Source of the DNA: Myxococcota bacterium
GTDB lineage: Bacteria; Myxococcota_A; Bradymonadia; UBA7976; UBA1532
Length of the DNA stretch: 64,000 bases
Assembly: GCA_963169045.1 (NCBI GenBank)
Contig: CAUJDF010000075.1
Span: 16,689 to 80,688 of the forward strand
Direction of reading: 5' to 3'
Shown: positions 1 to 64,000 of the stretch, piece by piece
Layout of the letters: every line of letters begins with the position of its first letter
Position numbering within the stretch: position 1 is the stretch's first letter
Made by a program: the position numbers and the translations under genes
The notes under the pieces: model-generated
What the model was told of the DNA's origin: nothing
The model's database searches: none
The model's input: the letters and a program-made list of their open reading frames with translations, nothing else

Positions 1-410
1 TGAAGGACCGCCCGACCCACAAGGGCATGGACTTCAAGGTGAACACGGGCACGCCGGTGTATGCCCCGAAGGACGGCACGGTCCTGCGCACCAACTGGAA
101 CTGGAGCTCGAACGGCAACTGCGTCGAGCTGCAGCTCGAGGACGGCACCATCGCCAAGTTCCTGCACCTGTCGGACACGAAGGTAAAGGCGGGCGAGCGC
201 GTGGCCCGGGGGGATGTCATCGCGCTCACCGGCAACACGGGACACACGACCGCGCCGCATCTGCACTATCAGCTCGAGCGCGGCGAGGGGAAGATCGTCG
301 ACCCGCTCGACTACCACCGGACCGACCGCCGCGCGCTGGGCGACGCCGCCCGGGCCGCCTTCGACGCCGAGGCCAGGCGCCTCGACGCGCTGCTCGCCGC
401 CACACCTTGA
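1..410 (+). CDS. M23 (LytM-type) metallopeptidase, C-terminal part; 5' end lies outside the window
   Basis: The frame is open from base 3 (KDRPTHKGMDF...). It carries the HxGxD motif (HKGMDF) and the HxH motif (NTGHTTAPHLHYQ) of M23 peptidases. Stop at 408-410. Confidence 0.85.
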   Translation, partial: KDRPTHKGMDFKVNTGTPVYAPKDGTVLRTNWNWSSNGNCVELQLEDGTIAKFLHLSDTKVKAGERVARGDVIALTGNTGHTTAPHLHYQLERGEGKIVDPLDYHRTDRRALGDAARAAFDAEARRLDALLAATP

Positions 411-502
411 AAAGTACGCTGAAACGGTAACTCCGCGCGACGCTTCCTACAGACCCGCATCTCCTCCATCCTGTGTCCGCTTCCGCAGGCGTGCGGGCAT
501 TC

Positions 503-528
503 CCCGGGCCAACCAGCCCGGGCAACTT
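503..528 (+). terminator. GC hairpin (CCCGGGC-caacca-GCCCGGG) followed by a short T-tract (CAACTTTG); possible weak terminator or attenuator between the M23 and MscS genes
   Basis: Inverted repeat read directly at 503-509 and 516-522. The T-run is only 3 nt, so this is weak. Confidence 0.2.
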
Positions 529-544
529 TGGGGAGGAGTTCTGG

Positions 545-1360
545 ATGGACAAGCTCGACAAGTGGCTCGACACCGCGATCGAGATGGTCACCGCGGTCGG
601 CCTCAAGGTCCTCGGCGCGGTCGTCATCTGGGTGGTCGGCCGCAAGCTCATCTCGGTCGCCCGCAAGCTGACGACGCGCGCGCTCGAACGTCAGAAGATC
701 GATCCGACGCTGGTGCGCTACCTCGACTCGACGCTCGGGGTGGTGCTCGACGTCGTCCTCGTGATGGCCGTCCTCGGCCTGTTCGGTGTCGAGACGACCA
801 GCTTCGCCGCTCTCATGGCCGCCGCCGGCGTCGCCATCGGGATGGCGTGGTCCGGTCTGTTGTCGAACTTCGCCGCCGGGGTGTTCATGATCGTGTTGCG
901 TCCCTTCAAGGTCGGCGACTATGTGCGGGTCGGCGGCCTCGAGGGCACGGTCCACGAGATCGGTCTGTTCGTGACGACGATGAACACGCCGGACAACGTC
1001 CGCACGTTCATCGGCAACTCCAAGGTGTTCGGCGACACCATCCACAACTTCACCGCCAACCCGTACCGCCGCGTCGAGCTCACGGCCCAGCTGGCGCACG
1101 CGGTCGACATCCACGATGCCATGCGTCGCCTGCGGGCGCGGCTGGCCGCCATTCCCAACGTGAACGCCGAGCCGGCGCCGAGCGTGACCGTGCTCACGTT
1201 CACGCTCGCCGGCCCGGTGCTGGCGGTGCGGCCGTTCTGCCACAACGATCACTACTGGCAGGTGTACTTCGACACCAACGCGGCGATCCGCGAGGTGGTG
1301 GGCGAGGCGGGCTACCCGGCGCCCGAGCAGCACGTTCGTCTGATGCAGCACATGAACTGA
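545..1360 (+). CDS. small-conductance mechanosensitive channel (MscS family)
   Basis: From ORF 473-1360, with the start moved to ATG 545 (MDKLDKW), which is preceded by GGGGAGGAG. TM helices are followed by the MscS beta-domain signature FKVGDYVRVGGLEGTVHEIGLFVTTMNTPDN. Confidence 0.85.
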   Translation: MDKLDKWLDTAIEMVTAVGLKVLGAVVIWVVGRKLISVARKLTTRALERQKIDPTLVRYLDSTLGVVLDVVLVMAVLGLFGVETTSFAALMAAAGVAIGMAWSGLLSNFAAGVFMIVLRPFKVGDYVRVGGLEGTVHEIGLFVTTMNTPDNVRTFIGNSKVFGDTIHNFTANPYRRVELTAQLAHAVDIHDAMRRLRARLAAIPNVNAEPAPSVTVLTFTLAGPVLAVRPFCHNDHYWQVYFDTNAAIREVVGEAGYPAPEQHVRLMQHMN

Positions 1361-1363
1361 GGG

Positions 1364-2387
1364 ATGGGGGAGATGTACTTGCGTCCGTTGTCATCGATCC
1401 TCTTGCTGGCGTCGCTCGCCGCGCCGGCACTGGCCCAGGAGCCGCCGAAGGACTGGGTCCCGCCCGAGGAGGACGTCCAGAAGAAGGCGCTCGACGAGGC
1501 CGCCGCCGAAGAGAAGAAGGATGGCTGGTTCCCGAAGCTGTCGCTCGGCAGCAACATCTCGTTCAGCCACAACTCGAACGTCGTCGGCAGCGAGGAGGGC
1601 ACCACCGTCAACGTGGGCGTGCTGCTCGACGGCGGGCTCGAGCTGCGCAGCGGGCCGCACGAGTGGGGCAACACGCTTGCGCTCCGCTACCAGGAGACGC
1701 GCACGCCCCTGATCGACCGGTTCGTCAAGTCGATGGACCAGCTCGAGTTCCAGTCCATCTACTTCTATCACCTGCCCGCGCTGCCCTGGGTCGGTCCCTT
1801 CGGACGCTTCCGCCTCCAGACGCAGATCCTGCCGAGCGAGCTCGTGCGGGCCGAGGTCGTCGACGTGGTGAGCACCGACGGCGCCGAGGTGCTGCGCGCC
1901 GGGCTGCCGGCGCGCACGGGCTTCGACCTGGCGGGCGCGTTCGAGCCCCTCATCCTCCGCGAGTCGCTCGGCGCGTTCGTCAAGCCGTACGACCAGAAGG
2001 AGATCAAGCTGCTGGTCAAGCTCGGCGCGGGCGCGCAGGAGATCCTCACGCGCGGCGGCTACGTGATCGCCGACGAGTCCGAGACGGCCGCCATCGAAGT
2101 ACAGCCGCTCGAGGACTCCACCGAGATCGGCGCCGAGGCCGAGGTCGAGGCGACGGGCGCGGTCGACGACAACCTCACGTGGACGGTGAACGCGAACGCT
2201 CTCTATCCGTTCGTGACCACCACGGACGTGGAGCTGGAAGAGTCGCCGTTGAACGTGGAGTTCCTGGCGAAGGTCGGGTTCAAGGTCACCGACTGGGGCG
2301 CCATCGAGTACGTGTTCTCGGCCAAGCGCGTGCCGCTCGTCGTCGAGGAGTGGCAGATCCAGAACGGCCTGCTCTTCAGCCTCACCC

Positions 2388-2401
<14 letters not shown>
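1364..2401 (+). CDS. secreted, probably outer-membrane beta-barrel-like protein of unknown function (possibly DUF3078-like)
   Basis: Signal peptide LLLASLAAPALAQE. Alternating beta-strand-like pattern, aromatic C-terminal end (LLFSLTLNVL). The family assignment is tentative. Confidence 0.55.
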
Positions 2402-3956
<1,555 letters not shown>

Positions 3957-4049
3957 GGACGCGCCTCCGCGTAGACAGCGGTGTACGAGCGGTGCAAGTT
4001 TCGGGCACGCCACCGCGCCGAGGGCGGCGCCGTCACGGAGGAGAGGGCG

Positions 4050-4646
4050 ATGAAGCGGGTCGCGTCCGCGTGGCTGCTGACGATGTGGGCCGGGCCGGCG
4101 CTCGCGTGCTCCTTCAAGAGCTACCGGACGCACGAGACGGCGCCCGATCCCGAGGACGAGGCGCCGCCGGCCCAGGTGCGCGATGTGAGCGTCGACATCC
4201 GCCGCGGCCGCGGCCCCGAGGGCGGCGGCTGCGAAGGGGAGTCGTCGACGTCGTGCGACGATCTCGGCCGCGTGGCGCTCCACGTCGTGGCGCCGGCGGA
4301 CGACCGCACCGGGCCCGAGGCGATGGGCTACCGGCTCGAGCTCGTCGACGGCGAGCTCCCCGACGGCGTCACGCTGCCCACCGCGCCCGTCCGCCCTGAG
4401 GGCGGCGTCATCGGCCTGACCTGGGGGGACGGCGCCGACGACGCCCAGGAGTCCGTGTCGTTCGCCCTGCGCATCATCCCGGTCGACGCCTCGGGGCGGG
4501 AGGGGCCGCCCTCCGCGCCGATCGAGGTGTCGGACCCGGGCCGTGAGGTGGCGTGCTCGTCGACGGGCGCCGCGGGCGGCGCGCCGCTGTGGCTCCTGGT
4601 GGTCGGGTGGGGGCTGTGGCGGCGGGCCGGCGCCCGAAGAAGGTGA
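4050..4646 (+). CDS. small lipoprotein with a MYXO-CTERM-type C-terminal sorting tail
   Basis: Lipobox WAGPALAC after MKRVASAWLL. The C-terminus ACSSTGAAGGAPLWLLVVGWGLWRRAGARRR has the Cys, hydrophobic stretch and Arg-rich pattern. Confidence 0.7.
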   Translation: MKRVASAWLLTMWAGPALACSFKSYRTHETAPDPEDEAPPAQVRDVSVDIRRGRGPEGGGCEGESSTSCDDLGRVALHVVAPADDRTGPEAMGYRLELVDGELPDGVTLPTAPVRPEGGVIGLTWGDGADDAQESVSFALRIIPVDASGREGPPSAPIEVSDPGREVACSSTGAAGGAPLWLLVVGWGLWRRAGARRR

Positions 4647-4688
4647 ACGACGGACGCGGGGCGCCCGTCGTCCGGGGCGCAGGGGGCC

Positions 4689-7625
<2,937 letters not shown>

Positions 7626-7663
7626 CCCCGATGGTGACCCGTAACTCTACCTCATCTCCCCGG

Positions 7664-8722
7664 TCAGAAGCTCGTCCCGTCGAGACGGGTCCCCGGCGAA
7701 AAGACCGTCACGGGATGAGGCACGAACGGGCCGGCGACATCCGGATCGCGTGTGTAGGCGCGGTCGGCGAGCGTCGGCAGGCAGGCGGCGCAGGCGTCGC
7801 CGTAGGCGAAGGTGAAGACCTCGCGCCACCCGGCGTCGAGCAGGCGCAGGACGTCGCCGGCGTCGTCGAGGTTGAGGCCGTTGCTGAACGCGGGATCGGC
7901 GGCGTTCGCGACCGCGAAGGTGACGCCGGGCAGGGCTTCGAGCGCCTCGGACGGCGTCCCGCCGCCGAAGACGACGATCGCCTCGCCCGGAGCGAGGCGC
8001 GTGCCCTCGGGGAAGACGTGGCGCGGGACGCCGAGCAGGTCGGTCTCGACCAGCAGCCAGCCGGAGAGGTCGGCGGCGGCGTCGCCGGCGTTGACGAGCT
8101 CGACGAACTCGTCGTCGGTCCGGTCGATGTCGCCGTCGCCGTTGGCGTCCTCGTCGGCGGCGCCGTCGATGAGGATCTCGTTGAGCACGACGACGCCGGC
8201 GAGCGGGCTCGGTTCAGGCTCGGCGCAGACGCCCTCGAGGCAGCGGCGGAAGCCGAGGCAGTCGGCGTCGCGGGCGCACTCGGCGGGGGCGGCGTCGGGG
8301 GGCGCGGCGTCCGGCAGCGTGGCGTCGGGCGTGGCGCCGTCAGCGGGGGCGGCGTCGGGGGGCGCCGCGTCGGCGGGGGCGGCGTCGGGCGCGGCGCCGT
8401 CGGCTGGGGCGCCGTCGGGGGGCGCCGCGTCGGTTCGGGTGGCGTCGGGCACGGCGCCGTCGGGGATGGCACCGTCGGCGGAGGCGGCGTCGGGCGGAGG
8501 CCCTGCGTCGCGGCCCGGTCCGGCGTCCACCGCCGCGTCGGCCGGCGGGAGCGCCGCGTCCACCGCCGCGTCGGCCGGCGGGAGCGCCGCGTCCGCCACG
8601 CGCGCATCGCCCGCCGCCCCGTCACTCGTCGCGGCCGCGTCCCGTGCGCCGCCGCCACCGCCCCCGTCGTCGCACCCGCCGGCCAGCAGCAGGGCCGCCA
8701 TCGCCCATTTCCGTCCACGCAT
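7664..8722 (-). CDS. lipoprotein with a lamin-tail (LTD) domain and a long PDAAP-type low-complexity linker
   Basis: Start moved to ATG 8720-8722 (MRGRKWAMAALLLAGGCDD, lipobox). LTD signature VVLNEILIDGAADEDANGDGDIDRTDDEFVELVNAGDAAADLSGWLL. Confidence 0.8.
   Translation of the reverse strand: MRGRKWAMAALLLAGGCDDGGGGGGARDAAATSDGAAGDARVADAALPPADAAVDAALPPADAAVDAGPGRDAGPPPDAASADGAIPDGAVPDATRTDAAPPDGAPADGAAPDAAPADAAPPDAAPADGATPDATLPDAAPPDAAPAECARDADCLGFRRCLEGVCAEPEPSPLAGVVVLNEILIDGAADEDANGDGDIDRTDDEFVELVNAGDAAADLSGWLLVETDLLGVPRHVFPEGTRLAPGEAIVVFGGGTPSEALEALPGVTFAVANAADPAFSNGLNLDDAGDVLRLLDAGWREVFTFAYGDACAACLPTLADRAYTRDPDVAGPFVPHPVTVFSPGTRLDGTSF
8281..8460. repeat. 60-bp tandem repeat x3 (about 80-85% identity) with 15-bp sub-periodicity, inside the LTD lipoprotein linker
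   Basis: The blocks 8281-8340, 8341-8400 and 8401-8460 align column by column. They encode PDAAP/PDGAP pentapeptides on the minus strand. Confidence 0.85.
8525..8590. repeat. perfect 33-bp tandem duplication (encodes DAALPPADAAV x2)
   Basis: GTCCACCGCCGCGTCGGCCGGCGGGAGCGCCGC occurs at 8525-8557 and again, identical, at 8558-8590. Confidence 0.95.
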
Positions 8723-8847
8723 GCCGGAGACGCTAACGCATCCCCCGAGCGCCGACGAAGCGGATCCGCCCGATCCCTGCCGCTTTCTGGCGCTCCCCTG
8801 TGTCACTAGACTGTCGGCGCTGTGACGACGGAACGGAGCGAGACGGC

Positions 8848-10149
<1,302 letters not shown>

Positions 10150-10189
10150 GGTAGAGTCGTCGCCTCCACACCCGAGAGGAAGACGACGA

Positions 10190-10621
10190 ATGGCGTTCCT
10201 CAAGCGCCTGGCGAACCCCGGCGTCGAGAGCACGGGGGCCTCGATCGGTCTGTTGCTGTTGCGGCTCGCGATGGGCGGCATGATGGCCGCCGGGCACGGC
10301 TGGTCGAAGCTGGCCGCGTTCGGCGAGAGGGCGGCGAGCTTCAAGGATCCGCTCGGCGATCCGCTCGGCCTCGGGCCGCAGGTCATGTACGGGGCGCTCG
10401 TCTTCGCCGAGTTCCTGTGCGCGGCGCTCGTCGCGGTCGGCCTCCTCACGCGGGTGGCCGCCGTCCCGCTGATCGTCGCGATGTGCGTCGCGGGGTTCGT
10501 GGCGCACGCCGACGACCCCTTCGGCACGAAGGAGAAGGCGCTGCTCTACCTCGGGGCCTTCACGACGCTGTTGTTCACCGGCGCCGGTCGCTTTTCGGTG
10601 GACGGGCGCCTCGGAAAGTGA
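10190..10621 (+). CDS. DoxX family membrane protein
   Basis: About 140 aa with 4 TM helices. Typical DoxX layout (LLLLRLAMGGMMAAGHGWSKL ... GAGRFSVD). Confidence 0.8.
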   Translation: MAFLKRLANPGVESTGASIGLLLLRLAMGGMMAAGHGWSKLAAFGERAASFKDPLGDPLGLGPQVMYGALVFAEFLCAALVAVGLLTRVAAVPLIVAMCVAGFVAHADDPFGTKEKALLYLGAFTTLLFTGAGRFSVDGRLGK

Positions 10622-11383
10622 TCAGCGGGTGGCGCGGCGGGACGTCTGGGCGAACAGGTAGTTGCTGAACGACGAGCCGCACGCGCCGCAGCGGTTGGAC
10701 GACCCGAGCTCGATCGTCAGCGGCAGCTCGCAGCGCGGGCAGGTGCCGTTCGTCAGCAGCTCGCCGAGCGCGGTGTCGAAGGCTTCCCACTCCACGTCGC
10801 GGCGGTCGGTCGCGAGGTCGCTGCGCTGCTCGGAGACGAGCAGGAAGCGCAGGTGGCCGAGCATCACGCGCAGGCGCACGTCGCGCGGGCGCTCGCGCGC
10901 CAGGGTCTCGAGCAGCGCGCAGGCGTGCTCGAGGCGGCCCTCGTTGACGAGGTAGACGGCCTGGTCGAACGCGAGCGCGCGCTGCCCGTCACCGCGGCGT
11001 CCGGCGCCGGCGCGGTCGGGCTGGCGCCGCTCGCGGCCGGGGCCGCGGTACGACACGCCGCGCGCGCGCAGGTAGCGCAGGGCGCGCAGGCCGCGCCCCT
11101 CGGGGACGAGCAGGCCGTCGTCGGCCAGGCCCTTGAGCATCTCGGCGAACCGCGCCGGGCTCAGGTCGCGGCCGAACTCGCGGCGGAAGGCGGCCGCCAG
11201 CTCGGCGAACGTGCGCAACCCGTCGAGCTGCAGCAGCACGAAGCGCGCGGGCTCGTCGACGCGCAATCGCTCGGCGCCGGTGCCGTCGACGACGACGAAG
11301 TTCGTTCCGTCTTCACCGGGCGCGGCGGCCCGGACCTCGAGGGTGTCGTGGAGTCGGGGAATCATCGGTGTCCCATGATGCAC
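10622..11383 (-). CDS. hypothetical protein with a PqqD/RRE-like N-terminal region and a C-terminal zinc-ribbon (CPRC...CGAC)
   Basis: Balanced composition. Alternative start at ATG 11363-11365 (MIPRLHD). Its stop abuts the DoxX stop (TGATCA). Function unknown. Confidence 0.5.
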   Translation of the reverse strand: MHHGTPMIPRLHDTLEVRAAAPGEDGTNFVVVDGTGAERLRVDEPARFVLLQLDGLRTFAELAAAFRREFGRDLSPARFAEMLKGLADDGLLVPEGRGLRALRYLRARGVSYRGPGRERRQPDRAGAGRRGDGQRALAFDQAVYLVNEGRLEHACALLETLARERPRDVRLRVMLGHLRFLLVSEQRSDLATDRRDVEWEAFDTALGELLTNGTCPRCELPLTIELGSSNRCGACGSSFSNYLFAQTSRRATR

Positions 11384-11447
11384 GAGTGACCCACCCCCGC
11401 CAACGGGGTTTCGGGGCGGAACGCCTCACATTCTTCTCGTGGACCGC

Positions 11448-11463
11448 TGGCACTTCGGTTGCT
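11448..11463 (+). promoter_or_regulatory. sigma-54 (-24/-12) promoter, TGGCAC-N5-TTGCT
   Basis: An exact match to the consensus TGGCAC-N5-TTGCW, read directly in an intergenic region. It lies about 45 nt upstream of ATG 11507, which is preceded by GGAGGGG. Confidence 0.65.
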
Positions 11464-11506
11464 CCGGCATCCCCGTCGGCGGCCGGTCCTGCGGAGGGGA
11501 ACGCGC

Positions 11507-12421
11507 ATGGGTCCTGCTCTGATGGTCGTGGGGCTGCTCTCGGTCGTCGCGCCGGAGGCGCGCATCGTCGTGCGCCAGCCGCCGGGGCGCGTCGTGTACT
11601 GGGTGCTGCCCGGGGCGCGCGCGCTCGAGGAGGCCACGTTCGGCACGCCTGCCGATCCGCGCTTCACCGCCGAGATCCCGTCGGCGACGCCCACGGACGT
11701 CGCCGACGTGCTGCGCCGCTGGCCGCTGCCCATCGGCGTCCCGCTCGCCATGCGGGGCACCAGCGCCGACGGCCTGCGCTACACCGCCACCGCGGTGCCC
11801 ACGCCCGCCGGCGACCACGCCGTCCCGGTGAGCGGCGCGTTCGAGGTGAAGCTCTACGACCGCATCGGCTTCGACCGGGAGGGCGCCCGACTCGACGACA
11901 CGCCGGACGCGGCGCTCGCCGACATCACGTTCACCGACCCCGACGGCCGCAGGTATCGCGTCCACCCGAAGCGCACGGTGATGCCGCCCTTCCCACGATG
12001 GGAGACGCAGGGCGGCATCCTGCGGGGCGCGCCCATCCACGGCGACACCGGCACCGGCCTGCCGCTCCTGCCGAAGATGTGGGCCTACGCGGCCTGGTGG
12101 GCCGTCGCCGACCTCACCGTCGACGGCCGCGTCGTCGACCGCGACAAGCTGGTGTGCCTCACGACGACCCAGGCCACGCGCGACGAGACCTACCGGCTCG
12201 TCTCCGGCGCCGAGCTGCCGCTGCCGCCGGAGCGCACCGTCACGCGCGTGCGCCACCACACCCGCCTGCAGGTGCTTCCGGTGCGGATCAACAGCCACGG
12301 CGTCGCCTTCGAGGCCGTCGAGACCGCCTACCGGCCCGGCGGCCGGGCCACCCAGGACTTCATCGAGATCTCGTTCGAGCAGGACGAGATCGTCGAGGGG
12401 CCGCCCTACGCCGGACCGTGA
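11507..12421 (+). CDS. hypothetical exported protein
   Basis: From ORF 11459-12421, with the start moved to ATG 11507 (MGPALMVVGLLSVVAPEA) downstream of the sigma-54 promoter and SD. No motif recognised. Confidence 0.6.
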   Translation: MGPALMVVGLLSVVAPEARIVVRQPPGRVVYWVLPGARALEEATFGTPADPRFTAEIPSATPTDVADVLRRWPLPIGVPLAMRGTSADGLRYTATAVPTPAGDHAVPVSGAFEVKLYDRIGFDREGARLDDTPDAALADITFTDPDGRRYRVHPKRTVMPPFPRWETQGGILRGAPIHGDTGTGLPLLPKMWAYAAWWAVADLTVDGRVVDRDKLVCLTTTQATRDETYRLVSGAELPLPPERTVTRVRHHTRLQVLPVRINSHGVAFEAVETAYRPGGRATQDFIEISFEQDEIVEGPPYAGP

Positions 12422-12450
12422 CGGCGCCGCCGGATCCCGGTCCTCACGTC

Positions 12451-12477
12451 GGATACGATGCGGCATTCTTTACGTCC
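12451..12477 (+). promoter_or_regulatory. candidate ECF-type promoter (GGATAC-N16-CGTCC) with an 8-bp direct repeat CGTCCTTC x2 (12473-12480, 12485-12492)
   Basis: Resembles the generic ECF pattern GGAAC-N16/17-CGTC. Lies in the unusually AT-rich 112-bp region upstream of arsM. Confidence 0.25.
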
Positions 12478-12533
12478 TTCTTTGCGTCCTTCCGGGGAGG
12501 TCTCCGTCTACGGGGGTAGAAGGAGGTCGAGAG

Positions 12534-13337
12534 ATGAAGAACGAATCGCCCGACGAGATCCGTGACGCGGTCCGGCAGCACTACGCGCAGGTGGCCGGGT
12601 CGAGCGCCTGCGCGCCCGGCTGCTGCGGCGCCAACCCCGCCGCGTCGCTGGACCTGGGCTACAGCGAGGAGGACCTGGCCGCGGTGCCCGAAGGCGCCAA
12701 CATGGGCCTCGGGTGCGGCAATCCGCAGGCCATGGCGGCGCTGCGCGACGGCGAGACCGTGCTCGACCTGGGCAGCGGCGGCGGCTTCGACTGCTTCCTC
12801 GCCGCGCGCCGCGTGGGCCCCGGGGGTCGCGTCATCGGCGTCGACATGACCGCGGAGATGGTGGCGAAGGCCCGCGCCAATGCGCGCCAGCTGGGCCTCG
12901 GGAACGTCGAGTTCCGCCTCGGCGAGATCGAGCACCTGCCGGTCGAGGACTCGACCGTCGACGTCATCCTCTCCAACTGCGTGATCAACCTGTCGCCGGA
13001 CAAAGCGCAGGTCTTCCGCGAAGCGTGGCGGGTGCTCAAGCCCGGAGGGCGCCTCGCCGTCGCGGACGTGGTGGCGACGGCGGACCTGCCCGAGGCGCTG
13101 CGCGGCGAGGTTTCGGCGCTCACGGGCTGCGTGGCGGGCGCGGCCAAGGTCGCCGAGCTCGAGGCGATGCTGCGCGCGGCGGGCTTCGCCTCCGTCCGCG
13201 TGGCGGTGAAGCCGGAGAGCCGCGAGGTCATCGCCCAGTGGTTCCCCGGCCGCGGGCTCGAGGACCTCGTCGCCTCGGCGACCCTGGAGGCGCGCAAGGC
13301 CGAGCAGGGCTGCTGCGGGCCGAGCTGCTGCGCATGA
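12534..13337 (+). CDS. arsM: arsenite S-adenosylmethionine methyltransferase
   Basis: SAM motif VLDLGSGGGFD. Conserved ArsM Cys residues (CAPGCCG, MGLGCGNP, LTGCVAGA) and a Cys-rich tail CCGPSCCA. Strong SD GAAGGAGG 8 nt upstream. Confidence 0.85.
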   Translation: MKNESPDEIRDAVRQHYAQVAGSSACAPGCCGANPAASLDLGYSEEDLAAVPEGANMGLGCGNPQAMAALRDGETVLDLGSGGGFDCFLAARRVGPGGRVIGVDMTAEMVAKARANARQLGLGNVEFRLGEIEHLPVEDSTVDVILSNCVINLSPDKAQVFREAWRVLKPGGRLAVADVVATADLPEALRGEVSALTGCVAGAAKVAELEAMLRAAGFASVRVAVKPESREVIAQWFPGRGLEDLVASATLEARKAEQGCCGPSCCA

Positions 13338-13909
13338 ACGCCTGCGCCCCCGCGCCCTGGGAAGCGCTGACCGCGCGTCTGCGGCCGTTCATCGCCCGCC
13401 GCGTCTCCGGCGAGGCGGACGTGGACGACGTGCTGCAGGAGGTGCTCCTACGGATGCACCGCGGGCTGCCCGCTCTCGGCGACACCGAGCGCCTCCCGGC
13501 GTGGATGTACGCGGTGGCCCGCAGCGCGATCGCCGACCACGGCCGGGCGCGGGCGCGGCACCCGCTCGCGGCCGCGGCGCCGGCCGAGGCCGTGGCGCCG
13601 GCCGACGAGGACGACGACGTCGTGGCCGCGGAGCTGGCGCGCTCGCTCTCGTACTTCGTGGCGCTGCTGCCCTCGCCGTATCGCGAGGCGGTGACGCTCA
13701 CGGAGCTCGAGGGCCTGACGCAGAAGCAGGCCGCCGAGATGCTCGGCCTGTCGCTCTCGGGCATGAAGTCGCGCGTCCAGCGCGGCCGGGCGAAGCTGCG
13801 CGCCATGCTCGAGGCGTGCTGCGCGATCGCGCTCGACGCGCGCGGTCGGGTCGTCGCGTGCGAGCCGCGCCCCCTGGGCGACGTCCCCGAGGATTGCTGC
13901 GGCTCGTGA
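13334..13909 (+). CDS. ECF sigma-70 family factor with a Cys-rich C-terminal extension (SigZ-like)
   Basis: Its ATG overlaps the arsM stop (ATGA). Region 2 (DVDDVLQEVLLRMH) and region 4 HTH (LTQKQAAEMLGLSLSGMKSRVQRGR). Extension EACCAIALDARGRVVACEPRPLGDVPEDCCGS. Confidence 0.8.
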   Translation: MNACAPAPWEALTARLRPFIARRVSGEADVDDVLQEVLLRMHRGLPALGDTERLPAWMYAVARSAIADHGRARARHPLAAAAPAEAVAPADEDDDVVAAELARSLSYFVALLPSPYREAVTLTELEGLTQKQAAEMLGLSLSGMKSRVQRGRAKLRAMLEACCAIALDARGRVVACEPRPLGDVPEDCCGS

Positions 13910-13942
13910 GCCGCGGGCGGCGCCGCCGGGTCGTCGTCCCCG

Positions 13943-13971
13943 TTGACGATCCCGCTCGCCCCGACTATCGA
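13943..13971 (+). promoter_or_regulatory. sigma-70-like promoter TTGACG-N17-TATCGA; would give a leaderless or near-leaderless mRNA for the SprT-like gene
   Basis: Hexamers read directly. The -10 ends 9 nt before GTG 13981 and there is no SD. Confidence 0.3.
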
Positions 13972-13980
13972 TCAGGTCCC

Positions 13981-14778
13981 GTGAGCGACGCCGCGCATGC
14001 CACGGGTCTTTCCGACCTCCGGGTCCACCTTCGTCACTTCTCCTTGGCTTCCGAGGAGATCCAGGCGCGCGCGCTCACCATCTACGAGGCTTTGCTCGCG
14101 GGATCGCGGCACCTGGGCAGCGGCGACTTCCGGCGCATCGCCCCTGAAGACCTGAGCCGCCTCTTCCGGCTGTACGACGACACGTTCTTCGCCGGCCACC
14201 TGAAGCGGGCGCTCGAGGGGCCCGGCGGCGGGCCGCTCTTCCTGCGCCTCTCGCAGCGCATGACGCGGGCCGGCGGGCGCACGACCGTGTATCGGCGGCG
14301 CGGGCGCGAGGGCGAGCTGCGCGAGTTCGAGATCGCCGTGTCGACGACGCTGCTGTTCCAGACGTTCCACGACGTGCATCGCACCGTCACCGTGGTCGGC
14401 CTCGAGTGCCACGACCGGCTCGACGCGCTGCTGCGGATCTTCGAGCACGAGCTCATCCACCTCTGCGAGTTCCTCGCGTGGGGGGCGTCGAGCTGCGAGC
14501 GTCCGCGCTTCCATGACCTCGCCGCCCGCCTCTTCGGCCACCGCGGGTTCACGCACGAGCTGGTCACCGCCCGCGAGCGCGCGCTGGCGCGCCACGGCGT
14601 GCGGCTGGGCGACCGCGTCGCCTTCCGGTGGGAGGGCCGGCGCCTCACCGGCTTCATCAACCGGATCACCAAGCGCGCCACGGTGCTCGTCGAGTCGGCG
14701 GACGGCGCCCGCTACGACGACGGCCATCACTACCGCAAGTACTACGTCCCGCTCGACGAGCTCGAGCCGCCGGGGTGA
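13981..14778 (+). CDS. SprT-like zinc metalloprotease-domain protein
   Basis: HExxH (FEHELIHLCEF) in an SprT-like context. GTG start chosen where the composition becomes protein-like within ORF 13501-14778. Confidence 0.65.
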   Translation: MSDAAHATGLSDLRVHLRHFSLASEEIQARALTIYEALLAGSRHLGSGDFRRIAPEDLSRLFRLYDDTFFAGHLKRALEGPGGGPLFLRLSQRMTRAGGRTTVYRRRGREGELREFEIAVSTTLLFQTFHDVHRTVTVVGLECHDRLDALLRIFEHELIHLCEFLAWGASSCERPRFHDLAARLFGHRGFTHELVTARERALARHGVRLGDRVAFRWEGRRLTGFINRITKRATVLVESADGARYDDGHHYRKYYVPLDELEPPG

Positions 14779-16119
14779 TCAGCGCGGAGTGGCGGCGGCG
14801 AGAGTGGTCGCGGGGTCGTCGAAGCGCAGGGCGTGGCCGGGGTGCCGCTCGCCGGTCGGCGGGGGGGCGGACGCGTCGCCGAAGCGGTGTTCGAGGCGCG
14901 CCAGCACCTCGTGCTGCCGGTCGATGAGGGCCGCGAGCCGGCGCTCCGTGTCACCGACCTGAGCGGCGAGGGCGCGGCCTTCTCCGCGGGCGGCATCGCG
15001 CGCTGCCGCCACCGAGGCGGTCGCGGCCTCGATGGCGGCGAGGCGCTCGCGGACGGCGCGGCCGGTGTCGGCGTCGGCGAGCGGCGCCGGCGCGTCGGCG
15101 ACGACCAGCAGGTCGGCGGGCGGCTCGCCGGTGGCGCCGCGCAGCTGCGCGAGGGTGGTCGCCGTCGACGCGTCCGCGCGCTGGAGCTCATGACGCAGGC
15201 GCTCGCCGACGAGCCGCTGGCCCTCGAGCGCCTCGTCGGCCGCCGCGACGCGCCACGTCTGCGCGGCGAAGGCGACCACCGCCAGGAGCGTGGCGAGGGC
15301 CGCCGCCGTCGAGAAGCCCCGCCGGACGCGTCGGCGTGGCGCGGCCGGCACCTCCCGCCAGCGTGCCGTCGGCGCCGGCCGCATCGGCGGCGCCTCGGCC
15401 TGCCGGGCGGCGCGCAGGGCCCGCGCCGCCGGTCCGTCGCGGGAGATGCTGGAGTGGGGCGCATCCAGCGACGTCGGGCGACGGCGCCGGTGTGGCGGCG
15501 CCGGTGTGGCGGCGGGCGCCTCGGCCAGCGCGACCTCGCCCGCCGGGGTGGACGCGGGCGGCGTGACGGCGCGGGGCGGAGCCGGGGCCGGCGGCGTGAC
15601 GGCGCGGGGCGGGGCCGGGGCCGGCGGCGTGACGGCGCGGGGCGGGGCCGGGGTCGGAGGCGTGACGGCGACGGGCGGGGCCGGGGTCGGCGCGGCGCCG
15701 CGGGCCCGCACCGGCGGCGCGCCGTCGCGCAGCGCGCGCAGCCGCGCCGCCGGACCCTCGTGCGAGGGGCGCCTGGGCCCACCGTCTCCCGGCGGCGCCG
15801 AACCGCTCCCCGCCGGCGGCGGCCCGCCCGAGGACGCGGCGCCGCCCGTCGCCCGCGCCTCGAGGGGGACGGGCGTCGGGGCGCGGCCGAGCGCCTCGCC
15901 GATCGCCTCCGCCGTCGCCCGCGTCGGCGGCTCCTCGATCAGCACGACGTCGGCGGGATCGAGCCACACGACCGGCAGTGGCGGCGTCTCGTCCCAGGGG
16001 AGCGCCACGTCGCAGAACGCCATGGGCGCGCCGTCCGTCGCCGGCGCGGAGGGCGGGAGCGTGAAGCCGGGCGGAATCTCGTCGCCCGCGAGCGTCCAGA
16101 AGTCGTCCAGTCGATCCAC
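14779..16119 (-). CDS. hypothetical single-pass membrane protein with a Pro-rich 11-aa tandem repeat and an Ala/Arg-rich, possibly coiled-coil, C-terminal part
   Basis: The only frame without Arg-runs. Repeat PAPAPPRAVTP x4, TM segment AAALATLLAVVAFAA. Same strand as and downstream of the M24 peptidase. Confidence 0.6.
   Translation of the reverse strand: MDRLDDFWTLAGDEIPPGFTLPPSAPATDGAPMAFCDVALPWDETPPLPVVWLDPADVVLIEEPPTRATAEAIGEALGRAPTPVPLEARATGGAASSGGPPPAGSGSAPPGDGGPRRPSHEGPAARLRALRDGAPPVRARGAAPTPAPPVAVTPPTPAPPRAVTPPAPAPPRAVTPPAPAPPRAVTPPASTPAGEVALAEAPAATPAPPHRRRRPTSLDAPHSSISRDGPAARALRAARQAEAPPMRPAPTARWREVPAAPRRRVRRGFSTAAALATLLAVVAFAAQTWRVAAADEALEGQRLVGERLRHELQRADASTATTLAQLRGATGEPPADLLVVADAPAPLADADTGRAVRERLAAIEAATASVAAARDAARGEGRALAAQVGDTERRLAALIDRQHEVLARLEHRFGDASAPPPTGERHPGHALRFDDPATTLAAATPR
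15557..15688. repeat. 33-bp tandem repeat x4 (GGCGGCGTGACGGCGCGGGGCGGRGCCGGGGYC)
   Basis: Units at 15557-15589, 15590-15622, 15623-15655 and 15656-15688 (last one degenerate). In-frame, coding. Confidence 0.9.
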
Positions 16120-16189
16120 GCCCTCGCCCTCCGTCGCCGCCGATGCGGTCGCGGAACGGAAGGGCGCGGCGCCGGGTCGAGCCTCCGGG

Positions 16190-17575
16190 TCAGCGCATAC
16201 CCACTGCCGCCTCGACCTCGTCGGGCGCCTTGGGGACGGCCTCGGTGAGGACCTCGGCGCCGTCGTCGCGGACGAGCACGTCGTCCTCGATGCGGATGCC
16301 GCGGACGTCGGCGAACTGCGCGAGGCGGGCGCGGTCGAGGCGGTCGCCGGCGGCGCGCAGGCGCTCGGGGTCCTCGAGCAGCGCCGGCACCTGGTAGAAG
16401 CCCGGCTCGATCGTCACCGCCATGCCGGGCGAAAGGTCCCGGTCGAGACGCAGGTAGCGCAGTCCGAAGCGGTCGGAGCGCGCGCGGCCCGGCGCGTATC
16501 CGGCGCGGTCGCCGAGGTCCTCCATGTCGTGCACGTCGAGCCCGAGCAGATGCCCGATCCCGTGGGGGAAGAAGAGCGCGTGGACGTCGTCCTCGACCAG
16601 CTCGGCGACGTCGCCGCGCAGGATGCCGAGCGCCACGAGCCCCGCCGCGAGCGCGTGGCACGCCGCCAGGTGGACGTCGCGGTAGCGCGCGCCCGGCCGC
16701 ACCGCCGCGATCGCCGCGCGCTGCGCCTCCAGCACCACCCCGTAGATCTCGCGCTGCGTCGTGCTGAAGCGCCCCGTCACCGGCCACGTCCGCGTCACGT
16801 CCGCGGCCCAGCCGCCGCCGGTCTCGGCGCCGACGTCGGCCAGCAGCAGGTCGCCGTCGCCGAGCGTGTGATGGTGGACGTCGTTGTGGAGCACCTCGCC
16901 GTGCACCGTCACGATCGGGTTGTAGGCGTGCGACATGCCGCGGCCGACGATCTCGGCCTCCATCGCGGCGCGCACCACCCACTCCCGGGCGCCGGCGGTC
17001 GTCGCGCGCATGCCCGCCCGGTGCGCCGCCGCCGTGGCCGCCGCGGCGCGCCGCAGCTCGGACTGCGCCGCGGGGTCGTGCACGAGCCGCAGCGCGATCA
17101 TCGCGTCGAAGAGGACCTCGTCGGTGGGGAAGGGCGGGTCGACGGCGAGCGGGTGCCCGACGTACGCCATGAGCACCTCGGCGGTCGCGGTGTCCGGCGG
17201 CGGCAGCGTCGCGGTGGGGCGCTCGCCGATCGCCGCCGGCAGCTCCGCGAGCGGCCGCACCGGACAGCCCGTCGCCGCCTCGACTGCGTCGGCGCCGGGC
17301 GTCGGTCCGTGCCAGAGCGCGTGGTCCGGCGCGGCCGGCTCGGCGTAGATCGTCGCGTGGTCGCCGTCGACGAGCACGAACGCGCCCGGCAGCGATGCCC
17401 CCGTGAGATAGAGGAAGTGGCTCGAGGCCCGGTACGGGTAGACATTGGCCCGGTAGTTGCGCGGACGCGGCAGTCCCGCGGCGACGAGGGCCGGCCGCCC
17501 GCCGAGCAGCGCCGCGAGACGCCGGCGGCGGGCGACGTACGGCGCGGGATCGTTCGTGTCGGGCAGGCGGATCAT
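16190..17575 (-). CDS. M24 family Xaa-Pro aminopeptidase
   Basis: Metal-ligand motifs DVGAE...D and HGIGHLLGLDVHD, plus IEPGFY and IRIEDD. Start moved to ATG 17573-17575 (MIRLPDT). Confidence 0.85.
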   Translation of the reverse strand: MIRLPDTNDPAPYVARRRRLAALLGGRPALVAAGLPRPRNYRANVYPYRASSHFLYLTGASLPGAFVLVDGDHATIYAEPAAPDHALWHGPTPGADAVEAATGCPVRPLAELPAAIGERPTATLPPPDTATAEVLMAYVGHPLAVDPPFPTDEVLFDAMIALRLVHDPAAQSELRRAAAATAAAHRAGMRATTAGAREWVVRAAMEAEIVGRGMSHAYNPIVTVHGEVLHNDVHHHTLGDGDLLLADVGAETGGGWAADVTRTWPVTGRFSTTQREIYGVVLEAQRAAIAAVRPGARYRDVHLAACHALAAGLVALGILRGDVAELVEDDVHALFFPHGIGHLLGLDVHDMEDLGDRAGYAPGRARSDRFGLRYLRLDRDLSPGMAVTIEPGFYQVPALLEDPERLRAAGDRLDRARLAQFADVRGIRIEDDVLVRDDGAEVLTEAVPKAPDEVEAAVGMR

Positions 17576-17631
17576 TGCGGGTCCTTTCGTCGTCCCACCA
17601 AGATGGAGGCGCATTCTATGCGGGAGGACTC

Positions 17632-18603
17632 ATGAAGCGTATCGCGGTGCTGACGAGCGGAGGCGACGCGCCGGGCATGAACGCGGCCATCCGGGCGGTC
17701 ACGCGCGCGGCCCAGGAGAGGGGCTGGGACGTCCTCGGCGTCGAGGGCGGCTTCGCGGGCCTCATGGCGGGCCGGATGCGGGCGCTCGGCGCCCGAGACG
17801 TCGGCGGCATCATCGAGCGGGGCGGCACCATCCTCGGCACCGCCCGCGCCCCGGAGTTCAAGACGCCCGAGGGCCGGCAGCGAGCGGTGCACGAGCTCGG
17901 CGCCCACGACGTCGACGCGGTGGTCGTCATCGGCGGCAACGGCTCGCAGACCGGCGCCCACGCCCTCTGGAAGGAGGGCGTGCCCGTCGTCGGCGTCGCC
18001 TCGACCATCGACAACGACCTGCTCGGCTCCGACATCACCATCGGCGTCGACACGGCCCTCGACGTGGCGCTCGAGAACATCGACCGCCTCAAGGTGACGG
18101 CGTCGTCGCACCAGCGCGCCTTCCTCGTCGAGGTGATGGGGCGCGACTGCGGTTACCTCGCGGTGGTCGCGGGCATCGCCGGCGGCGCCGAGGCGGTGGT
18201 GATCCCCGAGGTGGAGACCTCGCCGGACCGCGTCGCCGAGGAGCTCGCCGACGCCTACCGGCGGGGCAAGGCGCACGCGCTCGTCGTGGTCGCCGAGGGC
18301 GCCAGCTGCAACGCGAGCACGCTGGGGGCGCACTTCAAGGCGCACAAGGAGCGCATCGGCTTCGACCTGCGCGTGACCATCCTCGGCCACGTGCAGCGGG
18401 GCGGGCACCCCGGCGCCTTCGACCGCCTGCTCGCCAGCCGCCTCGGCGCCGGCGCCGTCGACGCGCTCGCCCGCGGCGAGCAGGGCGTCCTCGTCGGCCT
18501 CGTCCGGGGCCAGGTGGGCACCACGCCCCACGACGAGATCGTCGGCCGCACGAAGCCGCTCGACCTCGAGCTCTTCCGCCTCGCGCAGGTGCTGGCCAGC
18601 TGA
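17632..18603 (+). CDS. pfkA: ATP-dependent 6-phosphofructokinase
   Basis: MKRIAVLTSGGDAPGMNAAIRAV, IGGNGS, STIDNDL, MGRDCGYLA. SD GGGAGGA upstream of ATG 17632. Confidence 0.9.
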   Translation: MKRIAVLTSGGDAPGMNAAIRAVTRAAQERGWDVLGVEGGFAGLMAGRMRALGARDVGGIIERGGTILGTARAPEFKTPEGRQRAVHELGAHDVDAVVVIGGNGSQTGAHALWKEGVPVVGVASTIDNDLLGSDITIGVDTALDVALENIDRLKVTASSHQRAFLVEVMGRDCGYLAVVAGIAGGAEAVVIPEVETSPDRVAEELADAYRRGKAHALVVVAEGASCNASTLGAHFKAHKERIGFDLRVTILGHVQRGGHPGAFDRLLASRLGAGAVDALARGEQGVLVGLVRGQVGTTPHDEIVGRTKPLDLELFRLAQVLAS

Positions 18604-18685
18604 GGCACCGGCCCTCCGGCCGGGGGTTGGCCGCGGCGCCGGAGCGTGTTACGACGGGACGTCTCGCGCGACGGAGGGGACGCCC

Positions 18686-20080
18686 ATGTCGGTGCTCATC
18701 AAGAACGGCCGCATCATCACCGCGGTCGACGACTACTACGCTGACGTCTACATCGAGGGCGAGAAGATCGCGCTGATCGGCCGCGACCTGAAGGTCGGCG
18801 CCGACACGGTGATCGACGCCACCGACCGCCTGGTGATCCCGGGTGGCATCGACCCGCACACGCACCTCGACATGCCGTTCGGCGGCACGGTCTCCGCCGA
18901 CGACTTCGAGAGCGGTACGCGCGCCGCGGCGTTCGGCGGCACGACGACGATCATCGACTTCGCCATCCAGACGAAGGGGCGCTCGACGATCGAGGGCCTC
19001 GACGCGTGGCATGCCAAGGCGGAGGGGAAGGCGACGATCGACTATGCCTTCCACATGATCATCACCGACATGCCCGACGAGCGGCTGCCGGAGATGAACA
19101 AGCTCGCCGACGAGGGCATCACCAGCTACAAGCTGTTCATGGCATACCCCGGCGTGCTCTACGCCGACGACGCCACGCTCTATCGCACGTTCCGGCGCGC
19201 GGGCGACAACGGCACGCGCATCTGCATGCACGCCGAGAACGGCATCGTCATCGACGAGATCATCAAGGAAGCCATCCGCGACGGCAAGGTGTCGCCGCGC
19301 TGGCACGCGCACACGCGGCCGACGCGCATGGAGGCCGAGGGCGTGCACCGCGCCATCTCGATCGCCGAGGTGGCCGGCGTCCCGCTGTACATCGTGCATC
19401 TGTCGTGCGCCGACGCGCTCGAGCAGGTCAAGCTCGGCCGCATGCGCGGCATCGACGTGCAGGCGGAGACCTGCCCGCAGTATCTGTTCCTCGACATCGA
19501 CCACTACGACGCGCCGGGCTTCGAGGGCGCGAAGTACGTGATGACGCCTCCGCTGCGCGAGAAGTGGAACCAGGGCGTGCTCTGGTCGGGTCTCAAGTTC
19601 GGGCATCTGTCGGCGGTCGCCACCGACCACTGCCCCTTCTGCATGAAGGACCAGAAGGAGCTCGGCCGTCACGACTTCACGAAGATCCCGAACGGCGCGC
19701 CGGGCGTCGAGAACCGCATGAGCCTCATCTATCACGGCGGTGTGGTCGAGGGCCGGTTCTCCCTGAACCGCTTCGTGGAGCTGACATCGACGGCGGCGGC
19801 GAAGACGTTCGGTCTGTTCCCCAAGAAGGGCACGATCGCCGTGGGCAGCGACGCCGACATCGTCGTCTTCGATCCCAACCGCAAAGAGACGATCAGCGTG
19901 AACAACGAGTTCACGCATCACATGAAGGTCGACTTCAGCACCTACGAAGGCATCGAGATTCAGGGCTGGTCGGAGACGGTGCTCTCGCGCGGTCGCGTGG
20001 TGGTCGACAAGGGTCGGATGCCGAAGACGGGCGGCGGTCAGTTCATCCGCCGGGCGCGCGTGGGCGAACCCCTGCGCTGA
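18686..20080 (+). CDS. hydA: dihydropyrimidinase / D-hydantoinase
   Basis: Cyclic amidohydrolase motifs GGIDPHTHLDMPFGG, KLFMAY (carboxylated Lys), HAENG, YIVHLS, ATDHCPF. Confidence 0.9.
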   Translation: MSVLIKNGRIITAVDDYYADVYIEGEKIALIGRDLKVGADTVIDATDRLVIPGGIDPHTHLDMPFGGTVSADDFESGTRAAAFGGTTTIIDFAIQTKGRSTIEGLDAWHAKAEGKATIDYAFHMIITDMPDERLPEMNKLADEGITSYKLFMAYPGVLYADDATLYRTFRRAGDNGTRICMHAENGIVIDEIIKEAIRDGKVSPRWHAHTRPTRMEAEGVHRAISIAEVAGVPLYIVHLSCADALEQVKLGRMRGIDVQAETCPQYLFLDIDHYDAPGFEGAKYVMTPPLREKWNQGVLWSGLKFGHLSAVATDHCPFCMKDQKELGRHDFTKIPNGAPGVENRMSLIYHGGVVEGRFSLNRFVELTSTAAAKTFGLFPKKGTIAVGSDADIVVFDPNRKETISVNNEFTHHMKVDFSTYEGIEIQGWSETVLSRGRVVVDKGRMPKTGGGQFIRRARVGEPLR

Positions 20081-20090
20081 CTTCCGGGGC

Positions 20091-20345
20091 TCAGCAGTCC
20101 ATCGCAGTACTGTCGCCGCAGGACCCCGGCGCCGCGTCGGCCGGCGCCGCGTCGGCGGCGCTCGCGGCGTCGTCGGGCGCGGCGTCGTCGGGCGCGGCGG
20201 CGTCGCCCGGGGGCGCGGTGCCGAAGTCGCGGCGCGCGTCGACGACGGGCACGTCGGGGAACGTGGCGTCGGTGGGGGTCGCGTGGCGCGTCTCGTCGCA
20301 CGCGGTCAGCAGGAGTCCGAGCAGCGGCAGGGCGAAGGTGCGCAT
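20091..20345 (-). CDS. small lipoprotein, function unknown
   Basis: Start at MRTFALPLLGLLLTAC (lipobox). PDAA low-complexity region. Short, so uncertain. Confidence 0.45.
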   Translation of the reverse strand: MRTFALPLLGLLLTACDETRHATPTDATFPDVPVVDARRDFGTAPPGDAAAPDDAAPDDAASAADAAPADAAPGSCGDSTAMDC

Positions 20346-20527
20346 GGGCGCGTCTTGTATCACAGCCGCGCGGGATCCGTGACCGTCGGGAAACACGTCC
20401 GCGCGTTTCGGCGCAACCCTGATTGTCGGCGCGAAGTCGATGCACTATGCCCCCTGTCCTGGAGGTTGGGGGAGCAAAGCGCGAGACGCTCGACCGGCGC
20501 ACCAGCGCCACTCAGGAGGCAGCGGGC

Positions 20528-21583
<1,056 letters not shown>

Positions 21584-21601
21584 CCGGCCGACGGAGGTCC
21601 G

Positions 21602-22360
21602 ATGCGCTCGCTGCTCTCGTCCCTGTTGCTGCTCGTCGTGACGAGCGCCCCCGCCGCGGCGCAGAAGCCCGCGGCAGACGGCAGGATCGCCGTCACCTGG
21701 CTCGGCCACGCCGCATTCCAGATCGTCTCGCCCGGCGGCACGCGGCTCCTCGTCGACCCCTTCCTGACGCAGAACCCCGCCACGCCGGCGGAGCGGAAGA
21801 AGCTCGACGGCTACAAGCTCGACGCCATCCTCGTGTCGCACTCGCACCCCGACCACGCCGCCGACGCGGCGCCGCTCGCCAGGGCCACGAAGGCGAAGGT
21901 GATCGGCGTGTTCGAGCAGATCGAGCAGCTCGACGTGCCGGCGGAGCAGAAGGCGGGCGGCAACGTCGGCGGGCGGTTCGCGGTCGGCGACGTCGTCGTG
22001 CACCTCGTGCCGGCGCTGCATTCGAGCGATCCCGGCGGGCGTCCGGTGGGCTTCGTCGTGAAGTTCGCCGACGGGCGCTCGATCTATCACACCGGCGACA
22101 CCTGGATCTTCGGCGACATGAGCCTGATCCAGGAGGTCCACGCGCCCACCATCCTGCTCCTCCAGGCCGGCGGCGGTCCGTACAACCAGGATCCGACGAC
22201 CGCGGCCCTCGCCGTGAAGAAGTACTTCCAGCCCAAGGTCATCGTGCCCATGCACTACGGCACGTTCCCGGTCCTGGCGGACGAGGCGGCGGTGGCGAAG
22301 GCTTTCGCCGGCGACAAGCGTCTCCGCCTGATGAAGCCGGGCGAGACCGCCGAATTCTGA
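21602..22360 (+). CDS. exported metallo-beta-lactamase-fold hydrolase (UPF0173-like)
   Basis: Signal peptide LLLLVVTSAPAAAQ. HSHPDH metal motif. Starts 18 nt after the EBP stop, with a GGAGG SD. Confidence 0.8.
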   Translation: MRSLLSSLLLLVVTSAPAAAQKPAADGRIAVTWLGHAAFQIVSPGGTRLLVDPFLTQNPATPAERKKLDGYKLDAILVSHSHPDHAADAAPLARATKAKVIGVFEQIEQLDVPAEQKAGGNVGGRFAVGDVVVHLVPALHSSDPGGRPVGFVVKFADGRSIYHTGDTWIFGDMSLIQEVHAPTILLLQAGGGPYNQDPTTAALAVKKYFQPKVIVPMHYGTFPVLADEAAVAKAFAGDKRLRLMKPGETAEF

Positions 22361-22529
22361 GCCGCGAGCGTCGTCGGCGCGGAACAGCGCGCGTCCGGAC
22401 ACGTGTTTCATGCGCGCCGGCAGCGTCCGGCGCCGCCGCGGAGCGCCGGGGCGGCCTGTCGCGGGCGCCACGGCGTCGCGGCGGCGGGGGCCTGAAGCCG
22501 CCCGGACGGCGCGCGGAGGCGGACGCGAC

Positions 22530-22558
22530 TTGCACGACCTCAGGGAAACACGCAATAC
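22530..22558 (+). promoter_or_regulatory. sigma-70-like promoter TTGCAC-N17-CAATAC upstream of the efflux operon
   Basis: Hexamers read directly. The -10 ends about 10 nt before ATG 22569, so the leader would be very short. Confidence 0.25.
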
Positions 22559-22568
22559 CCGTGACCCC

Positions 22569-23873
22569 ATGTTTTGCACGCGAAGATGGATCCTGGCGCT
22601 CCTCCTCGTGCCGGCGCCCGCCGCGGCCGAGCTGACGCTCGACGCCTGTCGCGGCTCGGCGCGCACGCAGCACCCGCAGGTGGCCGCCGCCCGCGCGCAG
22701 GAGGCCGCGGCCGCGGCGCGCCGCGCGATCGGCTTCTCCGGCTTTCTGCCGACGATCTCGGCGGAGGCATCGGCCAGCGCCGTGCACGGCGGCTTCGCGG
22801 GCGCGGCGCGCGCGGGCACGAACAGCTTCACCGGCGGGCTCGAGACGTGGACGGCGGCGATCACCGCCCGGCAGACGCTCTGGGACTTCGGGCGCACGCT
22901 GAACCAGTTCCAGGCGGCGCGCGCGGCCAACGAGGCCGCCGACGCCGAGGCGCAGGTGGCCAGCGAGCGGCTCGAGGTGGAGGCCGAGGCGGCCTTCCGG
23001 ACGGCCATCGCCGCCACGGAGCTCGTCCAGGCCGCCGAGGAGGCGCTGCAGCGCGCCGACCTGCAGCGCAAGCGGGCCGACGCGCGCGTGCAGGTGGGGC
23101 AGCGGCCGCGGTTCGACCTGTCGCGGGCCGACGTCGAGGTGGCGAACGCGCGCCTGGCGCTCGTGGCGGCCACCAACGGCCGCGCCCTCGCCATCGCGCA
23201 GCTCGCGAGCGCATGCGGCCTGGCGGCGCTGCCGGCGGGGACGACGCTGGCACCGCCGCCGACGCGCGCGCCCGCCGAGCTGCCGCCCGTGGACGCCGCG
23301 CGCCAGCGGGCGCTCGAGCGGCGCGCCGAGATCCGCGCCGCGCGGGCCCGCCTCGAGGCCAGCGAGCAGGCCGTCGAGGCGGCGCGCGCGCACTACTGGC
23401 CCACGCTCTCGGCCAGCGGCAGCGTCGGCTTCCGCGGACCGGAGCCGGGCGACATGGAGTCCGGTTGGCAGGCGCTCGCGCAGGTGACGGTGCCGATCGT
23501 GGCCGGCGGCGCCGATGCGGCGCGGGTGCGGGAGGCCGAGGCGCTGCGGGACGCCACGGCCGCGAACTTCGAAAATCTGAAGCGATCCGTGGTGTTGGAG
23601 GTCGACGCCGCGCTGCTCTCGGCCCAGGAGGCGCAGAGCCGCCTCGACGCGGCGACTTCGCTCGAGCGCAGCGCCGACGAGGGGTTGCGCCTCGCCGAGG
23701 CGCGCTACGAGACGGGCGCAGGCGACGCGGTGGAGCTGGCGGACGCGCAGGCGCAGCTCGCGCAGGCGCAGGCGACGCGGGTGCGGGCGGCGCTCGACGT
23801 GGCGGTCTCGTTGGCCAGGCTCGACCGGATTGTGGGTGGGCGGATCCTCGACGGGCGGGAGGCGACCCGGTGA
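22569..23873 (+). CDS. TolC-family outer-membrane efflux protein
   Basis: Start moved to ATG 22569 (MFCTRRWILALLLVPAPAAA). Two TolC-type alpha/beta repeats (LTLDAC..., ARLEASEQAVEAARAHYWPTLSASGS). Confidence 0.85.
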   Translation: MFCTRRWILALLLVPAPAAAELTLDACRGSARTQHPQVAAARAQEAAAAARRAIGFSGFLPTISAEASASAVHGGFAGAARAGTNSFTGGLETWTAAITARQTLWDFGRTLNQFQAARAANEAADAEAQVASERLEVEAEAAFRTAIAATELVQAAEEALQRADLQRKRADARVQVGQRPRFDLSRADVEVANARLALVAATNGRALAIAQLASACGLAALPAGTTLAPPPTRAPAELPPVDAARQRALERRAEIRAARARLEASEQAVEAARAHYWPTLSASGSVGFRGPEPGDMESGWQALAQVTVPIVAGGADAARVREAEALRDATAANFENLKRSVVLEVDAALLSAQEAQSRLDAATSLERSADEGLRLAEARYETGAGDAVELADAQAQLAQAQATRVRAALDVAVSLARLDRIVGGRILDGREATR

Positions 23874-25075
23874 AGCGTTTGCTGTTCCTGGTGCTGCTCT
23901 TCGGTTGTGGTGGCGGCGGCGAGGCGCCCAAGGGCGGCGGCAAGCCCTCGGGACCGGTCGTCGTCCGCACCGCGCCCGCGCGGACCGAGGAGATGGCACA
24001 GGTCGTCGAGATCAGCGGCACGCTGGCCGGGGCCGAGGAGGTCACGCTCGCCGCCGAGGTCGAGGCGCCGGTGGAGGCGATCGTCGCCGACATGGGCGAC
24101 CGCGTGAAGGCCGGCGATCCGCTCGTGAAGCTCGACGTCGAGGATCTGAAGCTGCGCGCCGACCAGGCCGACGCCGAGCACCGGCAGGCGCGTGCGCGCC
24201 TCGGCGCGGCGCCCGGCCGGTTCGATCCCGAGGCCTACGCGGGGGTGCGGCGGGCGCGGGCCGACCTCGACGAGGCGAAGCGCAACCTCGCGCGGGGCGA
24301 GGAGTTGATGCGCCGCGACGTGTCCTCGGCGGCGGAGCTGGACGCGCTGCGGACGCGCGTGGCGACCGCCGAGGCAGCGCTCCAGTCGGCCCTCGAGGAA
24401 GCTCGGGGCGCCGTCGCCACGGTCGACGCGCGCCGCGCCGCCGCGGAGATGGCGAAAAAGCGCTTGCGGGACGCGGTGATCCGCTCGCCGATCGAGGGCG
24501 CGGTCAGCAAGCGCCTCGTCGCGCCGGGCGAGTTCGTGCGGGTGGGCCAGGCGGTGGCGCGCGTGGTCGTCACCGATCCGCTGAAGCTCACCGGCGAGGT
24601 GCCCGAGCGCTACGCGGGCGTCGTCAGGCCGGGCGCCGTCGTGCGCGCCACGAGCGACGCGCTGCCCGGGAAGACGCTCGAGGGCACGCTCACCCGCGTG
24701 GCGCCCGACGTGAACGCCACCTCCCGCACGTTCTCCGTCGAGGCGCGCATCCCCGATCCCGAGGGGCGGCTCAAGCCGGGGCTGTTCGCCCGCGCCGAGA
24801 TCGCGCTGGGCGCCGCGGAGCAGGTCTTCGCGGTGCCCGAGCCGGCGGTCGTCAACGTCGCCGGCGTGGTGAAGGTCTTCGTCGAGCAGGGCGGCCGCGC
24901 GAGCGAGCGCAAGGTGCGCGTCGTGCGCAAGCGCGGCGGCGACGCGCTCGTGAGCGGGCCGGTGCAGGCGGGCGAGCCGGTGATCATCACCGGCGTGGCG
25001 CGGCTGTTCGACGGCGCGGAGGTGCAGGTCGACACGGGCGCGCCGGCGGCGCCCGCCTCGGAGGCGGCGAAGTGA
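23870..25075 (+). CDS. RND efflux periplasmic adaptor (membrane fusion protein)
   Basis: Its GTG overlaps the TolC stop (GTGA). Lipobox LLFGCGG. Lipoyl/hairpin/beta-barrel pattern (VKAGDPLVKLD ... IRSPIEGAVSKR). Confidence 0.85.
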   Translation: MKRLLFLVLLFGCGGGGEAPKGGGKPSGPVVVRTAPARTEEMAQVVEISGTLAGAEEVTLAAEVEAPVEAIVADMGDRVKAGDPLVKLDVEDLKLRADQADAEHRQARARLGAAPGRFDPEAYAGVRRARADLDEAKRNLARGEELMRRDVSSAAELDALRTRVATAEAALQSALEEARGAVATVDARRAAAEMAKKRLRDAVIRSPIEGAVSKRLVAPGEFVRVGQAVARVVVTDPLKLTGEVPERYAGVVRPGAVVRATSDALPGKTLEGTLTRVAPDVNATSRTFSVEARIPDPEGRLKPGLFARAEIALGAAEQVFAVPEPAVVNVAGVVKVFVEQGGRASERKVRVVRKRGGDALVSGPVQAGEPVIITGVARLFDGAEVQVDTGAPAAPASEAAK

Positions 25076-28000
25076 ACCTCGCCGAGGTCAGCGTCAAGCG
25101 GCCGGTCTTCGCCACCATGATGTCGCTGGCGCTCGTGGCGCTCGGCGCCATCTCCTACACGCGCCTCGGCGTGGCCCTCCTGCCCGACATCGAGCGCCCG
25201 ACCGCCACGATCTTCACCACGCTGCCCGGCGCGAGCCCCGAGGAGATCGAGACCGCCGTCACCCAGCCGATCGAGGAGCAGCTCAACACGATCGGCGGCA
25301 TCGAGGAGATGCGCTCGGTCAACCGCGAAGGCCGCTCGATGGTCTTCCTCACGTTCTCGCTCGACCGCGACATCAACGCCGCCGTGCAGGACGTGCGCGA
25401 CAAGGTGGCGCAGGTGGTGCGGCGGCTGCCCGAGGGCACCGACCCGCCGTTCATCTCGACGTTCGACAGCGAGTCGACGCCCATCCTCGCCGTGGCGCTC
25501 GCCGGGCCGCAGTCACTGCGGGAGCTCACCGAGTTCGCCGAGACGCGCCTGAAGGACAGCATCGGCACCGCGCCGGGCGTGGGACAGGTGACGGTCGAGG
25601 GCGGGCGCCGGCGCGCGATCAACGTCTGGCTCGACGCCGACCGGCTCGCCGGCTACGGCATCACGGCCACTGACGTGAAGCGGGCGCTGCAGGCGCAGAA
25701 CGTCGAGATCCCCGGCGGGCGCATCACCCGCGGCGAGCGCGAGGACGTGCTGCGCACGATGGCGCGCGTGCGCAGCGTGGCCGAGCTCGAGGGCATCGTG
25801 CTCGGCACCGCGCCGCAGACCGGCGCGCCGATCTTCCTGCGCGACGTCGCCTCGGTGGAAGACGGCACCGAGGAGGTGCGCGGCGTCGCCCGCCTCAACG
25901 GCCGCGAGGCGGTCACGCTCGTCGTGCAGAAGCAGACGGGCGCGAACATCGTCGAGACGGCCGACGCCATCCAGAAGCGCCTCGACGGCATGCGCTCGCT
26001 GCTGCCGCCCGGCGCCGACATGCTGGTGCTGCGCGACAGCTCGGTCTTCGTGCGCAAGAGCGCCGACGAGGTGCGCGTGCACCTGGTCCTGGGCGGCATC
26101 CTCGCGTCGCTCGCGGTGCTGCTCTTCATGGGCTCGGTCGTGTCCACACTCATCGCCGCGGTGGCCATCCCTGCGTCGCTGATCGCCACGTTCACCGTGC
26201 TCCACGCCCTGGGGTTCACGCTCAACAACATCACGCTGCTGGCGCTGACGCTGGCGGTCGGCATCGTCATCGACGACGCCATCGTCGTCATCGAGAACGT
26301 CCACCGACACATGGTGGAGCGGCGGATCTCCGCCATGCAGGCCGCCGTCGAAGGCACCAAGGAGATCGCGCTCGCCGTCTCGGCGACGACGCTCTCGCTG
26401 GTGGTGATCTTCCTGCCGGTGGCGTTCATGAGCGGCGAGATCGGGCGCCTCTTCAACAGCTACGGCGTGACCGTGGCCGTGGCGGTGCTGGTGTCGCTGT
26501 TCATCTCGCTCTCGCTGACGCCCATGCTGGCGTCCCGCTTCCTGCGGGGCGGCGATCACGCGCACGGCGGGCGGCTGTCCCGGTTCGCCGACCGGCTGAC
26601 CGGGTGGCTCGACGCGCGCTACGTGCGCCTCGTGCGGTGGTCGCTCGACCACCGGCTGATCGTCGTGGTCGCCGCGCTGGCGATCGTCGGCACCACCATC
26701 CCGCTCTTCGGGAAGGTCGGGCAGGACTTCATGCCCGAGGACGATCAGAGCGAGTTCGAGATCACCATCGAGCACCCCACCGGCACCGCGTTCGACGGCG
26801 CCGACGCGGTCATGCGCGAGATCGAGGCGCAGGTGGCGAAGCTGCCGGCGGTGCAGGACGTGCTGATGACCATCGGCGACAGCCGCGGGTCGGGCGTCGC
26901 CACGCGCGCCAACGTCTACGTGGCGCTGAAGCCGCTCGAGCAGCGCGCGGTCTCCCAGACCGACGTGATGAACAAGGCGCGGCAGCTTCTGCGGCGCTAC
27001 CCCGATGTCCGCGGGACGGTGCGCTCGCTCAACACGAGCGGCATCGGCGGCGGCGGATACGGCGGCAAGCTGCGCCTGGCGCTCCGGGGCCCCGACCTGC
27101 CGACCCTCGAGGTCACGCTGCAGAAGCTGCTGAAGGAGCTGCGGGCCGATCCGAAGTTCGTCGACGTGGGCAGCCCCAGCCTCGACCGACTGCCCGAGCT
27201 GCACGTCGACATCGACCGGCGCAAGGCCGCCGACCTCGGCATCGAGGCGCAGCAGGTGGCCGAGGCGCTGCGCACGATGGTCGGCGGCGAGGTGGTCTCG
27301 GCGTACCGCGAGGGCGACGAGCGCTACGACATCTGGCTGCGGGTGCGCGCCGAGGACCGCGCCGGCATGGAGTCGGTGGGGCGCCTGCCCATCCGGTCGC
27401 GCAGCGGCGCCCTCGTGCCGCTCGAGAACTTCGCGCAGATCGCCGAGGCGAAGGGGCCGACGCTGATCCTGCGCTACAACGGCGTCCGCCAGGTGTTCGT
27501 CTCGAGCAACCCCGCGCCGGGGGTGGCGCTCGGCGACGGCGTGAAGCGCGTCGAGCAGATCGTCGCCGGGCTGAACCTGCCGCCGGGCTACGACGTCCAG
27601 CTCATGGGCGACGCGAAGGTGATGGAGGACACGGGCCGGGAGTTCCTGCTCGCGCTCGCGCTGTCTCTGCTCTTCGTCTACATGGTGCTCGCCGCGCAGT
27701 TCGAGAGCTTCCTGCACCCCGTCACCATCCTCATGGCGCTGCCGCTGACGCTGCCGTTCGCCCTGCTTTCGCTGCTGATCACGCACGAGACGCTGAACGT
27801 CTACTCGGTGTTCGGCCTGTTCATGCTGCTTGGAATCATCAAGAAAAACGGAATCTTGCAGGTCGACTACACCAACACGCTCGTCCAGCGGGGCATGGCC
27901 ACGCGCGACGCCATCCTCGAGGCGAACCGCGCGCGTCTGCGGCCCATCCTGATGACCACGCTCACGCTGATCGCCGCGATGGCGCCGATGACGATCGCGG

Positions 28001-28221
28001 AGGGGGCGGGCGCGGCGTCGCGCGCGGCGCTGTCGAAGGTGATCGTGGTCGGTCAGGCGCTGTCGCTGCTCGTGACGCTGCTCATCGTGCCGGTCGCCTA
28101 CTCGTTCTTCGACGACCTGCGCCGCGGGCGCCGCGGGCGCCGCAAGCCGGTCGTCGCCCCCACCGACGACGCCCCGGAGGAGCTGCCGGTCGAGGCGGCG
28201 AGCCGGTCCCGCCTCACCTGA
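25072..28221 (+). CDS. RND (AcrB/HAE1-type) inner-membrane efflux pump
   Basis: Its GTG overlaps the adaptor stop (GTGA). About 1050 aa, 12 TM, motifs VKRPVFATMMSLAL, AVGIVIDDAIVVIEN, GIIKKNGILQVDY. Confidence 0.9.
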   Translation: MNLAEVSVKRPVFATMMSLALVALGAISYTRLGVALLPDIERPTATIFTTLPGASPEEIETAVTQPIEEQLNTIGGIEEMRSVNREGRSMVFLTFSLDRDINAAVQDVRDKVAQVVRRLPEGTDPPFISTFDSESTPILAVALAGPQSLRELTEFAETRLKDSIGTAPGVGQVTVEGGRRRAINVWLDADRLAGYGITATDVKRALQAQNVEIPGGRITRGEREDVLRTMARVRSVAELEGIVLGTAPQTGAPIFLRDVASVEDGTEEVRGVARLNGREAVTLVVQKQTGANIVETADAIQKRLDGMRSLLPPGADMLVLRDSSVFVRKSADEVRVHLVLGGILASLAVLLFMGSVVSTLIAAVAIPASLIATFTVLHALGFTLNNITLLALTLAVGIVIDDAIVVIENVHRHMVERRISAMQAAVEGTKEIALAVSATTLSLVVIFLPVAFMSGEIGRLFNSYGVTVAVAVLVSLFISLSLTPMLASRFLRGGDHAHGGRLSRFADRLTGWLDARYVRLVRWSLDHRLIVVVAALAIVGTTIPLFGKVGQDFMPEDDQSEFEITIEHPTGTAFDGADAVMREIEAQVAKLPAVQDVLMTIGDSRGSGVATRANVYVALKPLEQRAVSQTDVMNKARQLLRRYPDVRGTVRSLNTSGIGGGGYGGKLRLALRGPDLPTLEVTLQKLLKELRADPKFVDVGSPSLDRLPELHVDIDRRKAADLGIEAQQVAEALRTMVGGEVVSAYREGDERYDIWLRVRAEDRAGMESVGRLPIRSRSGALVPLENFAQIAEAKGPTLILRYNGVRQVFVSSNPAPGVALGDGVKRVEQIVAGLNLPPGYDVQLMGDAKVMEDTGREFLLALALSLLFVYMVLAAQFESFLHPVTILMALPLTLPFALLSLLITHETLNVYSVFGLFMLLGIIKKNGILQVDYTNTLVQRGMATRDAILEANRARLRPILMTTLTLIAAMAPMTIAEGAGAASRAALSKVIVVGQALSLLVTLLIVPVAYSFFDDLRRGRRGRRKPVVAPTDDAPEELPVEAASRSRLT

Positions 28222-28966
28222 GCAGCTCGGCCAGCGCCGCGTACAGGTCGGCGCGCATCGCCGGCGGGATGGCGTGGCGCACGCCGGGATAGGCGCGCAG
28301 CGTGACGTCCGCGCCGGCGGCGCGCAGGGCCTTCACCGTCTCGTCGCCGGCGGCGAACGGAATGACGTCGTCGGCCTCGCCGTGGAACGCGCGCACGGGC
28401 ACCGACGGGGCGCGCGCCGGACGAAGGGACGCGGGCAGCGCGCCGGCGACGGGCAGGGCGGCGGCGACGGCGTCCGGGTGGTGGGCGGCCACCGCGAAGC
28501 TCAGGATGCCGCCCTGGGAGAAGCCGGTGATCACGGGCTTGCCGCGCGTGGGCCGGTGCGCGGCGAGCCAGCGGGCGAGCTCGGCCAGCTTCGCCGCGCT
28601 CTCGCGGATGCCCGCCTCCCGCGCGGGATCGTCGGGCACGGGCGGCAGCTTCGCCACCGGGAACCACGCGTGGCCGCGGCCGCGCGGCGTCGGGCCCCGC
28701 GGCGCCACGACGCGCGCGGCGAAGGGCAGCTCCTCGAGGAGGCGGACGAAGCGCTCCGGGCGATCGCCGAGGCCGTGCACCGCGATGACGAGGGGCAGCG
28801 TGTCCTCGGGGCGCCCGCCGGCGGTGACGCGCTCGACGTACTCGAGGGGAGCGGGCGCGTCGGCGGACGGCGGCGTCGGAGCGGCGCCGCCGCCGGCGTC
28901 GGCGAGGCGGCACGCGGAGACGAGGAGGAGCCACAGCGACGTCACGAGGGGGCGCATGGGCGGCAT
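28214..28966 (-). CDS. lipoprotein alpha/beta-hydrolase (phospholipase/carboxylesterase family)
   Basis: C-terminal 250 aa of the artefactual 2070-aa ORF. Lipobox LLLVSAC, nucleophile elbow GFSQGG, catalytic Asp/His context (HGEADDVIP, GVRHAI). Confidence 0.8.
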   Translation of the reverse strand: MPPMRPLVTSLWLLLVSACRLADAGGGAAPTPPSADAPAPLEYVERVTAGGRPEDTLPLVIAVHGLGDRPERFVRLLEELPFAARVVAPRGPTPRGRGHAWFPVAKLPPVPDDPAREAGIRESAAKLAELARWLAAHRPTRGKPVITGFSQGGILSFAVAAHHPDAVAAALPVAGALPASLRPARAPSVPVRAFHGEADDVIPFAAGDETVKALRAAGADVTLRAYPGVRHAIPPAMRADLYAALAELLR

Positions 28967-29038
28967 CGTATCGGAACGAGTTTGCGGGCGTCTCCACGGC
29001 GGTCGCACACTGAGCCGGTTCGGTGGACGGGGGAGACG

Positions 29039-32011
29039 ATGCGGACCTTCAGACGCGCGTGGGGCCCGGCGCTGGGGTTGTTCGTCGCCGCTTGCGCGGC
29101 CGAGGACGGCGTGTCTTCGGGCGGCGCCGGTGGCGGCGGGGCGGCGCCCGTGCGCGACGCCTCGGTGACACGTCCCGGTGACGCGGGACCGGCCGCGGAC
29201 GCGGCGCCCCCGGTCGTCGACCCCGACGGCGCCCCGGCGGACCCCGACGCGGCGCCCGGCTGCGAGCGAGACGACGCCTGCGCCGAGGGCGAGTGGTGTC
29301 AGGGCGGGGGCTGCGTCGCCCGGCCGGCGGGCGGCTGTCGCGCCGACGCGGACTGCGCGGCGGGCGAGACGTGCGCCGACGACCGCTGCGGGCCGCGCAT
29401 CCTCCAGTGTGTCGAGGACGCGGACTGCGACGCGGGCGAGTCCTGCGCCGACGGCACGTGCGTGGCCGCCGCGCCGCGCTGTGCGGGCGACGCCGACTGC
29501 GCGCCCGGACTCCGCTGCGTCGACGGCGCATGTACGCCGTCGGTGGCGGGCTGCGCGGGCGACGCGGACTGCGGGGCGGGCGAGGCGTGCCGGCAAGGCG
29601 CGTGCGTCCCCGGCTGCATGGAGCCGGCGGCGTGCGGCGAAGGCCTGGTCTGCGCCGGCGGTGCCTGCGTGCCGCCGTGCGCCGGCGACGACGGCTGCCC
29701 GGACGGCGAGGTCTGCCGCGCCGGCCTCTGCGCGCCGTCCTGCGACGCGGGCTGCGGCGACGGCCTGGTCTGCGACGGCGGCGCCTGCGTGCCGCCGTGC
29801 GCCGGCGACGACGGCTGCCCGGACGGCGAGGTCTGCCGCGCCGGCCTCTGCGCGCCCGCCTGCGTCGTCGACGCCGACTGCGGCGCCGGCCTCTGCCGCG
29901 ACGGCGCCTGCGGCCCCGCCGAGTGCGCCGACGACGCCGGATGCGCCGCCGACGCGCGCTGCGAGGCGGGGCGCTGCGTCCCGCGCTGCCCGCTCGGCCC
30001 CGGGCCGTCCTGCGGCGACGACGGCGTGCTCTATGTCTGCGACGTCGACGGCCCCCGCGCGCTCGAGGTCTGCGCCCACGGCTGCGAGGTCGACCGCTGC
30101 CGCCCGCCGCCCTGCGCGGACGACGCCGGCTGCCCCGCCGGCCGGACCTGCGCCGGCGGCCTCTGCAGCCCCGTGCCCGGGAGCGCGTGCGACGCGCCGG
30201 TCCGCCTCGACCACCTCGGCGAGTACCGCGGCTCGACGCTGCGGGCGCCCGCCGCGACCCGCGGGACGTGCGGCGGCGACGCGCCCGAGGCCGCCTTCGT
30301 GCTCGACCCCGCGCTCGGACCCGTGTGCCTCAGCACCGCCGGGTCCGCCTTCGATACGGTGCTCTACCTGCGCGGGACCTGTGACGATCCGGCATCCGAA
30401 TTCTCTTGCAACGACGACCGACCCGAGGTCGCGCCGCAGTCGCAGGTCTTCATCCACCCGTTCGACAGCGCGCCGATCGTCTTCCTCGACGGCGTCGCCG
30501 CCGACGCCGCGGGCGACTACGTCCTGACGGTGAGCGCCGGGGCGTGCGGCGCGCCGCCGCCGGCCTGCCCTGGGGGCGACGGCCTGCACTGCGGCGACGG
30601 CGCCGACCGGCCGCGCGGCACGCTCTTCTGGTGCGCCGCGGGCGCCTGGGCGCCCGTCGAGGTCTGCGTCCACGGCTGCGAGCGCCTCGCGGACGTCGAC
30701 GACCGCTGCCGCGCCGAGCCTCCGCCGGGCTGCGTCGCCGACGCCGACTGCGCCGACGGCGAGCGCTGCCTCGACGGCGCCTGCCAGCCGGGCTGCGCCG
30801 CCGACGCGGAGTGCCCCGCCGGCCACCTGTGCCTCGGCGGGCGCTGCGTCCCGGCCCCGCGCTGCGACGACGACGCGGACTGCATCGCCGGCGAGCGCTG
30901 TCTCGAGGGCGCCTGCGTCGTCGCGCCGCCGTCCTCCTGCGACCGCCCGGCGCCCATCGGCGACTTCGGCGTGTTCCGCGGGACGACCGCCGGCGCGCCG
31001 TCCGCCGTGAGCGGCACCTGCGCCGGCGCCGGCCCCGAGGTCGTCTTCGCCCTCGACCCCGCGCTCGGGCCCGTCTGCCTGAGCACCGCGGGGTCGGTCG
31101 TCGACACGGTCCTGCACGTCCGCAGCGACTGCGGCGCGCCGGCCTCCGAGCTCGCCTGCAACGACGACACGGCCGGCCTCGGCCTCGCCTCGCGCGTCGA
31201 CGTGGCGGCCGGCGCCGGCCTCGCCTACGTCTTCGTCGACAGCTTCGGCGCGCCGGGCGGCGCCTTCTCGCTCGACGTCTCGCCGGGCCCGTGTGGGGCC
31301 GGTCCGGGCGGCGGCTGCGCCGACGCGATCCCGCTGCCCGCGGGCGGGGGCATCATGCAGGGCACCACCGACGGCCGCGCCAACGCGCTCGCAGGACGAT
31401 GCGGCGGCGGGGCGGCGCCCGACATCGTCTACACGCTCCGCCTCGACGAGCGATCCGACGTCGCCGTCGAGGTCGTCGGCTTCGACACGGTGCTGTACCT
31501 CCGCGCGGCCTGCGCCGACGCCGCCACCGAGCTCGGCTGCAACGACGACAGCGATCCGCCCGGCGGCTTCGGATCCGGCCTCTTCGGCACGCTCGAAGCG
31601 GGTCTCTACTTCGTCGTCGTCGACGGGTACGGCGTCAACGGCGGCCCCTTCACGTTGAGCGTCGACGTCGCCGCCGTGGGGGCGGGCTGCGCCGACGGCG
31701 AGCTGCGCCTCGCCGACGGCGTCGACGCGACCGAGGGCCGCGTCGAGGTCTGCCACCAGGGCGAGTGGGGGACGGTGTGCGACGACGGCTGGGACGACGC
31801 CGACGCACGCGCCGTCTGCCGCCAGCTGGGGCTGCCCGATGCCGACGCCGTCGCCCTTTCGTTCGCGGGCTTCGGCCCCGGCGAGGGGGCCATCTGGCTC
31901 GACAACGTCGCCTGCGGCGGCGCCGAGGCGCGCCTCGATCAGTGCCCCCACAACGGCTGGGGCATCCACAACTGCGGTCACTTCGAGGACGCCGGCGTCG
32001 TCTGCCAGTGA
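29039..32011 (+). CDS. large lipoprotein: Cys-rich (C-x3-C-x2-G-x2-C-x2-G-x-C) repeats, three ~120-aa TC..G..PE../FDTVLYLR/CNDD modules, C-terminal SRCR (scavenger receptor cysteine-rich) domain
   Basis: ATG 29039 (MRTFRRAWGPALGLFVAAC, lipobox). SRCR signature RVEVCHQGEWGTVCDDGWDDADARAVCRQLG...IWLDNVACGGAEARLDQCPHNGWGIHNCGHFEDAGVVC. Confidence 0.85.
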   Translation: MRTFRRAWGPALGLFVAACAAEDGVSSGGAGGGGAAPVRDASVTRPGDAGPAADAAPPVVDPDGAPADPDAAPGCERDDACAEGEWCQGGGCVARPAGGCRADADCAAGETCADDRCGPRILQCVEDADCDAGESCADGTCVAAAPRCAGDADCAPGLRCVDGACTPSVAGCAGDADCGAGEACRQGACVPGCMEPAACGEGLVCAGGACVPPCAGDDGCPDGEVCRAGLCAPSCDAGCGDGLVCDGGACVPPCAGDDGCPDGEVCRAGLCAPACVVDADCGAGLCRDGACGPAECADDAGCAADARCEAGRCVPRCPLGPGPSCGDDGVLYVCDVDGPRALEVCAHGCEVDRCRPPPCADDAGCPAGRTCAGGLCSPVPGSACDAPVRLDHLGEYRGSTLRAPAATRGTCGGDAPEAAFVLDPALGPVCLSTAGSAFDTVLYLRGTCDDPASEFSCNDDRPEVAPQSQVFIHPFDSAPIVFLDGVAADAAGDYVLTVSAGACGAPPPACPGGDGLHCGDGADRPRGTLFWCAAGAWAPVEVCVHGCERLADVDDRCRAEPPPGCVADADCADGERCLDGACQPGCAADAECPAGHLCLGGRCVPAPRCDDDADCIAGERCLEGACVVAPPSSCDRPAPIGDFGVFRGTTAGAPSAVSGTCAGAGPEVVFALDPALGPVCLSTAGSVVDTVLHVRSDCGAPASELACNDDTAGLGLASRVDVAAGAGLAYVFVDSFGAPGGAFSLDVSPGPCGAGPGGGCADAIPLPAGGGIMQGTTDGRANALAGRCGGGAAPDIVYTLRLDERSDVAVEVVGFDTVLYLRAACADAATELGCNDDSDPPGGFGSGLFGTLEAGLYFVVVDGYGVNGGPFTLSVDVAAVGAGCADGELRLADGVDATEGRVEVCHQGEWGTVCDDGWDDADARAVCRQLGLPDADAVALSFAGFGPGEGAIWLDNVACGGAEARLDQCPHNGWGIHNCGHFEDAGVVCQ
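29642..29857. repeat. near-identical ~96-bp segment repeated with a 120-bp period (recent duplication of one Cys-repeat unit)
   Basis: 29642-29737 and 29762-29857 differ at only a handful of positions. Both encode [31 protein letters not shown]. Confidence 0.9.
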
Positions 32012-32113
32012 CCGCGGGCCGCGCGCCGCGCACCCGGCCGTCGTCGCCGGCCACCGCCGCGACGCCGCGCCGCGGGCGTCCGGCGGCGGCCGCTGGCCGC
32101 GGCGCGGCCTTCC

Positions 32114-33004
32114 GTGTACGAGCCGCCCCACATGATCGGACAGGCCCTCGCAATCGGCTGCGCCGTCTCCTGGGCGCTCTCGGTGGTGCTCTTCAAGCGC
32201 GCCGCGTCGGGCGTCACCGCGCAGGGGATGAACCTCTACAAGAACGTGGTCGCGCTCGCCCTCCTCGGCGCGACGCTGGCCTTCCTGGGGCGCGGCTTCG
32301 ACCTCGGGCGCGACCCGTGGGACTGGGCGGCGCTCGCCGTCAGCGGGGTCGTCGGCATCGCGGTGGCCGACTCGCTGTACCTCGCCGCGCTGCGGCGCAT
32401 GGACGCCGGCCTGCTGGCCATCCTCGAGTGCGTCTACGCGCCGGCGGTCATCGGGCTGTCGGTCTGGTGGCTGCGCGAGACGCCCTCGCCCCTGTTCCTC
32501 GCCGGCGCCGCGCTCGTCATCGGCGGCGTCGCGCTCGCCCTCGGCGCGGGGCGACGGAGCGCGGCCGCGCCCCTCGGGGCCGTGGCGCAAGCGCTCCTCG
32601 CCGTCCTGTGCATGGCCGTCGCGGTGACGATGGCCAAGCCGGCGCTGAACCGCGGCGACCTCATCGAGGTGACGACGGTGCGCCTGCTGGCCGGCACGGC
32701 GGCGCTCGCCCTCTTCGTCGGCGCCCGCCGCGACCGCGCGCGCCACTTCGCCGCGCTGCGCCCCGGCGGCGCCGGGCGCGGGCTCTTCGCGGCGGCGGTC
32801 GTCGGCACCTACGTGTCGATGATCCTCTGGCTCGGCGGGCTCAAGTACACCGACGTCCACACCGCGGCGACGCTCAACCAGCTCACGACCGTTTTCACGA
32901 TTGGTTTTGCGAGGTTGGGGCTCGGTGAGCCGCTGACGCCGCTCCGCCTCGCCGGCGGCGCCGCGTCGCTCGCCGGGGGACTCCTCGTCGTCTCGGCCAG
33001 CTGA
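32114..33004 (+). CDS. EamA/DMT-family transporter
   Basis: Ten predicted TM helices and two EamA halves. Alternative ATG start at 32132 (MIGQALAIG). Confidence 0.8.
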   Translation: MYEPPHMIGQALAIGCAVSWALSVVLFKRAASGVTAQGMNLYKNVVALALLGATLAFLGRGFDLGRDPWDWAALAVSGVVGIAVADSLYLAALRRMDAGLLAILECVYAPAVIGLSVWWLRETPSPLFLAGAALVIGGVALALGAGRRSAAAPLGAVAQALLAVLCMAVAVTMAKPALNRGDLIEVTTVRLLAGTAALALFVGARRDRARHFAALRPGGAGRGLFAAAVVGTYVSMILWLGGLKYTDVHTAATLNQLTTVFTIGFARLGLGEPLTPLRLAGGAASLAGGLLVVSAS

Positions 33005-33040
33005 CGCACCGGCCTGTCGCACAGCGGGCGCGCCTCGTCT

Positions 33041-35290
33041 ATGCTCGCGGCCGTGCAGACGCCCGCCCCCCGTCGCTGGACCTGGGTCCCGGCGCTCATC
33101 CTCGTCTCGACGCTGGCGCTGACCGCCGTCTCGGCCTACTACACCGCCAACGCCGCGCGCGAGCGCGATCACCTCCGCTTCAAGAACGACGCCGAGGGCG
33201 TCGTGCGCGCCGTCGATGCCCGCCTCGAGGCCTATGTCGCCATGCTGCGCGCCGGGCGCGGCCTGCTCGCCGGCGACGTCGAGATCACCCGCGACCAGTT
33301 CCGCGACTTCGTCGCGAGCCTCGAGCTTCAGGCGCACTACCCCGGCATCCAGGGCCTGGGGTATGCCGTCCACGTCCCGCCGGAGCGGCTCGACGCCTTC
33401 GTGGCGGCAGGACGGGAGAAGCTGGGCGAGGGCTTCCGGCTCTGGCCGCCCGGCCCGCGCGAGTCCTACACGGCGATCGTCTTCCTCGAGCCCATGGACC
33501 GCCGCAACCTGGCCGCCATCGGCTACGACATGTTCTCGGAGCCGGTGCGCCAGCAGGCGATGGCGCGCGCGCGCGACAGCGGCGAGCCGGCGGCCTCCGG
33601 GCGGGTCACGCTGGTGCAGGAGATCGAGGGCGAGAAGCAGCCGGGCATGCTGCTCTACCTGCCCGTCTACGAGGGCGATCCGCCGGCGACGGTCGAGGCG
33701 CGCCGCGCGACGCTGCGCGGCTACGTGTATGGCGCGTTCCGCATGTACGACCTCCTCCAGGGCATCGTGCCGGGCGCCGCCTCGTCGCCGCTGGCCTTCG
33801 CCGTCTACGACGTCGCCGATGGCGAGGACGTGCTGCTCTACGACTCGCACCCCGAGGCCGACTCGCCCGACACCCGCGTGGAGGCGGTGTCGCTCGCGGT
33901 GGCCGGCCGCCAATGGCGCCTCGTCTTCCGGGCGCGCCCGAGCTTCGAGGCGGCTTCGGGGCTGTGGCTCGTCCCCTACGTGATCGGCGTGGGGACGCTC
34001 TCGGCGCTGCTGCTGTTCCTCGCCGCCTGGGCGCTGGCGCGCGAGCGCGCCGCCGCGGTGCGCATCGCCGACGAGCTGCGCGTCTCCGAGGGCGCGCTGC
34101 GTGAGAGCGAGCGGGCGCTGCGGCGCCTGGTCGACGCCGAGGGGGCGGCGCGCGTCGAGGCCGAGGCCGCCAGCCGCGCGAAGGACGAGTTCCTCGCCAC
34201 GGTCTCCCATGAGCTCCGCACGCCGCTGCAGGCGATCCTCGGCTGGGCGGCGCTGCTGCGGGAGCCCGACGCCGACGCGGCCATCGTCGCCCGCGCCGTC
34301 GAGACGATCGAACGCAACGCGCGGGCCCAGGAGCGCCTCATCGCCGACATCCTCGACGTCGCGCGCATCGTCAGCGGCAAGCTGCACCTCTCGGTGGAGG
34401 CGGTCGACCTGCGCCGCACCGTGCAATCCGCGGTCGAAGCCCTACGGCCGACCGCCGACGCCCGGGGCGTCGCCCTCGTCATGCGGCTCGACGAGGTCGG
34501 TCGGATCGCCGGCGATCCCGCGCGCCTGCAGCAGGTGGTCTCGAACCTGCTCACGAACGCCGTCAAGTTCACGCCGCAGGGCGGGCGCGTCGACGTCGAC
34601 CTGCGGCGCGAGGCGGGCCGGCTGATCCTCGAGGTGCGCGACACCGGCCAGGGGATCGCGCCGCGCTTCCTGCCGCTGGTCTTCGATCGCTTCCGGCAGG
34701 CCGACGCGTCGGCGACCCGGCGCCACGGTGGCCTGGGCCTCGGCCTGGCCATCGTGCGGCACCTGGTGGAGCTGCACGGCGGCACGGTGAGCGCCGCCAG
34801 CGAGGGCCAGGACCGCGGGGCGACCTTCACCGTGGCGCTGCCGTTCGTCGAGGCGGGGCCCGAGGCGCAGCGCCCGCCGACGGGCGAGCCGCCCGGCGCG
34901 ATCCCGTCGCTCGTCGGCGTCTCGGTCCTGGTGGTCGAAGACGAGCGCGACACGCGCGACGTGCTCGCCCGGATCCTGGGCGACTGCGGCGCCGAGGTCA
35001 CGACGGCGGCCTCGGCGGCGGAGGCGTTCGCCCTCGTCGAGGCGCGGCGCTTCGACGTGCTCGTCGGCGACATCGGCATGCCCGGCGAGGACGGCCTCAC
35101 CCTGATGCGGCGCGTCCGCGCCCTGCCGCCCGACCGCGGCGCCGTCCCGGCGGTGGCGCTGACCGCGTTCGCGCGCCCCGAGGACCGCCACGACGCGCTC
35201 GCCGCCGGCTTCCAGGTGCACCTCGCCAAGCCCGTCGACGCGATCCGCCTCACGCGTACCGTCGCCGGACTCGCCGGGCGCGGCGGTTGA
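33041..35290 (+). CDS. hybrid sensor histidine kinase with a periplasmic CHASE domain, HisKA/HATPase_c and a C-terminal receiver
   Basis: CHASE-type region (YPGIQGLGYAV..., FLEPMDRRNLAAIGYDMFSEP). H-box FLATVSHELRTPL, N/G boxes (NLLTNAVKFTP, RDTGQGI, GGLGLGLAI). Receiver VLVVEDERD...DVLVGDIGMPGEDG...LTAFA...KP. Confidence 0.9.
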   Translation: MLAAVQTPAPRRWTWVPALILVSTLALTAVSAYYTANAARERDHLRFKNDAEGVVRAVDARLEAYVAMLRAGRGLLAGDVEITRDQFRDFVASLELQAHYPGIQGLGYAVHVPPERLDAFVAAGREKLGEGFRLWPPGPRESYTAIVFLEPMDRRNLAAIGYDMFSEPVRQQAMARARDSGEPAASGRVTLVQEIEGEKQPGMLLYLPVYEGDPPATVEARRATLRGYVYGAFRMYDLLQGIVPGAASSPLAFAVYDVADGEDVLLYDSHPEADSPDTRVEAVSLAVAGRQWRLVFRARPSFEAASGLWLVPYVIGVGTLSALLLFLAAWALARERAAAVRIADELRVSEGALRESERALRRLVDAEGAARVEAEAASRAKDEFLATVSHELRTPLQAILGWAALLREPDADAAIVARAVETIERNARAQERLIADILDVARIVSGKLHLSVEAVDLRRTVQSAVEALRPTADARGVALVMRLDEVGRIAGDPARLQQVVSNLLTNAVKFTPQGGRVDVDLRREAGRLILEVRDTGQGIAPRFLPLVFDRFRQADASATRRHGGLGLGLAIVRHLVELHGGTVSAASEGQDRGATFTVALPFVEAGPEAQRPPTGEPPGAIPSLVGVSVLVVEDERDTRDVLARILGDCGAEVTTAASAAEAFALVEARRFDVLVGDIGMPGEDGLTLMRRVRALPPDRGAVPAVALTAFARPEDRHDALAAGFQVHLAKPVDAIRLTRTVAGLAGRGG

Positions 35291-35346
35291 CATCGGACGC
35301 CGTTCTCCCCGAATTTTCTCCGCTGCAACCCGACGAAGCGCATGGC

Positions 35347-36225
35347 ATGACCAGACGGATCCTGATCGTGGAGCGGGACGGGGCCGTCACCCGGACCCTC
35401 GGGGCGCGCCTCGCGGCCCTCGGCTACACGGTCGCGAGCGCCGCCTCCGCCGACGAGGCCGGGACGCCCGACCTCGTGCTGCTGGACGCCGCGCTCCGCG
35501 ACGCGCCGCCCGCCGTCGACGCCCCCGTCGTCGTCGTGGGCGCCGACGAGGGGGTCGCCGACGTCGCGCCGTCCTTCGGCGACCGCGAGCTGGCCACGAC
35601 CCTCGAGCTGGCGCTGTGCCGGCACGTCTCCGCCCGCGCGGCCCACGACGTCGAGGGCTTCTTCGCCGTCTCGCGCGACCTGTTCTGCTTCCTCGACTTC
35701 AGCGGGTACTTCCGGCGCCTGAACCCGGCGTGGGAGCAAACGCTCGGGTTCACGCGCGAGGAGCTCATGTCGCGGCCGTTCGTCGAGTTCGTGCACCCGG
35801 ACGACCGCGCGCGCACCCTCGCCCAGAACGGCGCCGTGCGCGGTGGCGGCCAGGCGGTGGACTTCGAGAACCGCTACCGCTGCAAGGACGGCTCGTACCG
35901 CTGGCTCCTCTGGAACTCGGCGCCGCGGACCGACGAGCGCGTCATCTACGCCGTCGCCCGCGACATCACCGCCCGCAAGCAGGCCGAGGAGGAGCGCGCC
36001 CACCTGCTCGCCGAGCTGCAGGCGTCGCTGGCCGAGGTGCGGACGCTGCGCGAGATCCTGCCGATCTGCGCGTACTGCAGGAAGATCCGCGACGATCAGG
36101 ACTACTGGTCCTCGGTCGAGAGCTACATCGCGCGCCACACCCGCACGCGCTTCACCCACGGCATCTGCCCGACGTGCATGGAGACGGTGGTCGAGCCGGA
36201 GATCGCGGCGCTCGAGCGCGAGTGA
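35347..36225 (+). CDS. atypical receiver-like domain, PAS domain and a conserved 4-Cys C-terminal motif
   Basis: RILIVERDG...DLVLLD (receiver-like, no clear conserved Lys). PAS (FFAVSRDLFCFLDFSGYFRRLNPAWEQTLGFTREEL...YRCKDGSYRWLLWN). Tail ILPICAYCRKIRDDQDYWSSVESYIARHTRTRFTHGICPTC. Confidence 0.75.
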   Translation: MTRRILIVERDGAVTRTLGARLAALGYTVASAASADEAGTPDLVLLDAALRDAPPAVDAPVVVVGADEGVADVAPSFGDRELATTLELALCRHVSARAAHDVEGFFAVSRDLFCFLDFSGYFRRLNPAWEQTLGFTREELMSRPFVEFVHPDDRARTLAQNGAVRGGGQAVDFENRYRCKDGSYRWLLWNSAPRTDERVIYAVARDITARKQAEEERAHLLAELQASLAEVRTLREILPICAYCRKIRDDQDYWSSVESYIARHTRTRFTHGICPTCMETVVEPEIAALERE

Positions 36226-36304
36226 CGCGCCGCGTCACGGAACGGCTCGCGACGACATCGGCCGAACGGCATAATCCGCCGCGGACAACGAGCGGAGGCT
36301 CACC

Positions 36305-36940
36305 ATGCCGGTTCGACTGGGCGACACCGCCCCCGATTTCACCGCCGAGACCACCGAGGGCACCCTGCGGTTCCACGAGTACCTGGGCAGCTCGTGGGGC
36401 ATGCTCTTCTCCCACCCCAAGGACTTCACGCCCGTCTGCACCACCGAGCTGGGCGCGTTCGCCCGGCGCAAGGCCGAGTTCGACCACCGCGACGTGAAGC
36501 TCATCGGCATCAGCGTCGACCCGATCGAGTCGCACCGCGGCTGGATCGGCGACATCGCCGAGACGCAGGGCGCGGCGCTCAACTACCCGCTCATCGCGGA
36601 TCCCGAGCGCAAGGTCGCGACGGCGTACGACATGATCCACCCGAACGCGAACGACACCTTCACCGTGCGCTCGGTGTTCATCATCGGCCCCGACAAGAAG
36701 GTGAAGCTGATGTTGACGTACCCGGCGAGCACCGGGCGCAACGTCGACGAGCTGCTCCGGGTGATCGACTCGCTCCAACTGACCGCGAACCACGCCGTCG
36801 CCACGCCGGTCGACTGGAAGGACGGCGACGACTGCATCATCGTGCCGTCGCTCTCCGACGCCGACGCCAAGACGAAGTTCCCCAAGGGCTGGAAGACGCT
36901 GAAGCCCTACCTGCGCGTCACGCCCCAGCCGAACAAGTAG
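36305..36940 (+). CDS. 1-Cys peroxiredoxin (Prx6 type)
   Basis: [15 protein letters not shown] peroxidatic Cys motif. About 210 aa with the Prx6 C-terminal extension. SD GGAGG. Confidence 0.9.
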
Positions 36941-37027
36941 GCGGCGCCGGGCGCGGAGCTCGCGATGGCGGCGGGGTTCCTCCGCAGTCGCTGACGGTGC
37001 GGGGGGGCCGCCGCGCGGGAGAGACGG

Positions 37028-37056
37028 TGTACGCCGACGTCTCGCGCCCGTAGAAT
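37028..37056 (+). promoter_or_regulatory. sigma-70-like promoter TGTACG-N17-TAGAAT upstream of pckG
   Basis: Good -10 (TAGAAT), weak -35. GGAGG SD follows before ATG 37074. Confidence 0.3.
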
Positions 37057-37073
37057 GCGCGCGGAGGATTTCG

Positions 37074-38858
<1,785 letters not shown>

Positions 38859-38861
38859 GCC

Positions 38862-39197
38862 TCACGCCGCTCGGGCGCGCGCGCGGCCGAGCGTCAGGGC
38901 CGCCGCGCCCAGCGCCAGCGCCAGCAGCGCGCCGAACACCGAGTTGTTGATCGACTCGCGGATGCCCGCCGCGAGGATGTCGGCCCGCTCGGACGCCGCG
39001 AACGTCTGCGCCGCCGCCGAGGTGCTCGCGAGCCCCGCCGAGAGCCCCACCATGCCCAGCGCGAGGCAGGCGAACGCGCCGCTCGCCGCGATGCGCGCGC
39101 CGTTCGACGCCCGCCGCGCGATCGCGCCGGCGCACGCGCCCAATGCGACCGCGAGCATGACCCACATGAACAGACCGCCTTCGCGCATGAACTCCAT
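38862..39197 (-). CDS. minimal MotA/TolQ/ExbB-like membrane protein (~111 aa, 3 TM)
   Basis: Start moved to ATG 39195-39197 (MEFMREGGLFMWVML), 5 nt after GAAGGAGG. The C-terminal pattern LGMVGLSAGL...AAGIRESINNSVFGALLALAL resembles the conserved TolQ/ExbB channel helices. The assignment is inferred. Confidence 0.55.
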   Translation of the reverse strand: MEFMREGGLFMWVMLAVALGACAGAIARRASNGARIAASGAFACLALGMVGLSAGLASTSAAAQTFAASERADILAAGIRESINNSVFGALLALALGAAALTLGRARARAA

Positions 39198-39240
39198 CGG
39201 AGCCTCCTTCCCCGGCGCCGTGCCGGCGAAGTCGGGGAAT

Positions 39241-39256
39241 CGCACGCCGCGTGCCA
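39241..39256 (-). promoter_or_regulatory. sigma-54 (-24/-12) promoter, TGGCAC-N5-GTGCG, driving the ExbB-like gene
   Basis: The reverse complement of 39241-39256 reads TGGCACGCGGCGTGCG. The -24 element is perfect and the GC of the -12 element has correct spacing. About 45 nt upstream of ATG 39197, in a 186-bp intergenic gap. Confidence 0.55.
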
Positions 39257-39383
39257 CGCGTAAGTTCGCGAAATCACGAGAGAGGGTGTCCGGTGGAGCG
39301 GACGGGGGCCCCCGGGAGCGTCGGGTCGGGCGGACGGCGCCCGGGTCCGTGCGCGGTGGGCGGTCGCCCGAGCGCGGGCCGGA

Positions 39384-41438
39384 TTACGGCGCGAGGCGGG
39401 GCGTCTCGGGGAGGCGGGCGGCGATCTCGTCGAACGACGCGTCGGCCGCGGGGGCGAGGGCGGCCGCATCGCCGGTGGGGCCGAGGGCGATCGGGAGGGC
39501 GCGCAGGTCGTCGGGCAGCACGAAGGCGGCGGCGGCGGAGGCGCGCGGGTCGGGCGGGGGACCGGGGCTGTAGAGCACGTCGACGGTACGCGCGCCGAGG
39601 TCCCGCGCCAGCGCGAGCACCGGGCGCAACTCGGACCACGGCACGCGACGGTCGACGGCGAGCACGAGGTCGGGCGGGTCGCCCTCGGCGATGCGGGCGG
39701 CGAGGGCCTGCGCGACGACGGCACGGCCGGCCTCGGAGGCGAGCGCCGCGCGCGCCGCGACGCGGACGCCGTCGAGCGACACGTCGCCGCGGCCGATCTG
39801 CAGCGTGGGGCCGACGCGCGCCGGTCCGGCACCCTCGCCGGCGGGCGGGTCGAGGCCGCGCCAGAGGGAGAAGCGCCCGGCGAGCTCGTCCCACAGCGGC
39901 GCGCGCTCGCGGGCGACCACGGCGACGAGGCCGGCCGCGCCGAGGAGGAGCGCGGCGACGGTGCCGAGGCGCGGGCGGCGGGCGCGGGCGAGGGCGACGG
40001 CCACCGAAGCCGCGAGCGAGACGGCGAGCGCCAGGCGGGCGCCCTCGGCGGCGACGAGCGCGTCGGCGCGCGCGCCGCGGGCCAGGCCGTCGCCCCAGAT
40101 CCCCGCCGTCGCCGCCTCGTGCCGCACGACCACCGCCGCCGCGAGCAGCACCACCGCCCCCGGGGCGCTCCGGCCGAGCGCGAGCGCCGCCGCCGCGAGC
40201 CCCGCGACCACGAGCGCCCCGGGATCGAGCGTGGCCGCGGCCAGCGCGAGGAGGGCGACGCCCGCCGCGATCCGCGCGGTGCGCGGCGGCGGCGCGGGAG
40301 GGGCGGGCCCCGCGAAGGCCCGTCCGGCGAGGACGGCGGCGGCGAGACCGAGGCCGAGCCACGCGTTCGCGAGCGACTCGGCGAGGCCGACATGGAAGAT
40401 CACGAAGCGTTGCGCCGCGTCGCTGGCGGCGACGGCGCGCATCGTCGCCGCGAAGCCCGCCGCGGCGCCGAGCAGGCCGGCGACCGCCGGGGCCACCGAC
40501 CACACCGGCCAGCGCAGGGCGAGCGCCGCGAGCGCGACCGGGACCGGCGCCAGCAGGCCACCCTCGCGGAGCCAGGCGCGCGGGTCCGACGCGCCGTGGA
40601 AGCCCAGCGCGACGAGCGTCGCGACGATCCCCGCCGTCGCGAGGAGCCGCGCCGGCACCCGGGGTCGCCGCCCGAACGCGGCGTCGCCCGCGGCCACGAA
40701 GGCGGCGACGTCGGCCGGCCGGTCGGCGGGCTCGCGGGCGAGGCTCCGGGCCACGAACGCCTCGACCTCGGCGGCGACCCCCCCCACGGGCGGCGGCGCT
40801 CCGGTGGCCACCGTGTGCAGCACCGCGCCGGGATCGTCGCCGGCCCACGGCGGCCGCCCCGCCAGGAGGTCGTAGAGCACGGCGGCGAGGCCGTAGACGT
40901 CGGTGCGGACGTCGGCGGGCGCCCCCCACCATCGCTCCGGCGCCAGGTACGCCGGCGTCCCGACGACCGCGCCGGACCGCGACGCGTCGCCCTCGGCGCG
41001 GCCGAGCCCGAAGTCGAGGACGCGCACGCGCCCCGACTCGTCGAGCAGCAGGTTCGCGGGCGACAGGTCGCGGTGCAGGACCCCTGCGGCGTGGGCAGCG
41101 GCCACGACCTCGGCGGCGCCGCGGACGAGCCGCCACGCCTCGGCCGGGGGCACCGGGCCACGGCCCGCGAGGCTCGCGCCGCGGACGCGCTCCAGCACGA
41201 GCGCCGCGCGCCCGTCCGCCGTGGTCGTGGTGCCGTGGAGGCGCGGCACGCCGGGGTGACCGACGCGCGAGAGCAGCCTCGCCTCGCGCTCGATGCGCGC
41301 CGCCTCGCCGTCGCGCGGGATCTTCAGCGCGACCGGCCGCCCGCCGGCGTCGACCGCCGCCCACACGCGCGCGGCGCCGCCCTCGCCGAGCAGGCCCTCG
41401 ACCACGTAGCCGGGCACCCGCGGCGGCGCCTCCGTCAC
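39384..41438 (-). CDS. Ser/Thr protein kinase fused to a polytopic membrane region and a C-terminal ExbD/TolR-like domain
   Basis: Its GTG start overlaps the upstream stop (GTGA). Kinase motifs GEGGAARV, VALK, HRDLSPANLL, DFG, YLAPE. Multiple Ala/Leu-rich TM helices. C-terminal LVLAVDRRVPWSELRPVLALARDLGARTVDVL resembles the ExbD periplasmic domain. Confidence 0.85.
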   Translation of the reverse strand: MTEAPPRVPGYVVEGLLGEGGAARVWAAVDAGGRPVALKIPRDGEAARIEREARLLSRVGHPGVPRLHGTTTTADGRAALVLERVRGASLAGRGPVPPAEAWRLVRGAAEVVAAAHAAGVLHRDLSPANLLLDESGRVRVLDFGLGRAEGDASRSGAVVGTPAYLAPERWWGAPADVRTDVYGLAAVLYDLLAGRPPWAGDDPGAVLHTVATGAPPPVGGVAAEVEAFVARSLAREPADRPADVAAFVAAGDAAFGRRPRVPARLLATAGIVATLVALGFHGASDPRAWLREGGLLAPVPVALAALALRWPVWSVAPAVAGLLGAAAGFAATMRAVAASDAAQRFVIFHVGLAESLANAWLGLGLAAAVLAGRAFAGPAPPAPPPRTARIAAGVALLALAAATLDPGALVVAGLAAAALALGRSAPGAVVLLAAAVVVRHEAATAGIWGDGLARGARADALVAAEGARLALAVSLAASVAVALARARRPRLGTVAALLLGAAGLVAVVARERAPLWDELAGRFSLWRGLDPPAGEGAGPARVGPTLQIGRGDVSLDGVRVAARAALASEAGRAVVAQALAARIAEGDPPDLVLAVDRRVPWSELRPVLALARDLGARTVDVLYSPGPPPDPRASAAAAFVLPDDLRALPIALGPTGDAAALAPAADASFDEIAARLPETPRLAP

Positions 41439-42949
41439 GGCCGCCGCAGCTCGAAGGCGCGGATGAGCTCGTAGAGGTGGGAGCGCGCGAGGTCGAGCCG
41501 CCGCGCCGCCTCGGTGACGTTCCACCCCGCCTCGCCGAGCGCCTCGAGCAGCAGGCGGCGCTGGAACGCGCGCGTCGCGCCGGCGAACGTCGCCGCCTCC
41601 GCCGCGGTCGACGCGCCGGGGAAGAGGTGCGCCGGCTCGACCTGCGCCGCGCCCTGCGCGCGGATGAGGCCCGCCTCGACGACGTTGGCGAGCTGCCGCA
41701 CGTTGCCCGGCCAGTCGGCGGCGGCGAGCGCGGCCACCGCCGATGGCGACAGGCGCGCGCGCGGCAGGCCGTGCCGCTTCACCGCGCGGTCGAGCAGCGC
41801 CCCGGCGATGGGCGCGATGTCGGCGCGACGCGCGTCGAGGCCCGGCAGCCGGACGGGCAGCACCGCCAGGCGCCAGTACAGGTCCTCGCGAAACGTCCGC
41901 GCGGCGACCGCCTCCTCGAGCGCGGCGTTCGTCGCGGCGACGATGCGCACGTCGGCCTCGAGCGGCTTCGTGCCACCGAGCCGGAAGTAGCGGCGACTCT
42001 GCAGGAACTGCAGCAGCTTGGCCTGGCTCGGCAGCGGCAGCTCTCCGATCTCGTCGAGGAACAGCGTGCCGCCGGCGGCGGCCTCGACCTTGCCCTCGAC
42101 GCGGCGGTCGGCCGCGGAGTGGGCGCCCTTCTCGGCGCCGAACAGCTCGCTCTCGACGAGCGTGTCGGGCAGCGCCGCGCAGTTGAGCTCGATGAACGGG
42201 CCGCGGGCGCGCCGGCTCGACGCGTGGATCGTGCGCGCCAGCTCCGTCTTGCCCGCGCCGGACGGCCCGAGCAGCAGCACGGTCACGTCGAGCGGGGCCA
42301 CGAGCGCCACCCCGCGCAGGACGTCCGCCAGCGCCTCGGATCGGCCGGCGAGCGCGTCGGCGCCCTGCAGCTGCGCGCGCCACGGCGCCGTCGGATCGGG
42401 ACCCGCCTCGCCGAGCCGGTCGGCCCAGGGCGCCACGGCGCGCGCGAAGTCCTCGAGCAGCCGGCGATCGGCCTCGGAGAACGGGCCGGGCGCCGGCCGC
42501 TCGGCCACGTACACCGCGCCGGCCCCGGCGATCGGCGCGCACATCACCGCGGCGAGGCGGCCGGCGGCCACCGACCGCCGCGACGCGAACCGCGGATCCT
42601 CATGGGCGACGGCGGTCGAGATGGTCTCGCCGCGCGCCAGCGCCTCGCGCACGATGCCTCGCGACAGCACCGCGTCGACCTCGTCGGGGTCGCAGGCGTG
42701 CGCGAGCAGGAAGCGCGGCGCGCCCGGCTCCCCCAGGGCGAGGTAGCCCTGGCGCGCGCCCACCGCGGCCACCACGCGGCGCAGCGCCTCCTCGAGCAGC
42801 GGCCGCGGATCCTCTGCGCCGGCCAGCGCGAACAGGCCCCGGTACAGGTCCCGCTCCGCGGTGAGTCGGGCGTCGGCGCGTGCTTCGGTCACGTCCGGCA
42901 GGATCGCCGCGGCCGACCCGGGGGTCAATTCGGGCGAGTGACGCGTCAC
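41435..42949 (-). CDS. GAF-domain NtrC-family AAA+ transcriptional activator with a degenerate GAFTGA loop (GAHSAA)
   Basis: Its GTG start overlaps the upstream stop (GTGA). GAF-like N-terminus, Walker A GPSGAGKT, Walker B LFLDEIG, R-finger region, HTH NVTEAARRLDLARSHLYELI. Confidence 0.85.
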   Translation of the reverse strand: MTRHSPELTPGSAAAILPDVTEARADARLTAERDLYRGLFALAGAEDPRPLLEEALRRVVAAVGARQGYLALGEPGAPRFLLAHACDPDEVDAVLSRGIVREALARGETISTAVAHEDPRFASRRSVAAGRLAAVMCAPIAGAGAVYVAERPAPGPFSEADRRLLEDFARAVAPWADRLGEAGPDPTAPWRAQLQGADALAGRSEALADVLRGVALVAPLDVTVLLLGPSGAGKTELARTIHASSRRARGPFIELNCAALPDTLVESELFGAEKGAHSAADRRVEGKVEAAAGGTLFLDEIGELPLPSQAKLLQFLQSRRYFRLGGTKPLEADVRIVAATNAALEEAVAARTFREDLYWRLAVLPVRLPGLDARRADIAPIAGALLDRAVKRHGLPRARLSPSAVAALAAADWPGNVRQLANVVEAGLIRAQGAAQVEPAHLFPGASTAAEAATFAGATRAFQRRLLLEALGEAGWNVTEAARRLDLARSHLYELIRAFELRRP

Positions 42950-43809
42950 CGCGCGGGGGGCGCGCTCTCCTCGCCGGCCGGCGGCGGCGGGGCGCAGCCG
43001 CGGAATCGCTCGTCGTCGCCGCCGCCCTCCTCGAACACGACCTTGCCGAGGAGCGCCTGCATCTCCGCCAGGTGCCCGTCGAAGTAGGCGGCTGGCGCGC
43101 TCAACGTCGCGACGAAGAGGCTGGTGCGCCACTCGTCGTCCTCGAGCAGCTGGGTCCGGTCGTCCTGGTTGAGGGCCCCGCGCCCCACCACCAGCCGGAC
43201 GCGGCGCATCACCGCCTCGGGGTCGACCTCGAGGTGATCGAGGTCGATGAAGTCGAGCGTCGCCCCGACGGCGGGCCGCCCGCCCACGGTCGACGTGTCG
43301 AAGGTGGACTGGCGGACCGCGAAGCGCCGGTGGACCTCGGCGCCGCTGGCGTGGCCCGCGTACGCGAACGCCGCCCAGGTGGACCAGGTGCCCCGCATCG
43401 CGTCGATGCGGCGGCTGAGCAGCACCTCGAGCGCCAGCTCGGCCGTCGTGGGCCGGGCGGCGATGGAGACCAGCTTCATCGTGGCGCCGGTGCGGCGGTG
43501 CTGAAGCACCAGGCTCTCGTTCTCGTTCTCGTGCGCCCAGGCGTCCTTCCTCGCGTCGCGCGGGCGCTGCGGCGCGAACTCGGTCTCGGTCCGCCACTGC
43601 CGCGCGCGCCAGTTCGACACGAACCAGTCGTCGTCGACGAAGATGCGCCGCCCCTCCACGCGCGTCGTCAGCGGCGCCCGCCAGCAGGCGGTGGGCTCGG
43701 CGAACTCCTTGGCGCCGTTCTTCTCGGTGAACGTCGGGCGCTGGCTCGTCACGCATGCCGTCGCGCCCGCGAGCAGGGCCGCTGCCGCGATCCGGTTCGC
43801 TCCCCTCAT
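42946..43809 (-). CDS. lipoprotein of unknown function (first gene of the EBP/kinase operon)
   Basis: MRGANRIAAAALLAGATAC lipobox. Balanced composition. No motif recognised. Confidence 0.65.
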   Translation of the reverse strand: MRGANRIAAAALLAGATACVTSQRPTFTEKNGAKEFAEPTACWRAPLTTRVEGRRIFVDDDWFVSNWRARQWRTETEFAPQRPRDARKDAWAHENENESLVLQHRRTGATMKLVSIAARPTTAELALEVLLSRRIDAMRGTWSTWAAFAYAGHASGAEVHRRFAVRQSTFDTSTVGGRPAVGATLDFIDLDHLEVDPEAVMRRVRLVVGRGALNQDDRTQLLEDDEWRTSLFVATLSAPAAYFDGHLAEMQALLGKVVFEEGGGDDERFRGCAPPPPAGEESAPPAR

Positions 43810-44006
43810 GCCTCCCCCCGGCCGGATGTGACGGCCCTGGTATCACGCCCCCGGGCGGCTCGCCAGGGCGGCGGGGCGGCGGGCGTCGGGACGTCGCGGC
43901 GGCGACTTCCTTTACTTCGGCGGCGGAACCCGGTCTGAATCTCGCCCATGCGCTCGTCCGGCACCGACGACCTTCGGCGGCGCGCGCCTTCCTCACGGGG
44001 GGCGCC

Positions 44007-44363
44007 GTGAGCCCCCTCGGCGTCCAGCTCCTCGCCGACCTCCACGCGTGCGACGCCGCCGTGCTCGACGACGTCGAGGCCGTGCGCGCCGCGATGCTCG
44101 AGGCGGCGCGTCGCGCGGGGGCGACCATCGTCTCGGAGTGCTTCCATCGCTTCAGCCCGCACGGCGTCAGCGGCGTCGTGGTGATCGCGGAGTCGCACCT
44201 GGCCGTGCACACGTGGCCGGAACACGGCTTTGCGGCGGTGGACCTGTTCACCTGCGCCGACGACCTGCGCAGCGATCACTGCATCGCGTGGCTGGTCGAA
44301 GCCTTCGGCTGCGGCCGACACACCACGACGCGCGTCGAGCGGGGGCGCCTGCCGGCGCCGTGA
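44007..44363 (+). CDS. speH: S-adenosylmethionine decarboxylase proenzyme (class 1, pyruvoyl)
   Basis: IAESHLAVHTWPE (self-cleavage Glu-Ser site and signature), DLFTC. GTG 44007 chosen to give the usual ~118 aa. Confidence 0.8.
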   Translation: MSPLGVQLLADLHACDAAVLDDVEAVRAAMLEAARRAGATIVSECFHRFSPHGVSGVVVIAESHLAVHTWPEHGFAAVDLFTCADDLRSDHCIAWLVEAFGCGRHTTTRVERGRLPAP

Positions 44364-44390
44364 AGAGCGCCGCGTCGGCCGTTCGCGCCG

Positions 44391-45551
44391 TCAACGCAGG
44401 CCGGCGCGTCGGCCGTGGCGCATCATCAGCCGGTGCTCGATGGCCACGAACGGCGCGATGTGCGGGACGCGTCCGCGCACGCGCTCGCCCTCGTCGGCGT
44501 GCCGGCGCAGCGTCTCGAGCGCCGACTCGGCGAACGCGCGGTCGCGCACGCAGGCGCCGAGCTCGTCGTAGACGCCGTGCGAGAGCGGCGTGAAGTTCGC
44601 CGAGCCCACGTCGACCACCTCGTCGTCGATCACCGTGATCTTGCTGTGGATTTCGGACGGATGCAGCACGATCTCGAGGTGCGGCGGCGCGCCCGTCTCG
44701 CGCGCCACGTAGTCGAGCTCGCGCCGGTTGAGCCAGCGCAGGATGGTGGCGCGGCGGCCGGTGACGAGCGTCGTGCGGACGCCGCGGCGCACCGCGCGCA
44801 CGAGCGCATCGCTGAAGCGGCGGTCGCCGAAGTAGGCCATCTCGACGACGAGCGAGCGACGCGCGGCGTCGAGGAGCGCGAGGCGGTCGTCCCGCATGGG
44901 GCAGGGGCCGACGCCGTGGGCGGCGCGGTCGTGCAGCAGGAAGTCGAGGCGGCGGCGCGGGTCGAACGGCGCGCGGCCGGCGCGGCGCTCGCGGTAGCGG
45001 CGCACGGCGTCCTCGCCGTCCACCTCGAGCATGAAGTCGAGGACGCGGTGGCGCGCGTCGTCGCCGATGCCCATGCCGCCGAAGAACAGGCGCGCGTCGT
45101 CGAAGACGAAGGCCTTGGCGTGGTCGAACAGCGCGCGATCGTGGCGCACGTCGATGTGTTCGTGCGAGAGGAGCGCCGTGGCGAGCGGATGCGTCGGCTG
45201 GTGGCGCCAGCGCGGTCGCAGCTCGTAGGCGGCGCCGAGGAAGGCCGTCTCGAAGCGCGCCCGGGCCGACATCTCCGGGTGCAGCAGGCTGCGCCCGCCG
45301 CCCTCGTAGTACTCGTACGAGGCGGCGTCGCGGTCCTTGGCGATGCGCACGCGGACGCCGCGCCCGGCGGCCTCGAGGAGCGCGCGGGCGACGGCGCGGC
45401 CCGTCTCGTCGTTGCGCCAGACGTAGGCGCGTACGTCGACGCGGTCGCGCGCCTCGCCGATGCGCCGGAGCAGGTGGTCGAAGGCGGCCTCGCCCGACGT
45501 GGCGAGGCGCAGGCGCAGCGGTCCGTTGGCGTCGAGCTCGATGGGGGTCAC
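44391..45551 (-). CDS. phospholipase D / cardiolipin-synthase-like protein (two HKD motifs)
   Basis: HAKAFVFDD and HSKITVIDDEVVDVGSANF. GTG 45549-45551 is preferred over the ORF start at 45659, which would overlap the divergent gene. Confidence 0.75.
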   Translation of the reverse strand: MTPIELDANGPLRLRLATSGEAAFDHLLRRIGEARDRVDVRAYVWRNDETGRAVARALLEAAGRGVRVRIAKDRDAASYEYYEGGGRSLLHPEMSARARFETAFLGAAYELRPRWRHQPTHPLATALLSHEHIDVRHDRALFDHAKAFVFDDARLFFGGMGIGDDARHRVLDFMLEVDGEDAVRRYRERRAGRAPFDPRRRLDFLLHDRAAHGVGPCPMRDDRLALLDAARRSLVVEMAYFGDRRFSDALVRAVRRGVRTTLVTGRRATILRWLNRRELDYVARETGAPPHLEIVLHPSEIHSKITVIDDEVVDVGSANFTPLSHGVYDELGACVRDRAFAESALETLRRHADEGERVRGRVPHIAPFVAIEHRLMMRHGRRAGLR

Positions 45552-45640
45552 CGCGGCATCCTGCCCGGGCTCCGAGGGCGCGGCAAACCCCCGGGCAGTT
45601 CTCCGCTGACTTCGTGCGCAGGAGCGCCCATGCTGTCGAC

Positions 45641-47200
45641 ATGTGGCGCCCCCTGGCACTCCTCCTCGCGCTGCCGTCCGTGGCGGCGGCGCAGAACGTC
45701 GTCACCGATCCGTTCCCCGGCGTGCGCGTCACCGAGCGCGTCGCCGACGGGCAGCGCATCTACATCGTCGCCGTGGACCTGTGCCAGGCGGGCATCGCGG
45801 TGCGCGGCACGCGTCCCGAGGAGCGCGGCGCCACGGTGCCCGCCTGGGCGGAGCGCGTCGGCGTCGACGTGGCCGTCAACGGCAACTTCTTCACGCCCGG
45901 CAACTTCGCCGAGATCGACGGCTGGGCCGCAGGCGACGGCCAGCGCTGGGGCGGCGCGGACCACGGCTACGTCGCCGCGGTGGCTTTCGGCCCGGGGCGG
46001 GTCGACACGTGGGCGCACGAGGAGGAGCTGGGCCACTTCTGGGGCGACTGGACGCAGCAGATCGTGAGCGGGCACCCGACGCTCGTCGCCGAGGGGCAGG
46101 TGCGCGACAACCAGGGCGACGGGACGCTGTGCCCGCGCCACCCGCGCACGGCCGTCGGCTTCAGCGAGGACTGGCGCACGCTGATCATCGCCGTGGTCGA
46201 CGGGCGGGACGCGCCGTCGGCGGTGGGCATGACCTGCCTCGAGCTCGCTCAGGTCATGGCGTTCATCGGGGCGCGCAACGCGGTCAACCTCGACGGCGGC
46301 GGGTCGTCGACGCTGTGGATCCGCGGGCGCGGCGTCGTGAACCGCCCGTCGGACGGCCGCCCGCGCACCGTGTCGACGCACTTCGGCGTGTACGCGCGCG
46401 GGCAGGGGGCGGCGGCGCACTGCATGCGTCCCCAGGCGCCCTGCGACGCGCAGCCCGACTTCCGTGGCTGTGACGGCAACTTCATCACGTCGTGCCATCA
46501 CACCCAGCTCGACCGCGGCGACTGCGGTGTGTTCGGCCTGACGTGCTCCGATCGCGGCGGTCCCGCGCGGTGCGTCGATCCGCGGTGCGCGACGGGCGAC
46601 CGCACGTGGTGCGCGACGCCGGCGGTCATCGGGACGTGCGCGGGCGACGTGTACAGCGAGGGGAACTGCGGCATGTTCGGTGCGTCGTGCGGCGAGGACG
46701 CCGCCGGCGCGTTCTGCGTGCACCCGTTCTGTCCGGCGGCCGATGGCACGCTGTGCGTGGACGAGCGTGTGTTGCGCACGTGCCGGCGCGGCCAGCTCGA
46801 GGAGACGGCCTGCGCCGCGGACCGGGTGTGTCGCGGCGGCGCGTGTGTCGATCCCGACGCGCCGCCACCGCCGGATGCCGCGACATCGGATGCGGCGCCG
46901 CCGGATGCCACGGCGCCCGATGCCACGGCGCCCGATGCGGCGGTGAACGACGCGGCGGCGCCGGACACGGCGCTGGCCGACGCGGCGGTGGCGCGCCCGG
47001 ACGCCGCGCCGGCGGCGCCCGACGCCTGTGGTGGCGGAGCGTCCGCCGAGGGCGGCTGCGGATCCGCGCCGCCGGAGGCGCCCGGCGCCCGTTACGTGGA
47101 CCAGCAGGGGGGCTGCGCGGCGGTCGCGACGCCCGGAGCTCCGTGGATCGCCGCGCTGCTCCTGCTGGGGCGCCGCCGCCGGCGGGGAGCGCGCGCGTGA
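45641..47200 (+). CDS. phosphodiester glycosidase (NAGPA/DUF2233) family protein with a Cys-rich domain and MYXO-CTERM tail
   Basis: Signal peptide LALLLALPSVAAAQ (alternative GTG start at 45614). NAVNLDGGGSSTLW motif. Tail GGCAAVATPGAPWIAALLLLGRRRRRGARA. Confidence 0.8.
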   Translation: MWRPLALLLALPSVAAAQNVVTDPFPGVRVTERVADGQRIYIVAVDLCQAGIAVRGTRPEERGATVPAWAERVGVDVAVNGNFFTPGNFAEIDGWAAGDGQRWGGADHGYVAAVAFGPGRVDTWAHEEELGHFWGDWTQQIVSGHPTLVAEGQVRDNQGDGTLCPRHPRTAVGFSEDWRTLIIAVVDGRDAPSAVGMTCLELAQVMAFIGARNAVNLDGGGSSTLWIRGRGVVNRPSDGRPRTVSTHFGVYARGQGAAAHCMRPQAPCDAQPDFRGCDGNFITSCHHTQLDRGDCGVFGLTCSDRGGPARCVDPRCATGDRTWCATPAVIGTCAGDVYSEGNCGMFGASCGEDAAGAFCVHPFCPAADGTLCVDERVLRTCRRGQLEETACAADRVCRGGACVDPDAPPPPDAATSDAAPPDATAPDATAPDAAVNDAAAPDTALADAAVARPDAAPAAPDACGGGASAEGGCGSAPPEAPGARYVDQQGGCAAVATPGAPWIAALLLLGRRRRRGARA

Positions 47201-47242
47201 GCGCCGTAGTCGGGGTCGTCGACAGCCTTCGGAAGTGAAGCG

Positions 47243-49189
47243 TCAGCGGAGCTGCGAGCGCAGAATGGTCATCGTGCGCAGCTCGCGGCCGCCGCCGTCG
47301 ATGATGCGCGCGACGATGCGCGGATCGTCTCGGGTGGTGTCGAAGTCGAGCTGCATGAACGTCGGCGCGGCCTGCGTGCAGTAGGTCTGCGCGGCGTCGG
47401 GCTCGGCGGCGTCGCGGCCCGGGCACGTGCCCTCCTGGTGCGTCGCGAGGCCCGACGACACCAGCTCCGGGATGTCGTAGTGGGCGCGGTGGATCCACCG
47501 GAAATGGCTGCGGTGGACGTCGCCGGCGAGGAAGACCACGCCTCCGATGTCGTTCGCGCGCAGGAAGCGGAACAGGCGGTCGCGCGACGCCGGGTAGTCG
47601 AGCCAGGTCTCCCCGCCGCCCCGGCTGAAGATCGAGCCCGACGCGATCACGCGGAACGTGGCGGTCGAGCGCCGCAGCGCGTCCTCGAGCCAGGCGTGCT
47701 GCCCCGCGCCGAGGATGGAGCCGCCGTCGGTCCCGGGGCGGTCGCGGTGGTACCGGTCGTCGATGAAGAAGAAGTCGACGTCGCCGTACGACGTCTCGAA
47801 GAAGACGCCGCGCGTCTCGCGCGTGCCGTAAGCGGGGTTCGCCCAGTAGTCGGCGAAGGCGCGCAGCGCGCGGTCGCGGCCGGCGGCGTGCCGGTCGCTG
47901 TTGTTGCCCGTGAAGTCGTGGTCGTCCCACGTGGCGAGCGTCGGCGCGGACGCCAGGAGCGCGGCGCGCGCCGGCATCTCGAGCGTGCCCCGATAGCGCC
48001 ACCAGAGCGCCTGCAGGTTGCCGGTGTTGCCGTAGTGGTTGTCGCCGAGGAAGAGCATCAGATCGGGGTCGCGCCGGTCGATCTCGGCGAAGATCGGCTG
48101 CGTCGGGAAGTTCGTGTCGTTGGCGCACGAGCCGAACGCGACGCGGAAGGCGCTGGCGGCGCCGGCGCGCGGGGCGGTGCGGAAGGTGGCGGCGCGGCCG
48201 AGGCGCGTGTTCCCCACGTGCACGTCGGCGGTGTAGCGCGTGCGCGGGCGCAGGCCGTCGAGGTCGAACACCGTCGTGTAGTCGTCGCGCGGCGACGGGT
48301 AGCGCGGTCCGAAGGCGGTCGCCGGTCCGCCCGCGGCCTCGGCGACGTGCAGCGTGACGGGCCGCGTCGCGTCGGTGCGGACGAGGACGCGCGCCGTGTC
48401 GGGCCCGACGGCGCCGACGAGCGGGCCGTGGGTGAGGCGCGACGGGTAACAGGTGGTGCAGCCCGCGTGCAGGCCGTCGGGATCGCGCCAGCGCGTGCGC
48501 TCGCCGGGGCCGTCGCCGATGCGAACGGTCATGCCGTCGCGGCAGTGCACGGCCTCGCCGTCGAAGCGCACCTCGACGCAGGCGGGCTGCCACGCGTCGG
48601 CGCCCGCGGTCCAGCGCAGCTCGACGCGGTCCACGTCGGCGCGGGGGAGGGCGACGTCGTCGAAGTGGTAGACGTCGATCTTGCCGCGCCGGAAGTCGTT
48701 CACGTCGGGCACGTCGAGCGGGAAGCAGCGGGCGTCGTTGAGGCACAGCTCGACGCGGATGCCGTCGGAGCCGGCGTTCTCGCCGCCGCCGGTCCGCACG
48801 GCGAAGGAGAGGCGGTCGATCGTATCCGGGAAGTCCGGGCGGTCGTCGGGCGCGGGGGCGGCGTCCGGCGCCCCGTCGCCGGCGGCGGCGTCGACCGCGG
48901 CGTCGCGGGCTGGCGCGCTGTCGGGCTCCCAGGCGTCGGCGGCGGGCGCGGCGTCGGCGGGGCGCGCGTCGGCAGGACGAGCGTCGGCCGCGCGGGCGTC
49001 GTCGACGCGCGCGTCGCCGGCACGGGCGTCGGGGTCGCGGGGGCGGGCGTCGCCGCCGGGCGCGGCGTCGCCCTCGGGCACGCACCGGTCACCCGCACGC
49101 CGCGTGCCGTCCTCGCACCGCGGCGGGTCGTCGGCGCAGCCGGTCAGCAGCACGAGCGAGGCGAACGGCACGGCGAAGAGGCTGCGCAT
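47243..49189 (-). CDS. PhoD-family alkaline phosphatase/phosphodiesterase lipoprotein with an extra PLAT/LH2-like N-terminal beta-sandwich
   Basis: Lipobox LVLLTGC. PhoD metallophosphatase motifs FGSCAN, LFLGDNHY, WDDHDF, FLAGDVH. Confidence 0.85.
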   Translation of the reverse strand: MRSLFAVPFASLVLLTGCADDPPRCEDGTRRAGDRCVPEGDAAPGGDARPRDPDARAGDARVDDARAADARPADARPADAAPAADAWEPDSAPARDAAVDAAAGDGAPDAAPAPDDRPDFPDTIDRLSFAVRTGGGENAGSDGIRVELCLNDARCFPLDVPDVNDFRRGKIDVYHFDDVALPRADVDRVELRWTAGADAWQPACVEVRFDGEAVHCRDGMTVRIGDGPGERTRWRDPDGLHAGCTTCYPSRLTHGPLVGAVGPDTARVLVRTDATRPVTLHVAEAAGGPATAFGPRYPSPRDDYTTVFDLDGLRPRTRYTADVHVGNTRLGRAATFRTAPRAGAASAFRVAFGSCANDTNFPTQPIFAEIDRRDPDLMLFLGDNHYGNTGNLQALWWRYRGTLEMPARAALLASAPTLATWDDHDFTGNNSDRHAAGRDRALRAFADYWANPAYGTRETRGVFFETSYGDVDFFFIDDRYHRDRPGTDGGSILGAGQHAWLEDALRRSTATFRVIASGSIFSRGGGETWLDYPASRDRLFRFLRANDIGGVVFLAGDVHRSHFRWIHRAHYDIPELVSSGLATHQEGTCPGRDAAEPDAAQTYCTQAAPTFMQLDFDTTRDDPRIVARIIDGGGRELRTMTILRSQLR

Positions 49190-49328
49190 GGCGGCCATCC
49201 TCGCGGCAACGCTTCGCCGGGCGCAAGCTCGCGCGCCGCCCCCCGTCGCCGGGCCGGCGCGATCGGCCCGGGGCCCGTTGGGGCCCGTGGACGGCCTCGG
49301 GTGGACGCCGGCACCGACGTCGAACATC

Positions 49329-50234
49329 ATGCGCGCCATGTTCAAGAAGGTCCTGAAGTGGGTGGGGCTCGCGCTCCTGTTGGCGGTCGTGGGCGGGAGC
49401 GGCTAGGTCTACTGGCAGGTGCGCGCCTTCGGCCAGAGCATGGAGAAGGTCTACGACGTGCCGGCGCCGGCGGTCGCGGGCGGCTCGGTCGAGCGCGGCA
49501 AGCACGTCGCGGAGTCGATCGGCGGCTGCGCCACGAGCGACTGTCACGGGGTCGACCTCGCCGGCGGCAAGTCGATCGACATGGGTCCGCTCGGGACGCT
49601 CACCGGGCCGAACATCACGCCGGCGGGCAAGGTGATGGCGGGCTACACCGACGGCGAGCTCGCGCGCCTCATGATCCATGGCCTCCGGCGTGACGGGCGC
49701 TCGGTCCGGTTCATGCCCGTGCACGAGCTCAACTGGCTGCCCGACGAGGACGTCGCGTCGGTCATCGCCTACGTCCGCGCGGCGGCGCCGGTGGAGAAGG
49801 CCGACGGCCCCTTCGAGCTCGGCCTGCTCGCCAAGGTGCTCGACCGGCAGGACGCCGTCGTCATCGACGTCGCGCGGCGCGTCCCCCACGACCGGCGCGA
49901 CACGGCGCCCGCGCCGGCGCCCACGGCGGCCTACGGCGCCTTCCTCGCCAAGGGCTGCATGGGGTGCCACGGCGCGACGTTCTCCGGCGGTCCCATCCCC
50001 GGCGCCCCCGGCCACCTCGCCGTGCCCACCAACATCACGCCGCACGAGACGGGCATCGGCGCCTACTCGTACGAGGACTTCACGAAGCTGCTCGCCACCG
50101 GCGTGCGCCCCGACGGCCGCAAGCTCGATCCCTTCATGCCCTTCGAGGCGCTGGCGAAGATGGACGAGGTCGAGAAGCAGGCGCTCTGGGCCTACCTGCG
50201 CAGCCTGCCGCCGAAGGCATTCGGCGGGCGCTGA
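49329..50234 (+). pseudogene. membrane-anchored c-type cytochrome (CMGCH plus CATSDCH) interrupted by an in-frame TAG at 49404-49406; the intact part is ORF 49419-50234
   Basis: ORFs 48681-49406 and 49419-50234 are in the same frame. The reading is MFKKVLKWVGLALLLAVVGGSG-TAG-VYWQVRAFGQSMEKVYDVP. Without the upstream piece the cytochrome has no export signal. Confidence 0.6.
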
Positions 50235-50454
50235 CAGCGGCGGGCGTCCACGTTGGCGACGCCTCGCTCGTCCGGCGAGGCGATGCCGGCGTCTTGCGGC
50301 TCGCCGGGCTCCTGCCCGGCGCGAGCCTTCGTCAACTGGAACGCCCGCCGCTGTGAGCCGGCAATGGGGGCGGGCCGGGCGCACCGACGCGATCCCCTCC
50401 AGCTTCTTGCCCTTCTATTCGCGAGCGCCCTCAAGGCGGCCACCCCGAGGAGAC

Positions 50455-50470
50455 GTTAGAAATGTTAGAA
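50455..50470 (+). repeat. AT-rich direct repeat GTTAGAA-AT-GTTAGAA just upstream of the pilin SD
   Basis: Read directly. It is the most AT-rich 16-mer I saw in the window, 27 nt upstream of ATG 50497. Confidence 0.5.
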
Positions 50471-50496
50471 GGTGGTGCCGCCGAGGGGAGAGCGGG

Positions 50497-51051
50497 ATGC
50501 GCGGTCTGTCGAAGATGCGGGGGCGCGAGGGCTTCACCCTGATCGAGCTGATGATCGTCGTGGCGATCATCGGCATTCTCGCTGCGATCGCCATCCCGGC
50601 GTTCGTGAAGTACATCCGGCGGTCGAAGACATCCGAGGCCACGGTGAACGTCCGCAAGCTGTTCGACAGCTCGGTGGCGTACTTCGAGGCGCAGCACTCC
50701 AACCGCGACGGCACCCTCCTGCCCCGCCAGTTCCCGAGCACCGCGGCGAAGACGCCCGGCGCTGTCGCCTCGGCCTGCGACGCCGGCACGAGCAGGAAGA
50801 TCTCGCCGGTCGCCGCCGCGTGGCGCGAGGCGACCTGGCAGGCGCTGAACTTCTCGGTCGACGACCCCCACTACTACGTCTACAGCTACGACTCGACCGG
50901 CACCGGCACCGACTCGGCGTTCACGGCGCGCGCCAGCGGCGATCTCGACTGCAACGCCGCCGAGTCCACGTTCGAGCGCGTCGGCAGCGTCGACGACCGG
51001 AACAATGTGAACGGCGGCGCGGGTCTGTTCGCGGCGAACGAGCTCGAGTAG
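50497..51051 (+). CDS. type IV pilin (PilA-like) with a prepilin N-methylation signal
   Basis: [34 protein letters not shown] class III signal. C-terminal Cys pair (ACDAG...DLDCN). SD GAGGGGAG. Confidence 0.9.
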
Positions 51052-51111
51052 CCCGCGCCGATCGCCGATCCCGCCGGGTTCACCGCGCGCGTCCGGCGGA
51101 TCTCGGCGCCT

Positions 51112-53739
51112 TCAGCGGCCGTTCTGCCAGGACTCGGGGCCCGTCGCGGCGCCCTCGACGGCGGGGAAGCCACGGCCGGAGCCATCCCATGCCTCGAGCC
51201 GCATGAGGTTGACGCGGACGCGGGCGCCGGGCGCGTCGCTGCGGATGGCATTGCCGGTGAAGATGCGCAAATCGCCGTTGTAGCCGTCGACGCGGGCGTC
51301 GCGGGCCGCTGCCTCCGCCCACAGGCCGGTGACGCCGTGCGGCGCCTGACCCTGCGCGGCCCAGTTGGCGAACGTGGCGCTCGAGCCCGCGCCGGTGACG
51401 AGGTACGCGCGCGCGCCGAAGATGTCCTGGTCGACGTTCCAGAGGCGCAGGTCGGTGCTCGGGCGGCCGCCGGCGCCGGATCCCAGGACGAGACCCACGC
51501 CGTAGCCGATCGAGAAGACGTTGGAGAGCTCGGCGCCGGCGCTGCGGTCGAGCTGGAAGGCGACGCCGCGCGTGAACGTGTACTGGTTCACGAGGGCGCC
51601 GGCGCTGCCCGCCGCGCAGTCGAGGAAACACGCGTGCCAGAACGGCCAGAAGTGCACGTCGTTGACGCGCGCCGCCGCGTCGGTGTCCAGGCGCAGGCCG
51701 ACGGCGATGGGGCTGCCGAAGACGCGGTCGATGAGGACCGGACCGGCGCCGCCGCTCGCGACCTCGACACCGCGCGCGGGGTTGAGCAGGAAGACGTCGC
51801 GCACCACGACGTTCGTGCCGGTGACGCGGATGGCCCAGCCGAACGGGGCGGGGCCCTCCCAGCCGGGGCCGATCGCGCCGTGCTCCCAGTGGAAGGCGAG
51901 GTTCTCGAGCGTGGCGCGGTCGCCGAGCCGGACCACGTCGTCGCGGTTGCCGGCGGCGACGCGCAGGCGCGCGCCGCGGCTCGCGGTCACGTTCCAGCCG
52001 ACGCCGGTGAGGGCGACGCCCGGCAGCACCCGCAGCGAGCCCTCGATCCGGTAGTCGCCGGCGGGGACGAGCACCGCGCCGCCGCCCGCCTCGGCCGTGG
52101 CGTCGAGGGCCGCCTGGAGGGCGGCGGTGTCGTCGGTGCGGCCGTCGCCGCGGGCGCCGTGCCGCGTGACGTCGGTGCGCGCGGCGGCGGGCCGGAACGC
52201 GCTCTCCGCGAAGCCCGTCGGCGCCGGAATCCGCAGATCGAACGCGGCGTTGGCGGCGTTGCCGTCGACCTGGACGCGGCCGGGGCCGCCGGTGTGCGGG
52301 CTGCCGCTGCCCTCGAGGCTGCGGAAGAGGCCGACCTTCAGCGTCGCGTCGCGGTGGGCGGCCTCGAGGGCGGGGAAGCCAGCGCCGGCGCGGTCCCAGT
52401 CGCGGACGGTGAGCTGGTTCACGAGGAAGTGGGCGTTCGGGGCCTCGACGCGGACGGCGTTGCCCTCGATCTCGCGCAGGTCGAGGTCGGCGGCGCTCAC
52501 GCCGGCGCCGGCGCCGGTGATCCAGAGGCCGGTGGCGCCGCAGCGCCGGCCCCAGAAGCGCGTGAACCTGCCCGTCGTGTTGCGGCCGTCGATGACGACG
52601 CAGCGGCGGGCGTCCGTGACCCAGGTGTCCATGAGGGCGAACTTGGAGGTGGGCCCGGCGGGACGGTGCGGCGGCATGGCCTCGTCCTCGCCGAAGCGCA
52701 GCCCGATCGCGTAGCCGGCGACCTTCACGTCGGCGACCTGCGGGTTGTCGTTGCGCAGGCTCTCGATGGCCGTCCCGAGCTGCGCGGTCACCGCGGGGTG
52801 CGACGACCAGACGGGCTGGCCGTCGGCGGTCCAGTTGAAGCGGATGCGGCGCAAGCGGACGACGTCGTACGCGTAGTGGATCCGGATGCCGGTGCGGATC
52901 GGCTGACCCTGGACGTCCTCGATCGTCACGCGGCCGATGCCGCGGATGCCGAGCGTGGCGTTGGCGAGCCACACGTGGCGCACGAGGGTGTCGGGGTGGC
53001 CCATGTCGATGGCCCAGCCGAAGTTGCGCGGCTGCCATCCGGCGCCGGGGGCGGGCTGCTCGTGCCAGAGGCCGAGGTCGCGCACGGCGGCGCCGGCGTC
53101 GGCGAGCGTGATGGCGTTCGCCTCGAGCAAGCCGGCGTCGACGAGGATCCACGCGCCGGCGAGGGCGTCGCCGCGCGGCGGCTCGAAGCCGTCGCCCGCG
53201 AGCGTGATGGCGGCGCCGACGGTGAGCGCGCCCGTGAGCCGGTAGCGGCCGGCGGGGAAGTGGACGACGCCGCCGCCCGCGGCGTCGGCGGCGGCGATGG
53301 CGGCGCGCAGGGCGGCGGTGTCGTCGGCGACGCCGTCGCCGCGGGCGCCGTGGGCGCGGACGTCGAAGACGCCCCGCAGGGCGGGCGCCGGCGCGGCGGC
53401 GTCGGGGTCGGGGCCCGCGTCGGGGTCGGCGCCGCCGTCGGGCGGGCCGCCGTCGTCGGGCGGGCCGCCGACGTCGGGCGGGCCGCCGTCGTCGGGCGGG
53501 CCGCCGACGTCGGGCGGGCCGCCGCCGTCGGGCGGGCCACCGTCCCGTGTGGGCCCCTCGTCCGGCGTCGCGCCGTCGTCCACAGCGGGCGTCGCGCCGT
53601 CCCCGGCAGGCGTCGCCGCGTCCGCGGCCGGCGCCCCGTCGCCGCCGCCCGTCCCGGCGCACGCGCCCAGGCCGAGCATCCAGAGGCACACGACGAGGCG
53701 GGCGCGGCGCCCGGCGACCGGTGTTGAGCTGCATGTCAT
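51112..53739 (-). CDS. lipoprotein with two tandem pectate-lyase-superfamily (right-handed beta-helix, Pectate_lyase_3-like) domains
   Basis: Lipobox MLGLGAC. The N-terminal cap motif occurs twice: FDVRAHGARGDGVADDTAALRAAIAAA and TDVTRHGARGDGRTDDTAALQAALDAT. Confidence 0.8.
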   Translation of the reverse strand: MTCSSTPVAGRRARLVVCLWMLGLGACAGTGGGDGAPAADAATPAGDGATPAVDDGATPDEGPTRDGGPPDGGGPPDVGGPPDDGGPPDVGGPPDDGGPPDGGADPDAGPDPDAAAPAPALRGVFDVRAHGARGDGVADDTAALRAAIAAADAAGGGVVHFPAGRYRLTGALTVGAAITLAGDGFEPPRGDALAGAWILVDAGLLEANAITLADAGAAVRDLGLWHEQPAPGAGWQPRNFGWAIDMGHPDTLVRHVWLANATLGIRGIGRVTIEDVQGQPIRTGIRIHYAYDVVRLRRIRFNWTADGQPVWSSHPAVTAQLGTAIESLRNDNPQVADVKVAGYAIGLRFGEDEAMPPHRPAGPTSKFALMDTWVTDARRCVVIDGRNTTGRFTRFWGRRCGATGLWITGAGAGVSAADLDLREIEGNAVRVEAPNAHFLVNQLTVRDWDRAGAGFPALEAAHRDATLKVGLFRSLEGSGSPHTGGPGRVQVDGNAANAAFDLRIPAPTGFAESAFRPAAARTDVTRHGARGDGRTDDTAALQAALDATAEAGGGAVLVPAGDYRIEGSLRVLPGVALTGVGWNVTASRGARLRVAAGNRDDVVRLGDRATLENLAFHWEHGAIGPGWEGPAPFGWAIRVTGTNVVVRDVFLLNPARGVEVASGGAGPVLIDRVFGSPIAVGLRLDTDAAARVNDVHFWPFWHACFLDCAAGSAGALVNQYTFTRGVAFQLDRSAGAELSNVFSIGYGVGLVLGSGAGGRPSTDLRLWNVDQDIFGARAYLVTGAGSSATFANWAAQGQAPHGVTGLWAEAAARDARVDGYNGDLRIFTGNAIRSDAPGARVRVNLMRLEAWDGSGRGFPAVEGAATGPESWQNGR
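53431..53540. repeat. 18-bp tandem repeat x about 6 (encodes GGPPDx hexapeptides)
   Basis: GTCGGGCGGGCCGCC cores recur every 18 bp. Coding linker of the beta-helix lipoprotein. Confidence 0.85.
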
Positions 53740-53746
53740 GGAAGCA

Positions 53747-53776
53747 TTCGTATTTCCGGAGGCGACCGGCGGTCAA
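53747..53776 (-). promoter_or_regulatory. sigma-70-like promoter TTGACC-N18-TACGAA on the minus strand; would give a leaderless mRNA for the beta-helix lipoprotein
   Basis: The reverse complement reads TTGACCgccggtcgcctccggaaaTACGAAtgcttccATG. Confidence 0.25.
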
Positions 53777-53840
53777 CGAACCGAGGCCGGCGGGTCGGGT
53801 GCGTGGTAGCCTCCGCCCGTCCCAGTCACGTGGAGGACCG

Positions 53841-54422
53841 ATGCGGGCCAGCGGCACCAGCCAGGACCCGGCGGCGCCCGGCGCCGGCCCCGAGGGACCG
53901 TTCGGTTTCCTCTCCCGGCGGCGCTTCCTCAAGGTCGCGCTCGGCGCCGGCGTCGTCGTCGCCGGGGGCGGCGCGGGTCTCGTGGCGCTGCGGGGCACCG
54001 CGCCCCCGGTCGAGGGCCTGCGCTTCCTGAGCGCCCACCAGTACCGCACGCTGACGCTGCTGGCCCACGCCTTCCTCCCGCGGGGCGGCGCGTTCGCGAT
54101 GGGCGCGGAAGACCGCGATCTGGCTCGGGATTTCGACGCGTTTCTCGCCGGCGAGCCTGAGGCGAACGTGACCGATCTCAAGCGCGGCCTCCTGCTGCTC
54201 GAGTACGGACCGCTGTTCTTCGAGGGTCGGCTGACCACGTTCTCGCGATTGGACGAGGCCGGGCGCCTCGCCCACTGGGAGGGCTGGGCCACGAGCGGGC
54301 TGCTGCTGCGCCGGCAGCTCGCGGTGGCGTTCCGCCGCTTCCTCACACTGGTGTTCTACGACCACCCCGACGCGTGGGCGGGCATCGGCTACCCCGGGCC
54401 GTCGTTCGGGAGCGGGCGATGA
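53841..54422 (+). CDS. Tat-exported small subunit (gluconate 2-dehydrogenase subunit 3-like) of a GMC oxidoreductase
   Basis: Twin-arginine signal SRRRFLKVALGAG. ATG 53841. Its stop overlaps the next start (ATGA). Confidence 0.7.
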   Translation: MRASGTSQDPAAPGAGPEGPFGFLSRRRFLKVALGAGVVVAGGGAGLVALRGTAPPVEGLRFLSAHQYRTLTLLAHAFLPRGGAFAMGAEDRDLARDFDAFLAGEPEANVTDLKRGLLLLEYGPLFFEGRLTTFSRLDEAGRLAHWEGWATSGLLLRRQLAVAFRRFLTLVFYDHPDAWAGIGYPGPSFGSGR

Positions 54423-55933
54423 TCGTCGACCTCTCCCGCACGCCGCCGCCCGCGCCGCCGACCTGCGACGTGTGCGTGATCGGGTCCGGGCCCGGCGGGG
54501 CCACCGCCGCGCGCCTGCTCGCCGAGGCCGGCCGCGACGTGGTGGTGCTCGAGGAGGGCCCGGACCGCACCGGCGCCGAGCTGACGCAGCGCGACGGCGA
54601 GATGTACGACCAGCTGTACATGGAGCGCGGCGGGCGCGCGACCGACGACCTGGCCGTGGCCGTGCTGCAGGGGCGTGCGCTCGGCGGCGGCGCGGTCATC
54701 AACGCGTGCGACGTGGTGCCCATCCCCGACGGCGTCCTGGCGCACTGGCGGGCGAAGCACGGCCTCGCCGAGCTGACGCCCGAGGCGCTCGCGCCCCACC
54801 TCGAGGCGGCGCTGGCCGACCTGTCGGCGAACCCGATCGGGGAGCACCAGCTCAACCTCGCCAACCGGCTCCTGCGCCAGGGCGCCTCGGCGCTCGGGCT
54901 GCGCGGCGAGGTCATGCGCCACAACCGCGTCGGCTGCGCCGGCCTCGGCACGTGCCTCATCGGCTGCCCCGCCAACGCCAAGCGCAACCCGCGCTTCGTC
55001 GCCATCCCCGCGGCCATCGCCGCCGGGGCGCGCTTCTTCGTGCGGGCGCGGGCCGTGCGCATCGAGGACGGCGGCCGGGAGATCAAGCGCGTCCGCGTCC
55101 GCACGCTCGACGACCGCGGCTACCACGAGCGCGGCGAGTGGGAGGTGCGCGCGCGCACCGTCATCGTCGCCGCGAACGCCGTCGCCACCCCCCAGCTGCT
55201 GTTGCGCTCCGGCCTCGGCAACGGACACGTCGGCCGCCACCTCATGCTGCAGCCGCAGCTGCCCGTGACGGCGATGTTCGACGAGCGCATCGACGCGTTC
55301 CGCGGCATCCCGCAGGCCTATGCGATCACCGCCGGCGAGGTGGAGGACGATCCGCAGCACGGCCTGTGGGGCTTCCGCATCGAGGCGATCATGGGCACGC
55401 CGGGCATCTCGGCGTCGCTGCTGCCCGGCGGCGGCGCCGAGGGCAAGCGCCTGATGGGTCGCTACGCGTACATGGCCTCGGCGCTGCTGCTCGTCCCGGA
55501 CGCGCCCTCGGGCGAGGTCGAGCTGTGGGGCGACGGGCGCCCGCGCATCCGCTACACGCAGCGCCCCGATCACAAGGCGCGGCTGCGCGACGCGGTGCGC
55601 ATGGCGGCGCGCGTCTACTTCGCCGCCGGTGCGCGCGAGGTGTGGGTGCCGGTCTCGCCGCCGATCGTGTTGCGGCCGGGCGACGATCTGTCCGCCGTCG
55701 ACGGCCTCGACTTCGCGCCGGCCCGCGTGCCGCTCATCTCCGCGCACCAGCAGGGCACCGTGCGCATGGCGCCCTCGGCGAAGGCGGGCGCCGCCGATCC
55801 CGACGGTCGTCTGTTCGGCGCGCGCGATGTGTTCATCTTCGACTCGTCGCTGTTCCCTTCGAGCGCGTCGAGCCACACGATGACCCCGATCCTGACCATG
55901 GCGCGCTGGCTCGGCGCGCGGCTCGCGGTCTGA
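54419..55933 (+). CDS. GMC-family FAD-dependent oxidoreductase
   Basis: FAD-binding DVCVIGSGPGGATAARLLAEAG. GMC C-terminal region (HQQGTVRMA..., FDSSLFPSS). Confidence 0.9.
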   Translation: MIVDLSRTPPPAPPTCDVCVIGSGPGGATAARLLAEAGRDVVVLEEGPDRTGAELTQRDGEMYDQLYMERGGRATDDLAVAVLQGRALGGGAVINACDVVPIPDGVLAHWRAKHGLAELTPEALAPHLEAALADLSANPIGEHQLNLANRLLRQGASALGLRGEVMRHNRVGCAGLGTCLIGCPANAKRNPRFVAIPAAIAAGARFFVRARAVRIEDGGREIKRVRVRTLDDRGYHERGEWEVRARTVIVAANAVATPQLLLRSGLGNGHVGRHLMLQPQLPVTAMFDERIDAFRGIPQAYAITAGEVEDDPQHGLWGFRIEAIMGTPGISASLLPGGGAEGKRLMGRYAYMASALLLVPDAPSGEVELWGDGRPRIRYTQRPDHKARLRDAVRMAARVYFAAGAREVWVPVSPPIVLRPGDDLSAVDGLDFAPARVPLISAHQQGTVRMAPSAKAGAADPDGRLFGARDVFIFDSSLFPSSASSHTMTPILTMARWLGARLAV

Positions 55934-56002
55934 ACCGCGCCGTGCGGATGCGCCGTCGCCGAGGCCTCGCGTGAGGCGCGCCGGCGCGGGGCGGTCGCGC
56001 CC

Positions 56003-56182
56003 GTGACCGCCACGTCGCTCCTCGGGTGTGTCGTCCAGGCGTTGACCGCGGTCGGGGCGTTCGTCGCGCTCCACCGCCTGGCGGAGTTGCCGGGCTGGGC
56101 GGCGCTCGTGGCGGCGGTGCCGGCGAGCATGGTCGCGACGTGGCTGCTCATGGCCCTGTTCGCCGTCCTGCGGCGCGGCTGA
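56003..56182 (+). CDS. possible small (59-aa) two-TM membrane protein, below the ORF-track size cut-off
   Basis: My translation from GTG 56003: VTATSLLGCVVQALTAVGAFVALHRLAELPGWAALVAAVPASMVATWLLMALFAVLRRG, then stop. No SD seen. Confidence 0.25.
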   Translation: MTATSLLGCVVQALTAVGAFVALHRLAELPGWAALVAAVPASMVATWLLMALFAVLRRG

Positions 56183-56276
56183 CGGGCGCTCGCCGTCGGT
56201 CGACTGCGCGCCCGGGTTGTCGCGGTCGTGCCTTTGCGTGTATCGGGGAGTGTCCGGACACACAGGGGGTCGCTCG

Positions 56277-59363
<3,087 letters not shown>

Positions 59364-59424
59364 CGCCGCGCGTGCACCGCTCCCCACCTCCCGCGTAGAC
59401 TCGCCCCGACTGGGGTGAGGTCCG

Positions 59425-62400
59425 ATGAAACAGCGACGAGTGGTGGGCTGGGCCCTGTGGGCCCTGCTGGCGATCGGGTGCGCCGAGGACGCGAGCGAGG
59501 GCGGTGACGCGGCGGACGCCGCCGCCGACGGCGCGACGGGGCTCGGTGACGCGAGCGCCGACGCGGCGGGCGGTGCCGGCGGCATGGGCGGCGCGGGCGG
59601 CGGAGACGCGGCGCTCGCCGACGCCGCGCCCGTGGACGCGGCCCGCGACGCCGCGCCGCCCGACGCGGCGCCGTTGCCCGACGGCGCGCCGCCCACGCCG
59701 GTCGAGTCGTGCGAGGACGCCTGCGCCCGCTACGCGGCCTGCGACCGCCTCGAGGAGCTCTTCGGCAGCGAGGAGGCGTGCCTCACTCGCTGCGCGCGCG
59801 TCACGCGCGACGGCCAGCGCCCAGGCTTCTGGTGGGACTGCCTCGGCGTCGAGTCGTGCAACCTCGTCCACCTGTGTCGTCCGCCGCAGCCCGAGCCGCT
59901 CGCCTGCGACGCGATCTGCGCCCGCGCCGAGGGCTGCGGCGTCGAGCTGCCCGACTGCGAGGCCGCCTGCGCCGAGTCGGGCGAGCCCTTCCGGCTCTGC
60001 GGCGAGGCCGTCGCCGAGGCGTGCGACGCCGCCGCGCTCGTCGAGTGCCTCGGCACCAACGTCTACACGAGCTGCGACCGCGCCTGCGACGAGGCCGTCC
60101 GTTGCGACGCGGTGCCCGCCGAGGGCTGCCTGCTCGGCTGCGTCGGCGCGCTCGCCGACGCGGACCCGCTCTTCCGCCTGCGCGCGAGCCAGCGCAACGC
60201 CTGCATCGCCCGCGCGAACCAGGACTGCGGCCAGATCGCCGCCTGCATCGATCCGGCCGAGCCCGGCGAGCCGCCGCTCGTGACGCCCGACCAGTACTGC
60301 GCGCGCTGGGCCGGCTGCGGCTTCGACGACTTCATCCCTTGCGCCGCCGTCCTCGAGCGCTTCGGGCGCGATGCGGCGTTCCTCACCTGCGGCCTCGAGC
60401 AGATGGAGCGCGGGTGCCCGCGCGATCCCGGCCCGCTCCTCGAGGGCTGCGAGAACGGCGGCGTCGACCCGCGCTTCGAGTCGTGCAACCGCCTTTGCGA
60501 GGCGCGGGGCGTCTGCGGCCTGCTCGAGGGCGGCCCCGTCGCCCGCGCCGAGTGCGTGCAGAACTGCACCGGCGGCCAGAACGCCGACCCGGACGAGCTC
60601 GAGCGCGCCTCAGCCTCGCTGGTCTGCGGCGGCGTCGACCGGTGCGACGCGTTCGTCGCGTGCCTCGCGGAGACGGGGCCGGCCGTCGAGTGCCGCGACC
60701 ACTGCGCGCGCCTCGCCGTGTGCGGCCTCGCCGACGCCGACTGCCAGGCCGCGTGCGACCGCGACTGGGCCCGCGACCGGCAGGCGGCGACGCGCGCCTG
60801 CGTCGCCGAGGCCGCCGACTGCGCGGCGATCGCCGCCTGCGCGCCGCCGCCCGCCGCCCCCTGCGCCGCCTACTGCGCCCGCGCCGTCGAGTGCGGCCTC
60901 GAAGCGGCGCCCGGCTGCGAAGCGCGCTGCGACGATCGGCACTTCGCCGCGCCGTCGCCGGAGCTCCTCTACGACGCCTGTGTCGTCTCGGCGCCGGTCT
61001 GCCGCGCCGAGAACCGCAACGATCCCGCGGCGGCCAACTGCCGCACGCGCCCGGACGACGGCGCGGCGTGCCTCGCGTTCTGCCGCTTCGCCGCCGATTG
61101 CGGCGGCGGCGCCGACCTCGGCGCGTGCCTGCGTGAGTGCGGCCGCGGCCTCGTCGGCGACGACGGCCTGCGCTTCCTGAGCGGCCGCGACTGCCTGCGC
61201 CGCCAGCCCGCCGACGCCGCGTGCGGCGCGCTCGACGCGTGCATCCCCGACGGCGTCGACGCCGACTGCCCTGCGTTCTGCGCCGGCGCCGCCGCGTGCG
61301 GCGTCGAGCTCACCGAGTGCGAGGGCGCCTGCGCCGAGGACCCGCTGTCGCGCCTGCGCGTCCTGCAGCGGGCCGAGTGCCTCGGCGACGCCGGCGAGGA
61401 CTGCGGCGCCGTCCGCGCCTGCCTCGTGCCCGCCGTGGCGCCGCCGGACCCGGACGCCGTGCGCCCCGTCGACGACGCCACCTTCTGCGCCGCCTACGAC
61501 CGCTGCCGCTACGAGGAGTTCTTCGGCCCCTGCGAGAACGCGCTGCGCGAGTTCGCCGCCGATCCCGGCGTGCGCCGCTGCATGTACGACCTCCTCGCCG
61601 GCCAGTGCCCGGCCAACATCGAAGAGGTCTTCATCTGCCTCGAGGGCGGCCAGCCGGCGCCGAGCCCCATCGCCGCGGAGTGCGCCGCGCTCTGCGAGGC
61701 CCAGGCCTTCTGCGGCGACCGCGCCGCCGCCGACCAGGTTGCGTGCCGGCGCGCGTGCGAGGCGCAGATCCCGGCGAACGACCCCGACGCCGTCGCCCGC
61801 ATCGCGCCCCGCATGGCCTGCGCGCAGTCGTGGTCCTGCGCCGATCTGTCGGTGTGCCTCGCGAACAGCAGCCCGCGCGCCGTCTGCGCGGAGCACTGCG
61901 GCCGCCTGGCCGGGTGCGGCGCCGTCGCCGACCGCGCCGTCTGCGAGGCCGCGTGCGACCGCGACTTCGCCCGCCTGCGGCAGTTCCCGTTCCGCGATTG
62001 CGTGCGGCGCGCCGCCGCCTGCGAGGACGTGCGCGCCTGCGCCCCAGCGGCGCCCATCCCGTGTGCCGACGCCTGCGCGGCCCTCGAGGGCTGCGGCCCG
62101 GTGGCGCCCGCCTGCGCCGCCGAGTGCGACGACCAGCACTTCCGCGAGCCGCTCGAGACCGCGCTGCAGGTGGCTTGCATCCTCGGCGCCGAGGCCTGCG
62201 AAGGGGAGGGTGGCATCGCCGCCTGCTTCGAGGATCCGGGGCCCGGCGCCCGCGCCTGCCTCGGCTACTGCCGCGCGATCACCGAGTGCGATCCCGCCGC
62301 CGAACAGTCGCTCGTCGACTGTCTCAACGGCTGTGTCGCGGGTTACGACGACCGCAACGGCCTGCGCTTCGCCGCCGCCGAGGACTGCCTGCGCGCGGTG

Positions 62401-63303
62401 GCGCCGGACGCCGCCTGCGACGCGCTGCGCGCCTGCCTGCCCGACGCGCTGAGCGTCGACTGCGACGCGCACTGCGCCGAGCTCGACGCGTGCCGCGTGC
62501 CCGCCGAGGGCTGCGCCGCCGCGTGCGCCGGCGGCGACGTCTCGCTCGACGAGGGCGGCTGCGTCGCTGACGCCCGCCGCGCCGGCGGCGGCTGCGCAGC
62601 CGTCGCCGTCTGCGTCGGGCACGCGCCCCCGCCCGCGAGCGCGGCGTGCGTCCGCGCCTGCGAGCTGCGCGGGACGTGCGACCGCGAGGTCGACGAGTAC
62701 CTGTGTCGCCTCGACTGCACCCCCGCCCCCGCGGCGCTGCCCGTCCACGTCGCCTGCGCCGAGCTCTTCGACTGTGGCCGCGACCGCGACGCGTGCTTCG
62801 ACCTGCCCGCCGACCGCGACCGCGCCTGCGTCGCCGCCTGCGAAGGCGCCGCCGCGTGCGCCGGTCTGTTCGCCGACGCCGACGCCTGCGCCGCGATGTG
62901 TACCGGCCAGGTGGCGAGCGAGTTGCCGCTGCCGGGCTGGGCCGATGCCATCGGCGCCTGCCTCCGGGGCGCCATCGACGGCGATCGCTGCGACGAGGAC
63001 GCCGCCCGCCAGTGCTTCGAGGTGGGCGTGCGCCTCGGCCTCAACCAGGGCTACGGCCACCACGGCTCGTGCGAGACGTTCAACGCCTGCAACGACGCGC
63101 GCACGTGCGCCGACGCCGCCTGCCGCTTCCACGGCCACGGCCCCGCGCTCTCCTGGGAGGAGGGCCTCTGCATGGACCTGAACATGTCCGTGCCCGGTGG
63201 CATGGACTGCAATCTGTTCGCCCAGCTGCCCAACAACCTGGACGATCAGTGGCAGGGCTTCTGCAACATCCCCGTGGCCTACGACATCGTCTGCCGGCCC
63301 TGA
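59425..63303 (+). CDS. giant Cys-rich lipoprotein made of about 17 tandem 8-Cys modules plus a distinct C-terminal 8-Cys domain; no family recognised
   Basis: ATG 59425 (MKQRRVVGWALWALLAIGC, lipobox). My hand count is 141 Cys in 1292 aa. Module core is C-x3-C-x5-C-x(6-12)-C-x3-C. Two ~390-aa super-repeats at 60298-61484 and 61485-62646. Confidence 0.85.
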   Translation: MKQRRVVGWALWALLAIGCAEDASEGGDAADAAADGATGLGDASADAAGGAGGMGGAGGGDAALADAAPVDAARDAAPPDAAPLPDGAPPTPVESCEDACARYAACDRLEELFGSEEACLTRCARVTRDGQRPGFWWDCLGVESCNLVHLCRPPQPEPLACDAICARAEGCGVELPDCEAACAESGEPFRLCGEAVAEACDAAALVECLGTNVYTSCDRACDEAVRCDAVPAEGCLLGCVGALADADPLFRLRASQRNACIARANQDCGQIAACIDPAEPGEPPLVTPDQYCARWAGCGFDDFIPCAAVLERFGRDAAFLTCGLEQMERGCPRDPGPLLEGCENGGVDPRFESCNRLCEARGVCGLLEGGPVARAECVQNCTGGQNADPDELERASASLVCGGVDRCDAFVACLAETGPAVECRDHCARLAVCGLADADCQAACDRDWARDRQAATRACVAEAADCAAIAACAPPPAAPCAAYCARAVECGLEAAPGCEARCDDRHFAAPSPELLYDACVVSAPVCRAENRNDPAAANCRTRPDDGAACLAFCRFAADCGGGADLGACLRECGRGLVGDDGLRFLSGRDCLRRQPADAACGALDACIPDGVDADCPAFCAGAAACGVELTECEGACAEDPLSRLRVLQRAECLGDAGEDCGAVRACLVPAVAPPDPDAVRPVDDATFCAAYDRCRYEEFFGPCENALREFAADPGVRRCMYDLLAGQCPANIEEVFICLEGGQPAPSPIAAECAALCEAQAFCGDRAAADQVACRRACEAQIPANDPDAVARIAPRMACAQSWSCADLSVCLANSSPRAVCAEHCGRLAGCGAVADRAVCEAACDRDFARLRQFPFRDCVRRAAACEDVRACAPAAPIPCADACAALEGCGPVAPACAAECDDQHFREPLETALQVACILGAEACEGEGGIAACFEDPGPGARACLGYCRAITECDPAAEQSLVDCLNGCVAGYDDRNGLRFAAAEDCLRAVAPDAACDALRACLPDALSVDCDAHCAELDACRVPAEGCAAACAGGDVSLDEGGCVADARRAGGGCAAVAVCVGHAPPPASAACVRACELRGTCDREVDEYLCRLDCTPAPAALPVHVACAELFDCGRDRDACFDLPADRDRACVAACEGAAACAGLFADADACAAMCTGQVASELPLPGWADAIGACLRGAIDGDRCDEDAARQCFEVGVRLGLNQGYGHHGSCETFNACNDARTCADAACRFHGHGPALSWEEGLCMDLNMSVPGGMDCNLFAQLPNNLDDQWQGFCNIPVAYDIVCRP

Positions 63304-63310
63304 CGGCCGG

Positions 63311-64000
63311 TCAGTCGATCGGCATCACGGCGTCGAACAGGGCGCTCGCCGCGTCCTGCAGGCGCCCCTCGTACCAGAAGGCGTAGTCGCCGGGGAGCGG
63401 CGCCAGCGTCGTCTCCTCGAGCAGGTCGTAGACGTCGTCCGGCATGTCGGCGCCGTGCAGCATGCCGAGCGCGAGGGCGCCCGCGCTGCGCTCGAGCAGG
63501 TCGTCGGACGACGCGGCGGCCCGCAGCGGCGCCTCGTCGACGGTCGCGCCGGCCCGCGCATGGCGCGCCAGCGCCAGGACCGCGCTCGCGCGGACGCGCG
63601 CCACCGGATCGCGCGCCGCCGCCTCGAGCGCCGCGGCGGGTCCGCCGGCGAACACGCCCAGCAGCTGCGCCGCCGCGGCGCGCACGCCGGCGTCGCCGTC
63701 GCCCAGCATGCGCAGCCACGTCGGCGTCGCGTCCCGCACCGCCGCGGCGACCGCCCGCTCGGTGTCGACGTCGAAGCCGGGCCGCTCGATCGCCTCGAGC
63801 GAGAACGGCGTCGCGCAGTAGTCGGGCAGCGCGAACGTCGCGAGGTCGCGCAGCAGGCACAGCGCCGCCGCGCGACCCGCCGCCGCCGGCGACGCCGCGA
63901 TGTCGACGAGGCGCGGCACCGCCGCGAGCGTCGCGTCGAACGCGCCGCTCTCGTCGCGGTCCAGCAGCCCGACCTCGAGCGTCGTCGCCGCCTCGCGGGC
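63311..64000 (-). CDS. HEAT-repeat protein; N-terminus lies beyond the window end
   Basis: The frame stays open to base 64000. HEAT/PBS-like repeats (DAGVRAAAAQLLG, DPVARVRASAVLALAR). Confidence 0.7.
   Translation of the reverse strand, partial: AREAATTLEVGLLDRDESGAFDATLAAVPRLVDIAASPAAAGRAAALCLLRDLATFALPDYCATPFSLEAIERPGFDVDTERAVAAAVRDATPTWLRMLGDGDAGVRAAAAQLLGVFAGGPAAALEAAARDPVARVRASAVLALARHARAGATVDEAPLRAAASSDDLLERSAGALALGMLHGADMPDDVYDLLEETTLAPLPGDYAFWYEGRLQDAASALFDAVMPID

Follow-up and report, generated by a model that had tools for sequence, protein, structure and literature searches.

Analysis of a 64,000-nucleotide stretch of DNA (the window) indicated that three of its minus-strand genes belong to a conserved signalling cassette of the Myxococcota, consisting of an enhancer-binding protein (EBP), a receptor kinase with a stator-derived membrane half and a 111-aa ExbB-like protein (mini-ExbB) under predicted sigma-54 control. 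We consider it somewhat probable, from sequence, that these components form a sensing and feedback circuit. This reading is founded on the anatomy of the locus, homologies at the levels of profile and fold, paralogy between the mini-ExbB and a part of the kinase, conservation of the promoter and enhancer-like sites, and recurrence of the gene order.

The ORF list placed genes of 287, 504 and 684 aa on the minus strand at 42946-43809, 41435-42949 and 39384-41438. Sequence inspection detected GTGA start/stop overlaps at 42946-42949, where the EBP gene starts on the stop of a lipoprotein-like gene, and at 41435-41438, where the kinase gene starts on the EBP stop and 4 nt are common to both genes. 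The kinase start was the same as that in public gene call P0001; the EBP start was less certain, with a TTG eight codons downstream or a later GTG as alternatives. The EBP and kinase genes would be co-transcribed and are probably translationally coupled. A 186-bp gap separates the kinase stop from the ATG of the small gene at 39197, and the stop of this gene (38862..39197, minus strand) lies 3 bp from that of the convergent pckG. The layout proposed in a preliminary description, with three overlapping minus-strand genes followed by a gap, a sigma-54 promoter and a 111-aa gene, was found in full. The flanking genes (pckG, peroxiredoxin and SAM decarboxylase-like) were read from their translations as housekeeping genes.

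The receptor Ser/Thr kinase (684 aa; 39384..41438, minus strand, as for all kinase coordinates below) has a Hanks-type domain (aa 11-242; 40713..41408; Pfam Pkinase at aa 11-241, E = 4e-31), nine predicted TM helices and a periplasmic C-terminal domain. The nine segments detected by hydropathy imply an N-in, C-out orientation. A PknB-type kinase domain was the best NCBIfam match, and the VALK, DFG and APE motifs were all found. The catalytic loop reads HRDLSPAN (nt 41052-41075) with Ser at the Lys position, where the clade to which this kinase belongs has Ser or Thr, and by this sequence criterion kinase activity may be low. The full architecture was common to 25 of 28 large matches. The polytopic membrane block that had been ascribed to the kinase is present, modelled at a pLDDT of only 45 to 55, but is not anonymous, as it opens with an ExbB/TolQ-like 3-TM module (aa 285-385; 40284..40586) recognized by paralogy, profile and residue alignment.

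This module carries the motifs REGGL-TM1, GLLGAAAGF in TM2 and GLAES in TM3. The mini-ExbB has three TM helices and lacks a cytoplasmic domain; Smith-Waterman comparison of the two gave 41% identity (z = 6.3), and by sequence the mini-ExbB is a paralogue of the kinase module. Its motifs could be aligned with those of E. coli ExbB and TolQ. E354 of the kinase module and E81 of the mini-ExbB align with ExbB E176, and S86 of the mini-ExbB aligns with T181; at the position of ExbB T148 there is a Leu in the mini-ExbB and an Ala in the kinase module. An exhaustive HMMER search of 1.84 billion sequences with profile A5 produced 106 matches at E <= 1e-3, comprising ~65 small proteins and ~25 kinases plus canonical proteins of 210 to 245 aa, all 10 tested examples of which were Pfam MotA_ExbB proteins (E, 1e-18 to 1e-28). 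Whole-library E-values against canonical MotA_ExbB proteins were as low as 4e-7, and a profile made from the kinase modules only matched such proteins at 40 to 50 bits. Several members of the mini family showed weak MotA_ExbB matches themselves, with P0077 above the Pfam cut-off. Direct searches of Pfam, NCBIfam and PDB sequences gave no ExbB or ExbD match for the window proteins, and pairwise comparison with E. coli proteins was not significant. The predicted topology agreed with those of ExbB (N-out, C-in) and ExbD (N-in, C-out). At the profile level, these searches support assignment of the 111-aa protein as a divergent member of the MotA/TolQ/ExbB family.

A similar assignment, to an ExbD/TolR-like periplasmic domain, was supported at the levels of profile and fold for the kinase C-terminus (aa 542-624; 39567..39815). 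The core of this domain was modelled by AF2 at a pLDDT of 80 to 92, with the order strand-strand-strand-helix-strand-helix-strand. The top Foldseek match in the PDB was TolR 5BY4 (probability, 0.96), and ExbD structures 8VGC, 8VGD and 8P9R matched at TM values of 0.74 to 0.78, all with weak E-values (0.05 to 1). A family profile of the C-terminus matched one Pfam-verified ExbD (24.9 bits; P = 6e-10), hhalign gave an E-value of 7e-4 over 88 columns, and weak Pfam ExbD matches were detected in 5 of 28 family members; a profile search of PDB sequences recovered neither ExbD nor TolR. Judged from profiles and models, the non-catalytic half of the kinase is composed of stator parts, with the ExbB/TolQ-like 3-TM module followed by about four helices and then by a helix and the ExbD/TolR-like domain.

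The EBP (504 aa; 41435..42949, minus strand) was classified with Pfam and NCBIfam as a GAF-AAA+-HTH protein of the NorR/PexR-like group III, NorR being its best NCBIfam match. It comprises a GAF sensory domain (aa 46-173; 42431..42814; Pfam GAF_2, GAF and GAF_3), an AAA+ sigma-54 interaction domain (aa 201-366; 41852..42349; PF00158 Sigma54_activat, E = 2.3e-60) with Walker A GPSGAGKT at aa 228-235 and Walker B LFLDE at aa 296-300, and a Fis-type HTH DNA-binding domain (aa 461-494; 41468..41569; Pfam HTH_8, E = 9e-7). The domains of the GAF-AAA+ activator were as first described, but the absence of the canonical GAFTGA loop had been missed. Its position is occupied by GAHSAA (aa 275-280; 42110..42127; sequence ELFGAEKGAHSAADRR), and GAHS[AT]A is kept in its place in the EBP orthologues of loci L010, L011 and L053. 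The GAFTGA motif is regarded as essential for sigma-54 contact, and this departure in sequence would count against the activator role of the EBP in the reading that we prefer.

The predicted sigma-54 promoter of the small gene (TGGCACGCGGCGTGC; 39242..39256, minus strand; -24 GG at 39255-39254 and -12 GC at 39243-39242) differs from TGGCAC-N5-TTGC at one position. The window contains only two copies of TGGCAC-N6-TGC, versus an expectation of 0.57. Of 13 loci with a small-gene homologue, 9 have a GGCAC-N6-YGC site 38 to 72 nt before the start codon; the per-locus chance of 0.023 (120-nt stretch) gives a P of ~1e-12, a value which ignores three closely related locus pairs. Two enhancer-like palindromes lie further upstream. 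The proximal site, UAS1 (GTCCGCTCCACCGGAC; 39288..39303), is a perfect GTCCG-N6-CGGAC, the sole one within the window, and its sequence recurs identically in L001 and L011. The distal site, UAS2 (GTCCGCCCGACCCGAC on the minus strand; 39320..39335), has one mismatch to this consensus and is 32 bp from UAS1, the spacing of such pairs being 31 to 34 bp in most other loci. At least two sites of this type precede the mini gene in eight of the nine loci with a sigma-54 promoter (L008 has one), at a background of 0.09 per kb. A Shine-Dalgarno GGAGG (39203..39207, minus strand) is located 6 nt upstream of the ATG, and GGGAG occupies this position in L001. On this sequence pattern, the EBP most likely switches on the mini-ExbB gene.

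Kinases with the full architecture formed at least 25 clusters and stand-alone mini proteins ~65 clusters. All of the genome loci were from Myxococcota MAGs, with Polyangiales, Polyangiaceae, Sandaracinaceae, Myxococcales or Myxococcota labels, and in L010 and L011 an EBP orthologue (53 to 55% identity) is directly followed by a mini gene. Using the EBP signature FGAEKGAHSxA as a search motif, 51 metagenome loci were collected, 26 of which extend at least 900 bp past the end of the EBP gene. A kinase was immediately downstream in 7 of these 26 evaluable loci and in two shorter ones (nine metagenome loci), and both stator-like parts were present in all six EBP-adjacent kinases with enough sequence. 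The order of EBP, kinase, UAS, sigma-54 promoter and mini gene was repeated exactly in L021 and L047. Activator, kinase and small gene co-occur in other, divergent genomes. Neither the literature nor database annotation yielded a description of the cassette, in line with the original remark that none was known. The lipoprotein-like gene (287 aa; 42946..43809, minus strand), the first gene of the operon, encodes an N-terminus of MRGANRIAAAALLAGATAC, ...LLAGATAC. It had no match in Pfam, NCBIfam or PADLOC, a homologue was absent from all 64 related loci compared, and the gene upstream of the EBP varied from locus to locus. By these comparisons it is lineage specific and lies outside the conserved cassette.

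The distribution data bear on an alternative in which the genes are neighbours without a common mechanism, the mini-ExbB being a small envelope protein under sigma-54/EBP control, and the kinase an independent receptor whose gene is sometimes beside that of the EBP. A mini gene was present in 11 genome loci; a stator-like kinase was nearby only in L012 and an EBP only in L010 and L011. No kinase was directly downstream of the EBP in 19 of the 26 evaluable loci, and no mini gene was detected downstream of kinase homologues P0002 and P0006. In L053, which has the closest EBP relative, UAS and promoter of the same design stand before a lipoprotein gene, which the EBP appears to drive instead. As mini genes and EBPs of this family mostly occur without the kinase, the three-way link is facultative. 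Mere adjacency nevertheless fits poorly with the paralogy of the mini-ExbB to a module inside the same kinase family, with the 4-nt overlap of the EBP and kinase genes and with L001, in which a kinase is also followed by a mini gene. Furthermore, L021 and L047 have the full order of the window even though their EBPs are clearly farther from the window EBP (phmmer E, 1e-99 to 1e-131) than is that of L053 (9e-189). We regard this alternative as unlikely.

A less probable explanation, and the one originally implied, is a working PMF-driven stator of the 5:2 type, in which proton conduction would set a conformational or rotary state that gates the kinase and couples PMF to phosphorylation. The locus supplies the two halves of a stator unit in the appropriate topology, and the conserved TM3 Glu (ExbB E176) is retained in both the mini-ExbB and the kinase module. 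Non-canonical proteins that insert a TolR-like helix into TolQ-like pentamers provide a precedent (PMC12204202). Asp or Glu was found within the last TM helix, just before the ExbD-like domain, in 16 of 28 family members. However, this helix has no acidic residue in the window (aa 490-510, RLGTVAALLLGAAGLVAVVAR; 39909..39971) or elsewhere in its clade, and the residue, where present, is near the predicted periplasmic end, unlike D25 of ExbD, which is at the cytoplasmic end of its helix. The Thr at ExbB position 148 is replaced, the ExbB cytoplasmic domain is wholly absent, and each chain holds ExbB-like and ExbD-like parts at 1:1, so that a 5:2 complex would need extra subunits. The lack in this clade of the ExbD TM Asp, the ExbB TM2 Thr and the catalytic-loop Lys (HRDLSPAN) therefore makes a proton-driven stator unlikely here. 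For the stator parts of this clade, a role as sensor or scaffold for assembly is more likely than one as a rotating motor that conducts protons. Overall, the earlier interpretation held for the ExbB/TolQ- and ExbD/TolR-like labels, the near-consensus promoter and the co-occurrence of the genes, and was not supported for the PMF-driven stator and the membership of the lipoprotein.

It is very improbable that the cassette serves anti-phage defence as a relative of Zorya, with its MotA/MotB-like ZorA/ZorB, or of kinase-based systems such as PD-T4-6. The kinase domain matched the PD-T4-6, mad6 and PglW kinase models of PADLOC and the AAA+ region of the EBP matched RtcR-type models, but these matches were generic and confined to the kinase (aa 8-260) and AAA+ domains. 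No PADLOC model matched the mini-ExbB, the lipoprotein or the kinase outside its catalytic domain, no ZorA/ZorB model was among the matches listed for the kinase (25 of 32), the flanking genes are of housekeeping type, and the neighbourhood of related loci was not like a defence island. It is just as improbable that the ExbB/ExbD-like labels reflect chance similarity of Ala/Gly/Leu-rich membrane segments in a genome of 75 to 80% GC: the composition is extreme and direct and pairwise matches were wanting, but the significance reached in the 1.84-billion-sequence search, the recovery of the same MotA_ExbB proteins by the independent kinase-only profile, the coincidence of the matches with the family signature motifs and the globular, not low-complexity, nature of the ExbD-like domain, for which structural and sequence evidence are independent, all argue otherwise.

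In the signalling cassette that we favour, the EBP would bind the GTCCG-N6-CGGAC palindromes and activate the sigma-54 promoter. The kinase would sense an envelope or membrane cue via its stator-derived part and modulate the EBP; that it might phosphorylate the EBP we purely infer. The induced mini-ExbB could then dock onto the ExbB-like module of the kinase, using the same helix-helix contacts as those between ExbB subunits, and this docking would feed back on signalling.

Compared with ExbB, the mini-ExbB and the kinase module have the same TM1 'GG..M' start, TM2 G-L-x-G and TM3 G-I-x-E-[AS], and the kinase C-terminus has the layout (TM helix, linker, alpha/beta periplasmic domain) and fold of ExbD/TolR. 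Unlike ExbB, the mini-ExbB and the kinase module have no ExbB-type cytoplasmic domain and a TM1-TM2 loop of ~8 to 10 residues rather than ~90, and the stand-alone ExbB-like gene is predicted to be under sigma-54/EBP control. A single chain joins the ExbB-like and ExbD-like parts, separated by ~4 additional TM helices, to a cytoplasmic Hanks kinase, the ExbD-type TM Asp and the ExbB T148-type Thr are missing from the window's clade, and the cassette has no TonB or TolA partner gene. The joining of stator parts to unrelated outputs has precedents in other 5:2 units of the MotA/MotB type that serve outside motility, namely Zorya ZorAB and the vWA proteins that have a TolR-like transpore helix (PMC12204202). 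These systems, unlike the cassette, have a full-size pentamer subunit and keep the proton-binding Asp, and neither a protein-kinase fusion nor a TM-only mini subunit as partner has been described for any of them. The kinase resembles receptor Hanks kinases (PknB with PASTA and the myxobacterial kinome) in its N-terminal cytoplasmic Pkinase domain, membrane anchor and extracytoplasmic sensor; it differs in that the sensor is a stator-derived 9-TM block with an ExbD-like domain, an architecture for which no annotation was found, and in the Ser/Thr at the catalytic-loop Lys in the window's clade. The EBP has the same domain order as NorR and PexR, and the PexR enhancers are likewise repeats of a 5-N6-5 interrupted palindrome, in that case CACCG-n6-CGGTG, that precede a sigma-54 promoter (PMC12754779). 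In contrast to these regulators, the EBP of the cassette has GTCCG/CGGAC half-sites, a GAHS[AT]A loop instead of GAFTGA and a predicted mini-ExbB target (a lipoprotein gene in L053) rather than ahpC, katB or norVW, and it would be co-transcribed with a receptor kinase.

The minus strand of a region with a G+C content of 77 to 83% was translated into a 287-aa protein with a lipoprotein-type N terminus (42946-43809), a 504-aa enhancer-binding protein (EBP; 41435-42949) and a 684-aa receptor Ser/Thr kinase (39384-41438), followed after a gap of 186 bp by a 111-aa mini protein (38862-39197). The GTGA start/stop overlaps claimed in the preliminary description, between the lipoprotein and EBP genes and between the EBP and kinase genes, were both present in the sequence. 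The kinase start was the same as that in the public gene call (P0001). The EBP could alternatively start at a TTG or GTG codon a few codons downstream, in which case the overlap would become a short gap and the operon picture would be unchanged. Within the cluster, no terminator-like site was found on the minus strand, and no terminator-like structure was found between the stop codons of the mini gene and of the convergent gene that follows it. From our own reading of the translations, we take this convergent gene to be pckG-like and the divergent plus-strand gene flanking the other side to be SAM decarboxylase-like. The pckG-like gene (plus strand, 37074-38858) and the minus-strand mini gene end 3 bp from each other (stop codons within 38856-38864). 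A search for canonical exbB, exbD, tolQ and tolR genes across the 64-kb window detected none.

In L001 (2070-5813), a close relative of this locus, a large hybrid histidine kinase gene was found downstream of the mini gene. The homologue of this gene in the window is an open reading frame (ORF) at 33005-35287 (plus strand), separated from the cassette by peroxiredoxin-like and pckG-like genes, and comparison of the two sequences suggests a local rearrangement or insertion. A 312-aa ORF at 35287-36225 (plus strand) had, in translation, a C terminus of ...ILPICAYCRKIRDDQDYW...HGICPTCM, a Cys-rich motif located after an apparent sensory region.

The mini protein had been labelled ExbB-like. It had no match in Pfam, NCBIfam or PDB sequences, and neither the mini protein nor the kinase of the window matched Pfam PF01618, even at an E value of ≤1. 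One relative, P0077, scored above the PF01618 cutoff (25.5 versus 22.9 bits), and four others had weak matches (E values of 0.005 to 0.14) at the same region of the profile. Comparison of the mini protein with residues 285 to 385 of the kinase (the kinase module) gave a Smith-Waterman score of 88, compared with 44 ± 7 for shuffled sequences, and an identity of 41% in a MAFFT alignment. Both have REGGL before the first transmembrane segment (TM1); TM2 contains G-x-x-G-x-x-x-G, the loop contains AAQ-F, and TM3 begins with G-[IL]-x-E-S-[IL]-x-N. These comparisons showed that the mini protein and the first membrane module of the kinase are paralogous.

A profile of five sequences of the mini protein and kinase module (A5) was run through HMMER, with no word index, on a library of 1.84 billion representative proteins and gave 106 matches at an E value of ≤1e-3. 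These fell into three groups. The first consisted of ∼65 proteins of 99 to 160 aa matched end to end, and the second consisted of ∼25 proteins of 550 to 890 aa with the module at roughly residues 300 to 430 and an N-terminal Pkinase domain in all 10 tested. The third comprised a dozen proteins of 210 to 245 aa that were matched in the TM2-TM3 region with whole-library E values of 4e-7 to 7e-4; Pfam MotA_ExbB (PF01618) was detected in 10 of 10 tested (E values of 1e-18 to 1e-28). Word-indexed homologue searches had returned only five relatives, so that the family seemed nearly unique, and this impression was overturned by the exhaustive search. For a profile built from the 28 kinase-embedded modules alone, scores reached 63 bits with stand-alone mini proteins and were 40 to 50 bits with canonical MotA_ExbB proteins. 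The ExbB-like label was hence upheld by profile searches that reach PF01618 proteins and not by a direct Pfam match. The mini-ExbB pattern also matched L018 (2493-4199) and L017 (6092-7733), which are non-myxobacterial loci from Bacteriovoracaceae/Halobacteriovoraceae metagenome-assembled genomes (MAGs) with ordinary full-length exbB-exbD pairs; both served as positive controls for the profiles.

Hydropathy analysis of the mini protein indicated three TM segments (residues 6 to 29, 34 to 59 and 83 to 106), and the Arg-rich TM1-TM2 loop and C terminus predict an N-out, C-in orientation. An extra helix in the kinase (263 to 281) is predicted to place the N terminus of the kinase module outside as well. 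The TM1-TM2 loop is ∼8 residues long in the mini protein (ARRASNGAR) and ∼3 residues long in the kinase module, and the large cytoplasmic TM1-TM2 domain of ExbB-type proteins, which is roughly 90 residues in ExbB, is absent from both. In Escherichia coli ExbB, the residues with roles in the channel are T148 in TM2 and E176 and T181 in TM3. The Glu of the GIAEAL motif (E176) was retained as E81 in the mini protein and E354 in the kinase, and T181 aligned with S86 of the mini protein. The TM2 Thr position (T148) was occupied by Leu in the mini protein and by Ala in the kinase module.

The C terminus of the kinase had been described as ExbD/TolR-like. The window kinase had no Pfam match to PF02472, its stator-like parts had no match in NCBIfam either, and weak Pfam matches to ExbD were detected in 5 of 28 family members (best E value, 2.4e-4), ExbD being the only family to recur among the weak Pfam matches of these members. 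An AF2 model based on a five-sequence alignment had a confident core at residues 542 to 624 (pLDDT, 80 to 92) with the order strand-strand-strand-helix-strand-helix-strand. The best Foldseek match of this core in the PDB was E. coli TolR (5BY4; probability, 0.96; E value, 0.05), followed by ExbD structures 8VGC_A, 8VGD_B and 8P9R_A with target-normalised TM scores of 0.74 to 0.78 and an rmsd of 2.2 to 2.3 Å over 79 to 82 columns; the Foldseek E values for these TolR and ExbD matches, from 0.05 to 1.1, are weak. The domain was common to 25 of the 28 large matches (E values of 1e-26 to 1e-68). A profile of the 28 kinase-family sequences (A8) matched L018:3516-4199, a Pfam ExbD protein (E value, 2e-13) whose gene adjoins a MotA_ExbB gene, with a score of 24.9 bits (P = 5.8e-10) over the linker and domain, and hhalign against a four-sequence ExbD/TolR alignment gave an E value of 7e-4 over 88 columns. 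At the level of fold and profile, the ExbD-like assignment was therefore sustained by Foldseek, A8 and hhalign.

Other comparisons of these parts were negative. A phmmer search of PDB sequences with the kinase C terminus and the mini protein gave nothing relevant, and the 28-sequence profile matched neither ExbD nor TolR among PDB sequences; its top match, the chain named 'OT3' (7UEK), was made via a strand-helix-strand stretch. Single E. coli ExbB, TolQ, ExbD and TolR sequences gave no significant matches to the window parts by Smith-Waterman or hhalign comparison (E values of 0.05 to 0.6), and their best local matches were still at the expected motifs. A genome scan with an alignment of the kinase C terminus (A7) detected nothing.

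ExbD and TolR have an essential TM Asp residue (D25 and D23, respectively). The last TM helix of the window kinase, RLGTVAALLLGAAGLVAVVAR, contains no acidic residue, and 16 of 28 relatives have an Asp or Glu in the helix before the domain, near its predicted outer end. The match of the A8 profile to ExbD stops short of the TM helix. A conserved extension with the motif APPEAxFVLPxD[FL]xAL follows the ExbD-like core at residues 625 to 684 (39384-39566, minus strand) and was modelled by AF2 as an extra strand (residues 162 to 167 of the model). ExbD binds TonB peptides through strand addition (PDB 8VGC title), and by analogy the extension might be an intramolecular mimic of this interaction.

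The N terminus of the kinase is a Hanks-type Pkinase domain (E value, 4e-31) with the Gly loop GEGGAA, VALK, DFG and APE all present. Its catalytic loop reads HRDLSPAN (41052-41075, minus strand), with Ser in place of Lys. Most relatives have HRDxKPxN, and Ser or Thr is found at the Lys position in a few proteins of the clade of the window. Three relatives (P0041, P0061 and P0107) have Thr at this Lys position, and an acidic residue is likewise absent from their last TM helix; loss of the catalytic-loop Lys and loss of the TM acidic residue may be linked. Nine TM helices were predicted by hydropathy, placing the kinase domain inside and the C-terminal domain outside, a topology which agrees with those of both ExbB and ExbD. 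AF2 modelling of the whole membrane part (residues 256 to 684) gave no confident model of the TM region (pLDDT, 45 to 55).

A putative sigma-54 promoter, TGGCACGCGGCGTGC, occupies 39256-39242 and precedes the ATG of the mini gene by 58 nt. The pattern TGGCAC-N6-TGC occurred twice in the 64-kb window, compared with 0.57 expected occurrences. Promoter assignment was based on GG and GC at the canonical spacing, nearness to TGGCAC-N5-TTGC, conservation in orthologous loci and the presence of upstream enhancers, and the candidate site at the mini gene had all of these sequence features. Conservation was examined in 13 loci, comprising the window, L001 and 11 mini-gene loci from GTDB species genomes. 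Each of these 11 came from a MAG with the label Myxococcota, Myxococcales, Polyangiales, Polyangiaceae, Polyangium or Sandaracinaceae; those from Sandaracinaceae were the closest, with 49 to 52% identity. GGCAC-N6-YGC was detected at -38 to -72 in 9 of the 13 loci (P ∼ 1e-12 when the loci are taken as independent, though three pairs are closely related), and the earlier proposal of a near-consensus sigma-54 promoter before the mini gene was borne out by these equivalents. The other occurrence in the window, a perfect consensus (TGGCACTTCGGTTGC) at 11448-11462 (plus strand), is immediately upstream of, and extends into the start of, an ORF at 11459-12421 (plus strand) that encodes a protein with a hydrophobic segment at its N terminus. 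There is no GTCCG-N6-CGGAC near this site, and hence a different activator would be needed there.

The palindrome GTCCG-N6-CGGAC (≤1 mismatch), an enhancer-like upstream site, was present within 400 bp upstream in all nine promoter-bearing loci. At least two copies were found in eight of the nine, mostly as a pair 31 to 34 bp apart; the background was 0.09 per kb, and the palindrome was absent from three of the four loci lacking the promoter. In the 64-kb window, the palindrome is perfect only at the proximal site (39288-39303), and the distal site (39320-39335) has one mismatch. Between the proximal site and the -24 element there are 32 bp in the window and in L001 and L012, and about one helical turn more in L009 and L013. 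Autoregulation through the same enhancer is unlikely because no GTCCG-N6-CGGAC was found near the upstream region of the lipoprotein gene.

The EBP was assigned to group III of these activators, with NorR as its top NCBIfam match, and contains GAF (residues 46 to 173, Pfam), Sigma54_activat (PF00158; residues 201 to 366; E value, 2e-60) and HTH_8 (residues 461 to 494; Pfam E value, 9e-7) domains. The AAA+ Sigma54_activat domain with intact Walker A (GPSGAGKT) and Walker B (LFLDE) motifs and the C-terminal HTH are the features by which an activator was recognized. The GAFTGA loop, which contacts sigma-54, is replaced by GAHSAA (residues 275 to 280; 42110-42127, minus strand). Orthologues in L010, L011 and L053 have GAHSTA, and 51 metagenome loci, each encoding a close relative of this EBP, were found with a DNA pattern for FGAEKGAHSxA. 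This retention of GAHS[AT]A indicated that the loop is not a local defect. Furthermore, EBPs with GAHS[AT]A adjoin conserved sigma-54 promoters with matching enhancers, from which we infer that the family probably works with sigma-54 despite the altered loop. The occurrence of GAHS[AT]A beside textbook sigma-54 promoters offers a direct test of the assumed near-invariance of GAFTGA and of contact-loop variability.

Gene order was surveyed in loci with a mini gene and in loci with the EBP signature. The kinase gene is followed by the mini gene in L001, whose mini protein is 90% identical, and lies 2 kb upstream of the mini gene in L012, while in L010 and L011 an EBP orthologue is directly upstream of the mini gene and there is no kinase. 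At least 900 bp of sequence downstream of the EBP was available in 26 of the 51 EBP-signature loci. A kinase was immediately downstream in 7 of these 26 and in two shorter loci, and both stator-like parts were found in every one of the six kinases whose sequence was long enough. The order EBP, kinase, enhancer-like palindrome, sigma-54 promoter and mini gene recurs in full in L021 and L047. In L053, whose EBP is the most closely related to that of the window, a lipoprotein gene lies behind the same enhancer and promoter: a GTCCG/GGCCG-N6-CGGAC pair and the promoter GGCACGGCCGATGC are followed by a 199-aa lipoprotein gene convergent with the EBP gene (1822-2574). The regulon of the EBP family is thus not limited to mini-ExbB genes. 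The inclusion of the window lipoprotein in the cassette did not hold up. It has no Pfam or NCBIfam match and no homologue in 64 related loci, and no conserved lipoprotein gene was found upstream of the EBP in the 11 loci checked, where the upstream gene varies; only L023 has a lipoprotein gene at this position, and it is unrelated to that of the window. These surveys indicated that the conserved core is the EBP with its enhancer-promoter target, that the kinase often, though not always, accompanies this core and that the lipoprotein is lineage specific.

This analysis established the component parts with their homologies, the paralogy of the mini protein and kinase module, the conserved cis elements and the recurrent gene order. 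The most likely working of the circuit is as follows. The EBP would bind the palindromes and drive the sigma-54 promoter. The kinase, whose gene overlaps that of the EBP, would sense through its membrane and periplasmic half, which derives from stator parts, and would control or cooperate with the EBP. Induced mini-ExbB could then associate with the homologous module of the kinase, as ExbB subunits do with each other, and provide feedback.

The preliminary description had suggested a stator driven by the proton motive force (PMF). The ExbB- and ExbD-like parts of that proposal stand at the level of profile and fold, and the proton-relay residues are missing in the clade of the window. The acidic residue of the TM helix, the T148-type Thr, the cytoplasmic ExbB domain and the catalytic-loop Lys are all missing from this clade, and a true proton-driven motor is therefore unlikely in it. 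Asp-bearing relatives may still have such a motor. It is quite improbable, in our estimation, that the kinase and mini protein form a hetero-oligomeric, stator-like 5:2 assembly whose conformational or ion-conducting state sets kinase activity and which is tuned by the EBP-controlled supply of mini protein. In one example of such an assembly, each of two kinase chains would contribute an ExbD-like axle helix and an ExbB-like module, with three mini-ExbB subunits closing the ring. If this were true, the assembly would be a transducer, evolved from a Ton/Tol motor, that converts membrane energisation or envelope state into phosphorylation. Under this reading, family members with the acidic TM residue could still be ion coupled, and the clade of the window would be a degenerate, nonconducting version. 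A reading of the locus as a defence system was rejected after a PADLOC model scan, in which neither ZorA nor ZorB was among the 25 kinase matches listed of 32.

The circuit of EBP, kinase and mini-ExbB can be set against known systems. The 5:2 units of the MotA/ExbB/TolQ type are known as motors in flagella, gliding, Ton/Tol transport and Zorya defence, and a receptor-kinase family derived from ExbB- and ExbD-like parts would add signalling to the roles of stators. Through kinases of this construction, one could also learn which cues such modules are able to sense; PMF, envelope contacts and partner peptides are examples. The ∼110-residue, TM-only ExbB homologues are the smallest superfamily members encountered here and are possible minimal models of subunit packing. 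Source annotations of these proteins were 'hypothetical protein' or 'serine/threonine-protein kinase', with no annotation of the stator-like parts in the database sources examined, and the profiles from this analysis would annotate several dozen Myxococcota protein clusters. Literature searches on ExbB/ExbD with kinases or sigma-54, stator diversity, the myxobacterial kinome and GAFTGA variants yielded no account of the arrangement, and neither kinase fusions nor TM-only ExbB homologues are mentioned in recent surveys of the diversity of stators and of force transducers in the periplasm. The components are all of known kinds; the architecture and the circuit are new. The enhancers have a counterpart in those of PexR, a myxobacterial GAF-EBP with enhancer repeats of CACCG-n6-CGGTG (PMC12754779), whose design the GTCCG-N6-CGGAC repeats of the cassette resemble.

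Follow-up and report, generated by a model that had tools for sequence, protein, structure and literature searches.

On the reverse strand of the window, the 64-kb stretch of DNA analyzed here, positions 39384..41438 encode a 684-aa protein in which a Hanks-type Ser/Thr kinase domain is followed by a polytopic membrane region with nine predicted helices and by a C-terminal domain resembling those of ExbD and TolR. The translation of this open reading frame is free of stops from the GTG start codon (41436-41438) to the stop codon (39384-39386), and the start codon overlaps the TGA that ends the regulator gene upstream, forming the tetranucleotide GTGA; the resulting N-terminus agrees with the consensus start of the family alignment. 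The local G+C content is 75-80%, a composition at which long open reading frames occur by chance. The kinase gene is nevertheless genuine. The non-kinase part of the protein alone retrieves 129 representative proteins at a threshold of E≤1e-3, of which 114 remain at E≤1e-10, and exact metatranscriptome contigs were found on the kinase gene (in part, 40809-41277), on the regulator gene and on nearly the whole of the small gene downstream of the kinase (38775-39192), with depth dipping to a minimum in the spacer that separates the kinase gene from the small gene. The sequence-only reading had recognized the same three parts fused in one polypeptide, and the boundaries obtained with Pfam, hydropathy analysis and AlphaFold show that its coordinates were off by no more than about 10 residues.

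The kinase domain occupies the N-terminal end of the protein (residues 11-241; 40716..41408, reverse strand), in accord with that reading, and is matched by Pfam PF00069 with 108.7 bits (cut-off, 31.7; E 4.4e-31). The glycine-rich loop, Lys39 in VALK, Glu52, the HRD triad (122-124), Asn129, DFG (142-144) and APE (166-168) are all retained. The best NCBIfam match is NF033483, the PknB/Stk1 family, at 157.7 bits, with the cut-off for that family at 450. A single catalytic position deviates: the lysine of the catalytic loop is replaced by Ser126 (HRDLSPAN), so that this copy of the kinase may be a weak enzyme. At this position, 65 of the 71 relatives have Lys and five have Thr, and Ser is present only in the protein from the window.

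The membrane region (residues ~263-510; 39909..40652, reverse strand), which had been proposed from composition, is resolved by hydropathy and AlphaFold into nine predicted helices. The AlphaFold model of residues 255-684 (pLDDT 90.6, pTM 0.88) shows an alpha/beta domain after the nine helices, and these scores indicate that the C-terminal domain is confidently placed on the helix bundle in the prediction. No fold relative of the bundle was found in the PDB by Foldseek, which returned only low-TM helical noise, and a Pfam scan of the membrane regions of 24 relatives produced no consistent family. Helices 2-4 (residues ~288-376; 40311..40577, reverse strand) hold the near-invariant residues G294, G351 and E354, the last one kept in 68 of the 71 relatives. 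In the model, helix 9 runs on beyond the membrane into a helical extension that leads to a conserved LDPP linker (residues 511-540; 39819..39908, reverse strand), of which L529, P531 and P532 are nearly invariant in the family alignment. The window protein lacks acidic residues in helix 9, in which most relatives carry an Asp near the periplasmic end.

The C-terminal part, which the sequence-only reading had described as a strand-rich domain and which adopts a beta/alpha fold at residues ~545-655 in the AlphaFold model, consists of an ExbD/TolR-like core (residues ~545-625; 39564..39806, reverse strand), delineated with Foldseek, Pfam matches of homologs and hhalign, and a family-specific extension (residues 626-684; 39387..39563, reverse strand). 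The motif singled out in that reading, LVLAVDRRVPWSELRPVLALARDLGARTVDVL, is indeed the best-conserved stretch of the domain, and Asp596 of the core signature D-R-x-V-P-W is unchanged in 71 of 71 relatives. The extension contains the conserved motifs AP-P-E-A and L-P-x-D-F (P634, E636 and the invariant D644) and, according to the AlphaFold secondary structure, adds one strand and the last helix. The C-terminal 180 aa were modeled with a pLDDT of 85.3, and the predicted structure contains the periplasmic fold of ExbD, that is, beta-hairpin, helix, strand, helix, strand. The three best PDB matches of this model in Foldseek are ExbD periplasmic domains (8p9r_B, 8vgc_A and 8vgd_B; probability 0.98-0.99, TM on the target 0.75-0.78, rmsd 2.0-2.6 Å). 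Another ExbD (8pek) and TolR (5by4, 2jwk) are also among the top 14, so that ExbD and TolR fill 7 of these 14 places, with probabilities of 0.63-0.99; the remaining matches stay under 0.2 in TM on the target or reach a probability of at most 0.57. Owing to the small size of the domain, the E-values from Foldseek are no better than 0.07-0.4.

At the level of sequence profiles, Pfam ExbD (PF02472) recognizes some homologs of the domain but not the window domain itself. The C-terminal 138 aa and 180 aa of the window protein gave no match to PF02472 even at E≤10, and no other Pfam or NCBIfam family matched this domain. Among 30 homologous domains, five matched ExbD, the only Pfam family matched by several of them: P0020 exceeded the curated cut-off of 25.4 bits (26.5 bits, E 7.3e-6, HMM positions 40-124 of 128), P0023 reached 24.6 bits and three further homologs were weaker. 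Comparison of the family with ExbD and TolR by hhalign gave P 0.0016 in the expected register, in which D-R-x-V-P-W...A..G...V.L aligns with A-D-K-x-V-x-Y...AG...V.L of ExbD, and a profile search of the PDB found ExbD 8pek at E 0.72 in the same register. The strongest sequence match that this profile search gave was 7uek (E 7e-9), a designed protein that we set aside as a look-alike beta-alpha-beta repeat rather than a natural relative. The resemblance to ExbD/TolR, which the sequence-only reading had put forward, is therefore found at both the profile and the structure level, and an ExbD-like character of the domain in fold and in descent is supported.

The domain is not a canonical ExbD. ExbD and TolR have a single N-terminal helix that carries a conserved Asp close to the cytoplasmic end (D25 in ExbD, D23 in TolR); no Asp-bearing single helix of this kind and no ExbB/TolQ partner accompanies the domain described here. 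Searches with E. coli ExbB, TolQ and MotA (phmmer) found nothing in the window or in 12 related loci, and no PF01618 genes were called in loci L016-L020. The window protein stops ~30 aa past the ExbD-like domain and lacks the AgmX/PglI C-terminal domain that is present in three relatives (P0110, P0119 and P0023), where the ExbD-like domain is followed by a Cys-rich linker and this TonB-C-like module (NF033768, 41.9-73.1 bits with a cut-off of 40; E 1.5e-20 to 7.8e-11). The AgmX/PglI domain is periplasmic in GltG and GltJ. Taken with the odd number of predicted helices and the net positive charge of loops 4-5, 6-7 and 8-9, these tails suggest that the C-terminal domain is periplasmic, a topology that builds on the predicted structure and a slight bias in charge.

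Downstream of the kinase gene, and on the same strand, lies the gene for a small membrane protein of 111 aa with three helices (38862..39197), identified as the partner gene of the kinase by sequence and synteny. Its ATG is at 39197, with the Shine-Dalgarno sequence GAAGGAGG, and a sigma-54-type promoter, TGGCACGCGGCGTGCG (39241..39256, reverse strand), is located 43 nt upstream of the ATG. In all 12 loci compared, the small gene is preceded at a distance of 23-94 nt by an equivalent -24/-12 element; among random 250-nt windows, 2.4% contain one. The small-protein family has 42 members, all unnamed and 107-123 aa long except for one of 148 aa. The gene is located downstream of the kinase gene in loci L004, L005, L009, L011, L016, L017 and L019, and in L001, a copy with 47% identity adjoins a kinase homolog. 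An HMM built from 48 small proteins matches helices 2-4 of many kinases end to end (best match, 34.4 bits, E 8e-11); BLASTP of the window small protein against the window kinase gave E 3.3. The membrane Glu in G-(L/I)-x-E is present in all 40 small proteins compared and in 68 of 71 kinases. Judging by these sequence comparisons, the small protein is a paralog of helices 2-4 of the kinase.

Upstream of the kinase, and translationally coupled to it through the GTGA overlap, is the gene for a 504-aa regulator of the enhancer-binding type (41435..42949, reverse strand), with GAF, AAA+ sigma-54-interaction and HTH_8 domains (Pfam Sigma54_activat PF00158, E 2.4e-60; GAF; AAA_lid_14; HTH_8). In textbook enhancer-binding proteins, the GAFTGA motif is needed for the contact with sigma-54; all seven regulators compared have GAHS(T/A)A in its place, the one in the window GAHSAA. 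In six genome loci, the gene immediately preceding that of the kinase is an ortholog with ~50% identity, and a gene with the GAF/Sigma54_activat/HTH_8 layout occupies the same position in L016, L017 and L019. The usual module comprises a GAF-type enhancer-binding protein, the kinase and a three-helix protein of ~110 aa behind a sigma-54 promoter. Ten loci have the regulator gene immediately before the kinase gene, and 10 have the small gene downstream of the kinase gene; the regulator is absent at kinase loci L004, L007 and L008, and the small gene at two or more (L008, L012). A lipoprotein gene farther upstream (42946-43809) was considered as a part of the module and rejected, since it matches no Pfam family and the related loci contain no counterpart. 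The window also contains a peroxiredoxin gene at 36305-36940. Because of this gene, we considered PexR, the GAF-type regulator of peroxiredoxin genes in Myxococcus (PMC12754779), as the identity of the neighboring regulator and rejected it because PexR keeps GAFTGA.

By sequence, the kinase protein belongs to an uncharacterized family of at least 129 clusters. The family was delineated by an exhaustive search of representative proteins (a word-indexed search gave a single relative), and the genome loci were found with patterns from a seven-sequence alignment (a three-sequence alignment gave none). All named genomes that carry family members belong to Polyangiales. Family members occur in soil and wastewater myxobacteria. 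No description of such a kinase/ExbD-like fusion was found in the literature searched.

We propose, with a probability of roughly 0.6, that the protein is a receptor kinase that senses the envelope through the ExbD-like domain and is subject to feedback by the small protein. The Hanks-type kinase would be of the receptor type and reside in the inner membrane, with the kinase domain in the cytoplasm; the chain would cross the membrane an odd number of times in the compact nine-helix bundle and display the diverged ExbD/TolR-fold domain on the periplasmic face of the bundle. ExbD binds TonB, and TolR binds peptidoglycan. By analogy, the domain described here, presumably no longer a motor part but rather a sensing or docking surface of the kinase, might bind a strand of a periplasmic partner or the cell wall, and the helix bundle would relay its state to the kinase. 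The co-translated GAF-type regulator appears to be the most likely substrate or partner of the kinase, and it is also the best candidate for activating the conserved sigma-54 promoter that follows. That promoter would drive the production of the small protein, a stand-alone copy of kinase helices 2-4, which probably binds the membrane domain of the kinase and feeds back on signaling.

A more radical possibility, which we regard as unlikely, is that the family consists of self-contained descendants of Ton/Tol-type motors turned signaling devices, with a Ton/Tol-derived ion-coupled apparatus fused to the kinase and proton flow or periplasmic load switching the kinase; helices 2-4 and the free small protein would then be minimal ExbB/TolQ-like channel subunits, and helix 9 together with the C-terminal domain would be an ExbD-like subunit. 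Under this scenario, Ser/Thr phosphorylation would be coupled directly to proton flow or to mechanical pull on the periplasmic domain by ExbD-like and ExbB-like units, with one of the latter built into the kinase and the other made on demand from the sigma-54 promoter, while the TonB-like tail of some members would reach the outer membrane; if this were true, it would represent a bacterial mechanosensing or energy-sensing kinase of an undescribed kind. The ExbD relationship of the C-terminal domain, seen with Foldseek and in the Pfam matches of homologs, is compatible with such an origin, as are the TonB-C-like tails of some relatives, reminiscent of the GltG/GltJ partners of the AglRQS motor, and the presence of an Asp in helix 9 of most family members. 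Judging by the kinase model and the charge distribution, the small protein and helices 2-4 may also have the layout of ExbB (N-terminus out, three helices, C-terminus in), with a conserved membrane Glu in the third helix, a pattern that is not specific to MotA, TolQ or ExbB. In hhalign, the best alignment to ExbB/TolQ coincides with the GLFGTVWG...PGIAE motifs. That alignment, however, has P 0.18-0.36 and a probability below 1%, with a shallow ExbB/TolQ template to which the PDB alignments supplied only one new sequence. MotA_ExbB is not among the 25 Pfam families most often matched by 40 small proteins, and it was matched once, at noise level (E 4.2), by the 24 kinase membrane regions; the PDB profile search produced no ExbB, TolQ or MotA, and Foldseek of the nine-helix bundle found no stator protein. 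The identity of the small protein and helices 2-4 as a mini-ExbB is therefore improbable, given that Pfam (with 7 and then 40 sequences), hhalign, the PDB profile search and Foldseek were all negative. Furthermore, helix 9 lacks an acidic residue in the window clade and, where relatives have one, it is at the periplasmic end rather than the cytoplasmic end, unlike D25 of ExbD, and the model is a compact monomeric bundle rather than a 5:2 ring. A proton-motor-like mechanism is possible but finds no support in the sequences.

Two further explanations bear on the two ends of the protein. The window copy could be a pseudokinase or scaffold in which the membrane and periplasmic parts assemble with partners and the output is something other than phosphorylation carried out by this protein. 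The Ser in HRDLSPAN, where HRDLKPxN is expected and 65 of the 71 relatives have Lys, points in this direction, but we doubt this explanation: Lys39, Glu52, Asp124, Asn129 and Asp142 are intact, the gene is in frame and, as the metatranscriptome indicates, transcribed, and the Thr found in five relatives implies that this position of the catalytic loop tolerates change. At the other end, convergence would make the C-terminal domain an unrelated sensor module with a generic two-layer beta/alpha sandwich. Such an origin would fit the lack of a Pfam or NCBIfam match of the window domain itself, the Foldseek E-values above 0.05 and the designed protein at the top of the profile search. It is nonetheless very improbable considering that ExbD alone is matched by several homologs (five of 30, one of them with a score that exceeds the cut-off and an alignment that extends over the entire periplasmic part of the model), that half of the 14 best structural matches are ExbD or TolR, that independent methods place the motif in the same register and that the TonB-C-like tails of relatives suit a Ton/Tol context.

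To our knowledge, ExbD/TolR domains have been known only in proton-driven envelope motors, that is, Ton, Tol-Pal and their relatives. The ExbD-like domain described here instead appears to form the extracytoplasmic end of a Hanks-type kinase, attached through a confidently modeled bundle that has no Pfam or PDB relative. The envelope-sensing interpretation points to a route by which a Ser/Thr kinase in diderm bacteria could be informed of the condition of the envelope. The receptor would be part of a compact circuit, with a conserved non-GAFTGA regulator, a strictly conserved sigma-54 promoter and a small protein that copies a part of the sensor, and this circuit bears on the question whether an enhancer-binding protein that lacks GAFTGA is still capable of driving sigma-54.

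Compared with ExbD and TolR, the window domain has, in the model, the same fold, and the signature D-(K/R)-x-V-x-(Y/W)...(A)G...V-x-L, spanning the third strand and second helix, is shared; in both cases, the domain directly follows a membrane helix that runs, by prediction in the window protein, from inside to outside. The differences are equally clear: a nine-helix bundle and a kinase in place of the single helix, the Asp of that helix missing in the window protein and located at the opposite helix end in relatives, an additional extension of ~60 aa with the AP-P-E-A and L-P-x-D-F motifs, a window sequence that has diverged too far to match the Pfam model, and no exbB or tolQ neighbor of the window gene. 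The kinases of the PknB/Stk1 family (NF033483) likewise join a cytoplasmic Hanks-type kinase across the membrane to an envelope-related extracytoplasmic domain, but with one membrane helix and PASTA repeats, whereas the window protein combines nine helices with an ExbD-fold domain and the setting is that of diderm myxobacteria; the family would be a diderm counterpart of the Gram-positive PASTA kinases. GltG and GltJ of the Myxococcus Agl-Glt gliding machinery have the AgmX/PglI C-terminal domain in common with three members of the kinase family, which links the family to the Ton/Tol-type periplasmic modules of myxobacteria; GltG and GltJ lack a kinase and act together with the TolQR-like AglRQS motor, none of which was seen near the window gene. 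MgrB, which acts on PhoQ, is a small membrane-protein feedback regulator of a sensor kinase, and the three-helix protein may be analogous, being likewise a small membrane protein encoded beside, and probably induced by, the system that it likely binds. In MgrB-type systems the kinase is a histidine kinase, whereas here it is of the Hanks type, and the small protein is a paralog of three kinase helices behind a sigma-54 promoter. Finally, the window regulator shares with NorR and PexR the GAF/AAA+/HTH_8 layout and an adjoining sigma-54 promoter; NorR and PexR retain GAFTGA, whereas the window regulator and its six orthologs have GAHS(T/A)A and are paired with a Hanks-type kinase.

The gene at 39384-41438 (minus strand) is translated without a stop into 684 residues that combine a Hanks-type kinase, a membrane region and a C-terminal domain predicted to resemble ExbD. 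Open frames by themselves are weak evidence here because the G+C content across the window is 68–81%. Nevertheless, the gene is real, given that residues 11-241 of its product match Pkinase (Pfam, E = 4.4e-31), its GTG start and the TGA stop of the gene upstream overlap in the tetranucleotide GTGA, its N-terminus fits the consensus start in the family alignment, and a 469-nt metatranscriptome contig matches 40809-41277 exactly. The sequence-only reading placed the three parts in a single chain, which is borne out by the Pkinase match, the hydropathy segments and the AlphaFold model.

A word-indexed search of 5.8 billion proteins returned only one relative, a metagenome protein with 40% identity across the region matched; an exhaustive profile search with residues 262-684 raised this to 129 representative proteins at E ≤ 1e-3, of which 114 also pass E ≤ 1e-10. 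Almost all of the 129 are 650–900 aa long, the matched part beginning after about 280–370 residues and, judged by sequence, they form a coherent family of kinase, membrane region and C-terminal domain; one relative, P0038 (1137 aa), carries two kinase domains ahead of the membrane region. Among 71 aligned full-length members, the kinase catalytic residues (the catalytic-loop Lys apart), G279, D596 and D644 are invariant, and G294, G351, E354, W448, R454 and R457 nearly so. The ten loci from species-representative genomes all come from Polyangiales or Polyangiaceae, including Minicystis rosea DSM 24000, and the window's own sequence is present in biofilm and wastewater metagenomes.

By hydropathy, residues 260 to 513 hold about eight or nine hydrophobic stretches, and the AlphaFold model of residues 255-684 (pLDDT 90.6, pTM 0.88) contains nine helices (263-278, 286-309, 316-338, 341-376, 386-402, 406-420, 426-447, 454-485 and 492-523). 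So high a pTM for a two-part chain suggests that the periplasmic domain is confidently placed on the bundle. Helices 5 and 6 are short in the model and may form a hairpin, with parity unchanged either way. Given a kinase inside the cell, this parity puts the C-terminal domain outside, and the net positive charge of loops 4-5, 6-7 and 8-9 across the family is consistent with such a topology. The bundle has no meaningful PDB relative by Foldseek, and the membrane regions of 24 family members gave no consistent Pfam match.

The earlier proposal that the C-terminal domain is ExbD-like failed the direct profile test on the window's own sequence, which matches no Pfam or NCBIfam model at E ≤ 10, but it held up by structure, homologue scans, hhalign and PDB profile search. 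The AlphaFold model of residues 505-684, built from 30 family sequences (pLDDT 85.3, pTM 0.79), runs hairpin, strand, helix, strand, helix, strand, and its best three matches in the whole PDB are E. coli ExbD periplasmic domains (Foldseek: 8p9r_B, 8vgc_A and 8vgd_B; probability 0.98–0.99, TM-score on target 0.75–0.78, rmsd 2.0–2.6 Å, about 80 columns). TolR (5by4, 2jwk) and ExbD (8pek, 8p9r_A) account for a further four of the 14 best matches, the others having target TM-scores below 0.2; the E-values for ExbD/TolR, 0.07–0.4, are modest, as expected for a target of 75 residues. When the 30 homologous domains were scanned singly, ExbD was the sole Pfam family matched more than once (5 of 30), the best homologue scoring 26.5 bits (curated cut-off 25.4) and the second 24.6 bits. 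The best match runs over model positions 40-124 of 128 and so takes in the periplasmic part completely. Comparison by hhalign matched the family with ExbD and TolR (P = 0.0016 over 68 columns), and the family profile found ExbD 8pek in the PDB (E = 0.72); both pair D-R-x-V-P-W...L..A...G...V.L with A-D-K-x-V-x-Y...L..AG...V.L of ExbD/TolR. Because these lines of evidence agree, the domain can be assigned, on the modelled structure, to the ExbD/TolR fold as a diverged member and, via its relatives, most likely to the same superfamily. Residues 626-684 are a family-specific extension with conserved AP-P-E-A and L-P-x-D-F motifs. The domain-family profile also matched the designed protein OT3 (7uek, E = 7e-9, via D-E-S-x-T-W...LGVKK-I-V-V-L) more strongly than any natural PDB chain; the same beta-alpha-beta unit probably recurs in OT3 in idealised form.

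Three relatives (P0110, P0119 and P0023) are about 200 residues longer, their C-terminal tails combining a linker rich in Cys with an AgmX/PglI C-terminal domain (NF033768, cut-off 40 bits; scores 73.1, 65.5 and 41.9), the TonB-C-like domain found at the end of the gliding proteins GltG and GltJ. The TonB C-terminal model also matches one of the tails (E = 0.0011). P0023 additionally carries a TPR stretch. The TonB-C-like tails imply a periplasmic location for the family's C-terminal part, and they show that an ExbD-like domain and a TonB-like one have been joined in evolution.

Downstream of the kinase gene, beyond a 186-nt spacer, a small gene (38862-39197, minus strand; ATG at 39197, 111 codons, Shine-Dalgarno GAAGGAGG) encodes a three-helix protein, 47% identical to the product of the same-place gene in the sole close metagenome locus. 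Its family comprises 42 unnamed proteins, nearly all of 107–123 aa, and in related loci L004, L005, L009, L011, L016, L017 and L019 the gene is again downstream of the kinase gene, which it follows directly except in L004 (about 2 kb between). An HMM of 48 small proteins aligns end to end with kinase helices 2-4 (best 34.4 bits, E = 8e-11), which makes the small protein a stand-alone paralogue of one part of the sensor; a conserved Glu is common to both (kinase E354, small-protein E81). The small gene is preceded by a sigma-54 -24/-12 element, TGGCACGCGGCGTGCG (39241-39256, minus strand). The pattern (T/C)GGCACG-N4-xxGC lies 23–94 nt upstream of the small-gene start in 12 of 12 loci (the window, L001, L002, L004, L005, L009, L011 and L016-L020), and an equal score occurs in 2.4% of random 250-nt windows. 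In L020, the small gene with its element is an orphan with no kinase nearby and adjoins an integrase gene.

Upstream, GTGA start/stop overlaps (42946-42949 and 41435-41438, minus strand) chain a lipoprotein gene, a regulator gene (41435-42949, minus strand) and the kinase gene. The regulator, translationally coupled to the kinase, has GAF, AAA+ and HTH_8 domains (Pfam); orthologues about 50% identical stand ahead of the kinase gene in six genome loci, as does a GAF/Sigma54_activat/HTH_8 gene in L016, L017 and L019. The GAFTGA loop of enhancer-binding proteins contacts sigma-54. The equivalent loop here is ESELFGAEKGAHSAA (42110-42127, minus strand), and all seven regulators examined (the window, L005, L006, L009, L011, L012 and L013) have GAHS(T/A)A instead, the six orthologues reading GAHST(A). 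This replacement is conserved, yet the same module holds a strictly conserved sigma-54 promoter. The lipoprotein (287 aa, lipobox LAGATAC) matches no Pfam family and was not found in the related loci. Metatranscriptome contigs, which indicate presence only, match the regulator, the lipoprotein/regulator junction and the kinase exactly, and another spans almost the whole small gene with a single mismatch; depth reaches its minimum in the spacer between the kinase and small genes, as a separate promoter would predict. Just beyond the module are, judging from translation, genes for a peroxiredoxin-like protein (36305-36940, plus strand) and a GTP-type PEP carboxykinase-like protein (37074-38858, plus strand), the latter converging on the small gene with 3 nt between stop codons. 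In L016 (1-1787) and L017 (2-1453), an AAA (PF00004) ATPase gene precedes the module, in L016 behind an MshEN/T2SSE secretion-type ATPase gene, and the two loci share unnamed downstream genes of about 185 and 686 aa.

The chain of kinase, nine-helix bundle and ExbD fold, the operon with the regulator, the sigma-54 promoter and the paralogue of helices 2-4 are established here, and to the circuit that could connect them we give a probability of roughly 0.6. The ExbD-like domain would face the periplasm as a sensing or docking surface, by analogy with ExbD, which binds a TonB strand (8p9r, 8vgc), and TolR, which binds peptidoglycan (5by4). The bundle would pass the state of this domain to the kinase, which would act on the regulator; the regulator would switch on the small gene, whose product would bind the kinase membrane domain and feed back. 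The catalytic loop of the kinase reads HRDLSPAN in the window (41052-41075, minus strand): the Lys of HRDxKxxN is present in 65 of the 71 family members and replaced by Thr in 5, and Ser occurs in the window copy alone, which may thus act as a scaffold or have only weak kinase activity, an improbable outcome that would be compatible with the proposed circuit. We likewise doubt an ion- or force-coupled switch in which helices 2-4 and the small protein serve as minimal subunits of ExbB type; such a switch would agree with the topology, with the conserved Glu and with the TonB-like tails of relatives but finds no support in Pfam, hhalign, PDB profile or Foldseek searches.

The membrane region and the small protein are covered by no Pfam or NCBIfam model, and the database names are all "hypothetical protein". 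A full-text literature search for ExbD together with a kinase gave nothing relevant, and kinases are absent from a 2025 survey of periplasmic force transducers. Each part is of a familiar kind, and the novelty lies in their combination and in the three-gene circuit. E. coli ExbB, ExbD, TolQ, TolR, MotA and MotB as queries had no match in the window or twelve related loci, and the kinase family protein is not a canonical ExbD. Canonical ExbD sits within the ExbB/TolQ ring and has one membrane helix before the domain, with an essential Asp near its cytoplasmic end, whereas the window protein has nine helices and no acidic residue in helix 9; in the larger branch of the kinase family, helix 9 has an Asp near its periplasmic end.

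Follow-up and report, generated by a model that had tools for sequence, protein, structure and literature searches.

Eukaryotic surface receptors typically have extracellular stalks stiffened by disulfide-rich tandem repeats. To our knowledge, few such repeats occur in bacteria, and little is known about them there. The main myxobacterial example is TraA, whose stalk is beta-structured. The Cys-rich region of TraA from Myxococcus xanthus has been proposed to form a rigid stalk that dozens of disulfides stiffen and that presents a variable recognition domain (PMC3325183, PMC12045341). Paired C-x3-C motifs are also found in two described types of helical hairpin. In the small Tim/CHCH twin-CX3C hairpins, antiparallel helices bearing C-x3-C pairs are held together by two disulfides, one outer and one inner (PMC3848088), and the plant alpha-hairpinins (CXXXC-Xn-CXXXC) adopt a helix-turn-helix with C1-C4/C2-C3 connectivity, solved for several members (PMC7191063). 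Here we compare with these systems a Cys-rich protein encoded in a 64,000-nucleotide stretch of DNA from a Myxococcota bacterium, hereafter called the window.

The gene occupies positions 59425..63303 of the window on the + strand and encodes 1292 aa, with the stop codon at 63301-63303. Third-position GC (GC3) reaches 0.957 in this frame vs 0.76 and 0.60 in the two other frames, which identifies it as the coding frame. The identical 1292-aa protein was assembled from three independent sequencing runs, so the module array described below is not an assembly artefact. With the ORF list and the homologues, these data establish ORF 59425-63303 as a real gene. Its product contains 141 Cys (10.9%), exactly the number counted by hand in the initial annotation, together with 0.9% His and 0.7% Met, and carries a net charge of about -109; the pI is ~4.05-4.3 family-wide.

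The 1292-aa protein is a predicted lipoprotein. Its signal peptide and lipobox (MKQRRVVGWALWALLAIG-C19; 59425..59481, +) fit a PROSITE-type pattern for bacterial Sec/SPase II lipoproteins, [LVI..][ASTVI][GAS]-C, in a scripted search. Both G18 and C19 are unchanged across 10 homologues, and canonical L-[AT]-G-C or similar boxes lie at aa 10-30 in most full-length homologues. The lipobox is of the Sec type, and an RR pair in the signal peptide is not kept among homologues. As first described, an Ala/Asp/Gly linker follows. This low-complexity tether (aa 20-92; 59482..59700, +) has 26 Ala, 15 Gly, 12 Asp and 8 Pro in 73 residues, varies in length, shows 25-44% identity between homologues and is probably disordered and flexible.

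Segmentation with a module HMM resolved 17 modules, in which 15 eight-Cys modules are accompanied by two six-Cys variants at aa 292-342 (M4) and aa 688-738 (M10), and a C-terminal eight-Cys head follows the last of them. This matches the approximately 17 modules with two six-Cys variants that had been proposed, and the Cys residues are fully accounted for: 1 (lipobox Cys19) + 120 + 12 + 8 = 141. The motif C-x3-C-x5-C occurs 15 times, each time opening one eight-Cys module, vs 1.6 +/- 1.3 times in 2000 shuffles (maximum 8). The spacing is therefore not due to chance. There are 30 CX3C motifs, two per eight-Cys module, and the modules are contiguous with only a few residues between neighbours. 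M1-M3, with eight Cys each (aa 94-275; 59704..60249, +), are followed by super-repeat A, comprising the six-Cys M4 and the eight-Cys M5-M9 (aa 286-680; 60280..61464, +), then by super-repeat B, comprising the six-Cys M10 and the eight-Cys M11-M15 (aa 682-1072; 61468..62640, +), and finally by M16-M17 (aa 1073-1198; 62641..63018, +). M4-M9 and M10-M15 are a duplicated ~395-aa super-repeat: aa 286-680 and aa 682-1077 align module by module with 38% identity over 347 aa (E=1e-44), and the DNA copies are 67% identical over 709 nt. The boundaries given earlier for the two copies, 60298-61484 and 61485-62646, were off by only a few codons.

Searches of Pfam and NCBIfam returned no hits at E<=1 for the protein, or for the eight homologues and distant relatives, compact-module proteins among them, scanned with it. 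When the PDB was searched by sequence, the full-length protein matched nothing and the super-repeat profile hit only PUF4, at chance level (E=0.14). The module is thus described by no curated protein-family or structure database searched (Pfam, NCBIfam, PDB). It had been called an apparently undescribed repeat family, and the lack of a Pfam or NCBIfam match bears this out, but other proteins share the module, which defines a small family. A word-index search found 28 homologues, and an exhaustive profile search of 1.84 billion representatives found 203 clusters (50% identity). The named family members all come from uncultured Myxococcota/Nannocystaceae. The super-repeat profile also recovered, at E ~1e-9 to 1e-20, compact arrays (e.g. 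P0126, P0138, P0144, P0145, P0158) of nearly uniform ~48-aa modules with the framework C-x3-C-x5-C-x(8-10)-C-x3-C-x(9-11)-C-x5-C-x5-C. Like the window protein, the compact arrays are acidic and several carry a signal peptide or lipobox; unlike it, they have no six-module super-repeat, six-Cys heading variant or distinct head. Some compact-array proteins belong to low-GC organisms. The compact arrays are likewise unannotated.

AlphaFold2 modelling of six modules from the 32-copy super-repeat alignment yielded a confident all-alpha model with no strands (pLDDT 92, pTM 0.80), in agreement with the helical modules initially suggested. Each module in the model has four short helices of ~5-17 residues, and DSSP places C1/C2 on helix A and C4/C5 on helix B. 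The high pTM over six modules suggests a defined inter-module geometry. A TraA-type beta-hairpin repeat is not what this strand-free model shows. Foldseek searches of PDB and BFVD gave no significant match; the best PDB hit had E=2.6 and TM 0.16, for a query of six modules and not one. A saposin-like or plant 8-Cys-motif fold (nsLTP, 2S albumin) was rejected on this Foldseek result, the lack of a Pfam hit and the lack of CC or CxC.

Across 164 proteins with 1368 instances of the module, Cys occupies every one of the eight positions in 99.4-100% of cases, against ~37-56% identity for the rest of the stalk, and nearly all Cys are invariant in the 32 super-repeat copies. Natural variants lack either C1+C5 (the M4/M10 type; P0076, P0165) or C2+C4 (the M9-type module of P0009, placed by flanking conservation), and the apparent single-Cys losses that we inspected were alignment shifts. 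The joint loss of C1+C5 or of C2+C4 fits an antiparallel twin-CX3C staple with C1-C5 and C2-C4 as the predicted pairs, consistent with the disulfide-stapled hairpins first envisaged for the paired C-x3-C motifs. One module of P0114 seems to lose C2+C5, at odds with simple pairing. The Cys total is odd in most full-length members, corresponding to the lipobox Cys plus an even number. We infer that disulfides do form in the modules.

The same residues could in principle serve as reduced ligands in a metal (Cu/Zn) store or thiol-redox buffer linked to a neighbouring MopE-motif protein. The 11% Cys content, with CX3C setting thiols on one helix face, would suit such a role, as would a likeness to Csp1, an exported copper storage protein whose four-helix bundle is lined with Cys. 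Against it, CC, CxC and CxxC are all absent from the protein (the smallest Cys spacing is x3), while about 15 +/- 3.4 occurrences each were expected for CC and for CxxC; His and Met are scarce; the short helices do not make up a long bundle core lined with thiols; Cys losses come in pairs only, as they would for disulfide partners; and the export signal is a Sec-type lipobox whose RR pair is not conserved. Pfam gave no Csp/DUF326, metallothionein or any other metal-binding match at E<=1. We likewise rejected a Csp- or metallothionein-like thiolate cluster, as the protein has no match to such a family HMM in Pfam and no CC/CxC/CxxC clusters. Counts of CxxCH and CxxCxxC(xxxC), the spacings of multihaem cytochromes c and Fe-S proteins, were all zero in the protein, as the initial annotation had stated.

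The neighbour in question is an upstream lipoprotein with MopE-type motifs (56217..59363, +; PF11617, E=2.7e-24, six stretches), which ends 62 nt before the start codon of the gene and may be a partner. The motif is confined to this upstream gene, with no PF11617 hit in the 1292-aa protein. In three other genomes, too, a MopE-motif protein is encoded within ~3 kb of the orthologue, at varying position and orientation. It is not found, however, beside the paralogues with other heads or at the L007 orthologue locus (the L006 contig is too short to judge), and genes with MopE motifs are frequent in these genomes, numbering three in the window and its relatives. Thus the earlier link to MopE holds for adjacency in the window but is weak, being limited to the closest orthologue group and variable in position and strand. 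Among the three roles originally listed, only a rigid disulfide-stapled surface fibre fits, whereas the metal sponge and thiol buffer are disfavoured by the absence of CC/CxC/CxxC, the low His and Met, the near-invariance of Cys that disappear solely pairwise, and the signal for export as a lipoprotein; we regard a store or buffer of this kind as highly improbable.

The stalk is followed by a type 1 head of eight Cys (aa 1199-1292; 63019..63300, +), whose Cys run from Cys1216 to Cys1290. The distinct C-terminal 8-Cys domain noted earlier is therefore present, and its start is probably near aa 1199 (nt 63019) and not at ~nt 63060. The head is 76-81% identical between orthologues vs 61% for the stalk, bears the invariant motifs GxGHHGSC, PGGMDC and CNIPVAYD[IV]VC, and is confined to the orthologue group of the window protein. 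P0005 and P0006 have stalks 58-61% identical to that of the window protein, the same as orthologues P0002 and P0003, yet their heads are only ~22% identical to its head and hence unrelated; further relatives have had theirs replaced likewise. As judged from these alignments, similar stalks bear unrelated, swapped C-terminal heads, and there are genomes with two or more paralogues bearing different heads. The type-2 head is homologous to domains of another exported window protein, which ends in an SRCR domain. The type 1 head itself matches nothing known, and AlphaFold2 gave no confident fold for it (pLDDT 52). An SRCR identity was not supported by hhalign against the window's own SRCR domain (probability 0.08), and Pfam gave no hit. 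The conservation and swapping of the head point to a putative binding function.

We propose that the protein is a rigid, membrane-anchored stalk on which an exchangeable head is displayed, an analogue but not a homologue of TraA, and we give this reading about an even chance of being correct. The lipobox Cys would fix the N-terminus to the membrane, and a flexible Ala/Gly/Asp/Pro tether of ~70 residues would lead into ~1100 residues of 17 contiguous four-helix modules. In each module, helices A and B would form a hairpin stapled by C1-C5 and C2-C4, while two further disulfides among C3, C6, C7 and C8 would lock the remaining loop and helices. Since only a few residues separate the modules, the array would behave as one stiff, strongly acidic rod, not as beads on a string. 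The small C-terminal domain would be the functional tip, swapped in evolution on similar stalks, and the protein would act as a spacer, keeping constant the distance between the cell envelope and a head that binds a ligand or partner. We infer both the rigidity of the stalk and its location at the surface, not in the periplasm.

In the type-3 relatives P0016-P0029 the last domain is another helical Cys module, which a Pro-rich tail may or may not follow, and a globular head is not obvious, so the array itself may carry the function. It could be a polyvalent acidic adhesin or matrix-envelope scaffold (e.g. for Ca2+, cations, minerals, polysaccharide or prey), with the head as an accessory. The low family-wide pI and the large negative charge agree with this, as do the compact proteins P0126, P0138 and P0145, which lack a distinct head, and a super-repeat copy number that varies from 1 to 2 among relatives, sometimes with a partial extra copy. 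In addition, each module position retains its own identity across homologues and has module-type-specific invariant non-Cys residues (R167, R172, D218-D219 'CDDxHF', R269, 'DPLxRLR'), although these might just as well mediate packing between modules. Pfam and NCBIfam revealed no known cation-binding motif, and the head is both the most conserved region within orthologues and what sets paralogues in one genome apart; we consider it rather unlikely that the array is the functional surface.

Lpp spans the periplasm in enterobacteria, and a stiff rod might similarly span or gauge the periplasm here, its C-terminal domain or Pro-rich tail touching peptidoglycan or the other membrane. The N-terminal lipoprotein anchor, the rigid modular body of the AlphaFold2 model and the Pro-rich tails that end some relatives would all accord with such a brace. 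So would the Asp found in several homologues at position +2 relative to the lipobox Cys; in E. coli this residue causes inner-membrane retention, a rule that may not hold for these organisms. However, a 17-module array would likely exceed a typical periplasm, two-fold copy-number variation would be odd for a ruler, and the alternative heads are common to an exported protein containing SRCR, a domain type that normally serves extracellular recognition. A periplasmic spacer therefore seems quite improbable.

Extending the anchored-stalk proposal, we tentatively suggest, at somewhat less than even chances, that the eight-Cys module represents a new all-alpha four-disulfide repeat fold. It would build rigid stalks tens of nm long with interchangeable recognition heads in uncultured Myxococcota and some other lineages, as a helical counterpart of eukaryotic EGF/LDLR/TNFR-type stalks, possibly for contact-dependent social or predatory recognition. 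If confirmed, it would be a new protein-repeat family and fold, and would open a way to study the cell surface of uncultured Nannocystaceae-like myxobacteria. Protein engineers could also gain a modular scaffold that is rigid by nature, resists proteases and can be tuned in length. The modules raise a folding question as well, namely how a bacterial envelope achieves the correct pairing of ~70 disulfides.

Compared with known hairpins, the modules share the stapling logic of small Tim/CHCH proteins in helices A and B. Those proteins, however, are eukaryotic, consist of one hairpin of ~10 kDa and are oxidised by Mia40, whereas here the hairpin is half of an eight-Cys four-helix module occurring 17 times in a bacterial lipoprotein. 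The window protein matched neither the Tim10/DDP nor the CHCH Pfam families at E<=1, and the sole trace of similarity is to Pet191_N, which one distant relative hit below threshold (E=0.044). The staple of the alpha-hairpinins matches that predicted for C1, C2, C4 and C5, but these are small, mostly cationic defence peptides of plants with only four Cys, while the window protein is strongly acidic and has four more invariant Cys and two more helices; sequence similarity between them is not detectable. TraA (TIGR04201) resembles the window protein in its phylum, its lipid anchor, its long Cys-rich tandem repeats (>70 Cys in TraA) and its variable head on a conserved stalk. NCBIfam gave no hits that would indicate a TraA-type relation, the HMMs for Myxococcales Cys-rich repeats (TIGR04201, TIGR02232/DUF4215) being unmatched in NCBIfam and Pfam at E<=1 by it and by the eight relatives scanned. 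The TraA stalk is made of beta-hairpins, with an N-terminal PA14-like head and a C-terminal MYXO-CTERM anchor, whereas the window protein has an all-alpha stalk, an N-terminal lipobox and a C-terminal head. The helical eight-Cys twin-CX3C module with swappable heads is predicted to be a second solution besides TraA, and one unrelated to it.

The open reading frame at 59425-63303 on the forward strand encodes a Cys-rich lipoprotein of 1292 aa, here called the stalk protein. Its GC3 of 0.957, compared with 0.76 and 0.60 for the alternative frames, marks it as a real gene in a window averaging ~75% GC, and independent assemblies of three sequencing runs gave the identical protein. A scan of 55900-63600 for sigma-70 promoters and intrinsic terminators found none, but is uninformative at such GC. 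Recounting reproduced exactly the 141 Cys counted by hand in the initial annotation. Fifteen starts of the form C-x3-C-x5-C define 15 eight-Cys modules following C-x3-C-x5-C-x(6-12)-C-x3-C-x(9-20)-C-x(5-10)-C-x(5-12)-C; together with two six-Cys variants (aa 292-342 and aa 688-738), a separate C-terminal eight-Cys region (Cys1216-Cys1290) and the lipobox Cys19, they account for every Cys. The regular periodicity claimed earlier holds, since C-x3-C-x5-C occurs 15 times compared with 1.6 ± 1.3 in shuffled sequence; CC and CxxC, each found ~15 times after shuffling, are both missing. As annotated, CxxCH and Fe-S spacings are lacking, with CxxCH and CxxCxxC counted zero times in the 1292 residues. 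The Lys-free mature protein was considered as an adaptation and rejected: Lys is just as scarce in other exported proteins of this 75% GC window, and 12 Lys occur in a low-GC relative.

No Pfam-A or NCBIfam model matched the stalk protein at E<=1, in line with the initial proposal of an apparently undescribed repeat family. The same search returned nothing for four homologues, the isolated C-terminal domain and nine distant relatives, save four chance-level matches far below cut-off and confined to two of the distant relatives. Searching the PDB with the whole protein gave nothing, and a 32-row profile gave only PUF4 at a chance-level E of 0.14. A word-indexed search of 5.8 billion proteins recovered 28 relatives, all metagenomic; the few named ones are called 'hypothetical protein', and the two organism labels beyond 'bacterium' read 'Myxococcales bacterium'. 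Run exhaustively with HMMER against 1.84 billion cluster representatives, the super-repeat profile yielded 203 clusters at E<=1e-3, 97 of them at E<=1e-30. The weaker matches are simpler arrays with 7 to ~17 copies of a compact ~48-aa form of the same framework, and some of these proteins come from low-GC organisms. Among GTDB species genomes, which were scanned with patterns from the close-homologue alignment (patterns built from one protein recovered no relative, and the super-repeat copies had diverged too far for patterns to be derived), all 13 of 13 confirmed loci lie in metagenome-assembled genomes (MAGs), labelled Myxococcales, Nannocystaceae or Myxococcota where informative and otherwise only 'bacterium'. 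Several of these genomes hold two paralogues (locus pairs L004+L008, L007+L014, L005+L011 and L012+L016); in each pair, one matches through the window protein's C-terminal domain to aa 1292, the other over the stalk only, to ~aa 1198. By these searches the family defined by the eight-Cys module is genuine and small, and apparently no curated resource includes it.

Within the stalk, two super-repeat copies (aa 286-680 and aa 682-1077) align module by module with 38% identity (E=1e-44) and 67% identity at the DNA level, so the boundaries proposed initially were right to within a few codons. This alignment comes from direct comparison of the halves; BLASTP of the protein against itself in subject mode gave no off-diagonal matches. 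Relatives of ~800-980 aa contain one copy of the ~395-aa super-repeat and those of ~1200-1345 aa contain two, and the window protein belongs to a derived branch of the family, one that has fixed six module types as this unit. In an alignment of 32 copies nearly all Cys are invariant at a mean column identity of 43%, and AlphaFold2 run on it returned a model with mean pLDDT 92.0, pTM 0.80 and no residue below 50, all-alpha by DSSP, as the earlier description of the inter-Cys sequence as helical had anticipated. Each predicted eight-Cys module, its Cys numbered C1 to C8, comprises four short helices: C1-x3-C2 lies on helix A, with C3 in the loop after it; helix B begins at or just before C4 and holds C4-x3-C5; helix C ends near C6; and helix D runs from C7 to C8. 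Predicted linkers between modules are only a few residues long, and a pTM this high across six modules points to a defined arrangement of the modules relative to one another. For this model Foldseek returned no significant match in either the PDB (best E=2.6, TMq 0.16) or BFVD.

The pattern of Cys loss suggests how the modules may be cross-linked. A module HMM detected 402 modules among the 29 close relatives and 1368 across 164 proteins, with each of the eight positions 99.4-100% Cys; the apparent single-Cys losses that we inspected were alignment shifts. C1 and C5 are absent together in the six-Cys variants (modules 4 and 10) and in similar modules of the homologues P0076 and P0165. C2 and C4 are absent together in the homologue P0009, in a module of the ninth type whose retained C-A-D-D-P-L flank fixes C5 unambiguously. 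Paired losses of this kind are what an antiparallel twin-CX3C staple predicts, with C1-C5 as the putative outer and C2-C4 as the putative inner bond. The connectivity solved for the alpha-hairpinins (PMC7191063) and the twin-CX3C design of mitochondrial intermembrane-space proteins (PMC3848088) both agree with this staple. Co-loss gave no signal on the pairing of C3, C6, C7 and C8; these four are essentially never lost in the 1368 modules. The Cys total is odd in most full-length members, consistent with an even number of Cys in addition to the one that carries the lipid anchor. Separately, a six-Cys module in the distant relative P0114 (aa 362-415) apparently lacks C2 and C5, a loss for which the simple staple model does not account. 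The loss of Cys in pairs also bears on the earlier suggestion of a metal sponge or redox buffer: with CC, CxC and CxxC all absent, His and Met low, the predicted helices short and no metal-family match, storage of metal or thiols is disfavoured and seems very improbable.

Every full-length relative starts with a signal peptide and lipobox, after which comes a low-complexity acidic/Gly tether. Tat export, considered because of an RR pair in the signal peptide, was rejected as the pair is not conserved in homologues. At the other end, three kinds of C-terminal domain, or head, follow the module array: type 1 (the window protein, from ~aa 1199, and P0002-4 and P0007), an eight-Cys domain of ~95 aa; type 2 (P0005, P0006 and P0008-15), a ~125-aa domain with the signature 'CNDD ... 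YYxFVDGF'; and type 3 (P0016-29), one further helical Cys module, often with a Pro-rich tail. The stalks of P0005 and P0006 are 58-61% identical to that of the window protein, as similar as those of P0002 and P0003, the true orthologues (61%), but their heads, at ~22% identity, are unrelated to its own. Within the orthologue group the head is 76-81% identical versus 61% for the stalk (76-79% versus 56% with Cys left out). The type-1 head is confined to that group; a search for its homologues elsewhere turned up just two fragments, both of this orthologue type. No relative of it was found in Pfam or the PDB, and its AlphaFold2 model, built from the only 7 sequences available, is unreliable at pLDDT 52. 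A resemblance to SRCR domains, suspected from its 'VRLG...' start, '...DIVC' end and 8 Cys, was rejected at an hhalign probability of 0.08.

A second large Cys-rich lipoprotein of the window (forward-strand ORF 28274-32011, likely true start near 29006, MRTFRRAWGPALGLFVAAC) contains three internal domains of 'CNDD...VDGF/YG' type that are homologous to the type-2 head (E=1e-13, 1e-12 and 2e-7), along with DUF7107-type CxxDxDC repeats and a C-terminal SRCR domain (E=2.9e-30). To our knowledge, SRCR domains are rare in bacteria. On this evidence such genomes repeatedly join a Cys-rich repeat body to C-terminal recognition-type domains, and shuffle the heads.

The genes around the stalk gene are mutually unrelated (a PhoD-like phosphatase, a cytochrome c, a pectate-lyase-like protein, a GMC oxidoreductase and a HEAT-repeat protein), and a conserved operon was rejected given the wholly different neighbourhoods of P0014, P0002 and P0169. 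The sole recurring neighbour, and in the closest orthologues only, is a Cys-rich lipoprotein with the MopE motif (PF11617). In the window it lies upstream on the same strand (56217-59363) and ends 62 nt before the stalk start codon; its tether has the form (GGAGG)n, a regex detects seven repeats of the motif, and its C-terminal half, ~480 aa long, is rich in Gly. A second large MopE-motif Cys-rich protein is encoded at 4689-7625 on the reverse strand. In three other genomes (L003/L009, L004 and L005) a MopE-motif protein occurs within ~3 kb of the orthologue, but its position and orientation vary, and none accompanies the paralogues with other heads. This recurrence hints at a head-specific partnership, although it may be mere residual synteny. 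Near the orthologue P0002, L003 carries a multihaem-cytochrome-like gene cluster (18977-23846), one member of which combines collagen-like repeats with an MtrC/MtrF-type domain; this suggests extracellular electron-transfer proteins in that MAG. Near the paralogue P0014, L001 has a gene joining TIR_2 and NADase_transloc domains (1558-2838), possibly a defence or toxin NADase, and a lysyl-oxidase-domain gene (18659-20233). In L017 (4793-9296), from a low-GC lineage, the compact-module protein P0169 is preceded on its own strand by two proteins, one of 847 aa with a weak BPI/LBP/CETP lipid-binding-domain match and an unknown one of 211 aa. Two forward-strand ORFs of the window, 40119-41474 and 15290-17635, show odd codon-position GC (GC1 0.95 and 0.85) and no Pfam match; these may encode low-complexity proteins rich in Gly and Ala, or their frames may have been miscalled.

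The best-supported reading, to which we give about even confidence, is a lipid-anchored, disulfide-stapled helical stalk: the lipobox anchor would hold the protein on the envelope, the stapled module array would form the stalk, and the C-terminal domain would be held away from the envelope for binding. The gene, its family, the helical prediction, the paired Cys losses and the head swapping are shown by the analyses above; that the disulfides form, that the stalk is rigid and exposed on the surface, and that the head binds a ligand is inferred. That the acidic array is itself the binding surface is a possible though rather unlikely alternative, favoured by a pI of ~4.05-4.3 family-wide, by module-specific invariant Arg and Asp, and by the existence of relatives without a head. 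A role of the anchored protein as a periplasmic brace appears improbable.

An exported Cys-rich tandem-repeat stalk is already known as a kind, as is the twin-CX3C hairpin as a local staple. The eight-Cys four-helix module, the six-module super-repeat and the head-swapping family appear undescribed in the curated resources and literature searched, where nothing relevant was found on bacterial twin-CX3C repeats or Myxococcota Cys-rich helical repeats; the claim of an apparently undescribed repeat family was to that extent borne out. This is a well-supported new repeat family from uncultured Myxococcota, with a fold that the model suggests is probably new and a function proposed from sequence, and it settles no long-standing question. 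Its closest counterpart in design is TraA of Myxococcus xanthus, whose Cys-rich region (TIGR04201, >70 Cys, beta-hairpins) is proposed to act as a rigid stalk on which a variable recognition domain is displayed (PMC3325183, PMC12045341). Since TIGR04201 finds no match in the window protein, the predicted fold is alpha rather than beta, and the polarity is reversed, with the anchor N-terminal and the head C-terminal, the relation to TraA is one of analogy and not of membership.
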